Shown here in pieces: positions 1 through 64,000 of a stretch of 64,000 nucleotides of DNA; position 1 is the stretch's first letter, and every line of letters begins with the position of its first letter. Made by a program: the position numbers and the translations under genes. The DNA comes from an uncultured bacterium (GTDB lineage: Bacteria > Zixibacteria > MSB-5A5 > CAIYYT01): the NCBI GenBank assembly GCA_963726455.1, contig CAVSCK010000004.1:1312001-1376000 (forward strand), read 5' to 3'. Under the pieces are notes generated by a model. It worked only from the letters and a program-made list of their open reading frames with translations, did no database searches and had not been told where the DNA came from.

Positions 1-230
1 CTCTGAAGATACTCCTGCAACCTTACGGTTTCGTATTGCCACATCGCGGGATTGGAGTTGATGATTTCGGTTATGATCCGGCTGTTTATTTCGGCTTCTG
101 CTTCCAGACCACCGGCAAAGTATTGATAGGACAACAGGAAGTAGCCGGCGGGACCCAGCAGCCCGCCCAGACCGATCACAACAGCGACCAGCCAGGTGAT
201 AATGCGTGTAGTTAGGTAATAAGTTGGCAT
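1..230 (-). CDS. N-terminal part of a membrane-anchored sensor protein (histidine kinase or diguanylate cyclase type); runs off the window edge
   Basis: ATG at 230 abuts the stop of the upstream gene. Manual translation MPTYYLTTRIITWLVAVVIGLGGLLGPAGYFLLSYQYFAGGLEAEAEINSRIITEIINSNPAMWQYETVRLQEYLQ gives a TM helix plus a periplasmic start typical of sensors. The output domain is not visible. Confidence 0.55.
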   Translation of the reverse strand, partial: MPTYYLTTRIITWLVAVVIGLGGLLGPAGYFLLSYQYFAGGLEAEAEINSRIITEIINSNPAMWQYETVRLQEYLQ

Positions 231-1085
231 CTAATTCTCTGCCAGGCCGCTTCCTATTGGCTGATTCCCTGACTCTTCCAACAGTTTCCTACCCTCTGCG
301 GAGCGCACGAATTCCGCAAACATGGCTGCGATTCGATTTCCGCCTGAATTCCTGACCAGGTAATAGGAGCGGTAGAAGGGATAAGTTCCGTTGGAGATAT
401 TTGTGACCGAAGGAATCACGCCATTGAATGTCAGTACAACGAATTGTCGCTGCCAGGTCAATACCTGAGCGAGACTTGTGAATGCCAATGTTCCCGAAAC
501 CGACCCGATATGCTCGAGGCAATCCTGGTCTGTCAAGGCAATCACCATTCCGGGCACCTGAAGCAGACTATCGAGGACCCTGCTCATCGTGGCGGAAACA
601 GCTTTGGCGATACGCGTATCAGTCTCTTCAGCAGGTCGAATTATGGGGCGAATTCTTTGACCGTTGGGCCAGGTCGAGATAGCGCCACTGAACATATCAG
701 TCACGCTTTGAGCGGTGACTCCGGCAATCCCTACCGGGTCTCTGGTCACAAAGACAAATGGTGTTCTGGCGTATTCGAAATCGCTGAGTCCGGCGGTTCT
801 TTCTCCGTCTTTCAGAGGTCTGGAACTCAGCGCGACATCTATTGCCCCGGCAGTCACGGCCTTCAAGCCGCCGCTGCTGCCCAAACTGGGAAGGATTTTG
901 ACTTCAATATCGGGATGTAACTCGTGGAAGGCTTCGCCGATCTTTTTCATCGAGCCCAGCGCGCTTCCGGTTCCTCCCAGCTTCAGTATCTGCTGAGCCG
1001 GCGCGGCTGAACTCAGCACCAGTACGAATGATGCCAGCATCGCATAGGCGATGGCGCAGGACTGCCAGTGTTGTCTTTTTTTCAT
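231..1085 (-). CDS. PstS-like (PBP type 2) substrate-binding protein
   Basis: Signal peptide; motifs GGTGS, SLGSSGG, DVALSSRPLK, NGTYPFYR. Start moved to the ATG at 1085 (MKKRQ), which follows a GAGGA. No pstCAB adjacent. Confidence 0.85.
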   Translation of the reverse strand: MKKRQHWQSCAIAYAMLASFVLVLSSAAPAQQILKLGGTGSALGSMKKIGEAFHELHPDIEVKILPSLGSSGGLKAVTAGAIDVALSSRPLKDGERTAGLSDFEYARTPFVFVTRDPVGIAGVTAQSVTDMFSGAISTWPNGQRIRPIIRPAEETDTRIAKAVSATMSRVLDSLLQVPGMVIALTDQDCLEHIGSVSGTLAFTSLAQVLTWQRQFVVLTFNGVIPSVTNISNGTYPFYRSYYLVRNSGGNRIAAMFAEFVRSAEGRKLLEESGNQPIGSGLAEN

Positions 1086-1202
1086 AACCCAATCAATCCT
1101 CTTTGCATAGAGCATAGATTTTCGGAGTTCGTCATGCCCTCTCGTTTTGTGCCCCGGTAACCGGTCCGAAAAAGACCAAGTTGCCTTTACCGTACTCATA
1201 TA

Positions 1203-1230
1203 ATATCGGCGCAGTTACAGCGGCGCTTCA
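1203..1230 (-). promoter_or_regulatory. Possible sigma28 (FliA)-type promoter
   Basis: Minus strand TGAA-N16-GCCGATAT versus consensus TAAA-N15-GCCGATAA, upstream of the binding-protein/sensor pair. Confidence 0.35.
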
Positions 1231-1377
1231 GCATGCAATGGGCATCTGAAAGTGTCGCCGTAAACATTCACCACTTGTGGTCCCAGTGTTTACAATTGAA
1301 ACACCGAGAGCTGTTGAGGAGAAGGCAGACTACTGCCAGGAGGATAGCAAGAGAGAGAAAATCGCGAATGCGAGACG

Positions 1378-3342
1378 CTAATCTTCTTCGTACTGACGCT
1401 TGATTCGCGTGAGAACATCGGGATCAGCTAGCGTAGTCGTGTCGCCCAGGACCTTACCGGTAGCAATATCGCGCAGCAAGCGCCTCATGATCTTGCCCGA
1501 TCGCGTCTTGGGCAAATCGGGCGCCAGAATGATTCGCTCCGGCTTGGCCAGGGCGCCGATTTTTCGCGCGACAAAATCTTTGAGTTGGCCGACGAGCCGA
1601 TCAGTAAATGTGAACTTATTGCCAAGCGTAACGAATGCCACCAGGCATTCGCCTTTCAACTCGTGCGGGACGCCAACCACGGCGGCTTCAACCACGCTTT
1701 CATGCTCCACCAGGGCGGATTCCACTTCCATCGTTGACAGGCGATGTCCGGCGGTGTTGATGACATCATCAACGCGGCCGAGAATCCAGATGTAACCGTC
1801 CTTGTCAATCTTTGCGCCGTCGCCGGGGAAATAGATGCCGGGCCACTTCGACCAGTATGTCTGAACGAATCGCTCCCGATCACCCCAGATTCCGCGAATC
1901 ATTCCCGGCCAGGGCTTGGTGATGGCGAGGTAGCCACCACCGTTCTTGATCTCTTTTCCCTTTTCATCGAGGACCTTGGCCTCGATGCCGGGGAATGGCT
2001 TCGTAGCCGATCCCGGTTTCGTGGATGTTATGCCAGGCAGGGGCGTGATCATGATGTGTCCCGTCTCGGTTTGCCACCAGGTATCGACGATCGGGCAACG
2101 TCCCTTGCCGATGACAGTGTTATACCATATCCACGCCTCGGGATTGATGGGCTCACCGACCGTACCCAGCAGCCGCAAAGTCTCAAGATTATGCTTTTCC
2201 GGCCATTCGTTGCCCCATTTCATGAAGGCCCTGATTGCCGTGGGTGCCGTGTAGAAAGCCGAAACGCCGTTTTCCTCGATGATTTGCCACATGCGATCGC
2301 GATCAGGCCAATCAGGCGCGCCCTCATACATCACCTGAGTAGCTCCGAGAGCAGTCGGCCCATACACAAGATATGAGTGACCTGTTACCCAGCCGATATC
2401 GGCGGTGCACCAGAAGACGTCGTCCTCCTTAAGGTCAAAGACGTACTTGGTGGTCGCGTATACCCCCGTCAGATACCCTCCGCACGTGTGTACTATCCCC
2501 TTCGGTTTGCCGGTGGTTCCCGAGGTGTACAGTATGAACAACGGGTCTTCGCTGTCCATGTACACCGGCTGACAAAAATGTTCGGCTTCCTGCATCAAAC
2601 GGTGGTACCAATGATCGCGGCCTTCCTTGACGCGCAACAGGAAATCGCCCCGCTTGACAATTATCACGTTTTCTACCGAAGGACAGTCGGCAAGCGCGTA
2701 ATCGGCATCGTGCTTGAGCGGGATCATCTGTCCGCGCCGGTAACTCCCGTCAGCGGTAATCAGCAGCTTGGCCTGGGCATCGTTGATGCGATCCCGCAAT
2801 GACTCCGGCGAGAACCCGCCGAATACGACAGAATGTACAGCTCCAATGCGGGCGCATCCCAGCATCGCAATGACCAGTTCCGGTATCATCGGCAGGTAGA
2901 TTGCGACGCGGTCACCCTTCGTAATACCCAGCTTCTTCAGAACATTCGCGAATTTATTGACGTTGTGGTAAAGCTCAAAGTAGGTCAGCGTCCGGCGGTC
3001 ACCGGGCTCGCCCTCCCAGATCAGCGCGGCTTTGTTCTTGCGACCATCTGTCATGTGCCGATCTAAACACGATTCCGTAACATTCAACTTGCCCCCGACG
3101 AACCATTGCGCGTCCGGCGCCTTCCAAATCAGTCCCTTCTTCCATTTGCGTTTCCACAGCAATTCCTCGGCGATATTCTCCCAAAATTTGACCGGGTTGG
3201 ACTTGCCGAGCCGATATAGCTCCTTGGTTCCGTTCGCCTGCCGGATAAATGCGGCGGGTGGTTTGAACAGCCGGTCTTCCTGAAGGAGGGCGTCAATTGT
3301 GGCAGTCTTGCTGTGACCGTTTGTGCCTGATTTGGGTGTCAT
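1378..3342 (-). CDS. acs: Acetyl-CoA synthetase (AMP-forming)
   Basis: [42 protein letters not shown]. Start set to the ATG at 3342 after GAGGA; the ORF-track TTG start coincides with a -35 box. Confidence 0.97.
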
Positions 3343-3375
3343 GCTTTTCCTCGTGATGTGGTACTCTTTCTGGCT

Positions 3376-3405
3376 AAAATAGATCGCGTCGGTGATTTTT
3401 GTCAA
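3376..3405 (-). promoter_or_regulatory. sigma70-type promoter of acs
   Basis: TTGACA-N18-TATTTT on the minus strand, about 35 nt upstream of the ATG. Confidence 0.5.
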
Positions 3406-3599
3406 GAATTTTCATGCAATATGAGACATCCTTGGCTTTCCATCGATCTGGAAATTCACGTTGTCATACAGCGTGGCGCCCTACCAGCCAGTACTTCAGG
3501 TAACCGCGCCGTTGAAAATTATACGAATCAGCGTGGTGAATAGTGAATGACATTACCCATGAATTGACAGGTCAATTCGCACCTCAAGACGACCGAATC

Positions 3600-3628
3600 T
3601 TGACTAAATTGAACGTTTCTGCTACCTT
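3600..3628 (+). promoter_or_regulatory. sigma70-type promoter
   Basis: TTGACT-N17-TACCTT with TG just before the -10; RBS GGGAGG precedes the ATG at 3688. Confidence 0.5.
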
Positions 3629-3687
3629 TCCGTAGTAGATAGATGACGCCAACGGGCGCGGGAAACTGATCTATTGGGAGGGCCAGT

Positions 3688-5271
3688 ATGTCACGATTCG
3701 ATTACGTACGGGCCGGTTTAATTGGAGCCGCGATCATTCTGTTGGTCAGCGGGTCTTTATCGGCTCAGTCGGGCGGCAGCCCGAAATCCTTTGATACCAG
3801 CACGTTTGTGAATGCCAACAACATTCTGATGTTCTGCAGCAACAATGCAATGTATGGCCGCGACCAGAGCAATCACTTCGGTCACGAATACGGCACCTTC
3901 TATCCATACACTTCAATCGCCAACATTCAAAACGGATCGGCAATCAAGTCGCCTTTATACTCTGCCGGTATCTGGATGGGCGGCACGGTCTCCGGAGGAA
4001 CGCGAGTATCACTGGCTGAATTCAGTTCTGAATTCTGGCCGGGTCCAATGTCAGGCGGAACTTTCGTGGCAAATGCAGATACTGCGAAGATATTTCGCGT
4101 CTACAAGATCTATTCCGACAGCGCCGCAGGCAATCCAAACACTGATTATCTGGAATGGCCGGTTTCGCAAGGGGCGCCGACTGATGCGTCAGGTCATCCA
4201 CTCCTTCTCGGCCAGCAAACGTTGTTCTCAGTTTACTGCGACGCGAACCCGGCGCGACACACTCTGATTGACGGCTCAACCACCCCCTTGGGAATCGAAG
4301 TTCGACAGACAACCTGGGCTTCGAACACTTCTGGACTGGAGCGAATCATTTATCTCGAGTACCAGCTATACAACAAAGGCGGAAACAACATTTCCGACTT
4401 CTACGTCTCGATCTGGCTCGATCCCGATTTAGGCGGAGTGGAAGATGATTTGGCCGGCTCCGACACTTCCGAAGGCATCTTCTATTGCTACAATGCCAAC
4501 AATGCCGACGCGGTTTACGGCGCTTCGCCTCCCGCAATCGGCGTCAAAATGATCGCCGGACCGGCTGTCGCCTCGGCTTCCGATACGGCGTTGTTCTTTA
4601 GAACGCTTAAGCCCGGCTACCGCAATCTGGAAATGAGCTCTTTCGTGAACTACATTAACGGCGACGATGCCCAGAGTTCCACCGAAAGCTACAACTTGAT
4701 GAAAGGTCTGCGTCGAAACGGAAGCGCGCAACTCAACGGCACCCGGTTCAGTTTTCCCGGAGACCCGGTCGCGAGCACCGGCGACAGAGACACGCTGCCC
4801 GCCAATATTCATTTTCTGGGAAGCTTCGGCCCGATTTCGTTTGCTGCCGGTGACAGCCAATATGTGCTTGTGAAGTTGGGCATTGGCCAGGGAGCGGATC
4901 GTCTGAGTTCGATCACGAATCTCAAACAAATCCTCACGGCGGCGGATGACATTCCACTCGATGCGGAGGATGGCGAGAGAACAGCGATTCCGAACCGCAC
5001 GAGTATCGAGCAGAATTACCCGAATCCGTTTAATCCATCGACAACGATCCGCTACGTCGTTCACAAATCCTCACTCGTGAATCTGGAGATAATTAATCTA
5101 CTGGGTCAGAAGGTGAAAACGCTGGTAGCCGAGACTAAGCGAACCGGAGAATATCAAACGACGTGGGACGGCACGGATGATTACGGCAGATCAGTTTCAT
5201 CGGGAGTCTATTTCTACCGATTTCGGACAGGCGACGAAACGATAACCAGGAAGATGCTGCTGCTCAAATAG
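3688..5271 (+). CDS. Secreted protein with T9SS-type-A/FlgD-Ig-like C-terminal sorting domain
   Basis: Signal peptide; C-terminus EQNYPNPFNPSTTIRY...SSGVYFYR...TRKMLLLK. N-terminal domain function unknown. Confidence 0.85.
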   Translation: MSRFDYVRAGLIGAAIILLVSGSLSAQSGGSPKSFDTSTFVNANNILMFCSNNAMYGRDQSNHFGHEYGTFYPYTSIANIQNGSAIKSPLYSAGIWMGGTVSGGTRVSLAEFSSEFWPGPMSGGTFVANADTAKIFRVYKIYSDSAAGNPNTDYLEWPVSQGAPTDASGHPLLLGQQTLFSVYCDANPARHTLIDGSTTPLGIEVRQTTWASNTSGLERIIYLEYQLYNKGGNNISDFYVSIWLDPDLGGVEDDLAGSDTSEGIFYCYNANNADAVYGASPPAIGVKMIAGPAVASASDTALFFRTLKPGYRNLEMSSFVNYINGDDAQSSTESYNLMKGLRRNGSAQLNGTRFSFPGDPVASTGDRDTLPANIHFLGSFGPISFAAGDSQYVLVKLGIGQGADRLSSITNLKQILTAADDIPLDAEDGERTAIPNRTSIEQNYPNPFNPSTTIRYVVHKSSLVNLEIINLLGQKVKTLVAETKRTGEYQTTWDGTDDYGRSVSSGVYFYRFRTGDETITRKMLLLK

Positions 5272-5285
5272 CTATTTAATGGCCG

Positions 5286-6194
5286 TCAGCGAGCGCAGTG
5301 GAATTTGATTCCCTGCGCCGTCAGAAACTCCTCAGCGTCCTGACCTTGTAACATCGCCAGCGTGCTGAGAAAACCTGCCTCCGTACAGTAATCAGCAAGT
5401 ACAGTAACACTCCGCGGCGAATTCTCCACCGGCCAGCCGGTACGCGGGTTCAGGATATGCCCGAGCCGCCTGCCATTCACTGTACAAAAGCGCCGTGAAT
5501 CGCCGCTGGTAGCCACGGCGCCTTGCGCCAGATCAATCTCGCCGATTGGGGTATCATCGGACGACGGATTCTCGATGCCGACCACCCACGGTTTCTTGTC
5601 GTTACCGGCGTTTATCGCCCTGATATCGCCGCCGAAATTGACCATCAGCGAGAAACCGCCGTCCGCAAAGAGCATCTGTGCCACTTTGTCGACGGCATAT
5701 TCTTTCCCCACTCCTCCGAAGTCGATCTCCATACCGGCGCGTAACTTGATAGTTGATTCGGTCAATTTGACTTTATCCCAGCCGACTTTCTTCAATAGCG
5801 TACCGATCAGTCGGTCATCAGGGCGCGCTTCGCGGCCGTCAAATTTCCATGCTCTGCGAAGAATCCCGGAAGTTATGTCAAACAGTCCCTCACTTAGTTC
5901 ATGACATTGTGCAGAGTATGTGAGAAGTTGAAACGTTTCGGCGTCAATTTGCACGGATTCGCCACAACTGTTGTTTATGGCGAAAACGATGTTGTCGTCG
6001 CGATATCTGCTGAACTTTTTCTCGATGCGGATGGCTTCCAAGAAAGCGAGCGAAGCCAGTTTGTCGGCTTCGCTCGAATTGTTGCAGCGAATCAGAATTT
6101 CGCAGGGACTTGACATGGCGGTGAAACTGATGATCCAGTAACCGTCCGTCTCCCTCACATTGAAGCCCTGAGTCTGTTTAGAAGTTGCGCGCAT
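5286..6194 (-). CDS. apbE: FAD:protein FMN transferase
   Basis: GLFDITSG, IDFGGVGKEYAVD, VNFGGDI, VATSGD, HILNPRTG motifs. Confidence 0.93.
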   Translation of the reverse strand: MRATSKQTQGFNVRETDGYWIISFTAMSSPCEILIRCNNSSEADKLASLAFLEAIRIEKKFSRYRDDNIVFAINNSCGESVQIDAETFQLLTYSAQCHELSEGLFDITSGILRRAWKFDGREARPDDRLIGTLLKKVGWDKVKLTESTIKLRAGMEIDFGGVGKEYAVDKVAQMLFADGGFSLMVNFGGDIRAINAGNDKKPWVVGIENPSSDDTPIGEIDLAQGAVATSGDSRRFCTVNGRRLGHILNPRTGWPVENSPRSVTVLADYCTEAGFLSTLAMLQGQDAEEFLTAQGIKFHCAR

Positions 6195-7489
6195 AGCCCA
6201 CTCTAAACATCAAGGCCGTCAACTTGGGAAACAGGTCAAGCCCGGCCATTGATCCGAATGTCTGCGGCGGACTTCTGTCCCCATATTGAGAATAGTACTC
6301 TGCCGAAATATTGAGATGTGATGCCGCATCAATTGGCAAAATGTATTGCAGTCCCAGGGTCAGCGCGTCAAACGCCGCCAATCGGCTGTCAGACGAGGCG
6401 TATTGCGGAAGTTGATTACCGACGATCAAGTAAGGCCGGTAGAGACTCGCCTGTGACTGGCGGTACCAGCGAATATGCGGTTGAATCGCGTGACCGTTCT
6501 TGAGTTGCCAGAGGAAGTATGTTTCGACCGTGTGAGATTTCACGCCCCAGTCATCCCAAAAATATCGATAGGAGACATCCAGCGCGCTGCCGGAGATAAA
6601 ACGGCGAATTTGCCCGAACACCGCATTCTTGTTGCGCGTGTAGGGGCGTTTCTCATGCAAGTAATCTATCGGATCGCCGGCGTTCGGCGACGAAGGATCT
6701 TCTACTACGCTGAGCAGTTTATATGGGTCGGTTAGATACCCGTTGGAACGGTCAAAAGAATAATTCATGCGCAATATTGTTTTTCGGTCAAGAACCTGGC
6801 TGATCCCGAACAGAACGTCAAAGACGCGCTTCGATTCACCGATGCGTGGCGCACGCTGCCCTTCGCCTTCACCTTCCCCTTCTCCTCCTCCCTGGCCGCC
6901 GCTGCTCGCAGTCGAAAGAGCTGAGAACGGGGCGACTGGTCCGCCGATCGGCGAGACGACATCGTACGAAAACGAACCCGAGATCCCGACGGTTGTGTTT
7001 CTCTGAAAGAAGTCGCGCGTGATGCCGCTGTTCAAGCCGAATGATGTGTAGTCCCGTTCCGTCGAGCCGTGCCCACCAACTGACAAGGACGCCAGCCGTC
7101 CCAACGGGTGCACTATCGTGGCATCGGCGGCAAGTCGGGTGTCATGGAAACTTCGATCAAGGGGAAGTTGACCCGATTGGATCGTATAACCGGCTCTTCC
7201 TGATGGCCCTGTGAATGTCTGTAATTTTCGGCTGGGAGCGGCGCCATTCGGTGTTGCGCCGGTGAGGCCATCATAAGTGAACCGAAATGACAACGAGTAG
7301 TTATTGTTCAAAAGCTTGTTCGCGCCGATGACACCTTCGGCTGCGGTGATTCCGTTTCGCTCAGAATATAACAGCAGCGAAGTCTCGGCTTGATTCTGGT
7401 CGGCTGCCGGGGCGACGCCGGATCCGAGCAGACGCAGCGGTGATGGTCGCCAGAGCTCCACGGATGGATTTCCTGCTGCTTAGTTGCAT
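6178..7489 (-). CDS. DUF3570-family outer-membrane beta-barrel protein, with an apparent 1-nt frameshift near 7432
   Basis: Likely true start is the ATG at 7489, overlapping the DUF4266 stop (MQLSSRKSIRGALATITAA). Removing one T joins this to LLGSGVAPAADQ and restores a signal peptide. Motifs DGLTGATPNG, GYLTDPY, YRYFWDDWG; terminal Phe. Confidence 0.8.
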
Positions 7490-7713
7490 CCGCAACCGCC
7501 CCCACCAAAACCGCGGCCACCACTGGACGCTTCTTTGCTGAAGTAGATGTGATCATCGATCGCCCGATCGACCGGATGATTGTCAAACTGCATCTCCGGC
7601 TTGGCCAGGATATCTCTATCCCACACTTTCACCCCCATTGATGCGCAGCCGTTAAGCGAACTGAGGATAAGCAGGAGCAGTCCGATTCCCAGCCAGAATC
7701 TGACGTTTCTCAT
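7480..7713 (-). CDS. DUF4266-family lipoprotein
   Basis: Lipobox LNGC; C-terminus HIYFSKEASSGGRGFGGGGCGCN. Confidence 0.9.
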   Translation of the reverse strand: MRNVRFWLGIGLLLLILSSLNGCASMGVKVWDRDILAKPEMQFDNHPVDRAIDDHIYFSKEASSGGRGFGGGGCGCN

Positions 7714-8211
7714 TTCTTGATTTTCTCCTCTAGCAGTGAACCCAAAAGTGAATCAAGATACACGGTGTCTTTCGGATAGAAACCCTCGATGGTCTGTGCG
7801 TAGTTTTCCGTCGCGACCATACACAAACGACGTTGGCATTGCTTCCAGATTGTACAATTTGGCAAGCGTTCCGGTGGAGTCATAAATGACTTTGAACGGC
7901 ACGTCCATCTCTTTTAGGAACTTATTTGCCGGAATGGCGCTTTTGTCCACGCTTACCGCCACGACTTGCAGCCCGCGGCTAGCGTATTTGTCATTCAACT
8001 GCTTCATCCAGGGGAACGATTGCCTGCAAGGCACACACCATGACGCCCAGAAATCTACGTAGACAACATGGCTGTCAAGCGGAGTCGCGCCCGCCAAGAG
8101 AGAGTCCAGCACCGCAATTGACTGCGGCGCGCTCTTGGCGAATACTGGACTGCCGAGGCCGAACACGATGCTCGTAAATATGCTGACAGCGACAAAGAAT
8201 TTTGCGCCCAT
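7710..8211 (-). CDS. TlpA/ResA-like thiol-disulfide oxidoreductase, with an apparent 1-nt frameshift at 7780-7782
   Basis: VDFWASWCVPC and MPTS motifs. Deleting one T of the TTT run gives ...HRGFYPKDTVYLDSLLGSLLEEKIKK*, whose TGA overlaps the next ATG. Confidence 0.85.
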
Positions 8212-8427
8212 TAGAGACAACCCTATTTGAAATTTGTTCCCAATTTGCTGAATGCCCATCGACTCCACCAACTTGGAGCATTCATCTGGCTACAGATGTC
8301 TTTCCTAAATACGATGGGTAACTTCAATATCTTGGATTTAGTGTGACCGCAAGAAGTCATAATGGACATATTTCCGTCATTATTGCAGAATGCAACCAAG
8401 TGCAGCATAAACTCCCTTGAGATAGAC

Positions 8428-9240
8428 TTAATACCGGCTGACTGAAGTCGAATCAGCCCGCAACCAACTGATGTACGCCCACACTGCGTCCAAATCACCT
8501 GCTTGGAGGTGAGAACGAAATTTGGGCATTTTCAATTCGGCGTGCCGCAGGAAATATTTCGCTACGGAATTACCGTCAAGACGCTTCGAGATTCCGTCGT
8601 TTACCCATTCATCAAATTCCTGACGATTCATCACGAGGTCGGCAAAATCAGAGGTTTCCCACGAAGCAACATATCCCTTGAACGAGCCAGGATTGGGCCG
8701 GGCATACCGCCCGCCGCTGCCGTGACAACCGAAACAGGCAAGCGAATCGGCCCGGTAATAGCCACTCAGCGCCAGGGAATCTTCCGGTACTGACGGAACG
8801 TTGACAGTCGCGACGAACGCTACTAAATCATTGATTTCGTCCGAGGATAAGCGTCTTCCGAATGCGGGCATCTTCAGGGCTCCCTTTGCACGTTGCTCCC
8901 GCCAGCTATCGCTGTGTGATTTGGCGGTTGTCGCGCCGTCGGCGATCCACTGCCTGATTTCGGCAGTGTCCTTGGCGAACATCATCATGTCACCCTTCCA
9001 GTTCGGCACCATCACATCGGCTCGGCCCGGATTGAACACGCCCCCCGTGCCACTTGGTCCATGGCACCCAAAACATCCGGTTTGCTCGGCGAGGCGCCTC
9101 CCCTTTTCCTCAGCGGTTAATACCGGCCGAGTTAAGTAAGACCACACCAACAATCCCACCACACCCAACACTACTAAGCCGAGCAAAAGAAACAGTAATC
9201 CCCGCCGTCCGGCGGCGAATATCATGGTCCTGCCCCTCAC
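8428..9240 (-). CDS. Membrane-anchored diheme c-type cytochrome
   Basis: N-terminal TM helix; two CFGCH motifs, each followed by a candidate Met ligand (MPAF, MPKF); the two halves are internally duplicated. Confidence 0.9.
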   Translation of the reverse strand: MRGRTMIFAAGRRGLLFLLLGLVVLGVVGLLVWSYLTRPVLTAEEKGRRLAEQTGCFGCHGPSGTGGVFNPGRADVMVPNWKGDMMMFAKDTAEIRQWIADGATTAKSHSDSWREQRAKGALKMPAFGRRLSSDEINDLVAFVATVNVPSVPEDSLALSGYYRADSLACFGCHGSGGRYARPNPGSFKGYVASWETSDFADLVMNRQEFDEWVNDGISKRLDGNSVAKYFLRHAELKMPKFRSHLQAGDLDAVWAYISWLRADSTSVSRY

Positions 9241-9251
9241 TGCGATCGCTC

Positions 9252-9668
9252 CTACTGGGCTTTCGCAGCCGAGAGTTCCTTGACCTCGTTAACGCTGATG
9301 GACTTTACGCCATTGCGTTCACTCACCAATCCCGTAACGCTGACTTGTTCGTCCGCCAACTTCTTGGCAGAATTGTACGGATCAGCATTATCGTGATTTA
9401 CGGTCAAGAGGTACAGCTTGCCATCATTGGTCAGCAGACCCATGGGCATGCCGCTGTTGATGCACATCGAGGCACAGCCCTTGTGTTGCTCGCCCTTGGC
9501 GCCCTGTGACAAATAGCATCCCATGTCCACCACTTCACCCTGGATGGTCATGGTCTTCGCCTCCGTGGTCTTGGCCGACGCCTTGGTAGTCGCCGGTGTG
9601 GCCGCAAGCGCAGCTACGGATGCCAGTGCCAACATGAGTACCACGAGAATGATTGTTGCACGCTTCAT
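9252..9668 (-). CDS. Small exported Cys/His-containing protein, possibly metal-binding
   Basis: RBS AGGAGG; signal peptide; DMGCY...HKGCASMC motif; 11 nt upstream of the cytochrome gene. Confidence 0.7.
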   Translation of the reverse strand: MKRATIILVVLMLALASVAALAATPATTKASAKTTEAKTMTIQGEVVDMGCYLSQGAKGEQHKGCASMCINSGMPMGLLTNDGKLYLLTVNHDNADPYNSAKKLADEQVSVTGLVSERNGVKSISVNEVKELSAAKAQ

Positions 9669-9884
9669 AATGTAAATCCTCCTTGTGAACCAGGATCAAA
9701 CAGTCCCGGTCACGAATTGATACGCTCTATAACCGATACTCGCAGGAATTGTTTCCTGAGGCGCCTGCCCAGCCCTGCCAAAAAGAAGCACAGATAAGGG
9801 CACATCAGAACTCAATGGGAGGACGGGTTTCCCGCAGATAGGACGGGGAATATTCGTCGGGAAGAAGGGATGAGCTTCTGGAAT

Positions 9885-12800
9885 CTAGACTTTTTCGGCC
9901 GCCGCAGCTTCTGAGACAGTGGCCGGTTCTATCGAAGTCTTCTTGGTAGACAGGTATGTGTAGAGCGCCGGAATGACGAACAGTGTCAGACCCAGTGAGA
10001 ACAACAGTCCGCCGATAATAACAATACCCATCGAAACACGGCTTTTCGCTGCCGCACCCAGGGCGAGCGCGATCGGCAGCACGCCAAAAACAGTCGCCAG
10101 ACTTGTCATCACAATGGGCCTGAATCTCTGCGCTGCGGCATCGATAACGGCTTCCTTGATCGACAGCCCCTGCGCCTGGCGCTGGTTGGCGAATTCGACA
10201 ATCAAAATACCGTTCTTGGTGACAATTCCGACGAGCGCGATAATCCCGATCTGACTGAAAATGTTCAGCGTCTGCCCGAACAGCCACAGCGACAACACCG
10301 CCCCGGCTAGTGCCAGCGGCACCGTGAACATAATCGTGAGCGGATCGCGGAAACTCTCGAACTGCGCCGACAGAATGAGATAGACAAGCACGAGCGCCAA
10401 CAGAAATGCGAAGATCAGCGTGTTGGAGCTTTCCGCGTATTCCTTTGCGGTTCCGGCAAGACTGGTCGAGAACGTTTCATCGAGTGTGCCCGCGGCAATC
10501 TTGTCCATCTCCTTTATGCCGTCGCCGAGTGTAAATCCTTTTGACAGAGATGCCGACACAGTAGCCGATACGAATCTGTTGAAACGATATAGTTGTGGCG
10601 GGTTGCTGCGATAGGACATCTTGACGATGTTATCAAGCTGAATCAGCTCGTTGCGGCTGTTTCTGACGTAGATGGAGCTCAAATCAAGCGGTTCGTCGCG
10701 ATTCTGCCGGTTGGCCTGCGCGATGACTTGATACTGTTGGCCGTTGAGAACGAAGGTACCATAACGCTGGCCGCTGAAGTAGAGCTGCAGGGTCTGTGCG
10801 ATATCGCGTACCGTCACCCCCATCGCCCTGGCGCGGTCGCGGTCAATCTCCACGGTGAGTTCCGGCTTATTGAACTTGAGATCAAGATCAACCACTTGAA
10901 ATACCGAATCCGACTGAGCCTTCTCCATGAAGGCCGGCAACACGGCCTTGAGTTTCTCAAGCGTCGGCGCCTGAATTACGTATTGCACCGGCAATCCTCT
11001 GCCGCGTCCACCGCCGATCGTCTGCTCCTGTGTGACATAAGTTCTCGCAAAAGTATAATCCCGCAACTGCCGCGACACCGCGTCGGCGATTTCCTGCTGA
11101 GTCCGTTCGCGTTTGTCCGGACTCACCAAACCGATGCGTACGAATCCGCTGTTGGAGCCACCACCCATACCACCGCCGGTCACCGATAGGATGACGTCTT
11201 TTTCCGGCAGCGTATCGACAGTGGCAAGGATCTTACCCATGTAGCTGTACATGGCTTCATATGACGTGCCTTCCGGAGCAGTGGAATTGACCATCAGGCG
11301 GCTCTTGTCTTCCATCGGCGCCAGTTCCGAACGCAGCAATGCGCCCAGTCCGAAGATGATCGCAACTGACACGGCCATCACTACCAGCGCCAGGTAACGG
11401 CGATTAACAAATGTTCGCAGTGACCGGTGATAACTTGAGTGGAGCCGGTTGAACCAGCGCTCGCTGAGTTCGAAAAACTTGCTTTCATGTTCCGTCTTAT
11501 GAAGAATTCGGGCGCTCATCATCGGCGTCAAGGTTAATGACACAAACGCTGAGATTAGAACTGAGCCCGCCACCACAACGCCAAATTCCCGGAACAACCT
11601 GCCGGTGATGCCCTGCAGGAACATGATGGGCAGGAACACTGAAGCCAGCGTAATCGTGGTCGAAATGATCGCGAAGTAGATTTCCTTGGACCCCTTAAAT
11701 CCGGCGTCAATCGGTTTCATTCCCGCTTCAATTTTCTTGTAGATATTTTCCAGCACAACTATCGCGTCATCAACGACGATACCGGTCGACAGGACAATCG
11801 CCAGGAGGGTTAGAATGTTGATCGAGAATCCAGCGATGTACATGATAAAGAAGGAGCCGACCAGTGAGATAGGAATCGCCAACATGGGAATGATTGTCGT
11901 GCGCCAATGTCGCAGGAAGACGAAGATCACCAACAGCACCAGCAAGAATGCAATCAGAATCGTCTCGACAACTTCGCTGATGGCCTTCCGGATGTTGGTC
12001 GTGGTATCCATGGCGACCGTGACTTTGACATCCTCCGGCAAGTCCTTTTTGATCTGGGCCAGACGTTTGTAGAAGGCATCGGCAATGGCAATCTGGTTGG
12101 CGCCTGATTGTGGAACCATATTGACGGACACCATCGGAATTCCGCCGTTGCCCAGCATGATGGAACGCTCGTTTTCCGCCATCAAGACTGCTTGCCCGAC
12201 ATCTCGGAATTTCACGACCGAGCCGTTTTCACTTTTGATGATCAATTCATTGAATTCCTCCGGCGTGGTCAAACGACCGAAGGTGCGAATCGGAAGCTCA
12301 GTGTTATATCCTTCGATACGCCCCGATGGAAGTTCAACATTCTCGCGGTCCAGCGCATTCTTTACATCAAGCGGTGTCAACCCCTGGGCGGCCAAACGTG
12401 CCGGATCGATCAGGAGTTTCATGGCGTATCGCTTTTCACCCCAGATTCCGATTTCGCTGACTCCGGGCAGAGTCTGCAGACGTTCTTTGAATATGTCGTT
12501 GGCGAGTGCTGATAATTCGAGCAGGTTGCGCTTGTCGCTTTGCAGCGTCAGCGAGATGATCGGGTTGGCGTCGGCGTCTGCTTTCGAGATCGTCGGCGGA
12601 TCAACATCCGGTGGCAGGTCATGTGAGGCGCGTGACACTTTGTCGCGGACATCATTTGCCGCCGCCTCCATGTCGACTCCCAGTTCGAACTCGACGGTAA
12701 TGCGGCTGCGTCCGTCACTGCTGGACGAAGTCAGCGAGCGAATTCCCGCGATGCCGTTGATTGATTCTTCCAGCACCTCAGTGACTTGCGATTCGATGAC

Positions 12801-12971
12801 ATCAGCGTTGGCGCCCGTGTAGCTTGTGCTCACCGTGACAATCGGCGGATCGACGTTCGGATATTCCCGTACGCCCAGGAAGAAGTATCCGATGCCGCCA
12901 AAGATGACGATCAAAATCGAAAGTACGATAGAGAGTACGGGCCGGCTAATACAAACGTGGGAGATGTTCAT
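9885..12971 (-). CDS. RND efflux transporter permease (AcrB/MdtC family)
   Basis: 1028 aa; GIVVDDAIVVLENI, GIVTKNGILIVEF, RFRPIVMTS. Confidence 0.95.
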   Translation of the reverse strand: MNISHVCISRPVLSIVLSILIVIFGGIGYFFLGVREYPNVDPPIVTVSTSYTGANADVIESQVTEVLEESINGIAGIRSLTSSSSDGRSRITVEFELGVDMEAAANDVRDKVSRASHDLPPDVDPPTISKADADANPIISLTLQSDKRNLLELSALANDIFKERLQTLPGVSEIGIWGEKRYAMKLLIDPARLAAQGLTPLDVKNALDRENVELPSGRIEGYNTELPIRTFGRLTTPEEFNELIIKSENGSVVKFRDVGQAVLMAENERSIMLGNGGIPMVSVNMVPQSGANQIAIADAFYKRLAQIKKDLPEDVKVTVAMDTTTNIRKAISEVVETILIAFLLVLLVIFVFLRHWRTTIIPMLAIPISLVGSFFIMYIAGFSINILTLLAIVLSTGIVVDDAIVVLENIYKKIEAGMKPIDAGFKGSKEIYFAIISTTITLASVFLPIMFLQGITGRLFREFGVVVAGSVLISAFVSLTLTPMMSARILHKTEHESKFFELSERWFNRLHSSYHRSLRTFVNRRYLALVVMAVSVAIIFGLGALLRSELAPMEDKSRLMVNSTAPEGTSYEAMYSYMGKILATVDTLPEKDVILSVTGGGMGGGSNSGFVRIGLVSPDKRERTQQEIADAVSRQLRDYTFARTYVTQEQTIGGGRGRGLPVQYVIQAPTLEKLKAVLPAFMEKAQSDSVFQVVDLDLKFNKPELTVEIDRDRARAMGVTVRDIAQTLQLYFSGQRYGTFVLNGQQYQVIAQANRQNRDEPLDLSSIYVRNSRNELIQLDNIVKMSYRSNPPQLYRFNRFVSATVSASLSKGFTLGDGIKEMDKIAAGTLDETFSTSLAGTAKEYAESSNTLIFAFLLALVLVYLILSAQFESFRDPLTIMFTVPLALAGAVLSLWLFGQTLNIFSQIGIIALVGIVTKNGILIVEFANQRQAQGLSIKEAVIDAAAQRFRPIVMTSLATVFGVLPIALALGAAAKSRVSMGIVIIGGLLFSLGLTLFVIPALYTYLSTKKTSIEPATVSEAAAAEKV

Positions 12972-12985
12972 TTACTATAACGGCG

Positions 12986-14062
12986 TCAGTTACTCTGAAG
13001 AGATTTAACGGTAACGCCCTTGCCATCGGCAAGCTGCAGCAGGCCGGTGATGATGAGCGTATCGTTGGTTGACAACCCCGCCGTTACTTGTATGCCCCTG
13101 TCTGTTCTGATTCCAGTTTTGACCGGCACGGACTTCGCCTTGCCATTAACACAGAGGAAGACTTTTTCCGCATTCAGTTCAGGAATTACGGCGCCGGACG
13201 GTATCACGATCGCATTCTCAAGTTCTTCCAGTTTGATTTCTACTCTGGCAAAAGAACCCGGAATCAGAGTCCCCGTGGAATTGGGAATTCTGCCGCGGGC
13301 CTTGATCGTGCGAGTGTTGAGATCAATCTTGGTCTCGACTGCATAAATCGTTCCCGGAATAGAATCCTGCTGCTCGCCCGCCAACAGCACGAGGTTCATG
13401 CCGTTTTTCAAGCGCGTGGCGTACTTCTCCGGCACGGAGAACTCAACCTTGATCGGATCCAGTTCCTGCATGGTCGCCACCAACATGCTCGGTGATACGT
13501 AACCGCCGGGACTGACATAACGGAGGCCGACCACGCCGTTGAACGGCGCGCGAATTTCCGTCTTGCCGATTTGCGTTTCGATAAGTTCTTTCTCCGCCTG
13601 CAACAGATTCAAGGCGTTCAGCGCTTTGTCGTATTCTTCCTGACTGATGGCCTTGATGTCGAAAAGACTTTTCTCCCGTTGTTCTTCGGCGGCGGCAAGT
13701 TTCTCTTCAAGTTCCTTGCGTTTGTGTTGCGCCTGCAACTCGCTGTCGTCAATCTTAAGCATCAACGCGCCTTTGGTAATTCGACTCCCTTCCTGGAAAT
13801 AGACTCCAACGACGCGTCCCGAAGTTTCCGGCCGCAACTCAACTTCCTCGTTGGCAAGCAGAGTGCCGGTAGCGGTGATCTTATTCTCTAACGGTCGCGC
13901 TTGGACCAAAACTGCGTCAACTGACAGCGCCGCGCTACGGGCGCTAGAGCCACTGCGATCTACTTGTTTGCCGTTTCCCTGGCCACAGCCAAGTATCAGA
14001 ATACTCGACATTACGACACAGAAGAATATGGCAGCTATATGTTTAGCGGGATGATTTTCCAT
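12986..14062 (-). CDS. RND periplasmic adaptor (MFP) lipoprotein
   Basis: Lipobox-like ILGC; IRAPFNGVVG, IKVEFSVPE, LIPGSFARV. Confidence 0.93.
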   Translation of the reverse strand: MENHPAKHIAAIFFCVVMSSILILGCGQGNGKQVDRSGSSARSAALSVDAVLVQARPLENKITATGTLLANEEVELRPETSGRVVGVYFQEGSRITKGALMLKIDDSELQAQHKRKELEEKLAAAEEQREKSLFDIKAISQEEYDKALNALNLLQAEKELIETQIGKTEIRAPFNGVVGLRYVSPGGYVSPSMLVATMQELDPIKVEFSVPEKYATRLKNGMNLVLLAGEQQDSIPGTIYAVETKIDLNTRTIKARGRIPNSTGTLIPGSFARVEIKLEELENAIVIPSGAVIPELNAEKVFLCVNGKAKSVPVKTGIRTDRGIQVTAGLSTNDTLIITGLLQLADGKGVTVKSLQSN

Positions 14063-14260
14063 TGTAGTTTTTTTGTTCGACTCCACAGCGCGGTTTCTGT
14101 TCACTCGTAATATGTGACACTAGTTCAAGATACAAACTTGCGCCCGTGAATCCAAACTTCTTTTGTGCAGTAACAAATGCGGGAAGCTCGGCCGGGACAC
14201 GTCAAACACTTTCTGCGTCTTCAGCCCGAATTGGTATCCGACAGTGCCGCCTTATCACGA

Positions 14261-14279
14261 CATGATACCCATTATCATG
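14261..14279. promoter_or_regulatory. Palindromic operator, Fur-box-like
   Basis: CATGATA-CCCAT-TATCATG. The core TGATACCCATTATCA differs at two positions from TGATAATCATTATCA. Lies between divergent genes. Confidence 0.4.
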
Positions 14280-14437
14280 CAATAGTTTACCATGGCGGCG
14301 TTAGGCGTGACAGATGAACCCTCTCGTTTCTCCGCTTGGGGGTCGCAGTGAGAAGATGCATTCGCCGCGAAATTTCGGGTAAATAGCAGTACCTTACTTG
14401 TATTAGGCCACACAAATAACTAGTCTTGGCGACGCGA

Positions 14438-15262
14438 ATGAACGTTTTGGGTCTGGTTAGAAAATACGGATCACCGCCGTACCGCGCTGCAGCACTACAT
14501 GGCGGACCCGGTGCTCCCGGATACATGGCGCCGGTCGCACGCGAGCTGGCAAAGTCGATGGGTGTTCTTGAGCCGTTACAGTCGAAGGATTCCCTGGCAG
14601 GCCAGATCGACGAACTGATTCAGCAGTTGGCGCTGAACACAAGCCGGCCATTGACGCTCATCGGCTCCTCCTGGGGAGCGGTGCTCGCCCTCTTTGTCGC
14701 CGCTCGAAGAGAAGACCTGATTAACAAACTAATCCTAATCGGTAGTGCGGTGTTCGACGCTGAAACTTCGCAGAGCACTAAAGACCGCCGTCGCGAACGG
14801 CTGACCGTGCAACAGCGACAAAGACATGATGAACTTCTGGGAGAAATGGTTCACTCCGAGGGCGAAACCAAGGATCGGCTGTTTGCGGAATGGGCAAATC
14901 TATTCTTCAATACGGACGTTTACGATCCGCTGACGCGCGACTTGGAGACTATCGAGGCACAACCCGAAGTGAACGACAAGGTTTGGTCGGATTTCAAAGT
15001 TCTCAGAGACACACCCGGGTTTCTGGAAAGCGAGTTTGCCAAGATCAGAATGCCGGTCGTGGTTATTCACGGCGAATATGACCCGCACCCCATCGAGGGA
15101 ATCCGCCCGTTCCTGCGGTCGGTGTTGCTGGATGTCAAGTTTCACATCTTAAGCAACTGCGGACACTATCCCTGGATAGAACGCCGCGCCAGAGACCAAT
15201 TTTTCCAATTGCTCCTTGGCGAGATCCCCCCTTATTTCCCACCCCCAGCAGCCCGAACCTAG
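14438..15262 (+). CDS. Alpha/beta-fold hydrolase (proline iminopeptidase-like)
   Basis: HGGPG, nucleophile elbow GSSWG, HGEYD, CGHYPW. Confidence 0.88.
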   Translation: MNVLGLVRKYGSPPYRAAALHGGPGAPGYMAPVARELAKSMGVLEPLQSKDSLAGQIDELIQQLALNTSRPLTLIGSSWGAVLALFVAARREDLINKLILIGSAVFDAETSQSTKDRRRERLTVQQRQRHDELLGEMVHSEGETKDRLFAEWANLFFNTDVYDPLTRDLETIEAQPEVNDKVWSDFKVLRDTPGFLESEFAKIRMPVVVIHGEYDPHPIEGIRPFLRSVLLDVKFHILSNCGHYPWIERRARDQFFQLLLGEIPPYFPPPAART

Positions 15263-15272
15263 CCCGATTGCA

Positions 15273-18200
15273 TCAGAATCCCGGCGAAATATTGAATTGC
15301 CAGAAAGCGCCCTTCATAGGCCGGTCGATCGGTTTGACGTAATCGACCTCCAAGACCAGATAACCCGCCAGATTAAGCCGGGCCAATGCGCCGTAACTGC
15401 GAACAGGATCGCGAGTGCCGTGCGCGAGGAACGACGGCTGTATTGCACTGCTCCACGCCACGCCCGCGTCATAGAACACACCCGTTTCCAGCGGCAGGAA
15501 GCCATAGAAGCCCTTGCCAATACCTAGAACTCCCAGGAGTGGAAATCGCAATTCGAAATTGGCGACCGCCATCTTGCTGCCGAAAAGCCGGTTGAAGTTC
15601 TCGCAAGCGGTGTCTCCGTTGCACTCGGAGGCGCTGAATGAACCTGCGTCGTAACCTCTGACCAAATCCTGATAACCGATGAACAGTGGCGTCAGGCGGC
15701 CATCCTCGGCGCCGCCTCCGTATCGTCCGTAGTGCATCAGCCGAACCGCAAACGTGAAATGCCTGATCGGCATGAAGTAACGGCGGTAATCGGCAAGCAC
15801 CGTGAAGAAGTCAATTGTGCCGGCATACGGTGACACCTCCAACCTGTACCTTTGTCCCAGCACCGGGCTCGTAGCGCCATAGATGGCATTATCGAAAACA
15901 AACGCGGCCTGCGCCGTGGCCAGGTTGATCGCGCCGGGAGTGGGCAAGGTGATCGTCTGGTCGGAAATGAGCGTATCATTGTTCGCATCGAAGACTTGTG
16001 TTTGCACTTTCTGAGAAAAGCTCACGTGAGTGAACCCGGCGGAGAACTCCATTCGTTTGGTGCGATCGAAAGGGTACGCAGCCAGTCCGGCCACCTCACG
16101 ATTCATCTGTCGATATGTAAACAGTTGTTGCGCGATTGCCGGCGTGGAGCCGACCATCCCATAGCCGGTTCCGTACTGTATCAGTGTGTAAGGAACCTGC
16201 TGCACTATCCCGCCCCAATTCCAGCGATGTTTGTTGTTTTGATAACCGACCAGCCCCCCGAAGTCTGTATAGCCACCATCAGTCTGTAATTGGATTGCCG
16301 TCACCAAATCGCGATCGCCGAGCATGTCACTCCAAAACAGCGCCACTCCTCCTCCCAGTTGAGCACCCAATTGGTCGAATCCGGCTGCCACATACGGCTG
16401 GCCGACGAAGTCGATCGACAATCCGGGGTGATAGTCCTTCACCGAATATTTCTCGACCGGCGGGAGGCCAAAGCTGGCGCTGTCAAGTAGTGCCACTAAT
16501 TGTCCGCCGTTCTGATCCGGCGGAGGCAACATTGCAGGATTTGCCGGCAGCGAGTCCTTGGCCATCTGCGCCTGAATCTCTGAGACCGGGACGCCGGAAA
16601 GTGTGTCGGGAGAATCGATCGTGTAAATGTTGTACTTGCTGTCTTCGTAGGCGCTGAAGACCATTCGGTTGGCTTTGGCTGCGACCGACATTCCGGGGCT
16701 TATTCCCGTGATGCCGCTAACACCGGCATACAGATTCGTCACCTGGAAAACTTTGTCATCCTTCAGTCCAAAGCGATAGATATTCGATATTCCGTCCTCG
16801 TCCGACAGATAGTAAATGCTCGCGCCATCCGCTGACCACTGCGGATTGATTTGCTTGCCTTTCCCCGGTATGTTGAGCGACGTGATCTTTCCCGAAATCG
16901 GGTCCATCGTAGCTATTTGGTACTTGCCGAATTTGAGCAACGTCAAATCAGTGGAGTAGCGATCGGTAACGAAGGCAATCTGTTTGCCGTCAGGCGACCA
17001 GGACGGCTGCAAGTCGGCGTAGGCGTCCTCGGTGAGACGGCGCAGACTGTCACTTTGGAGATCATACAAGAACATGTCGGAATAGCCGCCGACCAGCGCC
17101 GAGAATGCGATGTATCGTCCGTCGGGTGACCAGGCGGGGTTATAGACTTCGTCCAGTTGCTTCAGGTCGATTTCGCGAACGACCTTGTCCTTGCCAATAT
17201 CCAGAATCGAAAGCGCCGGCTTATCTTTGACGACCGCCGAAAACACAATCTGCTTGCCGTCCGGGCTCCACGCGCCGGCAGAATAGATGAATTCGAGACT
17301 CGAAAAATGCGGATCAAGTTCGGTTCGCACGATATTCTTCTTTATCTTGCCCGTCTGGGCATCGGCCAGGAACAGGTCGATGGCAAACTGGCTCTTCTCG
17401 GAAAAGAAAATCAAGTCCTTTCCGTCCGGACTCAATACCGGCCCGACGTTGAGTTCGCCACCTCCACGTTTCTCACTGATAATCTGCGGGCCGTAGTCGC
17501 CCGGTGACTTTGTAACTTTGAGATACGGATCGTAAGTCTGATGCATTGAGGCATGCCACTGCTCGGCGAGTGCCTTCGGATCAATTTTGAGTACCTGCTT
17601 GATCGCCAGATCTAGGTTTCCGGTTCGCCCCGCCGTAGTCAGCAAGTCCCCTATCACTTCGTCTCCCCAGTGCCCGGCAATGTACGCCAGCAGCGCCTGT
17701 CCCCAGCGGTATGGAAACAGTTGGGGGTTATCCAGGTCGCCCACCGAAGGAAGTTTCTTCATTGACTTCGTGGCATCCCGCATCCACATCGCAGTATTGG
17801 GATCTACCGGCCCCAGCGACATATACTCCGCCATTCCTTCGATGAACCAGAGCGGCAATCTCTCCACAACCGGACCTTCTATCGAGGATCGTCCGCCTCG
17901 CTGGCCGGTGATACTGTACTGAAACGCGTGCACCAACTCATGCCCGATAACGTGATCGGTTTCGGCAAGCGGTCCGGCAAACGGCAGGACAATTCGTCGC
18001 TTCATCGCCTCCGTAACACCGCCCGTTCCTTCGCCCAACTGGCCGGAAATCACATTCGTTTCGCCGAATTGTGGACCGCTGGCATACAGAATCAGCGGCT
18101 GCCGGCCGATCAAATCGCGGCCAAACATCTTTTGGTGCCGGGCGTACCAGCGCTCCGCCATCCGCGCGGCATCGTTGACTGCGATTTCTTCCTGCGGGTA

Positions 18201-18368
18201 ATAATAAATGTCGAAGTGTTCGGTCTTCAGGATTTTGAAGTCGAAACTGCGGTAAACAACTTTGTTCTGACCGAAGTATTGCGCAGTCGCCTGCTGAGTT
18301 ATCGGTCCCGAGCAAACTACAAAGGTGATGACAAGGGCCAATCTGACATAACGGTTCCAGATCGACAT
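15273..18368 (-). CDS. Omp85/BamA-family barrel fused to an N-terminal gluzincin-like peptidase domain and a TolB-like PD40 propeller
   Basis: Signal peptide; HELVH...WFIEGMAEY; repeated P.WSPDG motifs; VRGY motif; NFELRFP; C-terminal FWQFNISPGF. Confidence 0.85.
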   Translation of the reverse strand: MSIWNRYVRLALVITFVVCSGPITQQATAQYFGQNKVVYRSFDFKILKTEHFDIYYYPQEEIAVNDAARMAERWYARHQKMFGRDLIGRQPLILYASGPQFGETNVISGQLGEGTGGVTEAMKRRIVLPFAGPLAETDHVIGHELVHAFQYSITGQRGGRSSIEGPVVERLPLWFIEGMAEYMSLGPVDPNTAMWMRDATKSMKKLPSVGDLDNPQLFPYRWGQALLAYIAGHWGDEVIGDLLTTAGRTGNLDLAIKQVLKIDPKALAEQWHASMHQTYDPYLKVTKSPGDYGPQIISEKRGGGELNVGPVLSPDGKDLIFFSEKSQFAIDLFLADAQTGKIKKNIVRTELDPHFSSLEFIYSAGAWSPDGKQIVFSAVVKDKPALSILDIGKDKVVREIDLKQLDEVYNPAWSPDGRYIAFSALVGGYSDMFLYDLQSDSLRRLTEDAYADLQPSWSPDGKQIAFVTDRYSTDLTLLKFGKYQIATMDPISGKITSLNIPGKGKQINPQWSADGASIYYLSDEDGISNIYRFGLKDDKVFQVTNLYAGVSGITGISPGMSVAAKANRMVFSAYEDSKYNIYTIDSPDTLSGVPVSEIQAQMAKDSLPANPAMLPPPDQNGGQLVALLDSASFGLPPVEKYSVKDYHPGLSIDFVGQPYVAAGFDQLGAQLGGGVALFWSDMLGDRDLVTAIQLQTDGGYTDFGGLVGYQNNKHRWNWGGIVQQVPYTLIQYGTGYGMVGSTPAIAQQLFTYRQMNREVAGLAAYPFDRTKRMEFSAGFTHVSFSQKVQTQVFDANNDTLISDQTITLPTPGAINLATAQAAFVFDNAIYGATSPVLGQRYRLEVSPYAGTIDFFTVLADYRRYFMPIRHFTFAVRLMHYGRYGGGAEDGRLTPLFIGYQDLVRGYDAGSFSASECNGDTACENFNRLFGSKMAVANFELRFPLLGVLGIGKGFYGFLPLETGVFYDAGVAWSSAIQPSFLAHGTRDPVRSYGALARLNLAGYLVLEVDYVKPIDRPMKGAFWQFNISPGF

Positions 18369-18768
18369 ACAACCCTCCTAGCTTTCTCTAACACGGAAAT
18401 CAAAGCTTGTCGGCGTACTTGTCTGGCAAGCCGGCCGGAACTCACTCTTGGTCTTGGCGATACCGGGCAACATCCCGCCCGGTAATACCCCATTCAGGCA
18501 GCTATTTACCAAATCCATTCCGGCTACACAAACACATAATGGTTACGGGATGGCCAGATCGTTTGCTTGCACCGCGGCAAATAAAGTGGTCAGATCCCAC
18601 TTCAATCAACTTCTTCAGTTGATAACGTTTAGACCTGCCCCAAGTTCCTGTCTGACGCCCACCCGCCGGAACAATTCTCAGCTTATTGGAACTAATCAGC
18701 GATCATTCTTGTTCAGTTCTTATGACCGGTTCCGTGGTGGGGGTTGTTCGGTGTTGCGGAGTTGCCAC

Positions 18769-19746
18769 ATGGGCTACAAAAAGATTTCTGCCTGGGTTTT
18801 AGTAATAATCGGTGCGGTTGCGTTGCTACATGCGTTCAATCTTAGAACGTCGGCTGCGCAGCATGCGCAGGACCGCAATTCAGCAGGGAAAGCAATGAAC
18901 TATCATAAACTAACGCCGGAGGAGGAACGCGTCATCGTTGGCAAAGAGACCGAGCCGCCGTTTTCCGGGGAATATTATCTGAACAAAGAAGCGGGCACCT
19001 ATACCTGCAAGCGTTGCGGTGCTCCGCTTTATCGCTCAACAGACAAATTCGACGCCGGCTGTGGCTGGCCCAGCTTTGATGATGCTATCCCCGGCGCCGT
19101 GAAGATGACGACCGATCCGGACGGCATGCGAGCCGAGATATCCTGCGCCAACTGTGGAGCACACCTCGGGCATGTTTTCGAGGGCGAGCAATTTACCCCT
19201 AAGAACATTCGCTATTGCGTGAATTCCATTTCGATGAATTTCGTACCTGCAAGTCAGCAAGTGGCAACCCAAAAGGCCTACTTTGCGGGCGGCTGTTTTT
19301 GGGGAACCGAGTATCTGCTCGAGAAAGCGGATGGAGTTGTATCCGCTCGCGTCGGTTACATGGGTGGTCACACCGAGAATCCCACTTACGAAGAGGTATG
19401 CACGGGCCGCACCGGGCACGCCGAGACAACGGAACTGGTATTCGACCCCGCCAAGACCACTTATGAGAAACTGGCTCGTCTGTTCTTCGAGATACACGAT
19501 CCGACGCAAATGGATCGTCAGGGTCCGGATATCGGCAAGCAGTACCGATCTGCAATCTTCTATGTCGATGATAACCAGCGTCAGGTAGCCGAGAAACTAA
19601 TCGGCATACTCAAGGCCAAAGGATACAACGTCGTCACCGAAGTTAGGCAAGCCGACGCATTCTGGCCTGCAGAAGACTACCATCAGGAATACTACGACAA
19701 TAACGGCCATCAGCCCTACTGCCACGTATACACGAAGCGCTTCTAG
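18769..19746 (+). CDS. msrAB: Bifunctional methionine sulfoxide reductase MsrB-MsrA, probably exported
   Basis: MsrB GCGWPSF, HLGHVF, RYCVNS with two CxxC; MsrA GGCFWG, GHAE, AEDYHQ. Hydrophobic signal follows the ATG at 18769. Confidence 0.93.
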   Translation: MGYKKISAWVLVIIGAVALLHAFNLRTSAAQHAQDRNSAGKAMNYHKLTPEEERVIVGKETEPPFSGEYYLNKEAGTYTCKRCGAPLYRSTDKFDAGCGWPSFDDAIPGAVKMTTDPDGMRAEISCANCGAHLGHVFEGEQFTPKNIRYCVNSISMNFVPASQQVATQKAYFAGGCFWGTEYLLEKADGVVSARVGYMGGHTENPTYEEVCTGRTGHAETTELVFDPAKTTYEKLARLFFEIHDPTQMDRQGPDIGKQYRSAIFYVDDNQRQVAEKLIGILKAKGYNVVTEVRQADAFWPAEDYHQEYYDNNGHQPYCHVYTKRF

Positions 19747-19822
19747 CCCAGTTCAGCAAGACCGAAGTCAACCGGGGCTGCGGCACGACTTAGCTTTCTC
19801 ATAATTCATGAAGACTCTCCTG

Positions 19823-21259
19823 CTAACCGACGCTGTCGTAGTCACTCGGCTTGATATTCTGGTTGTGATGGAACAGATTGGTCGGATCATACTTGTCCTT
19901 CAGTTCCACCAGTCGACTGTAATTCGCTCCGTAAGTGGCGACCACTCGTTCATCCCCTTCCTCCATGAGGAAGTTGACATAGGCGCCGCCGGCCGAATGT
20001 GGCCTCAACGCATTCCAGTATTCGCGCACCCAGGCCATATTCTTCTGCGTATCTTCCGGATTCGTGTACATTGCCGGAATCACATGTACAAAGTTGGCCT
20101 TTCTGAATGCGTAGGCCGTCTCGCCGCTGCCCAACTTTTGAGGAGCACCGTTGACCGGGTAGATGTGCATCGTTGATTGCACGGTCGGCACCTTGGGACC
20201 ATAGCGCACGTGGATGTCGATCATGGCATCGGTGATTTCGTTGACGTAGTCCGCTTTCCAGTAATGCTGCAACCCCGGAGGCAGCAGCGGATCGAACAGA
20301 CTTTGCAGCGCCGGAAATGGAAGCGGCCCCACCAGATCCAGGGCCGGTGGACTGAAGCTGCGAATCGGAGCAATAACTTTCTCCCCTTGGTCGACTGGCC
20401 CGCAATAGCACAGAACCAGCGCGCACATGGTCACGCCCTGCAATTGCTTGGGGATAAACGGCGCTTCGGGCCCGATTTGAAAGGCAAAGAAGGCATTAAG
20501 CTCCGGCGGCGCAGTTTTAATGAAGTCGCGGAAGAACCTCAACACATCGCCCGTCTTTTCAATCGGATAAAAGATCGGCCCACCGAGCACTGTCTTTACC
20601 GGATGGGCCTTAAACTGAAATGACGTCACGACGCCGAAGTTGCCTCCTCCCCCTCGCAGTCCCCAGTACAAATCTTCATTTTCGTGGGCGTTGCAGGTCA
20701 GGATGCGACCATCGGCGGTTACGACATCCGCGGACAGTATGTTGTCGCAGGTCAAGCCATACTTGCGCGTGAGATGGCCGATTCCGCCACCGAGAGATAA
20801 CCCACCGACGCCGGTAGTCGAGATAATGCCGCCGGGCACGGCGAGCCCGTACGGGTGAGTCGCGTGGTCTACGTCCCCAAAAGTGCAGCCGCCTTGTGCC
20901 CACACCGTCTGCGTGGCGGGATCGACACGGGTGCCTTTCATCAGCGAGAGGTCAATGACCAGGCCGTCGTCGCAGACGCTGAAACCGGCAACGTTATGCC
21001 CGCCACCTCTGACTGCCAATTCCAGGTCGTGCTCTTTGGCGAACAAGACACAGGTGACGACATCCGCAGTATCGACACAGCGCGCGATGATGCGTGGCCG
21101 CTTATCGATCATGCCGTTGTAAACCTTGCGCGCTTCGTCATAAGCGGCATCGGAAGGTTCAATCACTTCACCCCTGATGGTTGATCTGAAGGATCGAATC
21201 GTGACAGCGTCCAACTCGGACACTCGATTCTGTACCTTAGTGTGGTGTTGTACCGCCAT
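19823..21259 (-). CDS. FAD-linked oxidoreductase (berberine-bridge-enzyme-like, VAO/PCMH family)
   Basis: VRGGGHN, LRGGGGNFGVVT, AYVNF, KDKYDPTNLFHHNQNI. Confidence 0.92.
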   Translation of the reverse strand: MAVQHHTKVQNRVSELDAVTIRSFRSTIRGEVIEPSDAAYDEARKVYNGMIDKRPRIIARCVDTADVVTCVLFAKEHDLELAVRGGGHNVAGFSVCDDGLVIDLSLMKGTRVDPATQTVWAQGGCTFGDVDHATHPYGLAVPGGIISTTGVGGLSLGGGIGHLTRKYGLTCDNILSADVVTADGRILTCNAHENEDLYWGLRGGGGNFGVVTSFQFKAHPVKTVLGGPIFYPIEKTGDVLRFFRDFIKTAPPELNAFFAFQIGPEAPFIPKQLQGVTMCALVLCYCGPVDQGEKVIAPIRSFSPPALDLVGPLPFPALQSLFDPLLPPGLQHYWKADYVNEITDAMIDIHVRYGPKVPTVQSTMHIYPVNGAPQKLGSGETAYAFRKANFVHVIPAMYTNPEDTQKNMAWVREYWNALRPHSAGGAYVNFLMEEGDERVVATYGANYSRLVELKDKYDPTNLFHHNQNIKPSDYDSVG

Positions 21260-21517
21260 GTCCCTTCTCCTCTAAGAAGTTTATGTGAATCTAATCGGAA
21301 GTCGCCCCAGTGCGTCTTCTGACGTCCTTATACATTGTGATATACGACAAAACCAGCCGCGTATTGGTGGCTTCCCCTCATCTATCGGAGAAACTTGATT
21401 CCGCTTCTGAATTCCTATCCCGGTCTGTGGCGAAATGCAGCGCTTGGTTTTTCAAACTTGACCCGCCCCCTCAATCGTCTATATTCAGGCCACATTCATA
21501 AGACGAGGAGGGACAAA

Positions 21518-22018
21518 ATGAGGCACACGCGTACACTTTCGATGTCGGTCATTCTGCTGCTTGTCGGAACGGTTACATTCGCCCAGGAAAAACCCTGGTT
21601 TGACTCAGTGAATTGCGCCTTCTGCAAGCTGTTTGCCGCTCAGCCGGGCTTGCTGGACCACATGACCACCGAATATCACAACATCTCGGACGGACTGGTT
21701 TCCGTCACTCATATCGATAAGGGCTACGAGGATGGCTTCAAGAAGGCACAGGCAGGGATCGGCAACGTCCTTAGGGAAATGCAAACCACCGGCAAGATGC
21801 CTTATAGCTGCCCTCACTGCACCATGATCGGCGAATTCCAGATGTCGGGGGTCAGGATGGAGGCAGTCAACAGCGACTATGGCATCATCAACCTTTATAC
21901 CTCGTCGGATACCGCGATGGTAGCCAAGATACAGGATTTCGGAAAACGATCAGCAGAGGCGCAGGCCAAGGCCAAAGAATCCAAGAAAGCGCCGGTTCAG
22001 GATCCCAAGAACGAGTAG
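21518..22018 (+). CDS. Exported hypothetical protein with two CxxC motifs
   Basis: RBS GAGGAGG; signal peptide; CAFC and CPHC. Confidence 0.7.
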   Translation: MRHTRTLSMSVILLLVGTVTFAQEKPWFDSVNCAFCKLFAAQPGLLDHMTTEYHNISDGLVSVTHIDKGYEDGFKKAQAGIGNVLREMQTTGKMPYSCPHCTMIGEFQMSGVRMEAVNSDYGIINLYTSSDTAMVAKIQDFGKRSAEAQAKAKESKKAPVQDPKNE

Positions 22019-22060
22019 GGCGGATTCCCATAGACAGGTATTCATGAGTTCGGTCCGGAT

Positions 22061-22474
22061 ATGAGACTAAGATACTTCTGGAAATTCGAGCACCGCAAGC
22101 AGCCGTTGCTGCCGAGGCGCGTATTCGTCCGTCGGCTGTTCTATGCCGCCGCTCTGAGCGCCGTACTGCTTGCAATCTGGACGGTGGTCGGCATGGTTGG
22201 GTACCACGTCCTCGGGGATCTCGGCTGGGTCGATTCCTTCCTGAATTCCGCGATGATAGTCGGCGGGATGGGGCCAGTCGATGTCCTCAAGACCGATAAC
22301 GCCAAGGTCTTCGCCGGGCTCTACGCCATCCTTTCGGGCGTCATATTCCTCAGCGTGTTCGGCCTGCTATTCGTTCCGGTGTTTCACCGTTTCTTACACC
22401 GCTTCCATCTCGATGCCGACGAACAGGCGCTCGCCGAACGGCCGGAATCAGGACCCAAAACGCCGGTCGAATAA
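22061..22474 (+). CDS. Small membrane protein with a KcsA-like TM-pore-TM layout
   Basis: TM helix, WVDSFLNSAMIVGGMGP pore-helix-like segment, second TM helix. Confidence 0.6.
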   Translation: MRLRYFWKFEHRKQPLLPRRVFVRRLFYAAALSAVLLAIWTVVGMVGYHVLGDLGWVDSFLNSAMIVGGMGPVDVLKTDNAKVFAGLYAILSGVIFLSVFGLLFVPVFHRFLHRFHLDADEQALAERPESGPKTPVE

Positions 22475-22598
22475 GCACTTTGGATCGGAGACGATTTCTC
22501 TGAGGTTATGAATCACATTTAGAGGTCGCGGCCGCAACTGTCCGTGATCGATTCCGTATCAGTAGGTAACTGCGTTATGGAGCGAGTAGGTAGACGTT

Positions 22599-23624
22599 AT
22601 GACAGTATCCGATCTTGAGCATTTCCGCAATTTGCTGGAAGAACGGCGACATACGATTCTTGAGTGGATGGACACCGGCACTCCGGCAGCTGACAGGGAT
22701 CTTGAACACGCCCAGGCGCTCCTGTCTCAGATTAAGGAAGCGCTGGGACGAATCGACACTGAGACTTTCGGCCACTGCGTTGTCTGCCAGGGCGAAGTGG
22801 AATTGCATCGCCTGGAGGTTCAGCCCGTGAACCAGGTGTGCCTCAGCTGCATCACCAAACAGGAGCAGGCGCAACTGGAGAACGACCTGTTTCTTGCCAG
22901 CAAGATTCATCGTGCACTGTTGCCGCAGGCGATCAGCCCGATTGAGGGTTTCGAAGTCGCGGTCCGGTCACAGGCGGCCCGTTTTGTCGGTGGCGACTAT
23001 TTCGATTTCCTGCCGGGCGGTGATCGAGGCGCCGTGCGAATCGTGATTGGCGACGTGATGGGAAAGGGTATCTCCGCCGGGCTTATGATGTCCAACATTC
23101 AGGGCGCGCTGAGAATTCTGGCTGAGGGCATTACGTCTCCCAGCCGACTGATCGCGCAATTGAATCACTGGCTCTGCCGCAACATACCGGTGACCAAGTT
23201 CGTGTCGCTGGTCTGCGTGGCAGTCGAGCCACAGAACGGTCAAAACGCCCGGCTGACTTACACGAATGCCGGACACTGTCCGCCGCTGTTGGTGCGCGCC
23301 AATGGTACCGTTGAATCACTGGAACCAACGGGTGGCGTTCTCGGAGTGCATGAGGACTTCAAATACGAAGAATGTGTTCGCGAGGTCCAGCCCGATGATC
23401 TGCTGATGCTCTATACCGACGGAATCACGGAGGTCGAAAATCAGGCCGGTGATATGTTCGACGAACATCGGCTAAGCAAATTCGTGTGCGAAAACCGCAT
23501 GCACCCGCTCGACACGATGTTCGACAAGCTCTGGGTTGAACTCAAGAACTTCGGAACGCTCAACGATCCTTCCGATGATCAGACTGTAGTCGCGCTGCGC
23601 AGACGGGCAGTCGCGAAATCGTAG
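22599..23624 (+). CDS. SpoIIE/RsbU-type PP2C phosphatase with an N-terminal DksA/TraR C4 zinc finger
   Basis: ALGRIDTETFGHCVVC...RLEVQP...CLSC; VGGDYFD, GDVMGKG, NAGH, YTDGITE, DDQT. Confidence 0.9.
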   Translation: MTVSDLEHFRNLLEERRHTILEWMDTGTPAADRDLEHAQALLSQIKEALGRIDTETFGHCVVCQGEVELHRLEVQPVNQVCLSCITKQEQAQLENDLFLASKIHRALLPQAISPIEGFEVAVRSQAARFVGGDYFDFLPGGDRGAVRIVIGDVMGKGISAGLMMSNIQGALRILAEGITSPSRLIAQLNHWLCRNIPVTKFVSLVCVAVEPQNGQNARLTYTNAGHCPPLLVRANGTVESLEPTGGVLGVHEDFKYEECVREVQPDDLLMLYTDGITEVENQAGDMFDEHRLSKFVCENRMHPLDTMFDKLWVELKNFGTLNDPSDDQTVVALRRRAVAKS

Positions 23625-23637
23625 CCGCCGTTTTTCA

Positions 23638-24585
23638 TCAGGTGCTGCGTACGCCTCTCGTTCTTGCCACTGCCTCACGAAACCAGGAGTAGCACTTGGA
23701 AGGATCTGGGGACTTCTCAAAATCCGCATCATCCACAAACATCATTTCGTGGCGGAACATGACAACATCGTCCAGCGAGGCCGGTCGTCTATCGGGCGGA
23801 TACTGTCTCTGCATAAAGAACGGATAGTTGTAAGTCTCGGGCAGTTCAATCATTTCCTCGTGACGCAACATTGTCAAGACAGCTCCCACCAGTGCGGTCT
23901 GATGCAGGAAAATTCCGATCAACGGATGCGCGTCACACCAATCTGCAAACACTGAATCCGAGTACAGGACGGCGAAACTCTCAGGCCATTTGCGGAGAAT
24001 GCCCATTTCCGGACGAACAACAAGCATTCCGGCATTAAAGTAAGCGCGTAGTTTTTCCCGGTCAACCGGCGTTGTTATCGGAAACACTTTCTCCTCTGCC
24101 ACTCCCAACCTGTTATAGACGCGTGACCAGAATTCATCAGGCGGTTCGCTAAAACGTGAGCCGATCAGCATGTGCATAACCGGCCGATAGCCAAAACTGA
24201 TGTTGTCGGGAAGCAGAAAATCGCGCGGCTCTTTTACGAATACGACATCGTTATCCAACCAGACCAACAGCGGGAATTTGCAGACCGCGTCCGCTTCCGC
24301 CAACGCGGCGGCAAAGACTTTGCCTGCAAATGGAAATGGGCTCGCGTCCCGGGGAAAACAACTTCGTTTGAAAGTAATGCCGTATTGTTCATCGACCGGC
24401 TTACACGCCTCAACACTTTCGGAAATTCTGTCAGGATGATAACACCACACCGGCGCATTCTTCAAACACCCGCCGAAAGCGCGCAGACTTTCCACCATGA
24501 TGCGAATCCAACGGAGTGAATCCTCATTGGCGGCGTAGGTGCCGAATACAATGCGCCTGTTCTCGCTATCGCCTGAACCTACCAT
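23638..24585 (-). CDS. Hypothetical protein, GT-A fold (GT8-like) glycosyltransferase candidate
   Basis: WLDNDVVF (DxD), YFNAGMLV, HQTAL, YNYP. Confidence 0.55.
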   Translation of the reverse strand: MVGSGDSENRRIVFGTYAANEDSLRWIRIMVESLRAFGGCLKNAPVWCYHPDRISESVEACKPVDEQYGITFKRSCFPRDASPFPFAGKVFAAALAEADAVCKFPLLVWLDNDVVFVKEPRDFLLPDNISFGYRPVMHMLIGSRFSEPPDEFWSRVYNRLGVAEEKVFPITTPVDREKLRAYFNAGMLVVRPEMGILRKWPESFAVLYSDSVFADWCDAHPLIGIFLHQTALVGAVLTMLRHEEMIELPETYNYPFFMQRQYPPDRRPASLDDVVMFRHEMMFVDDADFEKSPDPSKCYSWFREAVARTRGVRST

Positions 24586-25202
24586 GTGCGAAGCTGGTCC
24601 TTATCGCTCTGCAGTTATCGCTTGTCCTTCCCTATGCCAAAGCCCGTCGAAATTCGGTAAACGTAAGTAAGACCGACAGACACGACTCCAAGCGGCCGAT
24701 GTCTCGACCGTGATCAACCCTTTGAATTCATGCCTCAACGCCCACACTGGATTCAGGCGCTGTTGTTGCGAGATGCACGCCGTGGGCCGGCGCAAAGTGC
24801 GTCTGCGTCGCTGCCGGTGACGCCGAATCACGGTGACATTTGAGTTGTGGGTAAATGACCGTGATTCGCCCTGTCCACTAAAGTACTATCAGACACTTGA
24901 TCTGATTTTGCGAGTCTGCCTCCTGATTTCAGGGACGCTCGGAGGGTGGTTTTTGTTAAATCGAAAAAGGCGGAAAAACGACTGCAGGGAAAAGTCGCCG
25001 TAACATTGACACACACCTCTCAATTCGCGAAACTTTTTCGCGATTTTTGCGTATTCGAAATTACGGACAACAGGGGGATGCGACAAGCGCGCTTGTTTCT
25101 TCCATACGCGATACTGATCGGCGCCAGTGCCGGTCATGATCGACTTAGGTACTCTTTGCCGCCTTATTGTAGTCAGGGCGGCAGACAGGGAGGAAATGAT
25201 AT

Positions 25203-27482
25203 ATGCGCGCTTGCTTTAGCAGCCGTACGGCCTGTTTCTTGTTTGTTTTCGCAGTCGGAATAGTCATTGTATGTTTCACTGCGGTTGCGACCTCAGCCCC
25301 ACGACCGATTTTCAAACCCACGTTGGCAATCACCAGCACCGCTTCGGCGCCAAATATCGACGGGCAGCTTAACGACCCTTGTTGGCAGACGGCAACTCGC
25401 ACTGACAATTTCGTCGAGAGAAATCCCGGCGACAACCTTGTTCCCGACGTGCCCACGCAGGTCTATTCGACTTATGACAGCCGCAATCTGTATGTCGCCT
25501 TCGTTTGCCACGACAATCCGGCGACCATACGTGCGACCATGAGCCAGCGCGACCAGTACCAGGGCGACGATGCCGTATTCGTGCTAATCGACCCGTATGC
25601 CAGCGCCTCCTGGGCTTACGAACTGGCAGTCAATGCCTACGGTATCCAGAAGGATTTGCTGTGGACTCCTATTGTCGGCGAGGATGCGACCTATGATCTG
25701 ATTTGGGAGTCGGCGGCCGTGGTCACCGACTCCGGCTATCAGGTTGAGATCGCGGTGCCCTTTGCAACCTTGCGCTTTCCCAACAGTGACACTCAGAACT
25801 GGAGAGTCGATTTCTGGCGCGTGCGCCCCCGCGAGAACTATAAACAATACTCCTGGGCAGCCAATGACCGCAACGAGCAGTGTTTCCCCTGCCAGTTCGG
25901 AACACTGACCGGCATCACAGGCGTTCATCCCGGCCAGGGTTTGCAAATCATGCCGACTTTCGTGGCCCACCAAACGGGACAAATCACCGACCAGCAGAAT
26001 CCGCGCTCGGCTTTCAGGAACGGTGACCCGAGCGGCGAATTGTCGCTGGGCGGCAAGTACGCGGTTAACTCGGACGTCACAATTGAGGGCGCGCTCAATC
26101 CCGACTTCAGTCAGATCGAGGCCGACGCCGCTCAAATCGATGTCAATTCCACAATCTCACTGATGTATCCTGAGCGGCGACCCTTCTTCCAGGAGGGCAG
26201 CGACATCTTTCGAACGCTCTTCAATTCCTTCTATACGCGCACTATCAACGACCCGCAATTCGCCACCAAGTTGACCGGCAGAATGGGAAAGACGAGCATC
26301 GGATTCCTCGGTGCGCGCGACCTGAACACGCCTTACATGATTCCACTCGATGAAGCCAGTGTTTTGCTCAACACGGGAAAAAGCACTGCGAATATCGTGC
26401 GGGCGTCGCGAGCATTCGGCAGCGATTCGCGCCTCGGCGTGCTCTTCTCCGACCGGCGTTTCGAACACGGCGGTTCCGGATCGGTTGCTGCCCTTGACGG
26501 CGACATTCGTCTGTCAAAGAATTACAGTATCGACGGCCAGTATATTCTGACCCACACCGCCGAGCCGAACGACAGCGCAGCAACCGCCGGATTCCAGGGC
26601 TTTACCTTCGACGACAGCAAACATACCATCGCCTTTGACGGCGAAAAATATTACGGTACCGCGATCATCACCCGGCTCAAACGTGAAGCACGCAGTTGGG
26701 GATTTGTAATCGATTATAATCAGGTGAATCCCTCGTACCGCACCGAGATCGGTTACGACCCGCTGATGAACTACCGCAATCTTTCGCTGGCGACATACTA
26801 CACCGTGTATCCCAAGACCGGAATCTTCGACCGGATCACGCCGCAGTTTTACAGCGCGCAGCGTTGGCGCTTTAATGGTGAGCGGCGAAGTCAGAATCTC
26901 AATGCCGGCATCGAAGGCCAGATGAAGATTGCGCAGACTTACGTGGGAGCCAATTTCAGCCGCAACGTTGAACTGTTCCGAGGCACTGAGTTTCGAGATC
27001 TGTGGCAGCTCAATTTCAATTGGAACAGCCGCCTGAGCAACAAGATCGGACTGGGCGCGAATATCGAGAGGGGCGTGGGCATCGCCCGATTCGCCATGAC
27101 CAAAGGCAACCAGCTTTCCTACAGCGCTTTTGTCGATCTTAAACCGATCGACCGACTGATCATTCAGCCGAATATTGCTTTTGCACGCAGCCGGGATCTC
27201 GTCACCGATCAAGAGTACTATAGCGGTTATATCACCAGAACCAGGATACTGTACCAAGCCAGTCGCCAACTGTCGTTTCGAATGGTGGTGCAGTATGATG
27301 ACTTCAGCCGCGCCTGGGAAATTGACCCCTTGATGACCTATCGCCTGAGCCCGTTCTCGGTGTTCTACCTCGGTTCGTCCAGTGACTATTCCAATATACC
27401 GGCCGCCGGAAGTTCGCCGTCGGAGTGGCGGTTGGCGTCAAGGCAGTTCTTCCTGAAGTTGCAGTACTTGTTCCAGACGTAG
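25203..27482 (+). CDS. CBM9-like plus DUF5916 outer-membrane protein
   Basis: Signal peptide; IDGQLNDPCW, EIAVPFATLRF, NPDFSQIEAD, PERRPFFQEG; barrel-type end FFLKLQYLF. Confidence 0.85.
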   Translation: MRACFSSRTACFLFVFAVGIVIVCFTAVATSAPRPIFKPTLAITSTASAPNIDGQLNDPCWQTATRTDNFVERNPGDNLVPDVPTQVYSTYDSRNLYVAFVCHDNPATIRATMSQRDQYQGDDAVFVLIDPYASASWAYELAVNAYGIQKDLLWTPIVGEDATYDLIWESAAVVTDSGYQVEIAVPFATLRFPNSDTQNWRVDFWRVRPRENYKQYSWAANDRNEQCFPCQFGTLTGITGVHPGQGLQIMPTFVAHQTGQITDQQNPRSAFRNGDPSGELSLGGKYAVNSDVTIEGALNPDFSQIEADAAQIDVNSTISLMYPERRPFFQEGSDIFRTLFNSFYTRTINDPQFATKLTGRMGKTSIGFLGARDLNTPYMIPLDEASVLLNTGKSTANIVRASRAFGSDSRLGVLFSDRRFEHGGSGSVAALDGDIRLSKNYSIDGQYILTHTAEPNDSAATAGFQGFTFDDSKHTIAFDGEKYYGTAIITRLKREARSWGFVIDYNQVNPSYRTEIGYDPLMNYRNLSLATYYTVYPKTGIFDRITPQFYSAQRWRFNGERRSQNLNAGIEGQMKIAQTYVGANFSRNVELFRGTEFRDLWQLNFNWNSRLSNKIGLGANIERGVGIARFAMTKGNQLSYSAFVDLKPIDRLIIQPNIAFARSRDLVTDQEYYSGYITRTRILYQASRQLSFRMVVQYDDFSRAWEIDPLMTYRLSPFSVFYLGSSSDYSNIPAAGSSPSEWRLASRQFFLKLQYLFQT

Positions 27483-27575
27483 TCACGTCCATAGCGAAGC
27501 GGATATCCCTCTTTGCTCTTCTCGCACCGATGTATATATTGGCATCCAGGTACTTTGTAGAAAGTGAGTGTCTGG

Positions 27576-27896
27576 ATGCCATATATCGATGCCGACGGTA
27601 AGCAACTTGAACTGAACGAAGAAGGTTTTCTCACCGACCCACAACAGTGGAGCAAACAAATCGCGTCCGTGCTGGCGAAATCTCAGGAAGGCCTTGAGAA
27701 CTTGAGCGAAGAGCACTGGGCGGTTGTCAATTTCATACGCGAACATTACGAGCAGACCAAACTGGCGCCGATGGTGCGGGCGATCTGCAAATCCACCGGC
27801 CTGCCACTGAAACGCATCTATGAGCTGTTCCCCTCCGGTCCCGCCAAGGGCGCCTGCAAAATTGCGGGTCTGCCCAAACCGGACGGCTGCGTCTAG
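27576..27896 (+). CDS. dsrC: TusE/DsrC/DsvC-family sulfur relay protein with both C-terminal Cys
   Basis: EEGFL, EHWAVVNFIR, LFPSGPAKGACKIAGLPKPDGCV. Confidence 0.9.
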   Translation: MPYIDADGKQLELNEEGFLTDPQQWSKQIASVLAKSQEGLENLSEEHWAVVNFIREHYEQTKLAPMVRAICKSTGLPLKRIYELFPSGPAKGACKIAGLPKPDGCV

Positions 27897-27904
27897 GGCA
27901 CACA

Positions 27905-28546
27905 ATGTTCCAGCCGCCATTTTTGCGACTCGCCGTCCTGGCTGCCGCGTTATATGGTCTTATTGCACTCATCTATCTGGTTGCGCACGCTTACTCATTC
28001 GGGAAGCGCAGGCAATTCGCGATAGCCAGCGGCAGTCCGTTTAAGGGTATCATCTACGCCTTCGGACAAGGCATGCTGCCGTGGGAAAAAGAAAGCGCAT
28101 CCAAACATCTGCCAACATTCTTCGCCGGAATCTTCTACCACCTGGGCATCTTCACGGCGCTTCTATTCCTGGCAGCTATCGTGTTTGCGTACACATTGCC
28201 CGATTTCGCAGTGGCGTTTGGCCGAGTATCGCTCGTCGCCGGACTATTATGCGGCATCGGCTTGTTGATCAAGAGAATGTCACTCCCCTACATGAGGATC
28301 ATCAGTTGTCCCGATGATTACATATCCAATATTCTCGTGGGATTGTTTCTTCTCGCTACGTTTTCAGCTTCGTACCTGCCGACAATTCAGACAATCGCAA
28401 TGATAGCCGCCGTCCTGCTGTTCCTGTACATTCCTGCGGGCAAGATTCGTCACTGTTTCTTCTTCTTCTATACACGCGTTCTCTTCGGGCAGTTCTTTGG
28501 GGGTCGCGGAGTTCTTCCGCACCCGAAAGTGAAAGTACAACGATGA
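27905..28546 (+). CDS. NarI/DsrM/HdrE-like membrane cytochrome b subunit
   Basis: About five TM helices; IFYHLG, IKR, ISCPDDY, PAGKIRH. Confidence 0.75.
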   Translation: MFQPPFLRLAVLAAALYGLIALIYLVAHAYSFGKRRQFAIASGSPFKGIIYAFGQGMLPWEKESASKHLPTFFAGIFYHLGIFTALLFLAAIVFAYTLPDFAVAFGRVSLVAGLLCGIGLLIKRMSLPYMRIISCPDDYISNILVGLFLLATFSASYLPTIQTIAMIAAVLLFLYIPAGKIRHCFFFFYTRVLFGQFFGGRGVLPHPKVKVQR

Positions 28547-29889
28547 ACCAGAGTCAGCGGAGCGGTACGTTCGAAGAGCTCATTAGAAGCGCAAGCATTT
28601 CAGAATTGGAGCGAATCCGTGCTGCCTTCCGTGCCGAGATCGGCTCCAGTTACGCGGCCCAACTCAATTCCTGCGTGCATTGCGGACTATGCTCTGACAC
28701 CTGTCACTACTATCTCGCAAGCGGTGAGCTGGAAGCATTGCCCGCTTACAAACTGAATCTCGTCTCAGCTATCTTCAAGAAATATCACACTCTCGTCGGG
28801 AAATCAATTCCGCAGCTTTCCGGCGCACAACAGTTGGACGCCGCCATGCTTGACCGCTGGATTGATTCGTTGTTTGGCCGCTGCTCACTTTGCGGCAGAT
28901 GTTCCCTGAACTGCACGGTAGGTATCAACATCTCACGCTTGATTCGCCTTGCCCGTACGGCGTTGGCGGCTGCGAATTTCGTTCCGCCCGAGCTGCAGTC
29001 GACAGTTGACACGGCGATCGAGACCGGCAACAATATGGGAATCCCTCGCGAGGAATGGATTGACACTCTGAAATGGCTCGACGAAGAGTTACAACAGGAA
29101 GTCGGGGATTCCGCCGCGCAACTCCCGGTCGACAAGCCAGACGTGCGACTATTCTACACTGTCAATCCCCGCGAACCGAAGTTCTTCCCCCTGTCTCTGC
29201 TGGCAACAGCGAAAATCTTCTATGCCGCCGGTGAGAGTTGGACCTTCGCTAGTGACTATTATGACGTCACCAACTACGGCTTGTTCTCGGGCGACAACCA
29301 GGCATCCGCTCAGATTTCGTCGCGTCTGAGAGAGTCGATGACAAAACTGGACGCCAAAACCCTCGTGCTTGGTGAATGCGGGCACGGGTATGCCGCCAAT
29401 CGCTGGGAAGCTCCGCAGTGGTTGGGGAAGCCGGACGGCTTCGATGTCGTCAGCATTATTCAGGTGATTGCTGATTACCTCAACGCCGGGCGCATTCGTC
29501 TCGATCCTTCGCGAATTCAGAAGCGTGTAACATTGCACGACCCCTGCAACCTGGTGCGAATGGGCGGCGTAATCGAGGAACAGCGGCTCATTCTCAGGAT
29601 GGCAGTCAGCGATTTCGTGGAGATGTATCCAAACCGCGAGCAGAACTATTGCTGCGGCGGTGGCGGTGGACAATTATCGATGACGCGGTACGCCAAACGA
29701 CGCCTCGAAGCGGGCCGAATCAAAGCCGAGCAAATCCGCAAGACCGGAGCACAGATCGTTGTCGCTCCCTGCCACAACTGCATTGACCAACTCGGCGAAC
29801 TCAATCGCGAATACAAATTGGGTGTTGAGATCAAGACAATTTCGGAAGTTGTCGCCGATGCACTGGTGCTGGAGCCGAAGAAAAGCTAA
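28543..29889 (+). CDS. HdrD/DsrK/HmcF-like Fe-S oxidoreductase with CCG domain
   Basis: Two CxxCxxCxxxC motifs; ECGH, HDPC, CCGGGGG, PCHNC. ATGA overlap with the upstream gene. Confidence 0.9.
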   Translation: MNQSQRSGTFEELIRSASISELERIRAAFRAEIGSSYAAQLNSCVHCGLCSDTCHYYLASGELEALPAYKLNLVSAIFKKYHTLVGKSIPQLSGAQQLDAAMLDRWIDSLFGRCSLCGRCSLNCTVGINISRLIRLARTALAAANFVPPELQSTVDTAIETGNNMGIPREEWIDTLKWLDEELQQEVGDSAAQLPVDKPDVRLFYTVNPREPKFFPLSLLATAKIFYAAGESWTFASDYYDVTNYGLFSGDNQASAQISSRLRESMTKLDAKTLVLGECGHGYAANRWEAPQWLGKPDGFDVVSIIQVIADYLNAGRIRLDPSRIQKRVTLHDPCNLVRMGGVIEEQRLILRMAVSDFVEMYPNREQNYCCGGGGGQLSMTRYAKRRLEAGRIKAEQIRKTGAQIVVAPCHNCIDQLGELNREYKLGVEIKTISEVVADALVLEPKKS

Positions 29890-29918
29890 TCGAAAATAAG
29901 TAGTAATGACGGGGCGGC

Positions 29919-31100
29919 TTAACCAACAACTCTGTGCTGCTGCCGCACGAACGCAATCTCACGAACGGCGGTTATGGCCGCTTCGATATCTTCGTTTGTG
30001 TTAAACGGCCCAATTCCAAATCGCACTGAGCCATGAATCTTGCTGGTGCCGATCTGCTCGTGCACCAGCGGCGCGCAATGCAGGCCTGTGCGGCTGGCAA
30101 TGTTGTAATCAACATCGAGCATCGTGCCGGTATCGGCAGCTTCCAAGCCATCGACGTTGAAGGTCAGTACGCCGATGTGGTTGGTGAGGTCATCCTGACA
30201 ATACTGAGTCACGCCGTCGACTTGATCTAATCCGTCTCGCAGACTCTTGAGCAGATGGGACTCACGATGATGGATGTTTTCCATCCCCTCATTCAGCAGC
30301 CACTTGACCCCGGCATTCAGTCCGGCAATTCCCGGCAAGTTCGGGGTGCCGTATTCCAGACGATAAGGATATTCATCCAAATGCGTGCGAACCGCCGAAC
30401 GAACTCCCGTTCCGCCGGCACGAGTATGCCTGATATCGATGCCGTCCCGCACGTAGAGGCCGCCGATTCCCATCGGTCCCATCAATGATTTGTGGCCGGT
30501 GAATGCCACCACGTCGATTGACATTTTCTCCATATCTACCGGGATCTTGCCAGCCGTCTGGGAGGTATCCACCAAGAATGGAATTGCTTTCTCACGACAG
30601 ATCTTTCCTATCGCGCCGATCGGCTGGACGGTGCCGATAACATTGGAGCCGTGATTGACCACGACCAGCTTTGTGTTCTTTTTGATTTTCCGCGCGATAT
30701 CGTCCGGATCGACAAATCCGCGGCTGTCGAACGGCACATGATCGACTTCAACATGATTGTACTTATATAGATGATACAGCGGCCTCAGCACCGAGTTGTG
30801 CTCAACATTAGTCGTAATGGCGTGATCGCCCTCCCGCAGCAATCCAAAGATGGCCAGATTGAGCGCATCGGTGGCATTGTATGAGAATATCAGGCGGTTC
30901 GGATCGGAGCCGCCATTGAAGAATTTCGTCAGTAACTTGCGCGTATCCTCAACAATATTGCCGGCGGCAAGGCAGAGGTCGTATCCTGACCGCCCGGGAT
31001 TAACTCCATACTGGCGGTAGAATCGATCCATCGAGACATAGACTTCTTCTGGCTTGGGGAAAGTGGTGGCGCCGTTGTCGAGGTAGATTAGCTTTTCCAT
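29919..31100 (-). CDS. Class V aminotransferase / cysteine desulfurase-family PLP enzyme
   Basis: IYLDNGAT, EHNSV, DTSQTAG, FTGHK, RTGLHCAP; RBS GGAGG. Confidence 0.92.
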   Translation of the reverse strand: MEKLIYLDNGATTFPKPEEVYVSMDRFYRQYGVNPGRSGYDLCLAAGNIVEDTRKLLTKFFNGGSDPNRLIFSYNATDALNLAIFGLLREGDHAITTNVEHNSVLRPLYHLYKYNHVEVDHVPFDSRGFVDPDDIARKIKKNTKLVVVNHGSNVIGTVQPIGAIGKICREKAIPFLVDTSQTAGKIPVDMEKMSIDVVAFTGHKSLMGPMGIGGLYVRDGIDIRHTRAGGTGVRSAVRTHLDEYPYRLEYGTPNLPGIAGLNAGVKWLLNEGMENIHHRESHLLKSLRDGLDQVDGVTQYCQDDLTNHIGVLTFNVDGLEAADTGTMLDVDYNIASRTGLHCAPLVHEQIGTSKIHGSVRFGIGPFNTNEDIEAAITAVREIAFVRQQHRVVG

Positions 31101-31320
31101 TCGCTGCCTCCGTAGCTGACGGATTACTTGCCCAATTCTACGGCTATTTGCGGTCAATGTCAACCTTGTAAACAAGAAGATTTTTCTCGTCAGGACGACT
31201 CTCGCACCGGGCGAAAGACCTTGCCATAACTGCAGCGGTGCTGTACTATCCTACTAAACACCAGCCCCTTTATGGATGAATTTGAATGGTGTGTCCCTCT
31301 TATTCACGTCGGAGAATCCA

Positions 31321-32274
31321 ATGAACAGAAGACAACTGTTACTGGCCGTCGCTACGATTGCGATCGCGCTGATATTACCCTCCTGTGGCAAACAGAAGGA
31401 AGCACCCGGAACGCCGAAAGCAACGAAGCAGGCGGGCGCAAATCTGACCATCGGTGTCTCGCTGTTGACCAGAACTCATCCGTTCTATCAGGACCTTGAG
31501 GCCGGCCTCAAGGAAGCTGCCGACGCCTCCGGCTACAAATTACTGGTGACTGCCGGCGAGTTCGATGTCGCCAAGCAGAAGGACCAGATTCAGGATTTCA
31601 TCGTTCGCAAAGTCAGCGCCATAATCGTTTCGCCCTGCGACTCCAAATCTATCGGTACCGCCATCAAGGCAGCCAATGATGCGGGCATTCCCGTCTTTAC
31701 GGCCGACATTGCCTGTCTGGCAGAGGGTGTCAAGATCATCTGTCACGTCGCCTCCGACAACATTGCCGGTGGGCGTCTCGCCGCTCAGGCCGTGGCTCAG
31801 GCGCTTAACGGAACCGGCAAGGTGGCAATTATTGACCACCCGGAAGTGGAATCAGTGATCCAGCGCGTGAAAGGTTTCGAGGACGAAATCGCAAAAACAC
31901 CCGGGCTGACGATTGTCTCAAAGTTATCGGGTCAGGGCAGAAAAGATCAGGCCTTCCGCACCGCCGAGGACATGCTGCAGGCGCATCCCGATCTCGATGC
32001 CATTTTCGGTATCAATGACGACTCCGCGCTCGGCGCGTTGGCGGCGGTTGAGAAGGCAGGCAAAACCGGTCGCATCAAGATCATCGGATTTGACGCTGTA
32101 CCTGAAGCCAGAGCCGCGATCAAAGAAGGCAAGATCTACGCTGATGTCATTCAGCAGCCGAAGGAAATCGGCAAGAAGACAATCGAGGCGGTCCGTACTT
32201 ACGTGTCCGGCGGACAGGTTTCACCGACTGTTCTGATTCCCTGCGCGCTGTTTACGCAGAAGGACGCGCAATAG
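31321..32274 (+). CDS. Monosaccharide ABC transporter substrate-binding lipoprotein (RbsB-like)
   Basis: Lipobox LPSC; HPFY, ASDN, RVKGF, INDDSALG, IGFDA. Confidence 0.92.
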   Translation: MNRRQLLLAVATIAIALILPSCGKQKEAPGTPKATKQAGANLTIGVSLLTRTHPFYQDLEAGLKEAADASGYKLLVTAGEFDVAKQKDQIQDFIVRKVSAIIVSPCDSKSIGTAIKAANDAGIPVFTADIACLAEGVKIICHVASDNIAGGRLAAQAVAQALNGTGKVAIIDHPEVESVIQRVKGFEDEIAKTPGLTIVSKLSGQGRKDQAFRTAEDMLQAHPDLDAIFGINDDSALGALAAVEKAGKTGRIKIIGFDAVPEARAAIKEGKIYADVIQQPKEIGKKTIEAVRTYVSGGQVSPTVLIPCALFTQKDAQ

Positions 32275-32296
32275 ATCTGATGGGTACCGAGCTTGT

Positions 32297-33790
32297 ATGA
32301 CTTCGCCAAACACTGCCAAACCGATTCTGGAAATGCGGGGGATCCGCAAGGAGTTTCCCGGAGTAGTGGCAGTGAGTTCCGGTTCGTTTGAACTGCGGAC
32401 TGGCGAAATACATGCGCTGGTAGGAGAGAACGGCGCCGGCAAGAGCACTCTGATCAAAGTTCTGACAGGAGTTCATCAAACCGACTCCGGCGATATCCTT
32501 GTCAACGGCAATCCGGTTTCCATTGCCTCCCCACTGGCGGCTCGTCGTGCCGGGATTGCCGCGATCTATCAGGAGTTCACGCTAATTCCTACACTACCGG
32601 TAAGCGCGAATTTGTTTCTCGGACGTGAACAGACACACAAGGGATTCATCGAAGCCGGAACCGAGCGCTCCAAGTCAATGGAGGTCTTTCGGAAACTCGG
32701 CGTATCAATCGATCCCGATTCGGAAGTGCGCGACCTCAATGTCGCGCAACAGCAACTGGTCGAGATCGGCCGCGCGCTGGAGACTGACGCCGCGATTCTC
32801 GTAATGGACGAACCAACCGCAGCACTGACTCCGAACGAGGTCGACAACTTGTTCACTCTGCTTCGTGATTTGGCGAAAAGAGGTATTGGCATAATCTTCA
32901 TCAGCCATCGCCTGGATGAAGTCTTCAACATCGCCGACCGCATCACGGTGATGCGCGACGGACAAACAATCGCTACCGCGGCGACTAAAGATATCAACCG
33001 GCAGCAATTGATTGAGCTCATGGTTGGGCGTTCGCTGGATAAGGAATTTCCGAAAGCTGCAGCGCCCGTCGGAGAGATTCTGCTGGAAGTCCGCAATCTC
33101 TCGGGCGGCAAAGTGCAGGATGTCTCGTTCCATGTCAAACGCGGCGAGGTGCTCGGGATCGCCGGTTTGATGGGCGCCGGACGCACCGAATTGGCGCGCT
33201 TGATATTCGGCGCCGACCGCAAGAAATCGGGCAAAGTTCTGGTTGACGGCGTGGAAGCGGAGATCGATTCACCACGAGAGGCAATCGGACATGGAATTTG
33301 TCTCCTGACCGAAGATCGCAAGTTGCAGGGCTTGATATTGAAAGCCACGGCCAAGGAGAATTTCGCCCTACCGAATCTCAAATCGTGGTCGCGATTGGGA
33401 TTCATCGACACGGCGACGGAATCGCGCCGGTTCGGCGGCCACGTCAAAGATTTGCGCATCCGTATCGCCGGTCCCGATCAGTCAGCCGAGGAACTTTCCG
33501 GCGGCAATCAGCAGAAACTTCTGGTGGCGCGCTGGCTGGAAACAAATTCGCAGGTCATCATTTTCGACGAGCCGACGCGCGGCATCGATGTCGGCGCCAA
33601 GTACGAAATGTATCTGCTCATCAACGATTTGGCCGCTCAGGGTAAGGCGATAATTGTGATATCGTCGGAACTGCCGGAAATCCTCGGCATCAGTGATCGC
33701 ATTCTGGTGATGCGCGAAGGCCAGGTATCGGGAGAAATCACCGACATGGCCAAAGCCGATCAGACCTCCATTATGGCGCTGGCAACTTAG
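32297..33790 (+). CDS. Monosaccharide ABC transporter ATPase (RbsA-like, tandem NBDs)
   Basis: GENGAGKST, MDEPT, LSGGNQQK, DEPTRGIDVGAK. Confidence 0.95.
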   Translation: MTSPNTAKPILEMRGIRKEFPGVVAVSSGSFELRTGEIHALVGENGAGKSTLIKVLTGVHQTDSGDILVNGNPVSIASPLAARRAGIAAIYQEFTLIPTLPVSANLFLGREQTHKGFIEAGTERSKSMEVFRKLGVSIDPDSEVRDLNVAQQQLVEIGRALETDAAILVMDEPTAALTPNEVDNLFTLLRDLAKRGIGIIFISHRLDEVFNIADRITVMRDGQTIATAATKDINRQQLIELMVGRSLDKEFPKAAAPVGEILLEVRNLSGGKVQDVSFHVKRGEVLGIAGLMGAGRTELARLIFGADRKKSGKVLVDGVEAEIDSPREAIGHGICLLTEDRKLQGLILKATAKENFALPNLKSWSRLGFIDTATESRRFGGHVKDLRIRIAGPDQSAEELSGGNQQKLLVARWLETNSQVIIFDEPTRGIDVGAKYEMYLLINDLAAQGKAIIVISSELPEILGISDRILVMREGQVSGEITDMAKADQTSIMALAT

Positions 33791-33799
33791 CGCAGCAGC

Positions 33800-35173
33800 G
33801 TGGCACCGATGAGTACATCTCAGAACAGCAGATCAAGACTGGCACTGACCCGACTGCTGCGCGATTATGGCATGCTGATCGTGCTGCTATTACTCTGCCT
33901 GCTCTTCTCGATTCTCACCATCAGCGAACAACACCCAACCGGCGCAACGGCGGCGAATAAAGTGGCAGGCGAATTGCGCAAGAGTGCCGCGCTTGATCAG
34001 GGAATCATGATTGTCGGTCGCACCAGCAATGAGGATAGCGCCTTTGCTCATGCTCTCACAATCGAATTAGAGTCGCAGGGAGCAGCCAATGTCGTCACGA
34101 TTCTGGGTGATCCTGCGACGATTAAGACAGAGATTGAGCAACTTGCCGATTCAGGCAGGACATTTGGAAGTATCGTAACGACCGAATCGTTCGCGCCGAT
34201 CGTTGAGAATATCAAATCACAGATTCCCGGCTTGTCAGCTACGCGCGTTGTCGTGCCTCCCTCCTATCGTTGGCCGACATTCCTGCTGGCCGACAATGTC
34301 CGCAACGTCGCCAATCAGATCACGGTCATTGCGATCATTGCCATCGGGATGACGATGGTGATTATCACGGCCGGGATTGATTTATCCGTTGGAAGTCTGG
34401 TCGCGCTGTCGGCGGTGCTGGTGGCCTGGCTGATCGGGCAACTTGGCGGAGCCATCGCGTCACCGTTCGCAATGATAATCGCCTCAATCGGAGCGATACT
34501 CTTGTGCGGAGCTACCGGCGCATTCAGCGGCCTGATGATCACGCGCTTTCGCATTCCGCCGTTTATCGCGACTCTCGCAATGATGCAGGTCGCCGCAGGC
34601 GTGGCTTACATCATATCCCAGGGAAAACCGATCTATCAGATTCCCGACAGCTTCATCCTGCTGGGGCGTGGAGTCGATCCGTTTCTGAGGATTCCTTACG
34701 CCGTGATGTTGATGCTGGTACTCTATATCCTGGCGCATATCCTCATGACGCGCACTACGACCGGCCGCTACATCTATGCCGTCGGCGGCAACATGGAAGC
34801 CGCGCGCCTCGCCGGAATACGAGTCTCGTTGATTTTGTTCTTTGCCTACACGCTGTGCGGAATGCTCGCCGGCCTCGGAGGCGTAGTCATGGCATCACAA
34901 CTCAAGAGCGGTGCACCGACCTATGGATTAACCTACGAACTTTATGTAATTGCGGCGGTCGTCGTCGGTGGCACCAGTTTGTCAGGCGGCGAAGGCAAAA
35001 TATTCGGCACGCTCATCGGCGCGTTCATAATCGCGGTGATCCAAAACGGAATGAATTTGACCAATGTCGAAAGCTACACGCAGAAAGTCGTGCTGGGTCT
35101 GGTGATCCTTGGCGCCGTCTTGCTTGATCGGCTGAAGCAACAGGGATTTCGAATGCGAAAGTTCGGGTTCTAA
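33800..35173 (+). CDS. Monosaccharide ABC permease (RbsC-like) with an inserted soluble domain
   Basis: GIDLSVG, IPPFIATL, YAVGGN, IAAVVVGGTSL; about 115 extra residues after TM1. Confidence 0.92.
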   Translation: MAPMSTSQNSRSRLALTRLLRDYGMLIVLLLLCLLFSILTISEQHPTGATAANKVAGELRKSAALDQGIMIVGRTSNEDSAFAHALTIELESQGAANVVTILGDPATIKTEIEQLADSGRTFGSIVTTESFAPIVENIKSQIPGLSATRVVVPPSYRWPTFLLADNVRNVANQITVIAIIAIGMTMVIITAGIDLSVGSLVALSAVLVAWLIGQLGGAIASPFAMIIASIGAILLCGATGAFSGLMITRFRIPPFIATLAMMQVAAGVAYIISQGKPIYQIPDSFILLGRGVDPFLRIPYAVMLMLVLYILAHILMTRTTTGRYIYAVGGNMEAARLAGIRVSLILFFAYTLCGMLAGLGGVVMASQLKSGAPTYGLTYELYVIAAVVVGGTSLSGGEGKIFGTLIGAFIIAVIQNGMNLTNVESYTQKVVLGLVILGAVLLDRLKQQGFRMRKFGF

Positions 35174-35229
35174 TGGAATATTTGCAGGCGGCGCGATAAC
35201 GCCGCAGTTGGAGAACAGAGGGATTGAGT

Positions 35230-38200
35230 ATGAGAAAAGCCATAACGATTTTGGTGAGTTTGTTTCTGATCGCGCTGGCGTCAGCAGCGGCGCAATCGTC
35301 GCCGGATGCCGCCGGCCAGAAGAAGCGCAACCTGTATGTCGTCGGCGTGTCGCATCTGGACACGCAATGGCGCTGGACGATTCAAAACACGATCAATGAA
35401 TATGTGCCCGCCACTTTCCGCGACAACTTCAAGTTGATGCAACAGTATCCCAACTATGTGTTCAGCTTTGAGGGCGCATTCAAATACATGCTTTTCAAGG
35501 AATACTATCCTGACGAGTATCTGAAACTCAAACCGTTCGTGGCTTCCGGTCAGTGGCGCCTTGCCGGCAGTTGGGTGGATGCCGTCGATGTCAACATGCC
35601 GTCCTTCGAATCGCTCGTGCGGCAAGTGCTGTACGGCAACGGATATTTCAAAAAGGAATTCGGCAAGACCAGCCGCGATGTGCTGCTTCCCGATTGCTTT
35701 GGATTCGGTTATGCTTTGCCGTCGATTGCCGCGCATTGCGGTTTGAAAAGCTTTTCGACGCAAAAGCTCAGTTGGGGTTCGTCAGTCGGTGTGCCGTTCG
35801 ATATCGGCGTCTGGGAAGGTGTCGACGGCTCGACATTGGTATCCGCGTTGAATCCGGGCGCCTATGTCACACAGATTGAAAGCGATCTCAGTCGCGATAC
35901 GGCCTGGTTGCGCACCATCGACCATCAGGGTGACACGTCTGGATTGTATGCTGGCTACATGTACTTCGGCACCGGCGACACCGGCGGCTCACCCGATTCG
36001 GCGTCGGTGGCGTGGCTGGACAAATCACTCAAGAGCGACGGCCCGATTTCTGTGCACAGCATCGGCTCGGATGATCTGGTGGACATTGTCAACGCCCAAA
36101 AGGACACCCATCTTCCGCGCTACAAAGGCGAGTTGCTGATGACCCGTCACGGCGTTGGTTGTTACACATCGCAGGCAGCCATGAAACGCTGGAACCGTAA
36201 GAACGAGTTGCTGGCCGATGCCACCGAAAGGGCTTCGGTGATTGCGTCGGCGTTGGGCGGCCTGACCTACCCGCGCGACCAGATTAAGGACACCTGGGTG
36301 AGATTCCTCTGGCACCAATTCCACGACGATCTGACCGGCACAAGTATCCCGGAGGCCTATCAGTTTTCGTGGAATGACGAAATCCTCTGTCAAAACCGAT
36401 TCACCGGAATGTTGGAGAATGCCGTCGAAGCCACAACACCCGTGCTGGACACACGTGTCAAGGGCGTGCCGTTAGTCGTATTTAACCCGCTGGCGATCGA
36501 ACGTGAGGATGTAGTTGAGGCCACGGTGATTTTCCCCGACAAAGTTCCCAGCTGCCATTCGAGTGTATGGCCCGGACGGCAAGGAAGTTCCCTCGCAACT
36601 CGGCACGAAATATGGCGACAGCGTCACGGTTGTGTTCCTCGCCAAAGTGCCCTCAGTCGGGTATGCCGTGTATGACGTGCGCGCAGAGAAATCTGCTTCC
36701 ACACAGAAGACTGACCTTGCAGCTACAACCTCTTCATTGGAAAATTCGAAATATGTTGTGAAGCTGAACGACGCCGGTGATGTCGCATCTATCTTCGACA
36801 AGATAAACAATCGCGAATTGCTAACGGCGCCCATCCAGCTTCAGTTATTGCACGATAAACCCAAACAGTGGCCGGCGTGGGAAATCCAATACGACGATAT
36901 TGTTGCGGCTCCACAAGCGACTGTCGGCGGCAAGGCAGAAATTACAGTGGTTGAAAACGGACCGGCGCGTGTCGCTCTGGAAGTTGTTCGGCGCACAGAC
37001 AAGTCAACCTTCCGTACACTGATCCGCCTGTCGTCCGGAGGCGATCGAATCGAATTCGTCAATGAAATCTACTGGTATGAACGCGAGACGCTTCTGAAGG
37101 CGGCGTTCCCACTCGCAACCGCAAATGAAAGTGTCACCTACGACATCGGCCTGGGAACGATTGAGCGCGGCCTTAACACGCCCAAGAAATATGAAGTTCC
37201 GGCACAGCAGTGGGCCGACATGACCTCACCGGGCGGCGACTACGGTGTGGCAATCATGAACGACTGCAAGTACGGCTGGGATCATCCGGACAAAGGAACG
37301 CTGCGGCTGTCGCTCATTCACACGCCCGGCGTTTACGATAGCTGGCAGTGGGTCGGTGACCAGCGGTCGCAGGACGAAGGCCACCACGAATTCACCTATG
37401 CCTTGCAAGGCCACAGCGGCGATTGGCGCCAAGGTGCGGTGGTCTGGCAGGCGGCACGTCTTAATCAGCCGCTCATCGCGTTTCAGGCTCCGAAACACAA
37501 AGGCACACTGGGCAAAGAGTATTCGCTGCTGTCCGTGACAACCGGAGGACGCGAAGGAAAATCGGCGTCATCGCCGACGAATCCGGAAGTCATGGTCACC
37601 GCCGTCAAAATGAGCGAGACAGACAATGACGAAGTTGTGATTCGGATGCGCGAGTTGAATGGCAAGTCTGTCGCCAACGTGCAGGTACGTTTCGACAAAC
37701 CCATCGTTTCCGCTCGCGAGCTGAATGGTGCTGAGGAACCATTGGGAGAAGCGCAGGTCACGGCAGGCGCGTTGGTAACAATGATGAAACCATACGAGCC
37801 GAAGACGTTCGCCGTCAAAATTGGCAAACCCGACAAGATCAGGACATCGCCGACCTATTCGCCGCTGCAACTTCTTTACAACAGCGACGGCATCAGCACC
37901 GACTCCGATCGTCGTGACGGCAATATCGATGGCGCCGGAAACAGCATTGCAGGTGAGCTGCTTGCCGACACGGTCATCTGGCAGAATGTTCCGTTCGTGA
38001 TGGGACCCAAGGCAGTCGGCGCCGGCAATGTTGTGATTTGCGGCGGACAGAAGCTGGAAATTGACGCCGGTCCTGAGCGTCGTTTGTATGTTCTGGCGAC
38101 CGCGGTGGGTGGACCCGCAGAAGGAACATTCACCATAGGTGACCGCAGATCAACAGTCTGGGTGCAGGACTACGCGGAACGATTGGGACAGTGGAACAAT

Positions 38201-39217
38201 CGACTGAATAGCGGCGCGCTCCTGGAAGAATCGGATCGGATCGCACCCGCTTATATCAATCGCGAACCGATTGGCTGGGTGAGCACTCATCGCCACACCG
38301 GCAAGGGCGAAAATGAGGCGTATCAATTCACGTATCTCTATCTGCTGCGCTTCGAAGTTCCGCAGAGAGTGACCTCAATCACACTGCCTGATAACCCGCG
38401 CCTAAAGATTTTCGCAGCGACGCTGGCAACAGCGGAATTTGACGACATTCGGGCGGCACAGCCGATGTATGATATATCTAACGCCGCCGTATCAAACATT
38501 ATTGCCGAGCGCACGGCATTCATGGACAATACGACTGCGCAAATTAGCTGTCCTTATCCGGGCGCCGAGATTCATTACACGATCGACGACACAGAACCGT
38601 CCGCGAGTTCGCCACGTTACACGCAGCCGCTGACTATTTCGCACACGACGACGTTGAAAGCGCGCGCACTGCTGGCGAGTGTCGATGATCATTACGTCTC
38701 GCAGGTGACATTCACCAAGCTCATTCCGAAAGAACCGGTCAAAGTCGCCAAACTCATATCAGGTCTCGACGGCAACTACTATGAAGGCGCCTGGTCGAAA
38801 CTGCCAAACTTCGATTCACTGAAAGCGAAAAAGCAATTCGTGATGGATACCATAGGCATTCCGTCATTTGCACAGAAAGAGGATTTCGGGCTGGTCATCA
38901 CCGGCTACGTGCAAGTTCCGCGCGACGGCATGTACGAGTTTGCGATTAGTTCTGACGACGGCAGCACGCTTACAATATCCGATTCACTTCTGGTCGACAA
39001 CGACGGATTGCATGGCTCAGGAGAAGTCGCCGGCGCACTGGCACTCAAGGCGGGCCTGCATCCGATCAAAGTTCGCATGTTTCAGGCCAAAGGCGGCGAG
39101 GATTTGCGCGTCTGGATTTCCGGACCCGGTGTCGAGAAGCAACTGATACCAAGAGAAATGCTCTATCACATAACTACTACAAGAAGCGCCGCTAGAGGTG
39201 TCGGATCAAAGCACTAA
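35230..39217 (+). CDS. Exported GH38 alpha-mannosidase with C-terminal FN3-associated and PA14-like domains, with an apparent 1-nt frameshift at 36547-36549
   Basis: SHLDTQW, LPDCFG, HQFHDD. Removing one C of CCC joins ORFs 35224-36675 and 36563-39217 (KVPAAIRVYGPDG). EIHYTIDDTEP and SDDGS...VDNDGLHG motifs follow. Confidence 0.9.
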
Positions 39218-39238
39218 GACGATCTTGAGATGTAGAGT

Positions 39239-39622
39239 ATGGCGACTGAGAAATCGTTCACGGATCGTGTGAAGTCAATCCTCAAAAAGATTCCCCGTGG
39301 CAAGGTGGCGAGCTATGGTCAGGTCGCCGCGTTAGCCGGCAGCCCACGCGGTGCCCGTCAAGTGGTCTGGATATTGCATTCATCAACGGACAAAGATCGC
39401 CTGCCCTGGCAGCGGGTGATTAACAGCAAAGGCCGTATCGGACTGCCGCACGGCGACGGCTACGAGTTGCAGAAATCAATGCTCGAAAGCGAAGGAGTGG
39501 CGTTCGGTCGCGACGACGTGATTGATTTCGCCAGGTTCGGTTGGCGGCCCAAATCTCCGACTAGGACTAATGCGAAAGCGAATCACCGAGCGCACGAATC
39601 CAAATCTCGCGGACGCCGTTAA
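39239..39622 (+). CDS. Alkyltransferase-like (Atl/YbaZ, MGMT family) DNA-binding protein
   Basis: IPRGKVASYGQVA, ARQV, and PWQRV with Trp replacing the catalytic Cys. Confidence 0.88.
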   Translation: MATEKSFTDRVKSILKKIPRGKVASYGQVAALAGSPRGARQVVWILHSSTDKDRLPWQRVINSKGRIGLPHGDGYELQKSMLESEGVAFGRDDVIDFARFGWRPKSPTRTNAKANHRAHESKSRGRR

Positions 39623-40208
39623 CTTTCTCCAAGAACTCGACAATCTCCGAACCGTGCACCAGACGCTGGATTTCCGCGTCGGAAAAGAATCTCCAGATCT
39701 TTCTCAACTGATCGCCCTTGGTGTAATATCGAGCGCCGTCGGGAAGAACCTCGTATCGATCGGTTGGCTCATCCTCCTCGCCGTCGAATGTGAGATAGAC
39801 CACGCCCCCGTCCTTTACCACTCGGACTATCTCCCGCATGGTCTTGGTCGCATCGGCCACTGTCATGTGATCAAGCACGGAGTTGCAGATGATGGCATCG
39901 AAGCTGCTGGTCGCGAACGGTAGAAACTGGGATGAACAAACCGTAGTCTCGATTTCAAGTTTGAGTGATGCGGCCAGACTCCGAAGCCGCTTGATTGCTA
40001 CTTCAGAAATATCTGCTGAATGTACTCGAAAACCGGCCTGCGCAAGTGGGATACTCCATCGACCATAACCACAGCCCAGGTCGAGCAGATCGCCCACTCT
40101 GAACTGTTGGAGACGGAGTATGATCGGGTCAAGACGTGCGTTGGAAACCGGATGGAAGTCTGTGAGACTGCAAAAACAACGATCCCAAAATACGCGCGTT
40201 TCGTTCAT
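39567..40208 (-). CDS. Class I SAM-dependent methyltransferase
   Basis: LLDLGCGYGR, LPFATSSFDAI, RVVKDGG. Confidence 0.88.
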   Translation of the reverse strand: MNETRVFWDRCFCSLTDFHPVSNARLDPIILRLQQFRVGDLLDLGCGYGRWSIPLAQAGFRVHSADISEVAIKRLRSLAASLKLEIETTVCSSQFLPFATSSFDAIICNSVLDHMTVADATKTMREIVRVVKDGGVVYLTFDGEEDEPTDRYEVLPDGARYYTKGDQLRKIWRFFSDAEIQRLVHGSEIVEFLEKVNGVREIWIRALGDSLSH

Positions 40209-40223
40209 GGAGATTTGCTTCTG

Positions 40224-40571
40224 TTAATACGCCCCGCGCTCGGGCACGATGCAGATGAACTCGAATTCCTCGGCATAGGGATTTCGGAATTGATGCATTG
40301 TATTTGGCGGCACCAGCGCAAAATCACCGGCGGCCACTTCGGTCACTTCGTCCCCTATTGTCAGAGTCCCCTTGCCCTTCATTATGTAGTTGACATGTTT
40401 CCAATCGTGCTGATGATGCGGCGTAAAGCCACCCGGCGCAATGCGGAACACGCGCAGCATGTGCGATTTCCAGCCCTGGCTCGGACCGATAATATTGGCC
40501 TTGCGCGCGCCTGACACGCCTTCCATATTGACAGGTAGTAACGTAATTTCATCATGTTTGAACAGCGGCAT
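40224..40571 (-). CDS. Cupin-domain protein
   Basis: PHHQHDWKH...GKG and VPPNTMHQFRN. Confidence 0.88.
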   Translation of the reverse strand: MPLFKHDEITLLPVNMEGVSGARKANIIGPSQGWKSHMLRVFRIAPGGFTPHHQHDWKHVNYIMKGKGTLTIGDEVTEVAAGDFALVPPNTMHQFRNPYAEEFEFICIVPERGAY

Positions 40572-40791
40572 AGTGTCCTCTCAGATTGGGTCGTTTGTCC
40601 TTAGAGATAATTATACGACGATCCGGCGGGAGGCACCAGGCCAAAGAATAATTGCCGGAAAACTAAGTTTGAAGCTGGTTATCTGGTCTCTCTAAATGGA
40701 TAGCCGGTAAACACGAAAACGGGGCGCAGGAACAATCAGCTCGAGCACCAACTATATGGCAATCAAAGGGAATGAGAATTTGCAGCGAACC

Positions 40792-40805
40792 GGCACGTTC
40801 CATGC
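40792..40805 (+). promoter_or_regulatory. sigma54 (-24/-12) promoter
   Basis: cGGCACGTTCCATGCa, i.e. GG-N10-GC, about 50 nt upstream of the ATG at 40857. Confidence 0.6.
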
Positions 40806-40856
40806 AACTCTTCCTGACTGGCAATGCTCATAGAACATAATCTCGAGGAATCACCC

Positions 40857-41720
40857 ATGTCGAAGACCAAAGTCGTTCTGATGATGACAGCCCTGATAGC
40901 GGCTATCATAGTTGAGTTGCCACAGCCGGCAGGGGCGCAAATTAGCTGGCTGCGACCGGAAAAAGACAAGACGGTCACGCTGCAAATGCTCCACGTCGCC
41001 TTGAACGGGGATTCATACATTGCGTTTCCGTCGTCATTGCTGTTCTTGTCCGGCCGATTCCCGATGGGCGAGAACCTGCACTTCGTAGCCGAATTCCCAA
41101 TGTCATACGTCAACTACGATCATGACTATTTCGACTGGTACTCTCAACGCAAAATCAGTTCACAGACTCTACTGGGAAACCCTTATCTCGGGGTAGAGAC
41201 AAGTAAGCCGGGATCGACTGCTATTTTCAAACTCGGAGGCCGAATCCCGATCGCGTCGAAGGAAAAAGATGACGCTGCCGCTTTGGGAGTATTAGGCGCA
41301 TTCGATCGCGCTGAAGGATTTGGTCCGGATATTTTCTCCGCGACAATGCAAGCCGGTTACCGATATGACAGTGAATCCGGATACACTCTGAAAGGTCTGA
41401 TCGGCCCGACACTTCTGGTAAGTACCGCGTCCGGGCAAGATCACTCATCCGAGGTATGGGCTGATTATCAGGGAGAAGTCAGATTGCACGGAAGCCGGCT
41501 CACTGCCGGCATAGGACTGACTGGACGATATCTGCTGTCCGCCGAGCATGTCGGTGATATGACATTCGGAGAACGCATTGTCAACCAGGTCGGATTCGCA
41601 ATGACGGTCGACGCCGGGCGGATCGAACCGGGAGTTCACGTCCAGGTGCCGCTTGATGAAGATTTGAATGACGCGGTGCAAGTAGTTTACGGACTGGTTC
41701 TGACAGTCAAATTGGATTGA
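40857..41720 (+). CDS. Exported hypothetical protein, probable outer-membrane beta-barrel
   Basis: RBS GAGGA; signal peptide; alternating amphipathic strands; LGNPYLG; terminal strand YGLVLTVKLD. Confidence 0.6.
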   Translation: MSKTKVVLMMTALIAAIIVELPQPAGAQISWLRPEKDKTVTLQMLHVALNGDSYIAFPSSLLFLSGRFPMGENLHFVAEFPMSYVNYDHDYFDWYSQRKISSQTLLGNPYLGVETSKPGSTAIFKLGGRIPIASKEKDDAAALGVLGAFDRAEGFGPDIFSATMQAGYRYDSESGYTLKGLIGPTLLVSTASGQDHSSEVWADYQGEVRLHGSRLTAGIGLTGRYLLSAEHVGDMTFGERIVNQVGFAMTVDAGRIEPGVHVQVPLDEDLNDAVQVVYGLVLTVKLD

Positions 41721-41755
41721 CCTTTGAACTGAGGACGGAGGATTTCCGAGCCGTC

Positions 41756-41785
41756 GGAGGGGCTTATGCAGACACACAGAATCAA
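41756..41785 (+). repeat. 30-nt exact direct repeat (RBS plus first codons), copy 1
   Basis: ggaggggcttatgcagacacacagaatcaa, identical to 42570-42599. Confidence 0.95.
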
Positions 41786-42491
41786 GATTACAGTGATCGC
41801 GGCGTTCGTGGGATTGTTGCTTCTGGTATGCGGCTGCACAATGGTCGGACTGGCGGCTGGATCGCTGGTAGATGAACACAAACCGAAGCAGAACATACTA
41901 AAAGCCAGTCAATTCCTCGATCTCAAGATCGGTACCCGACTTAGTGTCACATTGAATGACGGCACAACAACTTCCGGAAAGCTCGCGGGACTTACACCTG
42001 CCGAGCACACGCGTTTTCTCGATTCTTATTCACAGGCCCGGTTACACGGTGAAGGGGCGATCTATCTGCCTGCAATCAATGATACCTGTTTTGTGCTGCC
42101 CCAGAAGGGCGTTTGGACGTGCTGTGAATTTGTGGATGTCTCTTATGGCGTCGTCACCGACAGGTGGCGCTTTTGCTTTACCGTGAGACTGCCGGATTCC
42201 AACCTGACGCGGAACTATTGTCTTGATGAAATCGTGGCAATCAAGAACTCAGATGGAGGGTTTGTCACCAGCGAACTCCTAAATAGACTGATCACGGATT
42301 CCGACTACTTAGTGCCATTAGCTGCGGTTGAAATCATTAATGACTTCGGCAGACAGCTAATCCCAATCGAGAATATTGCCTCCGTCGCCGTTCCGAATCA
42401 CAGACATGGACAGCTAATCGGCGGGCTGATCGGCGGTATTCTGGATGCCGCATTGATATCATTAGCTATCGGAATATCGGCATCCATGTAG
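41766..42491 (+). CDS. Hypothetical lipoprotein with Gly-rich hydrophobic helices at both ends
   Basis: Lipobox VCGC; VGLAAGSLVD; C-terminal GQLIGGLIGGILDAALISLAIG. Confidence 0.7.
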   Translation: MQTHRIKITVIAAFVGLLLLVCGCTMVGLAAGSLVDEHKPKQNILKASQFLDLKIGTRLSVTLNDGTTTSGKLAGLTPAEHTRFLDSYSQARLHGEGAIYLPAINDTCFVLPQKGVWTCCEFVDVSYGVVTDRWRFCFTVRLPDSNLTRNYCLDEIVAIKNSDGGFVTSELLNRLITDSDYLVPLAAVEIINDFGRQLIPIENIASVAVPNHRHGQLIGGLIGGILDAALISLAIGISASM

Positions 42492-42569
42492 GAAGTAGGG
42501 CTGAACCTTGATCGCGAGGTACCGGTCGGTCAGTAAGAATGAAGAAAGAAGAGAAGTGTTGAACCCAAT

Positions 42570-42599
42570 GGAGGGGCTTATGCAGACACACAGAATCAA
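42570..42599 (+). repeat. 30-nt exact direct repeat, copy 2
   Basis: Identical to 41756-41785. Confidence 0.95.
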
Positions 42600-44502
42600 A
42601 GTTACGATGATCGCCGCGTCCCTGGGACTGTTGCTCTTGCAGTGCGGTTGCTCTTTGATCGGATTGGGTATTGGTTCCCTTGTCGATTCCGGGAAACCCA
42701 AGGAGAAATCGGTCGAGATCTGGCAACTAGTCAATGTTAAGCGGGGAACACAGGTCAGGATCGTCACCAACGGCGGCCAGGTAGTATCCGGAGAATTTTG
42801 CGGCGCCACTCTTATGACCCGCGATGCATTTCGCGACGCCTACATACAGGCCCGCCGTGATAATCCGGATTGCCGCGATCTGCCCGCCATCGGCGACACG
42901 GTCGCCTTGTTCGGACGTGGCGGCATGAAGGTCGAGGGTGAATTGGTGGGAGCAGAATTGTCATCGCATGAAGAGGGATGGGACTATTTCGTGCAGGTGC
43001 GCCAACTCCGTGATGATGAGACGCGCTTCTGCAATCTTTCGGATGTCGTCGAGATTCGCAAACCGTCCGGCGACAGAATGACCGCGACCCGTTTTCAGGA
43101 GTTGATTTCATTATTCGGCTCCAAGACCCTGTCGGCAGTCACGCTGTGCGAGGCGGGAGTGCCACACGAGCTTGCGCTGGACACAGTGAGTTTCGTGAAT
43201 GTACCGACCAAGCGGAGCGCAGCAACAACCGGCTTTCTTATCGGCGCGGTGGTAGACGCCACTATTATCGTCATCGCCGTGGCTGCATCACAGCATGATG
43301 ATCCGCCACCGTCGCCACCGAGTTCGGATTCGACCATTACGGGGTGTCCATTCTTCTATAGTTACGACGGCAGCGGGTATACTTTGGATGCCGAGCCATT
43401 GGGGGCGGTCGTCTGCCAAGCCATGCAGAAGAGTGATCTCGTTTTGCTTCAGCATCTTCAGGAATCGGAAGGCCAGTACCGCATACGTGTCACCAGCGAG
43501 TTGGCGGAAACTGAAGTGCTGGATGAAGTCAGACTGCTTGCAGTCGACTGTCCCGATTCCATTGAGGTCATACCTTCGTCCAACGGCAGCTTGCACACTT
43601 TCACTTCGTCGAATTATCCAATTCGCGCATACAATTATTGCGGCGCCGATATTCTCCGACAGGTGAAGGCCAGGGATGACGAATGCTGGATCAGCAATCC
43701 ATTTGGCAGAGATCCACACGCAGCCGATCAACTTCGGGATGGCGTCGAACTGGAATTTACCAAACCGGCATCCGCCAAGAGAGTGAAGCTTGCGGTTTGT
43801 TCTCAGAATACCAAGTGGGGCGCGGAAAAGCTGAATGGGGTGATCAAGCTGCTGGGGTCGGAAGCTGACAACTGGTACACCCAGTTGGCTGCCTCTCCAT
43901 TGGCCAAGACAGCGCTGGAACAGGCAATGATTCGTGAAGGTATGCTCACGATCAAGTTGTGGAATGGTGTCTCGTGGACCGACGCCGGATTCATCTGGGC
44001 GGTTGGACCGAGACTCGAGAAGACTGAGTCAGTCGAATTGGACATCAGCAAAATTCAGGGCGAACGGCTCAAAATTCGTCTCGAATCCACCGCCGGATTC
44101 TGGATGATCAATAATGTGATGGTTGATTATTCCGCTGATCGGCAATTACAGGTCACCGAGCTGTCGGCTGTCGCCGCAACCGACTATCAGGGTCATGATC
44201 TGCAAACTTTGCTCGCCAAAAGCGACAACAAATATTATGTCATGCCGACGAATGCAGATCGCGCCGATATCGTTTTCGATGCGCCGCCGCTTGAGCCGGG
44301 AATGACGCGCACACTGATTCTGAAATGTTCCGGGTATTACAACATTCATATTCCCGCCAACAGCGAACCACACCTGACGTTAATGGCGCAGCTAATCAGC
44401 CAGCCGGGCGCTTTCGGCCACTGGGCGCTGGACGCACTGGAACGGGAAGTACCTGAGATGTTTATGGTTAACAAGAAAATGTTGGCTCGATCGTCGGATT
44501 GA
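42580..44502 (+). CDS. Paralog of the 41766 protein fused to a ~390-aa domain starting GCPFFYSYDG
   Basis: Same MQTHRIK leader, QCGC lipobox, IGLGIGSLVD, LPAIGDT and GFLIGAVVD; Pro/Ser linker, then the extra domain. Confidence 0.7.
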   Translation: MQTHRIKVTMIAASLGLLLLQCGCSLIGLGIGSLVDSGKPKEKSVEIWQLVNVKRGTQVRIVTNGGQVVSGEFCGATLMTRDAFRDAYIQARRDNPDCRDLPAIGDTVALFGRGGMKVEGELVGAELSSHEEGWDYFVQVRQLRDDETRFCNLSDVVEIRKPSGDRMTATRFQELISLFGSKTLSAVTLCEAGVPHELALDTVSFVNVPTKRSAATTGFLIGAVVDATIIVIAVAASQHDDPPPSPPSSDSTITGCPFFYSYDGSGYTLDAEPLGAVVCQAMQKSDLVLLQHLQESEGQYRIRVTSELAETEVLDEVRLLAVDCPDSIEVIPSSNGSLHTFTSSNYPIRAYNYCGADILRQVKARDDECWISNPFGRDPHAADQLRDGVELEFTKPASAKRVKLAVCSQNTKWGAEKLNGVIKLLGSEADNWYTQLAASPLAKTALEQAMIREGMLTIKLWNGVSWTDAGFIWAVGPRLEKTESVELDISKIQGERLKIRLESTAGFWMINNVMVDYSADRQLQVTELSAVAATDYQGHDLQTLLAKSDNKYYVMPTNADRADIVFDAPPLEPGMTRTLILKCSGYYNIHIPANSEPHLTLMAQLISQPGAFGHWALDALEREVPEMFMVNKKMLARSSD

Positions 44503-44632
44503 AACGCCTTTCGACAAAGGATAAGTACTGATCGATCCCATAAGTAGAGGGCAGTGTTGACGGGCTTCCGGGCGATACTGGTTGCCGGTCCGGCGAACCG
44601 TCGTAACAGACTGCCTTGAAAGGCAAGGTCTT

Positions 44633-45457
44633 ATGGGATCAAATCAGAACGACTTCCCTAATTACAAGACGAACAATCCAATCGCGCGAAAGCCATTAGC
44701 TTATCGCTGCCTGGCGTTGACCGGCTCGTTTGAAACCGGTCTCTCGATTCCCTATTGTTTCAGCGCCATCGCCGGGAACTTTGACGGCAAGGGCCTGAGC
44801 TTCGGCGTCCTGCAGTGGAATTTCGGTCAGGGCACACTGCAACCCCTGTTGGCCGAAATGCTGCTCGCCGATCCCGGCGCCATGAAATCCATCTTCGGCG
44901 AACGACTCAATCACCTTCAACAGGCGCTCAATTCCTCGCAAAAAGCAACGCTCGAATTTGCGCACGGCATCCAGCATCCGATCAAACATTTCATTTTCGA
45001 ACCCTGGCACAGCATGTTCACAAAACTGGGTGAATCGGAACAATTCCGTACCATCCAAATGAACTCCGTCGCTCCACGCTTTAAAAGTGCGGTCCAGCTT
45101 TGTGCAACTTTTAATCTCAAATCCGAACGCGCTGTTGCCTTGATGTTCGATATTCAGGTGCAAAACGGCGGCATCCCTGCCCGCTTGCGACGGCTAATAC
45201 GACAGCACATCGCCTTCCTCCCCGCCTCCCTCGGCGGTCTCGACCACGAAGTTCAGAATCTGCGCGTGATTGCCAATATCCGCGCTGCTGGCTGTCGTCC
45301 GCGCTGGGTCGCTGATGTCCTCGCCCGCAAACTTTGCTGCGCCGAAGGCAATGGAGTGGTCCACGGAATCAGCTACGATCTTGAAACCGATTTTGGAATC
45401 GGACTCAGGCCCTTTGATTTTCGCCGTGTCTGCAATGACGAGAAAAAGTGTACCTAA
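44633..45457 (+). CDS. Putative lysozyme-like (peptidoglycan hydrolase) domain protein
   Basis: TGSFET...NFDGKGLSFGVLQWNFGQG and ERAVALMFDIQVQNG resemble lysozyme-superfamily domains usually fused to PG-binding modules. Confidence 0.5.
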   Translation: MGSNQNDFPNYKTNNPIARKPLAYRCLALTGSFETGLSIPYCFSAIAGNFDGKGLSFGVLQWNFGQGTLQPLLAEMLLADPGAMKSIFGERLNHLQQALNSSQKATLEFAHGIQHPIKHFIFEPWHSMFTKLGESEQFRTIQMNSVAPRFKSAVQLCATFNLKSERAVALMFDIQVQNGGIPARLRRLIRQHIAFLPASLGGLDHEVQNLRVIANIRAAGCRPRWVADVLARKLCCAEGNGVVHGISYDLETDFGIGLRPFDFRRVCNDEKKCT

Positions 45458-45497
45458 AAAAGTGAGACCCTTTCCTCTGGGAGAGGATGAGGGTCTC
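45456..45497 (-). terminator. Intrinsic terminator (minus strand)
   Basis: GAGACCCT-ca-TCCTCT-ccc-AGAGGA-a-AGGGTCTC followed by acTTTTTT. Confidence 0.7.
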
Positions 45498-45545
45498 GTG
45501 CACCGATGTAGAATGACAGGACGAATCGCTTCGTCGAATTGTTTA
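45456..45545 (-). ncRNA. Candidate small RNA B (5' end uncertain)
   Basis: GACGAA-GCGA-TTCGTC GNRA hairpin (45520-45535) followed by the terminator; AT-rich upstream region containing TTGACG; no credible ORF. Confidence 0.35.
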
Positions 45546-45710
45546 ACACATAAATCAAAGAATTTGTTTCTGATTTTTTCGTCAATGGGGACACATTTTT
45601 TAGGCAATATTTTCAGGGAAAAAATCCGCATCGGAAATGCGGAATGATGGACACCTTTTGACCACCTTAGAGCCTGTTTTTCATGACACAACGATGACAT
45701 TCGCGACAAA

Positions 45711-45744
45711 TAAAAAGGAGCTCCTCCCTCACAAAGGAGCTCCT
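45711..45744 (-). terminator. Intrinsic terminator (minus strand)
   Basis: AGGAGCTCCT-ttgtgaggg-AGGAGCTCCT followed by TTTTA; each arm is itself palindromic. Confidence 0.7.
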
Positions 45745-45805
45745 CAATCCCCTCCCCTACAGTACCCTTCACCGCCATTCTGTTTCCAAGAGTAACTGAC
45801 TTCAG
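45711..45805 (-). ncRNA. Candidate sigma54-dependent small RNA A (~95 nt)
   Basis: Bounded by a sigma54 promoter (predicted +1 near 45805) and an intrinsic terminator; no complete ORF inside. Confidence 0.55.
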
Positions 45806-45816
45806 CTACAGTATAA

Positions 45817-45830
45817 GCAGAAGCCGTGCC
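45817..45830 (-). promoter_or_regulatory. sigma54 (-24/-12) promoter
   Basis: Minus strand GGCACGGCTTCTGCt, i.e. GG-N10-GC. Confidence 0.7.
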
Positions 45831-45857
45831 CAAATCCGATCTGAACACGGTGATTTG

Positions 45858-45870
45858 CAATAAGTTGATT
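45858..45870 (-). promoter_or_regulatory. IHF binding site
   Basis: Minus strand AATCAACTTATTG matches WATCAANNNNTTR. A near-match TTTCAACAACTTA lies immediately adjacent on the plus strand. About 30-40 nt upstream of the -24 box. Confidence 0.6.
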
Positions 45871-46085
45871 TTCAACAACTTACGTGGAAGATGAAGATTT
45901 CTGTGGAACACGGTCGAGTGGCCGCCGCAGAATGTGCCGGGGAAAAACGATCTCGGCGACCTCCGCTAGTCACTCAATATATTGTGAAACAACAGGTTAC
46001 AAGAGCGCAGGTTTTGCGTTTATGTAGAGTATTAAAGGCGAGACAAACTTTGACTGCTAATTCGTCCAATCCGATGGCCAAATCC

Positions 46086-47492
46086 CTATTTGGACGCCTT
46101 CTTTGGAACATGAACCGACAGGCCGTGGACATCGTGAACGGCCTCCATAATGGCCTCAGACAGCACAGGATGCGCGTGAATCATGTTACCCAGATCTGAT
46201 GCGGTCATTTTCTGACGGATCGCCAGGCCTAGTTCATGGATGATATCGGTCGCATGTGCTCCAACAATATGTGCGCCCAGGATCAGGTCGGTCTTCTTGT
46301 CGGCAATGATCTTGACACCGCCGGCGATGTCGCCCTCGGCTTTGGATTTGCCGAGAGTCCGGAAGGGATAGTTGCCGATGCTGAGTTCGTAGCCCAGCTC
46401 CTCGGCCTTTTGCTGGGTCAGCCCGACCGAACCAACCTCGGGATCGGTGAAGATCGTAAAGGGCACGCCTGCATAATCTGCGACTGTCGCTTGACCAAGA
46501 GCGTTGGCGACTGCTACAGTGCCCTCGTAGGACGCTGTATAGGCCAACAGGTAGACGCCAGCGACGTCGCCGATGGCATAGACGCCCGGTACTGAAGTTT
46601 CCATCTTGTCGTTGACTTTGATCGAGCCATTCCGGTTCAGCTCACAGCCGACGGCCTCGAGGTTGATGTCGTCGGTGTTGAATGATCTTCCGACGGATAC
46701 CAGCACCTTCTCGGTGGTTATGGCTTTGCCCGATTCGAGATTGCAGGTTGCGCCTCCGGTACTCTGGGTGACAGAAGACACCTTTTCGCCGAGATAGAAT
46801 TCGACGCCTTTCTTCTTCATTTCACGTTCCATGGTTTTGGAGGTGTCGATGTCTTCCATCGGCAACAGATGCGGCAGCATCTCGACGATCGTCACTTTCG
46901 TACCGAATTCGGCAAGCAGACTGGCGAATTCGCAGCCGATGACGCCGCCGCCGATGATCGTGATCGACTGCGGAATTGACTTGGGGTAGATCATTTCGTC
47001 GGATGAAATGATCGTGTCGCCGTTGAACGGGAATGCCTTCATGTTCATCGGACGCGAGCCGGTCGCGATGATGATTTTGTCGGCCTCGACCTGAACAATT
47101 CCGCCATCGGCTTTCTCGACGGAGATGTGATTCTTGTCGTCGAAGGTGCCGAAGCCATTGTAGGTCTGTACGCCGTAGGATTTGAACAGAAATCCGACGC
47201 CTGAGACCAGTTCGTTGACGATTTTGTTTTTGCGGTTGACCATCGCCTCGATGTTGATTGAGGCGCCGCCGTTCAAGTTGATCCCGAACTCGGAGGCTTC
47301 CTTAATCTTCTTATAGAGATGCGCGGTGGCGATGAAGGTCTTGGTCGGAATGCAACCCCAGTTGAGGCAGATACCGCCCAGTTTGTCTTCCTCGATGCAG
47401 CAAACCTTGGCGCCCAATTGTGCCGCCCTGATTGCCGCCACATAGCCGCCCGGTCCACCGCCTAAAACTGCTATATCAAATTTATCCGGCAT
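46086..47492 (-). CDS. lpdA: Dihydrolipoyl dehydrogenase
   Basis: GGGPGGY, GGICLNWGCIPTK, GGGVIGCE, HAHPVLSE. Confidence 0.97.
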   Translation of the reverse strand: MPDKFDIAVLGGGPGGYVAAIRAAQLGAKVCCIEEDKLGGICLNWGCIPTKTFIATAHLYKKIKEASEFGINLNGGASINIEAMVNRKNKIVNELVSGVGFLFKSYGVQTYNGFGTFDDKNHISVEKADGGIVQVEADKIIIATGSRPMNMKAFPFNGDTIISSDEMIYPKSIPQSITIIGGGVIGCEFASLLAEFGTKVTIVEMLPHLLPMEDIDTSKTMEREMKKKGVEFYLGEKVSSVTQSTGGATCNLESGKAITTEKVLVSVGRSFNTDDINLEAVGCELNRNGSIKVNDKMETSVPGVYAIGDVAGVYLLAYTASYEGTVAVANALGQATVADYAGVPFTIFTDPEVGSVGLTQQKAEELGYELSIGNYPFRTLGKSKAEGDIAGGVKIIADKKTDLILGAHIVGAHATDIIHELGLAIRQKMTASDLGNMIHAHPVLSEAIMEAVHDVHGLSVHVPKKASK

Positions 47493-47696
47493 TATCGAAA
47501 CCCTCTTATTAGTCGTCCACTTTCAGGTACTACGAACGAACGGATAAGTTACGTGAAGCATTGGAAAAGTAAAGCGGAAATGGGGACACGACCGCCCGGG
47601 CGCAGTTCGGCCACGCCTCTCGGTACTGCAAATCGAGATTGCTTCGTCGTTCTCCGAGGAAGGGAACCCATGATGGACTTGTGTATGGTACCGGAT

Positions 47697-47759
47697 GTCG
47701 AAACCCCTTGGCGGCGTGCCTTTGAAGATGTTCATTTCTCCACTGGGGTTTCGACCTAC
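47697..47759 (-). repeat. REP-like palindromic element, copy 1
   Basis: gtcgaaacccc-N37-ggggtttcgac plus ctac; reads GTAG-GTCGAAACCCC on the minus strand. Confidence 0.7.
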
Positions 47760-48240
47760 CTCATTGTTTACATTCTGTTCTGTTTCAAGCTCTTTTCTTC
47801 CTTTCAAAAACGAGAAGCGTAGCGCTACGCAAAGCGTGTCACCAACGTTGTAACTCGGACGGGCAAACGTGGGCGCCCGAAAAGTTCACTCAGCGCTGAG
47901 TTGGCGGCAAGCCGAGGTCGCCGGTACGAGTTCGTTCGCACCATCCGACGTCGATGACAACGCCTCCTCTACTTATAGGCGCGATGCAGCTTTTTGGTGT
48001 TCCGCACTACAAAAGCCGTTCGATTGGCGCAGGTTCAAGTGGGAGTTTGCGTTAGCGGAGGTTGAGTATCGGAGGCAGAGTGAAGTCGGGCAACGTGGTG
48101 TTCGGAGTGTGGAAAAATATTTTGAAAAAAAGTTGCCGGCGGGAAAGGATTCCCGACGGCGCGGGGAAGTTGGCGATCGTGATTCCAGACTGTCTGCAAC
48201 CCGCTCATCGCCAAAATGCTCACGATCGTTTCGAGTGTTC

Positions 48241-49104
48241 CTAGCTTTCCGACTTCCCGAACGCCAAAGGATCAATTAGATCCTCGTGTCTACGAGCGAA
48301 AAGCCGACTGGCGTCGAGTTGCTTGAAGAGAGAGTACTTCTCTGCCAAGGGCTTGAATTTCTCCCTTCCCTTCTCACTCAAGCAGTCATAGAAGATTAGA
48401 ATTAGTTCGTCCAATGAAAGCCGTGATCTTATAAGATTAGTGTAAAACTTGCTGTTCTCGATCTCACTTTGATCAATGAACTTGATAATATTATAAAGTG
48501 TCCGGAAGTAGTAACCAAAATCCGACTCATACTTTAGGAAATTTCGCATGAACACCTTGTTTATCGTGTCCATTTCAGAGTCGCCCGAATTCATTGCGGC
48601 TCCTTTAAATTCAGATTTCAGCACCCTGTTCATTTCCTCAAAGGCGTCCCGGCCCACGAACCGAGCCTTAATTGCCTTGCTACGTTCTGTCATCGTCAAC
48701 CTGTCAAGGGTGTAATCATAGATCTTCAGAAGCTCGAAAAAGGAAGTCTCGAACCTCTGCTGCCTGAGGGTGATATTCTGAGCCTCTAACTGCTCTTTCT
48801 GTCCGCGTAGTTCGGCCCGCGTTTGCTCCAGTTCCTCTCGCTGCAATCTCAATTCGTCCGATTGTACTCTGAGCTGTTGACGCTGCAACCTTATCGATAT
48901 ATAGAAGGCGACAAACGCAAAAGCGGAGACCAGTACCGAAGCGACTGCGAAGAAGTCTCCAACAAGTGAATATGTCGGGACACTTCCAGTAGGAACACGA
49001 TTTACTATCCAGAGGACCGCAAAAATCGCAAATGCCCAGATTACCCCCACCACCCATAGAATCCGACTCAAACTAGCCACGTGTTCCTGCGATTCGTCTG
49101 ACAT
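48241..49104 (-). CDS. Putative phage abortive infection protein (AbiC-like)
   Basis: Two TM helices, a Q/E-rich coiled coil, then QQRFETSFFELL...YFRTLYNIIKFID...KFYTNLIRSRLS...KFKPLAEKYSLF. DNA is visibly AT-richer than the flanks. Confidence 0.75.
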   Translation of the reverse strand: MSDESQEHVASLSRILWVVGVIWAFAIFAVLWIVNRVPTGSVPTYSLVGDFFAVASVLVSAFAFVAFYISIRLQRQQLRVQSDELRLQREELEQTRAELRGQKEQLEAQNITLRQQRFETSFFELLKIYDYTLDRLTMTERSKAIKARFVGRDAFEEMNRVLKSEFKGAAMNSGDSEMDTINKVFMRNFLKYESDFGYYFRTLYNIIKFIDQSEIENSKFYTNLIRSRLSLDELILIFYDCLSEKGREKFKPLAEKYSLFKQLDASRLFARRHEDLIDPLAFGKSES

Positions 49105-49251
49105 TTTTTCTCCTATGACAAGACAAACCTATAATGACTCGTAAGAAACATCAACAATAAAATCGACTAGCAGGCGAAGTCGTTTCCTTTTTCGCACGTC
49201 CCACTTGGGCAACAGGCGCCGCACGTCGTAATCGTGCCGGAACTATCACAT

Positions 49252-49315
49252 GTCGAAACCCCTCGGCGGCGTGTCCTTGAGGATTTTCTTTTTTCTACTA
49301 GGGGTTTCGACTTAC
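49252..49315 (-). repeat. REP-like palindromic element, copy 2
   Basis: gtcgaaacccc-N38-ggggtttcgac plus ttac; the loop aligns with copy 1 in the same orientation. Confidence 0.7.
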
Positions 49316-49326
49316 TCAACTTTGGA

Positions 49327-49408
49327 TGCGTCGGTTCACAATTTTCGCGCTGGGGATCAATCGTGTCAGAGGTTTGCGAGGGACTGCGCGAAATCAGGAA
49401 CCGACGCA
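49327..49408. repeat. Long interrupted inverted repeat
   Basis: Outer arms tgcgtcggttc/gaaccgacgca; inner arms tttcgcgc/gcgcgaaa. Confidence 0.65.
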
Positions 49409-49443
49409 ACAGCGTCAGCATTACTTGTGGGGCACCCGCGCAC

Positions 49444-50409
49444 CTACTTGTAAAGATTCGGAATCTCAGGCAGGCGATTCTCCGGGACGAAGAGATAATT
49501 CGAATTCTTCAGAGTTGGGTCGGCAATGATATGATCTTTGGGGATCAGGCCGTGATCGGTGATCCAGAAGTATTTGTAGCCGAGAGGATCCAGAAGTTGA
49601 TGCAGCCGGGCTGAATTGGCCTCGGGGTTCACCTCGCATATGATCAAAGGCGTGCTTGACTTGATGGTGTTTATCCCCCCTGCGAAGACCAAATGCTCAG
49701 TTGATTCCGTGTCGGCTTTGATCAGGTCAATCTTCCCCAGCGAATGCTCAGCTGCAAAGGTGTCGAGCGTGATGCAAGTTACAGTTATGGTATCGCAATT
49801 GTCGCGGAATTGCGGCGCGAGCGACGAGGTCAGGGGGAACGTCTGGAAATCTCTGGGAATATACATCGGCATTTCGCCGTTAACATCAGTGACGGCCAGG
49901 TTATATGTGCGCAGTCGCCGAGAATCATTGCGCTCGGCATTGCGTCTGAGGCAATTGTAGATCGACGGAACCGGCTCGAATGCGTAGACGTCCGCATCGG
50001 GGTTGCTTGCCATTGCCGTCAGCGCAAAGACCCCGGAGTTGGCGCCGATATCCAAAACGATTCGGGAACGCTGCGCCAGCTTGCAGAAAAGGGAAAGCGT
50101 CTCGGATTCGTATCTGTCAAGACCAAGCCAGTAGACTGCCGAGGCGATGCGATCATCTCCGTCGTTGACCATGACAAAATGACCAGCGGCGCGCGTGCGG
50201 ATGTCAATCGCTCCCACGATCGGGATCCGCGCGACGTTTGCATCCGAAAGAATTGTTCTAAGCGGCTGCTTAAGCAGGCGGATGATTCGGTTGACAGGTA
50301 GAAGGCAGACCAACCACTTGAGCAGACGCTTGATTCGATACTTGGGCAGTATCCTACCCCTCCCACTTCGGCAACAGGCATCGCACGTCATGATTATGGC
50401 GGAAGCCAA
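49444..50409 (-). CDS. FkbM-family methyltransferase (true start probably downstream of 50354)
   Basis: LDIGANSG, VYAFEPVP, ITLDTF, IDLIKADTESTE. Confidence 0.88.
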   Translation of the reverse strand: MASAIIMTCDACCRSGRGRILPKYRIKRLLKWLVCLLPVNRIIRLLKQPLRTILSDANVARIPIVGAIDIRTRAAGHFVMVNDGDDRIASAVYWLGLDRYESETLSLFCKLAQRSRIVLDIGANSGVFALTAMASNPDADVYAFEPVPSIYNCLRRNAERNDSRRLRTYNLAVTDVNGEMPMYIPRDFQTFPLTSSLAPQFRDNCDTITVTCITLDTFAAEHSLGKIDLIKADTESTEHLVFAGGINTIKSSTPLIICEVNPEANSARLHQLLDPLGYKYFWITDHGLIPKDHIIADPTLKNSNYLFVPENRLPEIPNLYK

Positions 50410-51556
50410 GGTAATAGTCCGCCTGCATCAACTTGTGAATCTCGCGGGTACCCTCGTAAATCGCGGCGCCTTTGGAGTTGCGGAAAAAGCGTTCGACTGG
50501 ATACTCGTCCGAGAAGCCGTAGGCGCCATGAATCTGCACGGCATTGTAGGCGGCTTTCTCCGCCTGATCGGTGCAGAACCATTTCGCGAGGGAAGTTTCA
50601 CGGGTAGAACGCAGCCCTTTGTTCTTGAGCCACCCGGCTTTCATCCAGAGCAGGCGTCCGGCGTCGTATCCGTAAATCATCTCGGCGAACATCTCTTTGA
50701 CCAATTGGTGATGGTCGATTGTCTGTGTGAAGGTCTTGCGGGTCGAAGAGTATTCCTTACTGGCATCCAAACAGGCACGGATCAGGCCGGTCGATCCGGC
50801 GGCGACGGTGTAGCGCCCGCCGTCGAGGCAGGACATCGCAATCTTGAATCCCTCTCCTTCCATTCCCAGCAGGTTCGCCTTCGGGACTTCAACATCCTGC
50901 ATGGCAACCCAACCGGTCACACCCGCGCGCACACCGAGTTTGCCAGGGATCGAGCCGGTCGTGACGCCGGGAAATTTGCGCTCGACAATAAACGCTGACA
51001 GTCCGGTGTGGTCGCGCTTCTTCTGTTTGTCGGTGTCGGACCACGCGAAGATCAGGAAGTTGTCGGCAACATCGGAAAGCGAAATCCACATTTTTTCGCC
51101 ATTGAGAATGTATTTGTCGCCGGTCTTCTTGGCGGTCGTGAGAATGCCGACGGCATCTGAACCGGCAGCGGGTTCGGTCAGGCCAAAGGTTGCTATCTGC
51201 TCGCCCTTGGCCTGCGGCACCAGATATTTCTGTTTCTGCTCCTCGGTGCCCCAGGTGTAGATCGCCAGCGAGTTCAATCCGATATGCACCGAGAACGCGA
51301 CTCGCGCCGAGGTGTCGACGTATTCCATTTCCTCGCAGACTAATCCGAGGGCAATATAGTCCAAGCCCATGCCGCCGTATTTTTCCGGAATGCAGATTCC
51401 GAGCAGGTCGGCTTCTTTGAGACGTTTGATAAACTCCGGATCGTATTTCTGGTGCCGATCCAATTCGGCGATCTCCGGCTTGAGGTATTTTTGCGCAACG
51501 TCGCGCGCCAGTTCGGCCGCGGTTTTATGGTCATCAGTCAATTCGAAATCGATCAT
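50354..51556 (-). CDS. Acyl-CoA dehydrogenase
   Basis: FGLTEPAAGSD, LNGEKMWIS, QIHGAYG, IYEGTREI. Confidence 0.95.
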   Translation of the reverse strand: MIDFELTDDHKTAAELARDVAQKYLKPEIAELDRHQKYDPEFIKRLKEADLLGICIPEKYGGMGLDYIALGLVCEEMEYVDTSARVAFSVHIGLNSLAIYTWGTEEQKQKYLVPQAKGEQIATFGLTEPAAGSDAVGILTTAKKTGDKYILNGEKMWISLSDVADNFLIFAWSDTDKQKKRDHTGLSAFIVERKFPGVTTGSIPGKLGVRAGVTGWVAMQDVEVPKANLLGMEGEGFKIAMSCLDGGRYTVAAGSTGLIRACLDASKEYSSTRKTFTQTIDHHQLVKEMFAEMIYGYDAGRLLWMKAGWLKNKGLRSTRETSLAKWFCTDQAEKAAYNAVQIHGAYGFSDEYPVERFFRNSKGAAIYEGTREIHKLMQADYYLGFRHNHDVRCLLPKWEG

Positions 51557-51659
51557 TTCTTACTCCCTCATCTTTTGCTCTTAAGGGCATACGGCATCAA
51601 GAACTGCAAGCAATAAAAGCCGCACAAAGCCCGGGCGCAATGACAGAGATACGGAAGAC

Positions 51660-52760
51660 GTGCTTTTGCGGGACAAGCAATTACGGCTTGCCAAAAGGCG
51701 GCCTGCGAGCGATAATTCGGTCGTGATTCGTGGGATCGCCACCGCCGCAGTCTGTTTTCTGATATTCACTGCAAAGATTATCGCTCTCCAGCTTGATTCC
51801 GGCTATGTCGCTACCGTGCGGGAAGGAATCAACTTGACTCTGAATGAGCGATTTGACGAAGCCAAGAAACTGTACCAGGGCTTGATCGTGCGGGACACGA
51901 CGGATTGTGCCGCTTATCTGTTTCTGGCCGGCGCCTGGCATGCCGAGATGTTCGACCGCGAGGACTATAGTAATCAACCGCAGTTCGATAGTTTGATTGA
52001 AAAGGCAATAAGTCTGGCTGACCGAGCGATAAAGGAGAATCGCAATCCTGCGTGGGCACATCTGGCCAAAGGGAATGCGTACGCCTACATCGCGACACTG
52101 GAGACCAGAACCGGGTCATGGTGGGGAGCACTGCGCAAGGGGCTGGCGGCCAAAGGCGAATATCTCGAAGTGCTGAAGCTTGAGCCGCGCCTGTATGACA
52201 CGTATCTCGGACTCGGAAGTTATCATTACTGGAAATCAGCCAAGACGGAATTTATCAACTGGATACCGCTGGTTCCTGATCGTCGGGATGAAGGTATCGC
52301 GGAATTGCAGATCGCCGTCGACTCGTCGCTATTCTGCAACGATGTGGCCGCCAACTCGCTGGTATGGATCTATCTTCACAGCGGCCGCGCGGGCAAGGCG
52401 TATGATATCGCCGCCGGACTGCACAGCAAATTTCCGGACAGTCGCCTGTTCACCTGGGGGATGGCGTTCTCCAGCTATTATTGCGGCCAACTGGCGGAGT
52501 CGGCGGACTATTTCGGCAAGATTCTGGAGATGATCGAAAACCAGCCGGGGCAAAACAATTTCAATACCGTCGAATGCCGGTATCATCGCGCGGAAATATT
52601 TCACTCACTGCACCAGAATGATCGGGCTTTAGAGGAACTGCGAATTCTCCTGGGTTATCCTCTCAGCGACGATGTCAAGGATCGGCAGAAACACACTCTC
52701 CAAAGGGCGCGGGAATCTATTGGAGCAGTTGCAGGCCAAGTAACTGCGTTGCCTGCCTAG
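51660..52760 (+). CDS. Exported TPR-like helical protein (start uncertain)
   Basis: Signal-like hydrophobic segment; TPR-like units such as YDTYLGLGSYHY. Confidence 0.7.
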   Translation: MLLRDKQLRLAKRRPASDNSVVIRGIATAAVCFLIFTAKIIALQLDSGYVATVREGINLTLNERFDEAKKLYQGLIVRDTTDCAAYLFLAGAWHAEMFDREDYSNQPQFDSLIEKAISLADRAIKENRNPAWAHLAKGNAYAYIATLETRTGSWWGALRKGLAAKGEYLEVLKLEPRLYDTYLGLGSYHYWKSAKTEFINWIPLVPDRRDEGIAELQIAVDSSLFCNDVAANSLVWIYLHSGRAGKAYDIAAGLHSKFPDSRLFTWGMAFSSYYCGQLAESADYFGKILEMIENQPGQNNFNTVECRYHRAEIFHSLHQNDRALEELRILLGYPLSDDVKDRQKHTLQRARESIGAVAGQVTALPA

Positions 52761-53467
52761 GTACTGCGATTTCGCAAGACGGCGAACTTCTCCATAGCCG
52801 CCGAGGCGATCAAGCTGGTAGCCAAGTCAATTGAAATCGTCTGATGATTGATCACCAGGTCGTAGTAGATCGGGTCGTCGATCGACTTGCCGAAAGTCTC
52901 CTTAATAAAGTGGCTGCGTTCGTGGTCTGTCAGATCGACTTGTTCGGTCGCCTGTTTCTCGGTCAGGTTCTCATACTGCATCAGGTTTTGTATGCGAATG
53001 TCGCGCGGGGCGATCACGCGGATATGAAATCCGAGTTCATGCCCGACGATGAAATTCGCGCCTCTGCCGACCACAACCACTCCGCCCAGCCGCGAAACCG
53101 TGTAGATGATTGCCAGCAGATGTTTCATGTAGTCCGTGTGGTCCAGATACTTGCCGCGCAGCATCCCCTCGAACCACATTTCCATTTGCGAGTGCGAATG
53201 TTCATCAAGTGATTCGATGATGCGGCGCTTGTAGCCGGTCGATTCCACCATGCGGTCGATGATGTCGCGGTCCAACAGGGTGTAATTGAATTTCTCCGCC
53301 AGTTTTCTGGCAATGACGGTTCCACTGCTGCCACGCTGCCGTGAGATGGTTATCACGGGCTGGTGCGTTTCCTGCAGGGCTTTGCCGGTCACTTCCGCCG
53401 CACGAATCGATTTTTCGAGTTCCCAACGGCGCAACTGTCGGTCAATAATAGCTTCTATCGAGGTCAT
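52757..53467 (-). CDS. Cytidylate kinase-like family protein
   Basis: VITISRQRGSSG, VVVGRGANF, YDLVIN; start at the ATG 53467 after a purine-rich RBS. Confidence 0.85.
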   Translation of the reverse strand: MTSIEAIIDRQLRRWELEKSIRAAEVTGKALQETHQPVITISRQRGSSGTVIARKLAEKFNYTLLDRDIIDRMVESTGYKRRIIESLDEHSHSQMEMWFEGMLRGKYLDHTDYMKHLLAIIYTVSRLGGVVVVGRGANFIVGHELGFHIRVIAPRDIRIQNLMQYENLTEKQATEQVDLTDHERSHFIKETFGKSIDDPIYYDLVINHQTISIDLATSLIASAAMEKFAVLRNRST

Positions 53468-53723
53468 ATATTTCCCCTTCTCTTGATTCGCCCAGTAAAT
53501 ATACGTCCAGCAAGAGCAAGCGACAAAGACAAAGTACAATATCCGCACGGTTCTGCCATTTCTTTGACGAGCAAAGTCGGGCTGCATCGGAAATCAGGCG
53601 CCAGCAACAGTCCGGATAGCCCAGAATTGCAACTTCATCGAGTGGTTTTCGTTAGTTCCTATTGACAGACGCTGATTCTTGATTAACTTAGAAGTTACAT
53701 CTACTTTCCTAAAGGAACAATCT

Positions 53724-55979
53724 ATGACAGACTGCAAATGCTTGAAAAGCTATCCTTGCGTCATTCTGCTAATACTGTTTCTGATGGCCGCCACAGCGCC
53801 GGCCCAGCAGAATGCGAATTCCGCCAAATGGACTGAAGGAGCCAACGTCAAGATCAACCATGATGCCAGCATCGGGCTTCAAAACGAGGCAGCTTGCGCG
53901 ATTCTGCCATCCAATCCGGACAATGCGGTGGCCATCTGGCGCGACTTCCGGTTGGGATTCCGTCGTATCGGTGTCGGAACCACTGCCGATGCAGGAAGCA
54001 ACTGGTCGGATTCTCTTCTCGTGGGCACGACGAGCTATCCGCGCGCATCCGACCCGGTAATGAGCTACACCGCCGATGGTGATATACTGGCGTGTGTGCT
54101 CTCATTGTCGCCGGATGAATCCATCAGCGCAATTCATGTGTATCGATCCACCAACGCCGGCGCCAGTTGGTCAGCGCCGCTCGCGGCAGTAGATGATGGA
54201 GGCGCGTCAGGATTCGAAGACAAACAGTGGATCAATGTCGACCGAACTAACAGCCCGTTTCGGAATCGGGTGTATATCCCGTGGACACGGTTTGGCGCCA
54301 ATACCAACATCATGCTGGTCTATAATGAGTCGCCGAGCCAATACTCGCAGCCGGTTCAGGTATCGGATTTTCCGAGCGTGCAGTGGCCGAGTGTTGCGAT
54401 TGGCCCGGATGGCACAGTGTACGTCGCGTGGATTTCGTTTTATTTCGGACGAATCATGATCGACCGCTCCTATGACGGCGGATCGAGCTTTAACATTGAC
54501 GGAACGGTGACGTCGATCGGCCTCACGAACAATGTAATTAACGGCGGCATCCTGGTGTTTGCCTACCCCGCAATGGATATTGATATCAGCGGCGGAGTGT
54601 ATAGCGGCAACGTCTACATCGCCTACAGCGACTATGCAGCCGATGGTGATCTAGACCTGTTCGTCCGCCGGTCGACCGATCAGGGATTCACCTGGTCAAG
54701 CCCGGTACGTATCAATGACGATCCCATAGGAAACCATGTCGATCAGTTCCACCCCTGGATTACTGTGGACGAGGACGGCATCCTGACCGCGACCTGGCTT
54801 GACCGCCGCCTGGATCCCAACAACTACAATTGGGATACCTACATGGCGCATTCCTTTGATGGCGGGCAGACCTGGACGGCCAATCGCCGTATCTCCGAGG
54901 TGTCGTCATCGCCGTCGTACGCTGCCAAGCAGACGCTTGACGTGCAATATGCGGCGCTGAACCTGCCGGGCAAGCCGGCCGGTGAACCATACAATGCTGC
55001 CCGCAGCCCGATGGCGGGATTGATCGGCGAGTATTTGGCACTGTCCACGCGTTCAGGAATGGCTCAAGTCATTTGGCCTGACACCAGAAACGGTAATCAA
55101 GATGTCTACAGTGCGCGCGTCACTATTGGATTTTCCGCGCCGCCACTCTATTTGCCGGCGAAGGATGCGATCACGAATAATAATCAGCCGACCTTCCACT
55201 GGGGAAACTCCGGAGCGAGTCCGGCGCAGATCGCACAATTTCCCAACACCAAAGTACAGCCGCTACATTACGTGTTGCAGGTTGATGATGACTCATTGTT
55301 TGGATCGATCGATTTTGCCCAATCGGGGATTGCCACGACGAGCCATCAGTTTGCAGGGGTAATACCTGACGGCCTCTGGTTCTGGCGTGTGTATGCCGTG
55401 AATGATTCGGGAAGAACGACGGGATTCTCGGAGCCGGGCCGCAGACTTACGATCGACACGCAGGCGCCGGCACTGCCCACTATTCTCAAGCCGGAACCAG
55501 ATTCGCTGGTTGACTATCAAACTCAGGTCTACCAATGGACAGCCGTCTTAAAGCTATTGCCGGCAACGCCCGTGAAGTATCAGATCCAGATCTCGCAGGA
55601 TTCGACATTCGTCACGGCGCCGATTTCGGTCGCGAATCTTTCCACAACAACATACACCAACTCGGTAGCTTTGCTGCCGGATGCTACCTATTATTGTCGC
55701 GTTTCAGCCACGGATGCTGCGACAAACACCAGTGGCTTCACAGCTCCGCGCCGGTTTCATACCAGAGCGTCATATGTTTGCGGCGACGCCGATCACAGTG
55801 GCGCTGTCGATATATCTGATGCCGTGTACCTGATCGCCTACATTTTCTCCGGTGGAGCCGCGCCGAATCCATTGGCGGCCGGGGACCCTGATTGCAGTGG
55901 TTCGGTAGATATTTCGGACGTGGTTTTCCTGATCGCGTACATATTTTCCGGGGGCCCGGCGCCTTGCAGCGCGTGCTGA
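53724..55979 (+). CDS. Secreted BNR/Asp-box (sialidase-like propeller) protein with two FN3-like domains and a C-terminal dockerin-like module
   Basis: Signal peptide; STNAGASWS, SYDGGSSF, STDQGFTWS, SFDGGQTWT; duplicated GDADHSGAVDISDAVYLIAYIF / GDPDCSGSVDISDVVFLIAYIF at 55779-55976. Confidence 0.85.
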   Translation: MTDCKCLKSYPCVILLILFLMAATAPAQQNANSAKWTEGANVKINHDASIGLQNEAACAILPSNPDNAVAIWRDFRLGFRRIGVGTTADAGSNWSDSLLVGTTSYPRASDPVMSYTADGDILACVLSLSPDESISAIHVYRSTNAGASWSAPLAAVDDGGASGFEDKQWINVDRTNSPFRNRVYIPWTRFGANTNIMLVYNESPSQYSQPVQVSDFPSVQWPSVAIGPDGTVYVAWISFYFGRIMIDRSYDGGSSFNIDGTVTSIGLTNNVINGGILVFAYPAMDIDISGGVYSGNVYIAYSDYAADGDLDLFVRRSTDQGFTWSSPVRINDDPIGNHVDQFHPWITVDEDGILTATWLDRRLDPNNYNWDTYMAHSFDGGQTWTANRRISEVSSSPSYAAKQTLDVQYAALNLPGKPAGEPYNAARSPMAGLIGEYLALSTRSGMAQVIWPDTRNGNQDVYSARVTIGFSAPPLYLPAKDAITNNNQPTFHWGNSGASPAQIAQFPNTKVQPLHYVLQVDDDSLFGSIDFAQSGIATTSHQFAGVIPDGLWFWRVYAVNDSGRTTGFSEPGRRLTIDTQAPALPTILKPEPDSLVDYQTQVYQWTAVLKLLPATPVKYQIQISQDSTFVTAPISVANLSTTTYTNSVALLPDATYYCRVSATDAATNTSGFTAPRRFHTRASYVCGDADHSGAVDISDAVYLIAYIFSGGAAPNPLAAGDPDCSGSVDISDVVFLIAYIFSGGPAPCSAC

Positions 55980-56018
55980 TTTACTAGCGGATTAGCCGGA
56001 CCGGAAAATGATTGATTT

Positions 56019-56055
56019 GAGGGCCAAGTCTTAACGGCTTGGCCCTCTTCTTCTT
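56019..56055. terminator. Hairpin terminator between convergent genes
   Basis: gagggccaag-tcttaacgg-cttggccctc followed by ttcttctt. Confidence 0.7.
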
Positions 56056-56060
56056 GGTAG

Positions 56061-56381
56061 TCAGCTAATTTCGACGAAAAGGCTCTCATCTTCGATGATG
56101 ACCGGATAGGTTTTCAGACTTGCCCACGACTCAGTCAGACAGGTTCCGGTCGGAATGTCATACTGCCAACCATGTGCGGGACATGTAATTGTGGTTCCTG
56201 AAATCGTGCCGTGGGCGATCGACGCCTTCATGTGCTTGCAGTCCGCCTCCAGACCGTAAAACGTGCCGGCGATATGGAAGACAGCGACTCGGCGAGCCAG
56301 AACCTTGATGGTCCTGGATTCACCCTCGGCAAGCTCCCGGACTGTGCAGACTCGAACCTTCACTCTCCCAATATAGGTCAT
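56061..56381 (-). CDS. Small Rieske [2Fe-2S] ferredoxin
   Basis: CKH and CPAHGWQYD motifs. Confidence 0.9.
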   Translation of the reverse strand: MTYIGRVKVRVCTVRELAEGESRTIKVLARRVAVFHIAGTFYGLEADCKHMKASIAHGTISGTTITCPAHGWQYDIPTGTCLTESWASLKTYPVIIEDESLFVEIS

Positions 56382-56632
56382 GTTGGCACTCAGTTCCATG
56401 AGTTTGCGGGGACAGTTCCGAACAATGCCGTGCTAGAATGGGTAATTTCGACTCCAGAGGCATTGAATCTCGGCGGTCGAAGTGGTCTGTCAATGCCAGT
56501 GTTTCCGGCCGGATTTCTGACTCCGGAGCTTATATACCCGAATGTGGGAAACGTCCGATAGGATGCCAACGTATCCTGATGAAAAACAAGAGATTAAATG
56601 CTCACAAATACTGCGGATTTGACAAAAAACGC

Positions 56633-56661
56633 TTGACAAATAGCCCCCATTAATTCATATT
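56633..56661 (+). promoter_or_regulatory. sigma70-type promoter of the giant protein gene
   Basis: TTGACA-N17-CATATT; a second TTGACA at 56619. Confidence 0.55.
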
Positions 56662-57070
56662 AGGATAAATTTGCACCGGTACTTCTAAAGTACTTCATAA
56701 ACGAAATTAGTTATAGGAATTTGCGGTGATGGGCTGGGTGGTCTTCAGAGAGTATTGTATCGATGAAGTTGACGGGATTGACGCGAAAGTCAGAGACTAA
56801 AAGGCGGAGCGAACTTTCCGAATTGTGATGTCGCTCGTCTCCGGGTTTCCCTGTTCCGTCCGGTGAAGTAACTGATTGTAGTCTAAACAGAGTGGAGAGT
56901 CAAGCGGCACAAACGTTATCGTGTACTCAAATCTGTCGCGGTTAGCAGCCGCACAAGTGGGGTCTTAACGCTCAGGGAGAAGTGTACCCTGGGGATATTA
57001 TTTGGAGCACTATTTTTCGTGAATCAAGAATACAACATCCTCTCAGAACCTTTGGGACATTGGAGTCATT

Positions 57071-60000
57071 ATGAGCAGGTCTTGGCTTAGACTAACACTC
57101 CTCTTCGTTGTCAGTCTAACTGGAGTTCTACTTACCTCTTCAGCGTACGCAGCCAGCGTTGCCACCGACACGACAGATTACGCGCCCGGTGACACCGTTT
57201 TCGTTAGTGGCAGCGGTTTCGGACCGAACGAGACAGTTCGCGTTCAGATAAGTCATGTTGATACGACCGTAGTCGGCCTGGGACATGACCCGTGGAATGT
57301 CACCACCGACGCCGCCGGTGCATTCGCTACGAAGTGGTATGTGGATTACGATGACAACGTCGACGCGTTGCTGCTGGTCAAAGCCGATGGACTGACGTCG
57401 CTGCTGCATGCCGATACGCTCATTGTCGACTGCAATGTAGACCTGCGGCTACTGAATTGGCATGAGCATGATTCAATTTGTCCGGGTGGAACTAAGCAAA
57501 TTGTGGCGAATCTGCGGCAGGACTGCGGCTCCAAGTCCTACGCCCCGCTGGCCGGAAGAAAGCTCATATTCTTCGTAAATCCGGGCAACTGTGGCGTCAA
57601 CCAAGGGCAAAACGGTGACACGGTTATTACCGACGCCAACGGCAATGCATATTACACGATGACGGCGCCAAATACTCCGGGAGTGGCGTCGGTTCGTGTC
57701 AAATTCCTGGGCGAACCCAAGCCGAGTCCCTGCCCCTATCCGGGCAACAGCCCTTGTTTTCCAAATGACCCAAACTCGAATAAGAGATGTACCCAGCTTT
57801 CCGCGGTAAATACCTGCAACACCATAACCGTGGGAACGAGCGGCCATGCTCCGGTTGCCAATGCGGGCAGAGATACGACTGTCTTCCAATGTGCGGTGGC
57901 GCCGATCAGCATAGCGGCTAGTTGCTCTGACGTGGACGGCAACCTTGCGAGTTGTCAGTTGATCAGCGGTCCGGGAAGTTATAACGGCTCTGCAATCGTG
58001 TTCACTCCCAGCGGCGCCGGCACCTTCACGTTCATACTTAAGGCAACTGACGGCTGTGGAATGACGGATTATGATACGTCTGTTGCGACGGTCACTCTGA
58101 ATAGAGCCCCGGTTGCGAATGCGGGCAGAGACACTACTTTGGCACAGTGCACTCCGGCGGTGATTAGTATTGCGGCGAATTGCTCTGATCCTGACGGCAA
58201 CCTGTCGACCTGCCAGTTGACCAGCGGACTTGGGACGTATAATGGTACCGCGATTGTGTTCACGCCGACGGGTTCGGGTACATACACGTTCATATTGAAA
58301 GCGACCGATGCCTGCGGCGCGATAGACTATGACACCTCGGTTGCTCACGTGACTTTGAACCAAGCACCAGTTGCCAATGCCGGACGTGATACGACACTAT
58401 CACAATGCACACCGGCTGCAATTAGTATTGCGGCGAACTGTTCCGATCCTGACGGCAATTTGTCGACCTGCCAGTTGTTCAGTGGACCGGGAACCTACAA
58501 CGGTTCTGCTATCGTATTCACGCCGACGGGAAGTGGAACTTACACTTTCATCCTGAAAGCTACCGATGCTTGCGGCGCGACTGACTATGATACTTCTGTA
58601 GCTCATGTGACGCTCAATCAGGCGCCAGTTGCCAATGCCGGCAGAGATACGACGCTGTCACAGTGCACACCTGCTGCAATCAGTATTGCCGCGAACTGCT
58701 CTGATCCTGACGGCAACCTGTCGACCTGCCAGTTGACCAGCGGACTTGGGACATATAATGGTACTGCAATCGTGTTCACGCCGACGGGAAGTGGTACTTA
58801 CACTTTCATCTTGAAGGCCACTGATGCGTGCGGTGCGACAGATTATGACACCTCGGTTGCTTACGTAACTCTGAATCAAGCGCCGGTTGCCAATGCGGGT
58901 AGAGACACGACACTGTCACAATGCACACCTGCTGCAATTAGTATCGCCGCGAACTGTTCTGATCCTGACGGCAACTTGTCGACCTGCCAGTTGAGCAGTG
59001 GACTCGGATCATACAATGGTACAGCGATAGTGTTCACACCGACTGGTTCGGGCACATACACATTCATCCTGAAAGCTACTGATGCCTGCGGCGCGATTGA
59101 CTATGATACTTCAGTTGCTAATGTGACTTTGAATCAGGCACCTGTCGCGAATGCCGGCAGAGACACGACATTATCTCAATGCACACCGGCTGCAATTAGC
59201 ATTGCCGCGAACTGCTCAGATCCTGATGGCAACCTGTCGACCTGCCAGTTGACCAGCGGACTTGGAACTTACAATGGTACAGCGATAGTGTTCACACCGA
59301 GTGGCTCGGGTACGTACACGTTCATATTGAAAGCTACGGATGCCTGTGGCGCGACGGATTATGACACCTCGGTCGCTTATGTGACTTTGAATCAAGCACC
59401 GGTTGCCAATGCGGGACGCGATACGACACTGGCCCAGTGCACACCGGCGGCGATCAGTATAGCCGCGAACTGCTCTGATCCTGATGGCAACCTGTCGACC
59501 TGCCAGTTGACCAGCGGACTCGGATCATACAATGGTTCAGCGATTGTGTTCACGCCGACTGGAAGTGGCACCTACACGTTTATTCTCAAAGCCACCGATG
59601 CTTGCGGTGCGACAGACTATGATACCTCGGTTGCTTACGTAACTCTGAATCAAGCGCCAGTTGCCAATGCGGGTAGAGACACGACGCTGTCACAGTGCAC
59701 ACCTGCTGCAATTAGTATTGCCGCGAACTGCTCTGATCCTGATGGCAACCTGTCCACCTGCCAGTTGACCAGCGGACTTGGAACTTACAATGGTACTGCA
59801 ATCGTGTTCACGCCGACGGGAAGTGGTACTTACACTTTCATCTTGAAGGCCACTGATGCGTGCGGTGCGACAGATTATGACACCTCGGTTGCTTACGTGA
59901 CTCTGAATCAGGCACCGGTTGCCAATGCGGGCAGAGACACGACACTGTCTCAGTGCACACCGGCTGCAATTAGTATCGCCGCAAGCTGCTCTGATCCGGA

Positions 60001-63000
60001 TGGCAACTTGTCGACCTGCCAGTTGTTCAGCGGGCCGGGAACCTACAACGGCACCGCGATTGTGTTCACGCCGACGGGATCAGGTACATACACGTTCATA
60101 TTGAAAGCGACCGATGCTTGCGGCGCGACTGATTATGACACTTCAGTTGCTAATGTGACTTTGAATCAGGCACCAATTGCGAATGCGGGCAGAGATACCA
60201 CACTGTCACAGTGCACACCGGCGGCAATTAGTATCGCTGCCAATTGTTCTGATCCCGATGGCAACCTGTCGACCTGCCAGTTGACTAGCGGTTTCGGGAC
60301 ATATAATGGTACCGCGATTGTGTTCACGCCGACGGGATCAGGTACATACACGTTCATCTTGAAAGCTACTGATGCTTGCGGCGCGACTGATTATGATACT
60401 TCAGTTGCTAATGTGACCTTGAATCAAGCACCAGTTGCGAATGCGGGCAGAGATACCACGCTGTCACAGTGCACACCGGCTGCGATCAGTATTGCCGCCA
60501 ACTGCTCTGATCCTGATGGCAACCTGTCGACCTGCCAGTTGACCAGCGGACCGGGAACCTATAATGGTACCGCAATCGTGTTCACGCCGACTGGTTCAGG
60601 TACCTACACGTTCATCTTGAAAGCTACCGATGCTTGCGGCGCAACAGACTATGATACTTCGGTTGCTTACGTAACTCTTGAATCAAGCGCCTGTCGCCAA
60701 TGCGGGCAGAGACACGACACTGTCACAGTGCACACCGGCTGCAATTAGTATCGCCGCGAACTGCTCTGATCCTGATGGCAATTTGTCCACCTGCCAGTTG
60801 ACCAGCGGACTTGGAACTTACAATGGTACTGCGATTGTGTTCACGCCGACTGGTTCTGGCACTTACACATTCATCCTGAAAGCTACCGATGCTTGCGGCG
60901 CGACAGACTATGATACTTCGGTTGCTAACGTGACCTGAATCAAGCGCCGGTTGCCAATGCGGGCAGAGACACGACGCTGTCACAGTGCACCCCGGCTGCA
61001 ATCAGTATTGCGGCGAACTGCTCTGATCCTGATGGCAACCTGTCGACCTGCCAGTTGACCAGCGGACTTGGAACTTACAATGGTACCGCGATTGTGTTCA
61101 CGCCGACTGGAAGTGGCACTTACACGTTCATCTTGAAAGCTACTGATGCCTGCGGCGCGACAGACTATGATACCTCGGTTGCTCATGTGACGCTCAATCA
61201 AGCTCCGGTTGCGAATGCGGGCAGAGACACGACACTGTCACAGTGCACACCGGCTGCAATTAGTATCGCCGCGAACTGCTCTGATCCTGATGGCAACTTG
61301 TCCACCTGCCAGTTGACCAGCGGACTTGGAACTTACAATGGTACTGCGATTGTGTTCACGCCGACTGGTTCAGGCACATACACGTTCATCCTGAAAGCGA
61401 CCGATGCTTGCGGCGCGACAGATTATGACACTTCAGTTGCTAATGTGACTTTGAATCAGGCACCGGTTGCCAATGCGGGACGTGACACGACACTGTCACA
61501 GTGCACACCGGCTGCAATTAGTATCGCCGCGAACTGCTCTGATCCGGATGGCAACCTGTCGACCTGCCAGTTGACCAGCGGACCAGGAACATATAATGGT
61601 ACCGCAATTGTGTTCACGCCGACTGGTTCGGGCACATACACATTCATCCTGAAAGCCACTGATGCGTGTGGTGAGACGGACTACGATACTTCGATTGCCC
61701 ATGTGACTATCAATCAGGCGCCCGTAGCGAATGCCGGCGCCGACCAGAATTTGACCTGCCAGGCGCTGGGACAGCAGATTTGCTGGACCGCCGGCTGCAG
61801 CGATCCGGACAACGACCTGGCGACCTGTCAACTGGTGTCAGGTACGGGAACCTACAGCGGTGGCCAGATTTGCTTCAACCCAACAGCGAGCGGCTCCTAT
61901 CAGTTCGTGCTGAAGGCAACTGACGCTTGCGGCGCTACTGACTATGACACCGCGGTGGTGAACGTGCGGATTAACGTGGCGCCTACGCTTAATGTGGCGG
62001 CGAGCGATACCACCATCTTCTGTCAGCAATCAGGGGTAGGCCAGGTTTGTGTGGCATTCAACTATTCGGACGCCGACGTGAATCTCAAGCAAATCACGGC
62101 CTCCGGTTCGCCGACGCCGACACTCAGCTATGGCGGTGGCAACGGCACAATCTGCTTCAATCCAACAGCCGGCGGGAACTTCTCGTTTACGCTAACGGCT
62201 TTGGATAGCTGCGGTCTGCAGACCCAGGTGTCGCATAATCATTTCGTTACGCTGGTGGACTGCGACACTATCAGCCGGTTTGCGGTGAAAGTACAGAAGA
62301 CGCACAATTCACTGCAAGGTCAATACGAGTTTGTCAGTGTAACGATTACCGGCGACGGCGCCGACTTTGGCGGCTTTGACTTCCTGTTGTCCTATGATGC
62401 ATCGGCGCTGACGGCGATGGAAGTACAGCCGGGACAGATGCTGACTTCCTGCGACTGGGAATACTTCACCTATCGTTTTGGCGCCAACGGCAATTGCGGC
62501 GGACCATGCCCATCCGGACTGCTCCGAATTGTCTCGATCGCGGATGTGAACAACGGAGCCCACCATCCGAGCTGTTACGGCCCGGCGATACCGTCATCGA
62601 GCGAACTGTTCAAGGTTAAGTTCTTTGTGACCAACGACCGCACCTTCGATTGTCAATATGCGCCGGTCAAATTCTTCTGGATGGATTGCGGCGACAACAG
62701 TATTTCCAGTGTCACCGGCGATACTCTCTTTGTCGACAAGCGCATCTATTTGTTCGAAGGCCAGACGATCTGGGACGAACTTGACGATGCCCAGTATCCT
62801 GACGGCATCCGCCCGAACGGCATGGGCGCTCCGGATGAATGCATGCTCGGCGACAAGTATCATCCGAGCCGGAGCATCGAATTCCGGTATGGCGGTGTCG
62901 ATATCGTCTGCGCCGACTCAATCGACGCACGCGGTGATCTCAACCTGAACGGAATTGCCAACGAGATTTCCGACGCGGTGCTTTACACCAATTACTTCCT

Positions 63001-63751
63001 GTATGGCATATCCGCGTTCTACGTGGCGCCGCGACAGGAAGCTCAGGTGGCAGCATCCGATGTCAACGCCGACGGCCGGCCGCTGACGGTTGGAGATTTG
63101 GTTTTCCTGATCAGAATCATCACCGGTGATGCTCTGCCGATCGCCAAGCTGGCGCCATTCGCCCAGGAAGTGGTCGTGCATTACGACGGCAATTCTCTGA
63201 GCACCGAGTCGAGCACCAATATCGGCGCGATGCTGCTGACCTTCAGAACGAATGGAGAATGCAGCTTCAACAACCTGACGGATCTGACGCTGAAGCAGAC
63301 ATCTGCCGACGGTGAATTGAAGGTGTTGGTCTACGACATTTCCGCCAAGTCGATTGCAGCCGGATTAAGCCATGTCCTGCGGGTTGACGGCGACGCGGTA
63401 CTGGAATCGGTTGAGATAGCTGATTACCAGGGCAACCTGATGCTGGCGAAGATTGACAAATCCGCGGTGCCGACTGAGTTTGCTCTTGGCCAGAACTATC
63501 CGAATCCATTTAATCCCGAGACGGTGATCGAATTCGCGTTGCCGACGGCCAGTGAGATGTCGCTTACCGTATATAATATTGCCGGCCAGACCGTCGCGAC
63601 GATCATCAACGGCACCGTGCCGGCTGGTTATCATCAGGTCAGATGGAACGGCAAAGACGACAACGGCACCAATGCTTCTTCGGGAATTTACTTCTACAAG
63701 ATCGTTTCGAAGGACTTCTCCGAGACGCGCAAGATGTTGTTGATTAAGTAG
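57071..63751 (+). CDS. Giant secreted repeat protein (~2,226 aa): N-domain, 16 Ig/PKD-like repeats, cohesin-like, dockerin-like and T9SS/FlgD-like CTD; compensating +1 (60678) and -1 (60936) indels
   Basis: ORFs 57071, 60678 and 61055 continue the same repeat, and the first and last share a frame. Motifs APVANAG, GTYTFILKATD, GGFDFLLSYD, RGDLNLNG...ISDAV, SDVNADG...VGDLV, QNYPNPFNP...RKMLLIK. Confidence 0.88.
57848..61978 (+). repeat. Intragenic tandem array of 16 units of ~258 bp (86 aa)
   Basis: Units start at 57848, 58106, 58364 ... 61460 and 61718. The inner 14 are nearly identical in protein; the first and last diverge. Confidence 0.95.
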
Positions 63752-63782
63752 CATCGCGACTGCAACAGCATCGTAGAGATAG

Positions 63783-63820
63783 AAACAAAACCCCGCTCAC
63801 TTTGAGCGGGGTTTTGTTTT
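63783..63820. terminator. Bidirectional intrinsic terminator
   Basis: aaacaaaaccccgctca-ctt-tgagcggggttttgttt between convergent genes. Confidence 0.9.
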
Positions 63821-63843
63821 GCAGTCTTGTGTGGAAGGATAAA

Positions 63844-64000
63844 CTAAGCCGTGTTGTTCGCCAGATATTGTACTGCCAGCAGATAGCTCCAGACTCCGAA
63901 TCCACTGATTACACCGACCGCTCCGCGCGCCGTGATCATGGTGTGCCGGAACTCCTCGCGACGATAGACATTCGACAGATGAACTTCGACCGCTTTCACT
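63844..64000 (-). CDS. aroQ: Type II 3-dehydroquinate dehydratase, C-terminal part
   Basis: Manual translation [51 protein letters not shown]. Confidence 0.93.

Follow-up and report, generated by a model that had tools for sequence, protein, structure and literature searches.

Cohesin-dockerin docking is textbook knowledge for the cellulosomes of Gram-positive bacteria. The 64,000-nucleotide stretch of DNA analyzed here (the window) raises the question of what these modules could do in a diderm bacterium of the Zixibacteria type, where a giant repeat protein appears to end in a cohesin, a dockerin, and a secretion domain, and a neighboring gene encodes a propeller protein with a dockerin of its own. 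The original prediction for this locus, made from the sequence alone, was a non-cellulosomal surface assembly in which the C-terminal domain (CTD) of the giant protein anchors a scaffold, dockerin-only proteins plug into it, and chains may polymerize head to tail.

Domain architecture of the giant protein

Read as one frame, the giant gene encodes a signal peptide, an N-terminal Cys-rich/Ig head, and a stalk of PKD/cadherin-like repeats, followed by a C-terminal tail (62219-63748) that runs from a cohesin through a dockerin and a beta domain to a sorting domain for type IX secretion (T9SS) (Table 1). Tandem Repeats Finder reports the stalk array with 85% matches and a score of 4739, and the stalk scores 165 bits against Pfam Cadherin_4 and 153 bits against PKD_4.

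Table 1 Features of the giant gene and its neighbor (positions in the window)
Feature	Position	Strand	Description or basis
Secreted BNR (sialidase-like) beta-propeller gene (neighbor)	53724..55979	+	BNR_2, 36.1 bits (cut-off 31.4)
Neighbor terminal dockerin	55782..55943	+	Dockerin_1; genome position C4:1367782-1367943, 28.0 bits
Terminator-like hairpin	56019..56047	+	12 pairs (8 G-C), located 40 bases past the neighbor stop codon
Giant gene	57071..63751	+	2226 codons as one frame, interrupted by two compensating frameshifts
Stalk tandem array	58063..61738	+	258-base (86-residue) Ig repeat of PKD/cadherin-like type, 14.2 copies
Out-of-frame repeat unit	60676..60940	+	Junction-anchor spacing and frame reading
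Cohesin module CohZ	62276..62908	+	Fold models, Foldseek, VIA; Pfam Cohesin below cut-off
Internal dockerin DocZ	62924..63133	+	VIA Z 10.0-10.2; Dockerin_1, 20.0 bits
Beta-sandwich domain between DocZ and sorting domain	63167..63457	+	Strands in tail model
T9SS type A C-terminal sorting domain	63497..63739	+	TIGR04183, Por_Secre_tail (PF18962), FlgD_ig

The Cys-rich beta domain that had been singled out for its cohesin-like pattern, here called CohZ, has a cohesin fold at or near the position predicted for it. Two AlphaFold2 models (pLDDT 84.7 and 88.6) show this fold, a beta sandwich of the nine-strand type into which about 70 Cys-rich residues are inserted. The matches listed by Foldseek were mostly cohesins (TM 0.78-0.81; e.g., 2vn5_C, E 1e-8, TM 0.78). 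In VIA, a structure search independent of Foldseek and run over 48,161 chains, the top match was 5nrk_A (Z 16.4, 141 of 143 residues, rmsd 2.0); ranks 1 to 20 were all cohesin entries (Z 16.4 to 10.3, 130-154 residues aligned), and the next unrelated folds reached Z 8.5 or less. The Pfam Cohesin (PF00963) match covers profile positions 11-56 only and scores 19.6 bits with the whole ORF and 19.1 bits with the segment, against a gathering cut-off of 24.1. Elsewhere in the genome, 4 of 17 Cohesin matches pass that cut-off; some homologs of the tail have a precomputed PF00963 match, and a profile search with the tail itself recovered no solved cohesin by sequence. Conserved in CohZ are the motifs GGFDFL, WEYFTYR, CPSG, and FFWxDCGDN and eight cysteines, each present in 40 to 49 of 49 aligned homologs. 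These cysteines and the roughly 70 extra residues may reshape the putative binding face of the module.

The two Ca-loop/helix repeats behind CohZ (GDLNLNG...EISDAV and SDVNADG...TVGDLV, with a helix in between) proved to adopt a dockerin fold, which we call DocZ. VIA matched model residues 217-297 to 4fl4_A (Z 10.2), 2ccl_B (Z 10.0, 62 of 62 residues, rmsd 1.7), and 5m2o_B (Z 9.7), and Pfam Dockerin_1 (PF00404) falls short of its gathering cut-off of 22.9 bits. Loop positions 1, 3, 5, and 6 (D, N, N/D, G) are invariant or nearly so in both repeats, and each loop, reading the sequence by eye, is one residue longer than in the dockerin of the neighbor. On the dockerin profile built from the genome itself, DocZ scores 38-51 bits versus 73-122 bits for about 138 terminal dockerins; as judged by sequence, DocZ is another dockerin type than these. 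Seven dockerins in the genome are of the DocZ type, every one in a cohesin-holding protein. CohZ and DocZ are joined without a linker through a conserved junction, C-ADSIDAR-GD, whose length is identical in 48 of 49 homologs, and in this linkerless arrangement DocZ may cover the putative binding face of CohZ.

The beta domain behind DocZ comprises strands at tail-model residues 317-413 (pLDDT about 85-93). It is conserved in relatives and recurs behind each DocZ of the multi-cohesin homolog P0002, and in its placement it resembles the X module of X-dockerin pairs. The secretion CTD that had been recognized at the end of the protein is a T9SS type A sorting domain, with both TIGR04183 (38.7-43.4 bits versus a cut-off of 23; C4:1375497-1375739) and Por_Secre_tail (30.5-36.2 bits versus 27) above their cut-offs.

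Two compensating frameshifts in the repeat stalk

The giant protein does not correspond to a single open frame in this assembly, which splits its gene into an upstream ORF (57071-60748) and a downstream ORF (61055-63751). One repeat is thrown out of frame by a gained base near 60680, a surplus T within "actcttg" immediately ahead of 60681, and a lost base near 60936, within "acctg" immediately ahead of 60938. Both one-base indels sit at the "VTLNQAP" junction, in the identical position of two adjacent 258-base repeats, so that junction anchors spaced by 258 bases elsewhere are spaced by 259 and then 257 bases here, and the frame runs 0, 1, 0. Five in-frame stops lie in the shifted repeat between 60746 and about 60930, and the downstream ORF begins within a repeat and lacks a signal peptide. 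Should the frameshifts be real, this copy of the gene would therefore be dead, its tail unexported and the locus idle in this organism, regardless of the role of the family in others. The stops and the truncated downstream ORF speak for such a pseudogene, as do stops within another cassette copy (G000:C4:58306-59812), but we consider it unlikely. Because the two changes compensate exactly, fall at matching positions of adjacent repeats, and leave the remainder of the 2226-codon frame open, random decay is a poor explanation; moreover, a second gene of the window, encoding a GH38 protein, is likewise split into overlapping ORFs, suggesting that the assembly contains indel errors. The two frameshifts are thus probably assembly errors. 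A single public sequencing run was located, and its reads do not extend over this site. Relatives in the family hold cassette-bearing frames of 2215-2545 codons, and the homologous proteins P0008 (2180 aa) and P0017 (2222 aa) share the tail of the giant protein, with N-terminal parts that are unlike its own where compared.

Dockerins, cohesins, and sorting domains across the genome

The census of cohesin, dockerin, and CTD architectures that had been proposed as a check was carried out on stop-to-stop ORFs of the 3.64-Mb genome (rated 100% complete) with profiles iterated from the modules of the window. It yielded 157 dockerin domains in 147 ORFs, 18 cohesin ORFs, and 55 sorting-domain ORFs; counts from the Pfam and NCBIfam models are close to these, with 152 matches for dockerin, 17 for cohesin, and 53 for the sorting domain. 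The dockerin ends 15 or fewer residues from the C terminus in 137 of the 147 dockerin ORFs. A dockerin and a sorting domain occur together in only five ORFs, all five of which also carry a cohesin. Seven ORFs, the giant gene among them, combine a cohesin with a sorting domain, and five others combine a cohesin with a terminal dockerin of the cargo type and have no sorting domain. The genome encodes SprA (636 bits versus a cut-off of 200) and PorU (720.8 bits versus 420), together with a PorV-like match of only 88 bits versus 250.

Pfam searches over all 147 dockerin ORFs (E 1e-5 or better) found peptidase catalytic domains in 25: S8 eight times, M1 four times, C25 and M14 twice each, and C1, C10, C11, C39-like, M4, M6, M12, M23, and M43 once each. 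Propeller repeats are also common among these ORFs (FG-GAP in 10, LVIVD in 7, SBBP in 6, and BNR/Sortilin and NHL in 3 each). At the same threshold, none of the 147 matches a Pfam Glyco_hydro family. Given this absence against 25 peptidases, we do not class the system as a cellulosome, in agreement with the non-cellulosomal nature first proposed; the giant protein itself has a single cohesin and no Pfam CBM family. The window likewise holds no cellulase, as had been noted: the only glycoside hydrolase among its 40 Pfam-scanned ORFs is the GH38 alpha-mannosidase (35224-39217).

The propeller gene upstream of the giant gene belongs to this large dockerin-tagged set. Its product has a signal-peptide-like N terminus starting from the ATG at 53724, a BNR propeller, Ig/fn3-like domains (Big_13 and fn3 matches below threshold), and a C-terminal dockerin, and its translation contains five Asp-box-like motifs (S-x-D-x-G-x-[TS]-[WF]). 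The duplicated dockerin motif and missing CTD read from its sequence held up, with Dockerin_1 above its cut-off of 22.9 (24.1 bits in the whole protein, 28.5 for the domain alone) and no sorting domain found in this protein. The dockerin is of the uniform, cysteine-flanked, internally symmetric type common to about 138 proteins of the genome, and it shares 48-77% identity with 39 other terminal dockerins. A special tie between this gene and the scaffold, as its position had suggested, did not emerge. Adjacency says little here, because about 142 ORFs of the genome are dockerin-only, a 1.09-kb gap with a strong terminator-like hairpin separates the two genes, and in 0 of 4 family relatives examined does such a neighbor lie beside the cassette gene. 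The two are probably separate transcription units, as read from the hairpin; terminator-like sites in the region as a whole number 3 versus 3.3 expected after shuffling, a total not above expectation.

A cassette conserved across the phylum

Among 151 genomes of the phylum, the cohesin-dockerin cassette was detected in 140, mostly in multiple copies, and Dockerin_1 in 148; the remaining three also lack the cassette. At E 1e-30 or better, we recovered 812 cluster representatives, whose existing annotation does not go beyond "T9SS sorting domain protein" or "hypothetical." The homologs share 48-70% identity in the cassette and carry varied N-terminal parts in front of it, and the surface residues of both CohZ and DocZ are highly conserved across the phylum. 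Some relatives have several cohesins: six stretches match in P0001, which also has a sorting domain, and four in P0002, which has a terminal dockerin. A literature search found no paper tying Zixibacteria to dockerins or type IX secretion.

A candidate docking network and competing readings

These observations lead us to lean, with some reserve, toward a T9SS-anchored, protease-rich, non-cellulosomal docking network in which the giant protein is one node. The giant gene would encode a surface fibril, secreted by the T9SS and anchored at its C terminus, whose membrane-proximal tail is the conserved four-part cassette of CohZ, DocZ, beta domain, and sorting domain. Three tiers can be envisaged: a cargo tier of about 142 Sec-exported proteins with the uniform cysteine-flanked C-terminal dockerin as their sole such tag, an anchor tier formed by the seven cohesin proteins with a sorting domain, and an adaptor-like tier formed by the five cohesin proteins that end in a cargo-type dockerin. 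The sorting domain would carry the scaffold through SprA, after which PorU would cleave that domain and fix the protein to the cell surface. CohZ may then hold a dockerin-tagged protein in a Ca-dependent manner, and DocZ with its beta domain may link the scaffold to a further cohesin. The expected outcome is the display of proteases and binding propellers on the cell surface, with the BNR-propeller neighbor as one possible cargo among many and not a dedicated partner. The module folds, their order, the genome-wide counts, and the T9SS parts are observed; each of these binding steps, the surface location, and the pairing of dockerins with cohesins are inferred. The genomic pattern agrees with the originally predicted division of labor, in which the CTD anchors a scaffold that receives dockerin-only proteins, since both C-terminal tags coincide only on cohesin-bearing proteins and SprA and PorU are both present.

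The fixed CohZ-DocZ junction could instead mean that the pair recruits nothing. DocZ would then serve as a Ca-dependent clamp or cis occupant of CohZ, the rigid pair and its beta domain would form a conserved base of the stalk beside the T9SS anchor, and cargo dockerins would use other cohesins, for which the more canonical cohesins above the Pfam cut-off are available in the genome. The conservation of the junction in length and sequence agrees with this, as does conservation of the 500-residue tail as a unit (48-65% identity) behind unrelated N-terminal parts. A cassette-only model also gave a pTM of 0.73 versus 0.51 for the whole tail, although this value is indecisive because a single domain accounts for three quarters of the chain. 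What makes a closed pair improbable in our view is that each module occurs without the other, and the two are therefore separable: CohZ without DocZ stands in tandem in P0001, the paralogs C4_110770 and C4_175968 pass from CohZ directly to a cargo-type dockerin, and DocZ with its beta domain but without a preceding cohesin lies at the ends of P0001 and P0002.

DocZ of one chain might also bind CohZ of another, giving surface fibers or a mesh as first suggested. Each chain combines a single cohesin with a single dockerin of a dedicated type, all seven DocZ-type dockerins are in cohesin-holding proteins, and the high surface conservation of both modules would suit such pairing. We nevertheless regard head-to-tail polymerization as quite improbable. 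DocZ differs in type from the terminal dockerins, is held at a fixed junction, and has its own conserved beta domain behind it; chains fixed to the membrane through the adjoining sorting domain could polymerize only sideways; and the multi-cassette proteins P0001 and P0002 resemble scaffoldins rather than fiber monomers. Known proteins that carry a cohesin and a dockerin in a single chain are adaptors, which also counts against polymerization.

Export of dockerin-only proteins

A sharp question posed by this network is how about 140 proteins free of a sorting domain leave a cell without detected type II secretion. Searches of this genome found no type II secretion parts: GspD matched best to the PilQ secretin encoded in a pilMNOPQ cluster and second to a 126-residue fragment, T2SSL has only a weak match, on PilM, and T2SSK has none. 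Nor did they find an outer-membrane route for dockerin-only cargo. It is conceivable, but to our minds very improbable, that the cargo hitchhikes, with CohZ beside the sorting domain capturing dockerin-tagged proteins in the periplasm and the carrier ferrying them through the wide SprA translocon. The lack of detectable type II secretion parts would fit such a route, as would the near-absence of proteins with both C-terminal tags other than cohesin carriers, the constant position of the cassette directly ahead of the sorting domain, and the cysteines of the cargo dockerins, which suggest periplasmic folding. If this were true, the cohesin-dockerin pair would not just glue proteins to the surface but also serve about 140 cargo proteins as an adaptor for secretion.

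Relation to known cohesin-dockerin and T9SS proteins

On the sequence evidence, this is a known kind of docking system in an undescribed, phylum-wide form. Clostridial type I pairs (5nrk, 4uyp, 2vn5, 1ohz, 2ccl) match CohZ with Z 14.2-16.4 over 138-143 of 140-144 residues, and the dockerin fold of these pairs is matched as well (Z 10.0, 62 of 62 residues), while sequence similarity to the clostridial modules lies at or below Pfam cut-offs. As in clostridial cellulosomes, the dockerins of the cargo proteins sit at the terminus and contain an internal duplication, and anchor-, adaptor-, and cargo-like tiers can be distinguished. In contrast to those systems, the host here is a diderm, the anchor is a T9SS sorting domain rather than SLH or sortase, the cargo consists of peptidases and propellers, and the cohesin, enlarged by about 70 Cys-rich residues, runs straight into a dockerin. 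The number of dockerin proteins is on par with that of the largest cellulosome producers. Non-cellulosomal cohesins are known from Archaeoglobus fulgidus (2xdh) and from Clostridium perfringens GH84/GH33 enzymes (2w1n, 2vo8, 2o4e), and VIA matched 2xdh_A (Z 14.4), 2vo8_A (Z 13.1), and 2w1n_A (Z 12.1). Whereas such known cases involve few modules per genome, here 147 dockerin ORFs occur in 3.64 Mb and the cassette is phylum-wide. The Ruminococcus bromii amylosome (e.g., Amy4) provides a non-cellulosomal precedent for joining cohesin and dockerin modules in a single protein, in a Gram-positive host with starch-degrading enzymes, no T9SS, and modules parted by linkers.

The same design underlies a cellulosome-like complex predicted in 2021, from sequence alone, for "Ca. 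Stygibacter" of the Cloacimonadota (Front Microbiol 2021, PMC8542988). This uncultured diderm is likewise proposed to assemble dockerin-tagged peptidases (S8/S53, C25) and other enzymes on a cohesin scaffoldin, held on its own cell surface by a T9SS-type sorting domain (PMC8542988). The scaffoldin described there differs in having tandem cohesins with CBM2/CBM3, and the cargo in including GH18/GH57, in another phylum (PMC8542988); here, a single cohesin at the base of a PKD-repeat stalk is fused to a dockerin of a second type, and no GH cargo was found among the dockerin ORFs.

The same two folds that build cellulosomes appear here, in a diderm candidate phylum, to organize proteases and binding proteins into an array on the cell surface. 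For binding studies and protein engineering, the cassette provides a compact, well-defined pair of modules, and it opens a way to study how these abundant bacteria of sediment and soil attack proteinaceous matter. We know of no described Bacteroidota T9SS cargo with a cohesin-dockerin cassette adjoining its sorting domain. In other respects the giant protein is like Bacteroidota T9SS type A cargo (TIGR04183): its sorting domain scores above cut-off, a beta-sandwich domain precedes it, and SprA and PorU are encoded in the same genome.

A predicted cohesin-dockerin pair precedes a T9SS sorting domain

By sequence alone, the cohesin module (CohZ) and internal dockerin (DocZ) in the tail of the giant gene are marginal. 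CohZ scored 19.6 bits on Pfam Cohesin, under the cut-off of 24.1, and DocZ scored 20.0 bits on Dockerin_1, under the cut-off of 22.9. A profile of the tail compared with PDB sequences matched no cohesin; it returned sorting-domain matches (FlgD-like and PorU) and a single dockerin, 3ul4_B, at E 0.25. Both modules are clear in the predicted structure. We modelled the tail with AlphaFold2 using 42 homologs (pLDDT 84.7, pTM 0.51), and a model of the cohesin-dockerin cassette alone reached pLDDT 88.6 and pTM 0.73. The Foldseek matches listed were mostly cohesins, e.g., 2vn5_C (E 1e-8) and 4uyq_A (TM 0.81 on the target). In VIA, a structure search of 48,161 chains that is independent of Foldseek, all of ranks 1 to 20 were cohesin entries (Z 16.4 down to 10.3), with 5nrk_A the best (Z 16.4, 141 of 143 residues, rmsd 2.0) and the non-cellulosomal Archaeoglobus cohesin 2xdh at Z 14.4. 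Ranks 21 to 23 were dockerin chains (Z 10.2, 10.0, and 9.7) covering model residues 217-297, followed by unrelated pilin-like folds at Z 8.5 or below. The original prediction of a cohesin fold followed by two Ca-loop/helix repeats forming a dockerin is thus borne out by the model.

CohZ also has insertions totalling about 70 residues, and 8 cysteines that are conserved in 40 to 49 of 49 homologs. In the nearest ESM Atlas clusters, 11-50% of members bear Dockerin_1 or Cohesin, in agreement with the structural assignment though giving it no extra weight. The secretion domain proposed at the C-terminus of the giant protein scored 38.7-43.4 bits on TIGR04183, above the cut-off of 23. The neighbour, a BNR-propeller gene, had been proposed to end in a dockerin with no sorting domain, and this also holds: the Dockerin_1 score was 24.1 bits over the full protein and 28.5 bits for the module alone (cut-off 22.9), and a T9SS sorting domain was looked for in this protein and not found. 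Its propeller was detected as BNR_2 (36.1 bits, cut-off 31.4), and its Ig/fn3-like domains were below the Pfam threshold.

Features of the two genes (window positions) and of the tail model (model residues)
Feature	Position	Strand	Remarks
Neighbour gene	53724 (ATG)-55979	+	Signal-peptide-like start, BNR propeller, Ig/fn3-like, C-terminal dockerin
Terminator-like hairpin	56019-56047		12 pairs; in the 1.09-kb gap
Giant gene	Start 57071	+	Signal peptide, N-terminal head, repeats, further Ig domains, 510-residue tail
Tandem PKD/cadherin-like repeat	58063-61738	+	258 bases, 14.2 copies; giant gene
Tail of giant gene	62219-63748	+	510 residues
Beta sandwich	Residues 20-230		Tail model
Three helices	Residues 250-302		Tail model
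Second beta domain	Residues 317-413		Tail model
Sorting domain	Residues 435-508		Tail model

Two compensating frameshifts split the giant gene in the assembly

In the assembly, two compensating 1-base changes divide the giant gene into separate ORFs at 57071-60748 and 61055-63751. Read in frame 0 from 57071, the gene is open over 2226 codons, save for one stretch holding 5 stops. An anchor at the repeat junctions recurs at 258-base spacing elsewhere, and at 259 and then 257 bases at the broken repeats; an extra base lies just before 60681 and a base is missing just before 60938, at an identical position within two adjacent repeats. In family relatives, this tail is encoded in uninterrupted frames of 2215-2545 codons. 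The matches listed in a public-read search comprised one DNA run, with a small share of the words, and no RNA holder. The sole contig from this run (309 bases) maps to 61424-61729 at 90-95% likeness, outside 60680-60936.

The window contains a second frameshifted gene, which suggests indel errors in the assembly. This GH38 alpha-mannosidase gene (35224-39217, +), with PA14 and chitobiase-C domains, lies directly downstream of a sugar ABC transporter and consists of two overlapping ORFs, 35224-36675 (N-terminal and middle domains) and 36563-39217 (C-terminal domains). Another copy of the cassette in the source genome (G000:C4:58306-59812, -) is 56-57% identical to that of the giant gene and has stop codons inside, through either pseudogenisation or a further assembly error.

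Dockerins and sorting domains are nearly exclusive C-terminal tags

The source genome, G000, comprises 3.64 Mb in 5 contigs, with a completeness rating of 100%; the window corresponds to G000:C4:1312001-1376000. Pfam and NCBIfam models gave 152 dockerin, 17 cohesin (4 above the cut-off), and 53 sorting-domain matches. With our own profiles, iterated from the window's modules and applied to all stop-to-stop ORFs of at least 60 residues, we found 157 dockerin domains in 147 ORFs and 55 sorting-domain ORFs; cohesin ORFs numbered 18, Pfam cohesin places included. The dockerin ends at most 15 residues from the C-terminus in 137 of the 147 ORFs. A dockerin and a sorting domain occur together in 5 ORFs only, all of which also contain a cohesin. 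The strongest sequence-level case for a two-tier design is that a C-terminal tag is nearly always a dockerin or a sorting domain, hardly ever both, and the confinement of double-tagged proteins to cohesin carriers supports such a design equally.

Among the cohesin ORFs, a sorting domain is present in seven; another five lack one, end in a dockerin of the uniform, cargo type, and look like adaptors. The uniform terminal dockerins, about 138 in number, score 73-122 bits on the genome's own dockerin profile, on which the internal DocZ type scores 38-51 bits. In their consensus, one Cys precedes the first loop, another lies within the second, and the extreme C-terminus has one or two more. One 527-codon frame (L044:1-1581, a fetched stretch at G000:C4:507298-508878, -) is nearly all tandem dockerins, with four full Dockerin_1 matches and one partial (123.6 bits in total); this multi-plug protein shows no evident cargo domain. 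The window also encodes a further T9SS sorting-domain protein (3688-5271, +; 527 residues) with no other Pfam family.

No support emerged for a special link between the neighbour and the giant gene. Dockerin ORFs occur at a density of one per 24.8 kb in G000, a terminator-like hairpin lies in the 1.09 kb separating the two genes, and nothing similar to the neighbour lies nearby in relatives; the neighbour is therefore no dedicated partner of the giant protein. In four family relatives, whose tails are 62-63% identical to that of the giant gene, there was no match within 17 kb of the cassette gene (E 1e-5 or better) to the BNR-dockerin protein, to the N-terminus of the giant protein, or to the two upstream genes. 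An Rfam search of window positions 52000-64000 gave zero matches.

The cassette is a phylum-wide family

At E 0.001 or better, the 324-residue cohesin-dockerin stretch matched 1679 cluster representatives, of which 812 reached E 1e-30 or better; identity in single-copy matches was 50-67%. The matched proteins range from 574 to more than 3000 residues, and the match usually lies about 200 residues ahead of the C-terminus. Among 8000 candidates scored, the 510-residue tail matched 3472 proteins at E 1e-10 or better, typically at 48-65% identity over 96-100% of its length; their source names are only "hypothetical" or Zixibacteria "T9SS type A sorting domain-containing protein". The cassette was detected in 140 of the phylum's 151 genomes and in 81 of its 88 genera, mostly in multiple copies (14 matches in G000), and Dockerin_1 in 148 of the 151, the remaining three also being without the cassette. 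Because these genomes are related and hence not independent samples, we give the counts without statistics.

Two related library proteins have several cassettes each. P0001 (2189 aa) contains a T9SS sorting domain and 6 matched stretches, in some of which CohZ lacks DocZ. P0002 (1644 aa) has three CohZ-DocZ-beta units, one further DocZ-beta unit, and a terminal cargo-type dockerin, an adaptor-scaffoldin-like arrangement.

Peptidases and propellers are found among dockerin ORFs

We scanned all 147 dockerin ORFs with Pfam at E 1e-5 or better, as sets of 80 and 67. Peptidase catalytic domains were found in 25 (16 of 80 and 9 of 67): S8 in eight, M1 in four, C25 and M14 in two each, and C1, C10, C11, C39-like, M4, M6, M12, M23, and M43 in one each. 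One ORF encodes a peptidylarginine deiminase. Propeller repeats are frequent and in part overlapping: LVIVD (7), SBBP (6), FG-GAP (10), BNR/Sortilin (3), and NHL (3); four ORFs have a beta-helix, and in many the dockerin is the sole family found. Glyco_hydro-named families were found in 0 of the 147. Two defining features of cellulosomes are thus lacking: glycoside hydrolase cargo was not found, and the window locus has no CBM scaffoldin. We rejected a cellulosome identity on the former, and the system is non-cellulosomal, as had been proposed.

Secretion, a proposed mechanism, and rival readings

G000 encodes SprA, at 636 summed bits against a cut-off of 200, and PorU, at 720.8 bits against 420; the PorV-like gene adjoining PorU scored just 88 bits, with a cut-off of 250. 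With three family models, we detected in G000 no type II system dedicated to the dockerin-only proteins, and so small a set of models may miss a divergent system. The top GspD match (188 bits vs 351) falls on the secretin in a pilM-pilN-pilO-AMIN-secretin cluster, and the second is a 126-residue fragment adjoining Tad-like genes; T2SSL gave a single 20-bit match, on PilM, and T2SSK gave none in G000. The fragment (L169:8344-8724, in a fetched stretch; G000:C4:1815343-1815723, +) has only the last 77 Secretin positions (96.8 bits) and lies head to head with an opposite-strand Tad-like cluster of one T2SSE and two T2SSF genes. Our signal-peptide heuristic was positive for 113 of the 147 ORFs with a dockerin and for 44 of the 55 with a sorting domain, and is too unspecific to weigh since 383 of 873 long control ORFs were also flagged.

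In type IX secretion, a sorting domain sends a protein through the system, and PorU is responsible both for cleaving this domain and for attaching the protein to the surface; in cellulosomes, a cohesin binds a Ca-loaded dockerin. By analogy, the sorting domain would most likely take the scaffold through the T9SS, with PorU cleavage and surface linkage. The cohesin adjacent to the anchor would then bind a Ca-loaded dockerin, and the numerous terminal dockerins would mark cargo for display. The cargo itself may be exported via a divergent type II system, the type IV pilus or Tad machinery, or vesicles. Its passage through the T9SS aboard cohesin carriers is the boldest reading, suggested by the type II parts not found and by the cassette lying immediately ahead of the sorting domain, and strikes us as very improbable.

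Two other readings of the cassette remain: a closed structural pedestal with DocZ acting in cis, and head-to-tail polymerisation. The junction from the last CohZ strand to the first Ca loop of DocZ is of equal length in 48 of 49 aligned sequences and conserved in sequence. Complex prediction for the cassette (tail residues 15-312, with the alignment of tail homologs) and the neighbour's dockerin (with an alignment of such terminal dockerins) scored 0.03 and 0.05, the mark being 0.32, a result on which the tool gives no verdict and which weighs neither for nor against binding. P0001 has tandem CohZ copies without a dockerin, P0001 and P0002 have DocZ-beta units without a cohesin, and in two G000 paralogs a cargo-type dockerin directly follows CohZ; judging by these arrangements, the two modules are separable. 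The reading of the giant gene as a dead copy also remains, and here the exact compensation of the frameshifts, the open frames of the relatives, and the split GH38 gene point to assembly error as more likely than decay.

Comparison with known systems

CohZ and DocZ have the same folds as cellulosomal type I modules. Non-cellulosomal cohesins and dockerins are already known, and solved non-cellulosomal cohesin structures were among the VIA matches; Peer et al. reportedly surveyed such modules in 2009. For Ca. Stygibacter (Cloacimonadota), an uncultured diderm, one report predicts a sorting-domain-held scaffoldin with dockerin-tagged peptidases (PMC8542988), the same overall design as that of the zixibacterial system. 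By term search, a 2024 genomic survey of cellulosome-displaying bacteria (PMC11557425) mentions none of Zixi, Gram-negative, or non-cellulosomal, nor protease, phyla, or outer membrane. A full-text search, with most subscription journals outside its coverage, found nothing linking Zixibacteria with dockerin or with type IX secretion, and none of the matches listed in broader literature searches had Zixibacteria or Zixiibacteriota alongside cohesin, dockerin, or cellulosome. New here are the fused CohZ-DocZ-beta-sorting-domain cassette as a phylum-wide family and a dockerin repertoire notable for its size and its bias towards proteases; the question of the cargo's export route is a further new point.

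Other genes in the window

An ORF of 1031 residues (15273-18368, -) unites a peptidase MA-like region, PD40 beta-propeller repeats, and a C-terminal Omp85 barrel in an unusual fusion. Four consecutive ORFs at 40824-45457 (+), of 298, 241, 664, and 291 residues, match no Pfam family at E 0.001 or better. A 287-residue ORF (48241-49104, -) has a putative abortive-infection AbiC domain (PF16872, 77.5 bits) and lies in the region of the window's lowest G+C, 0.496.
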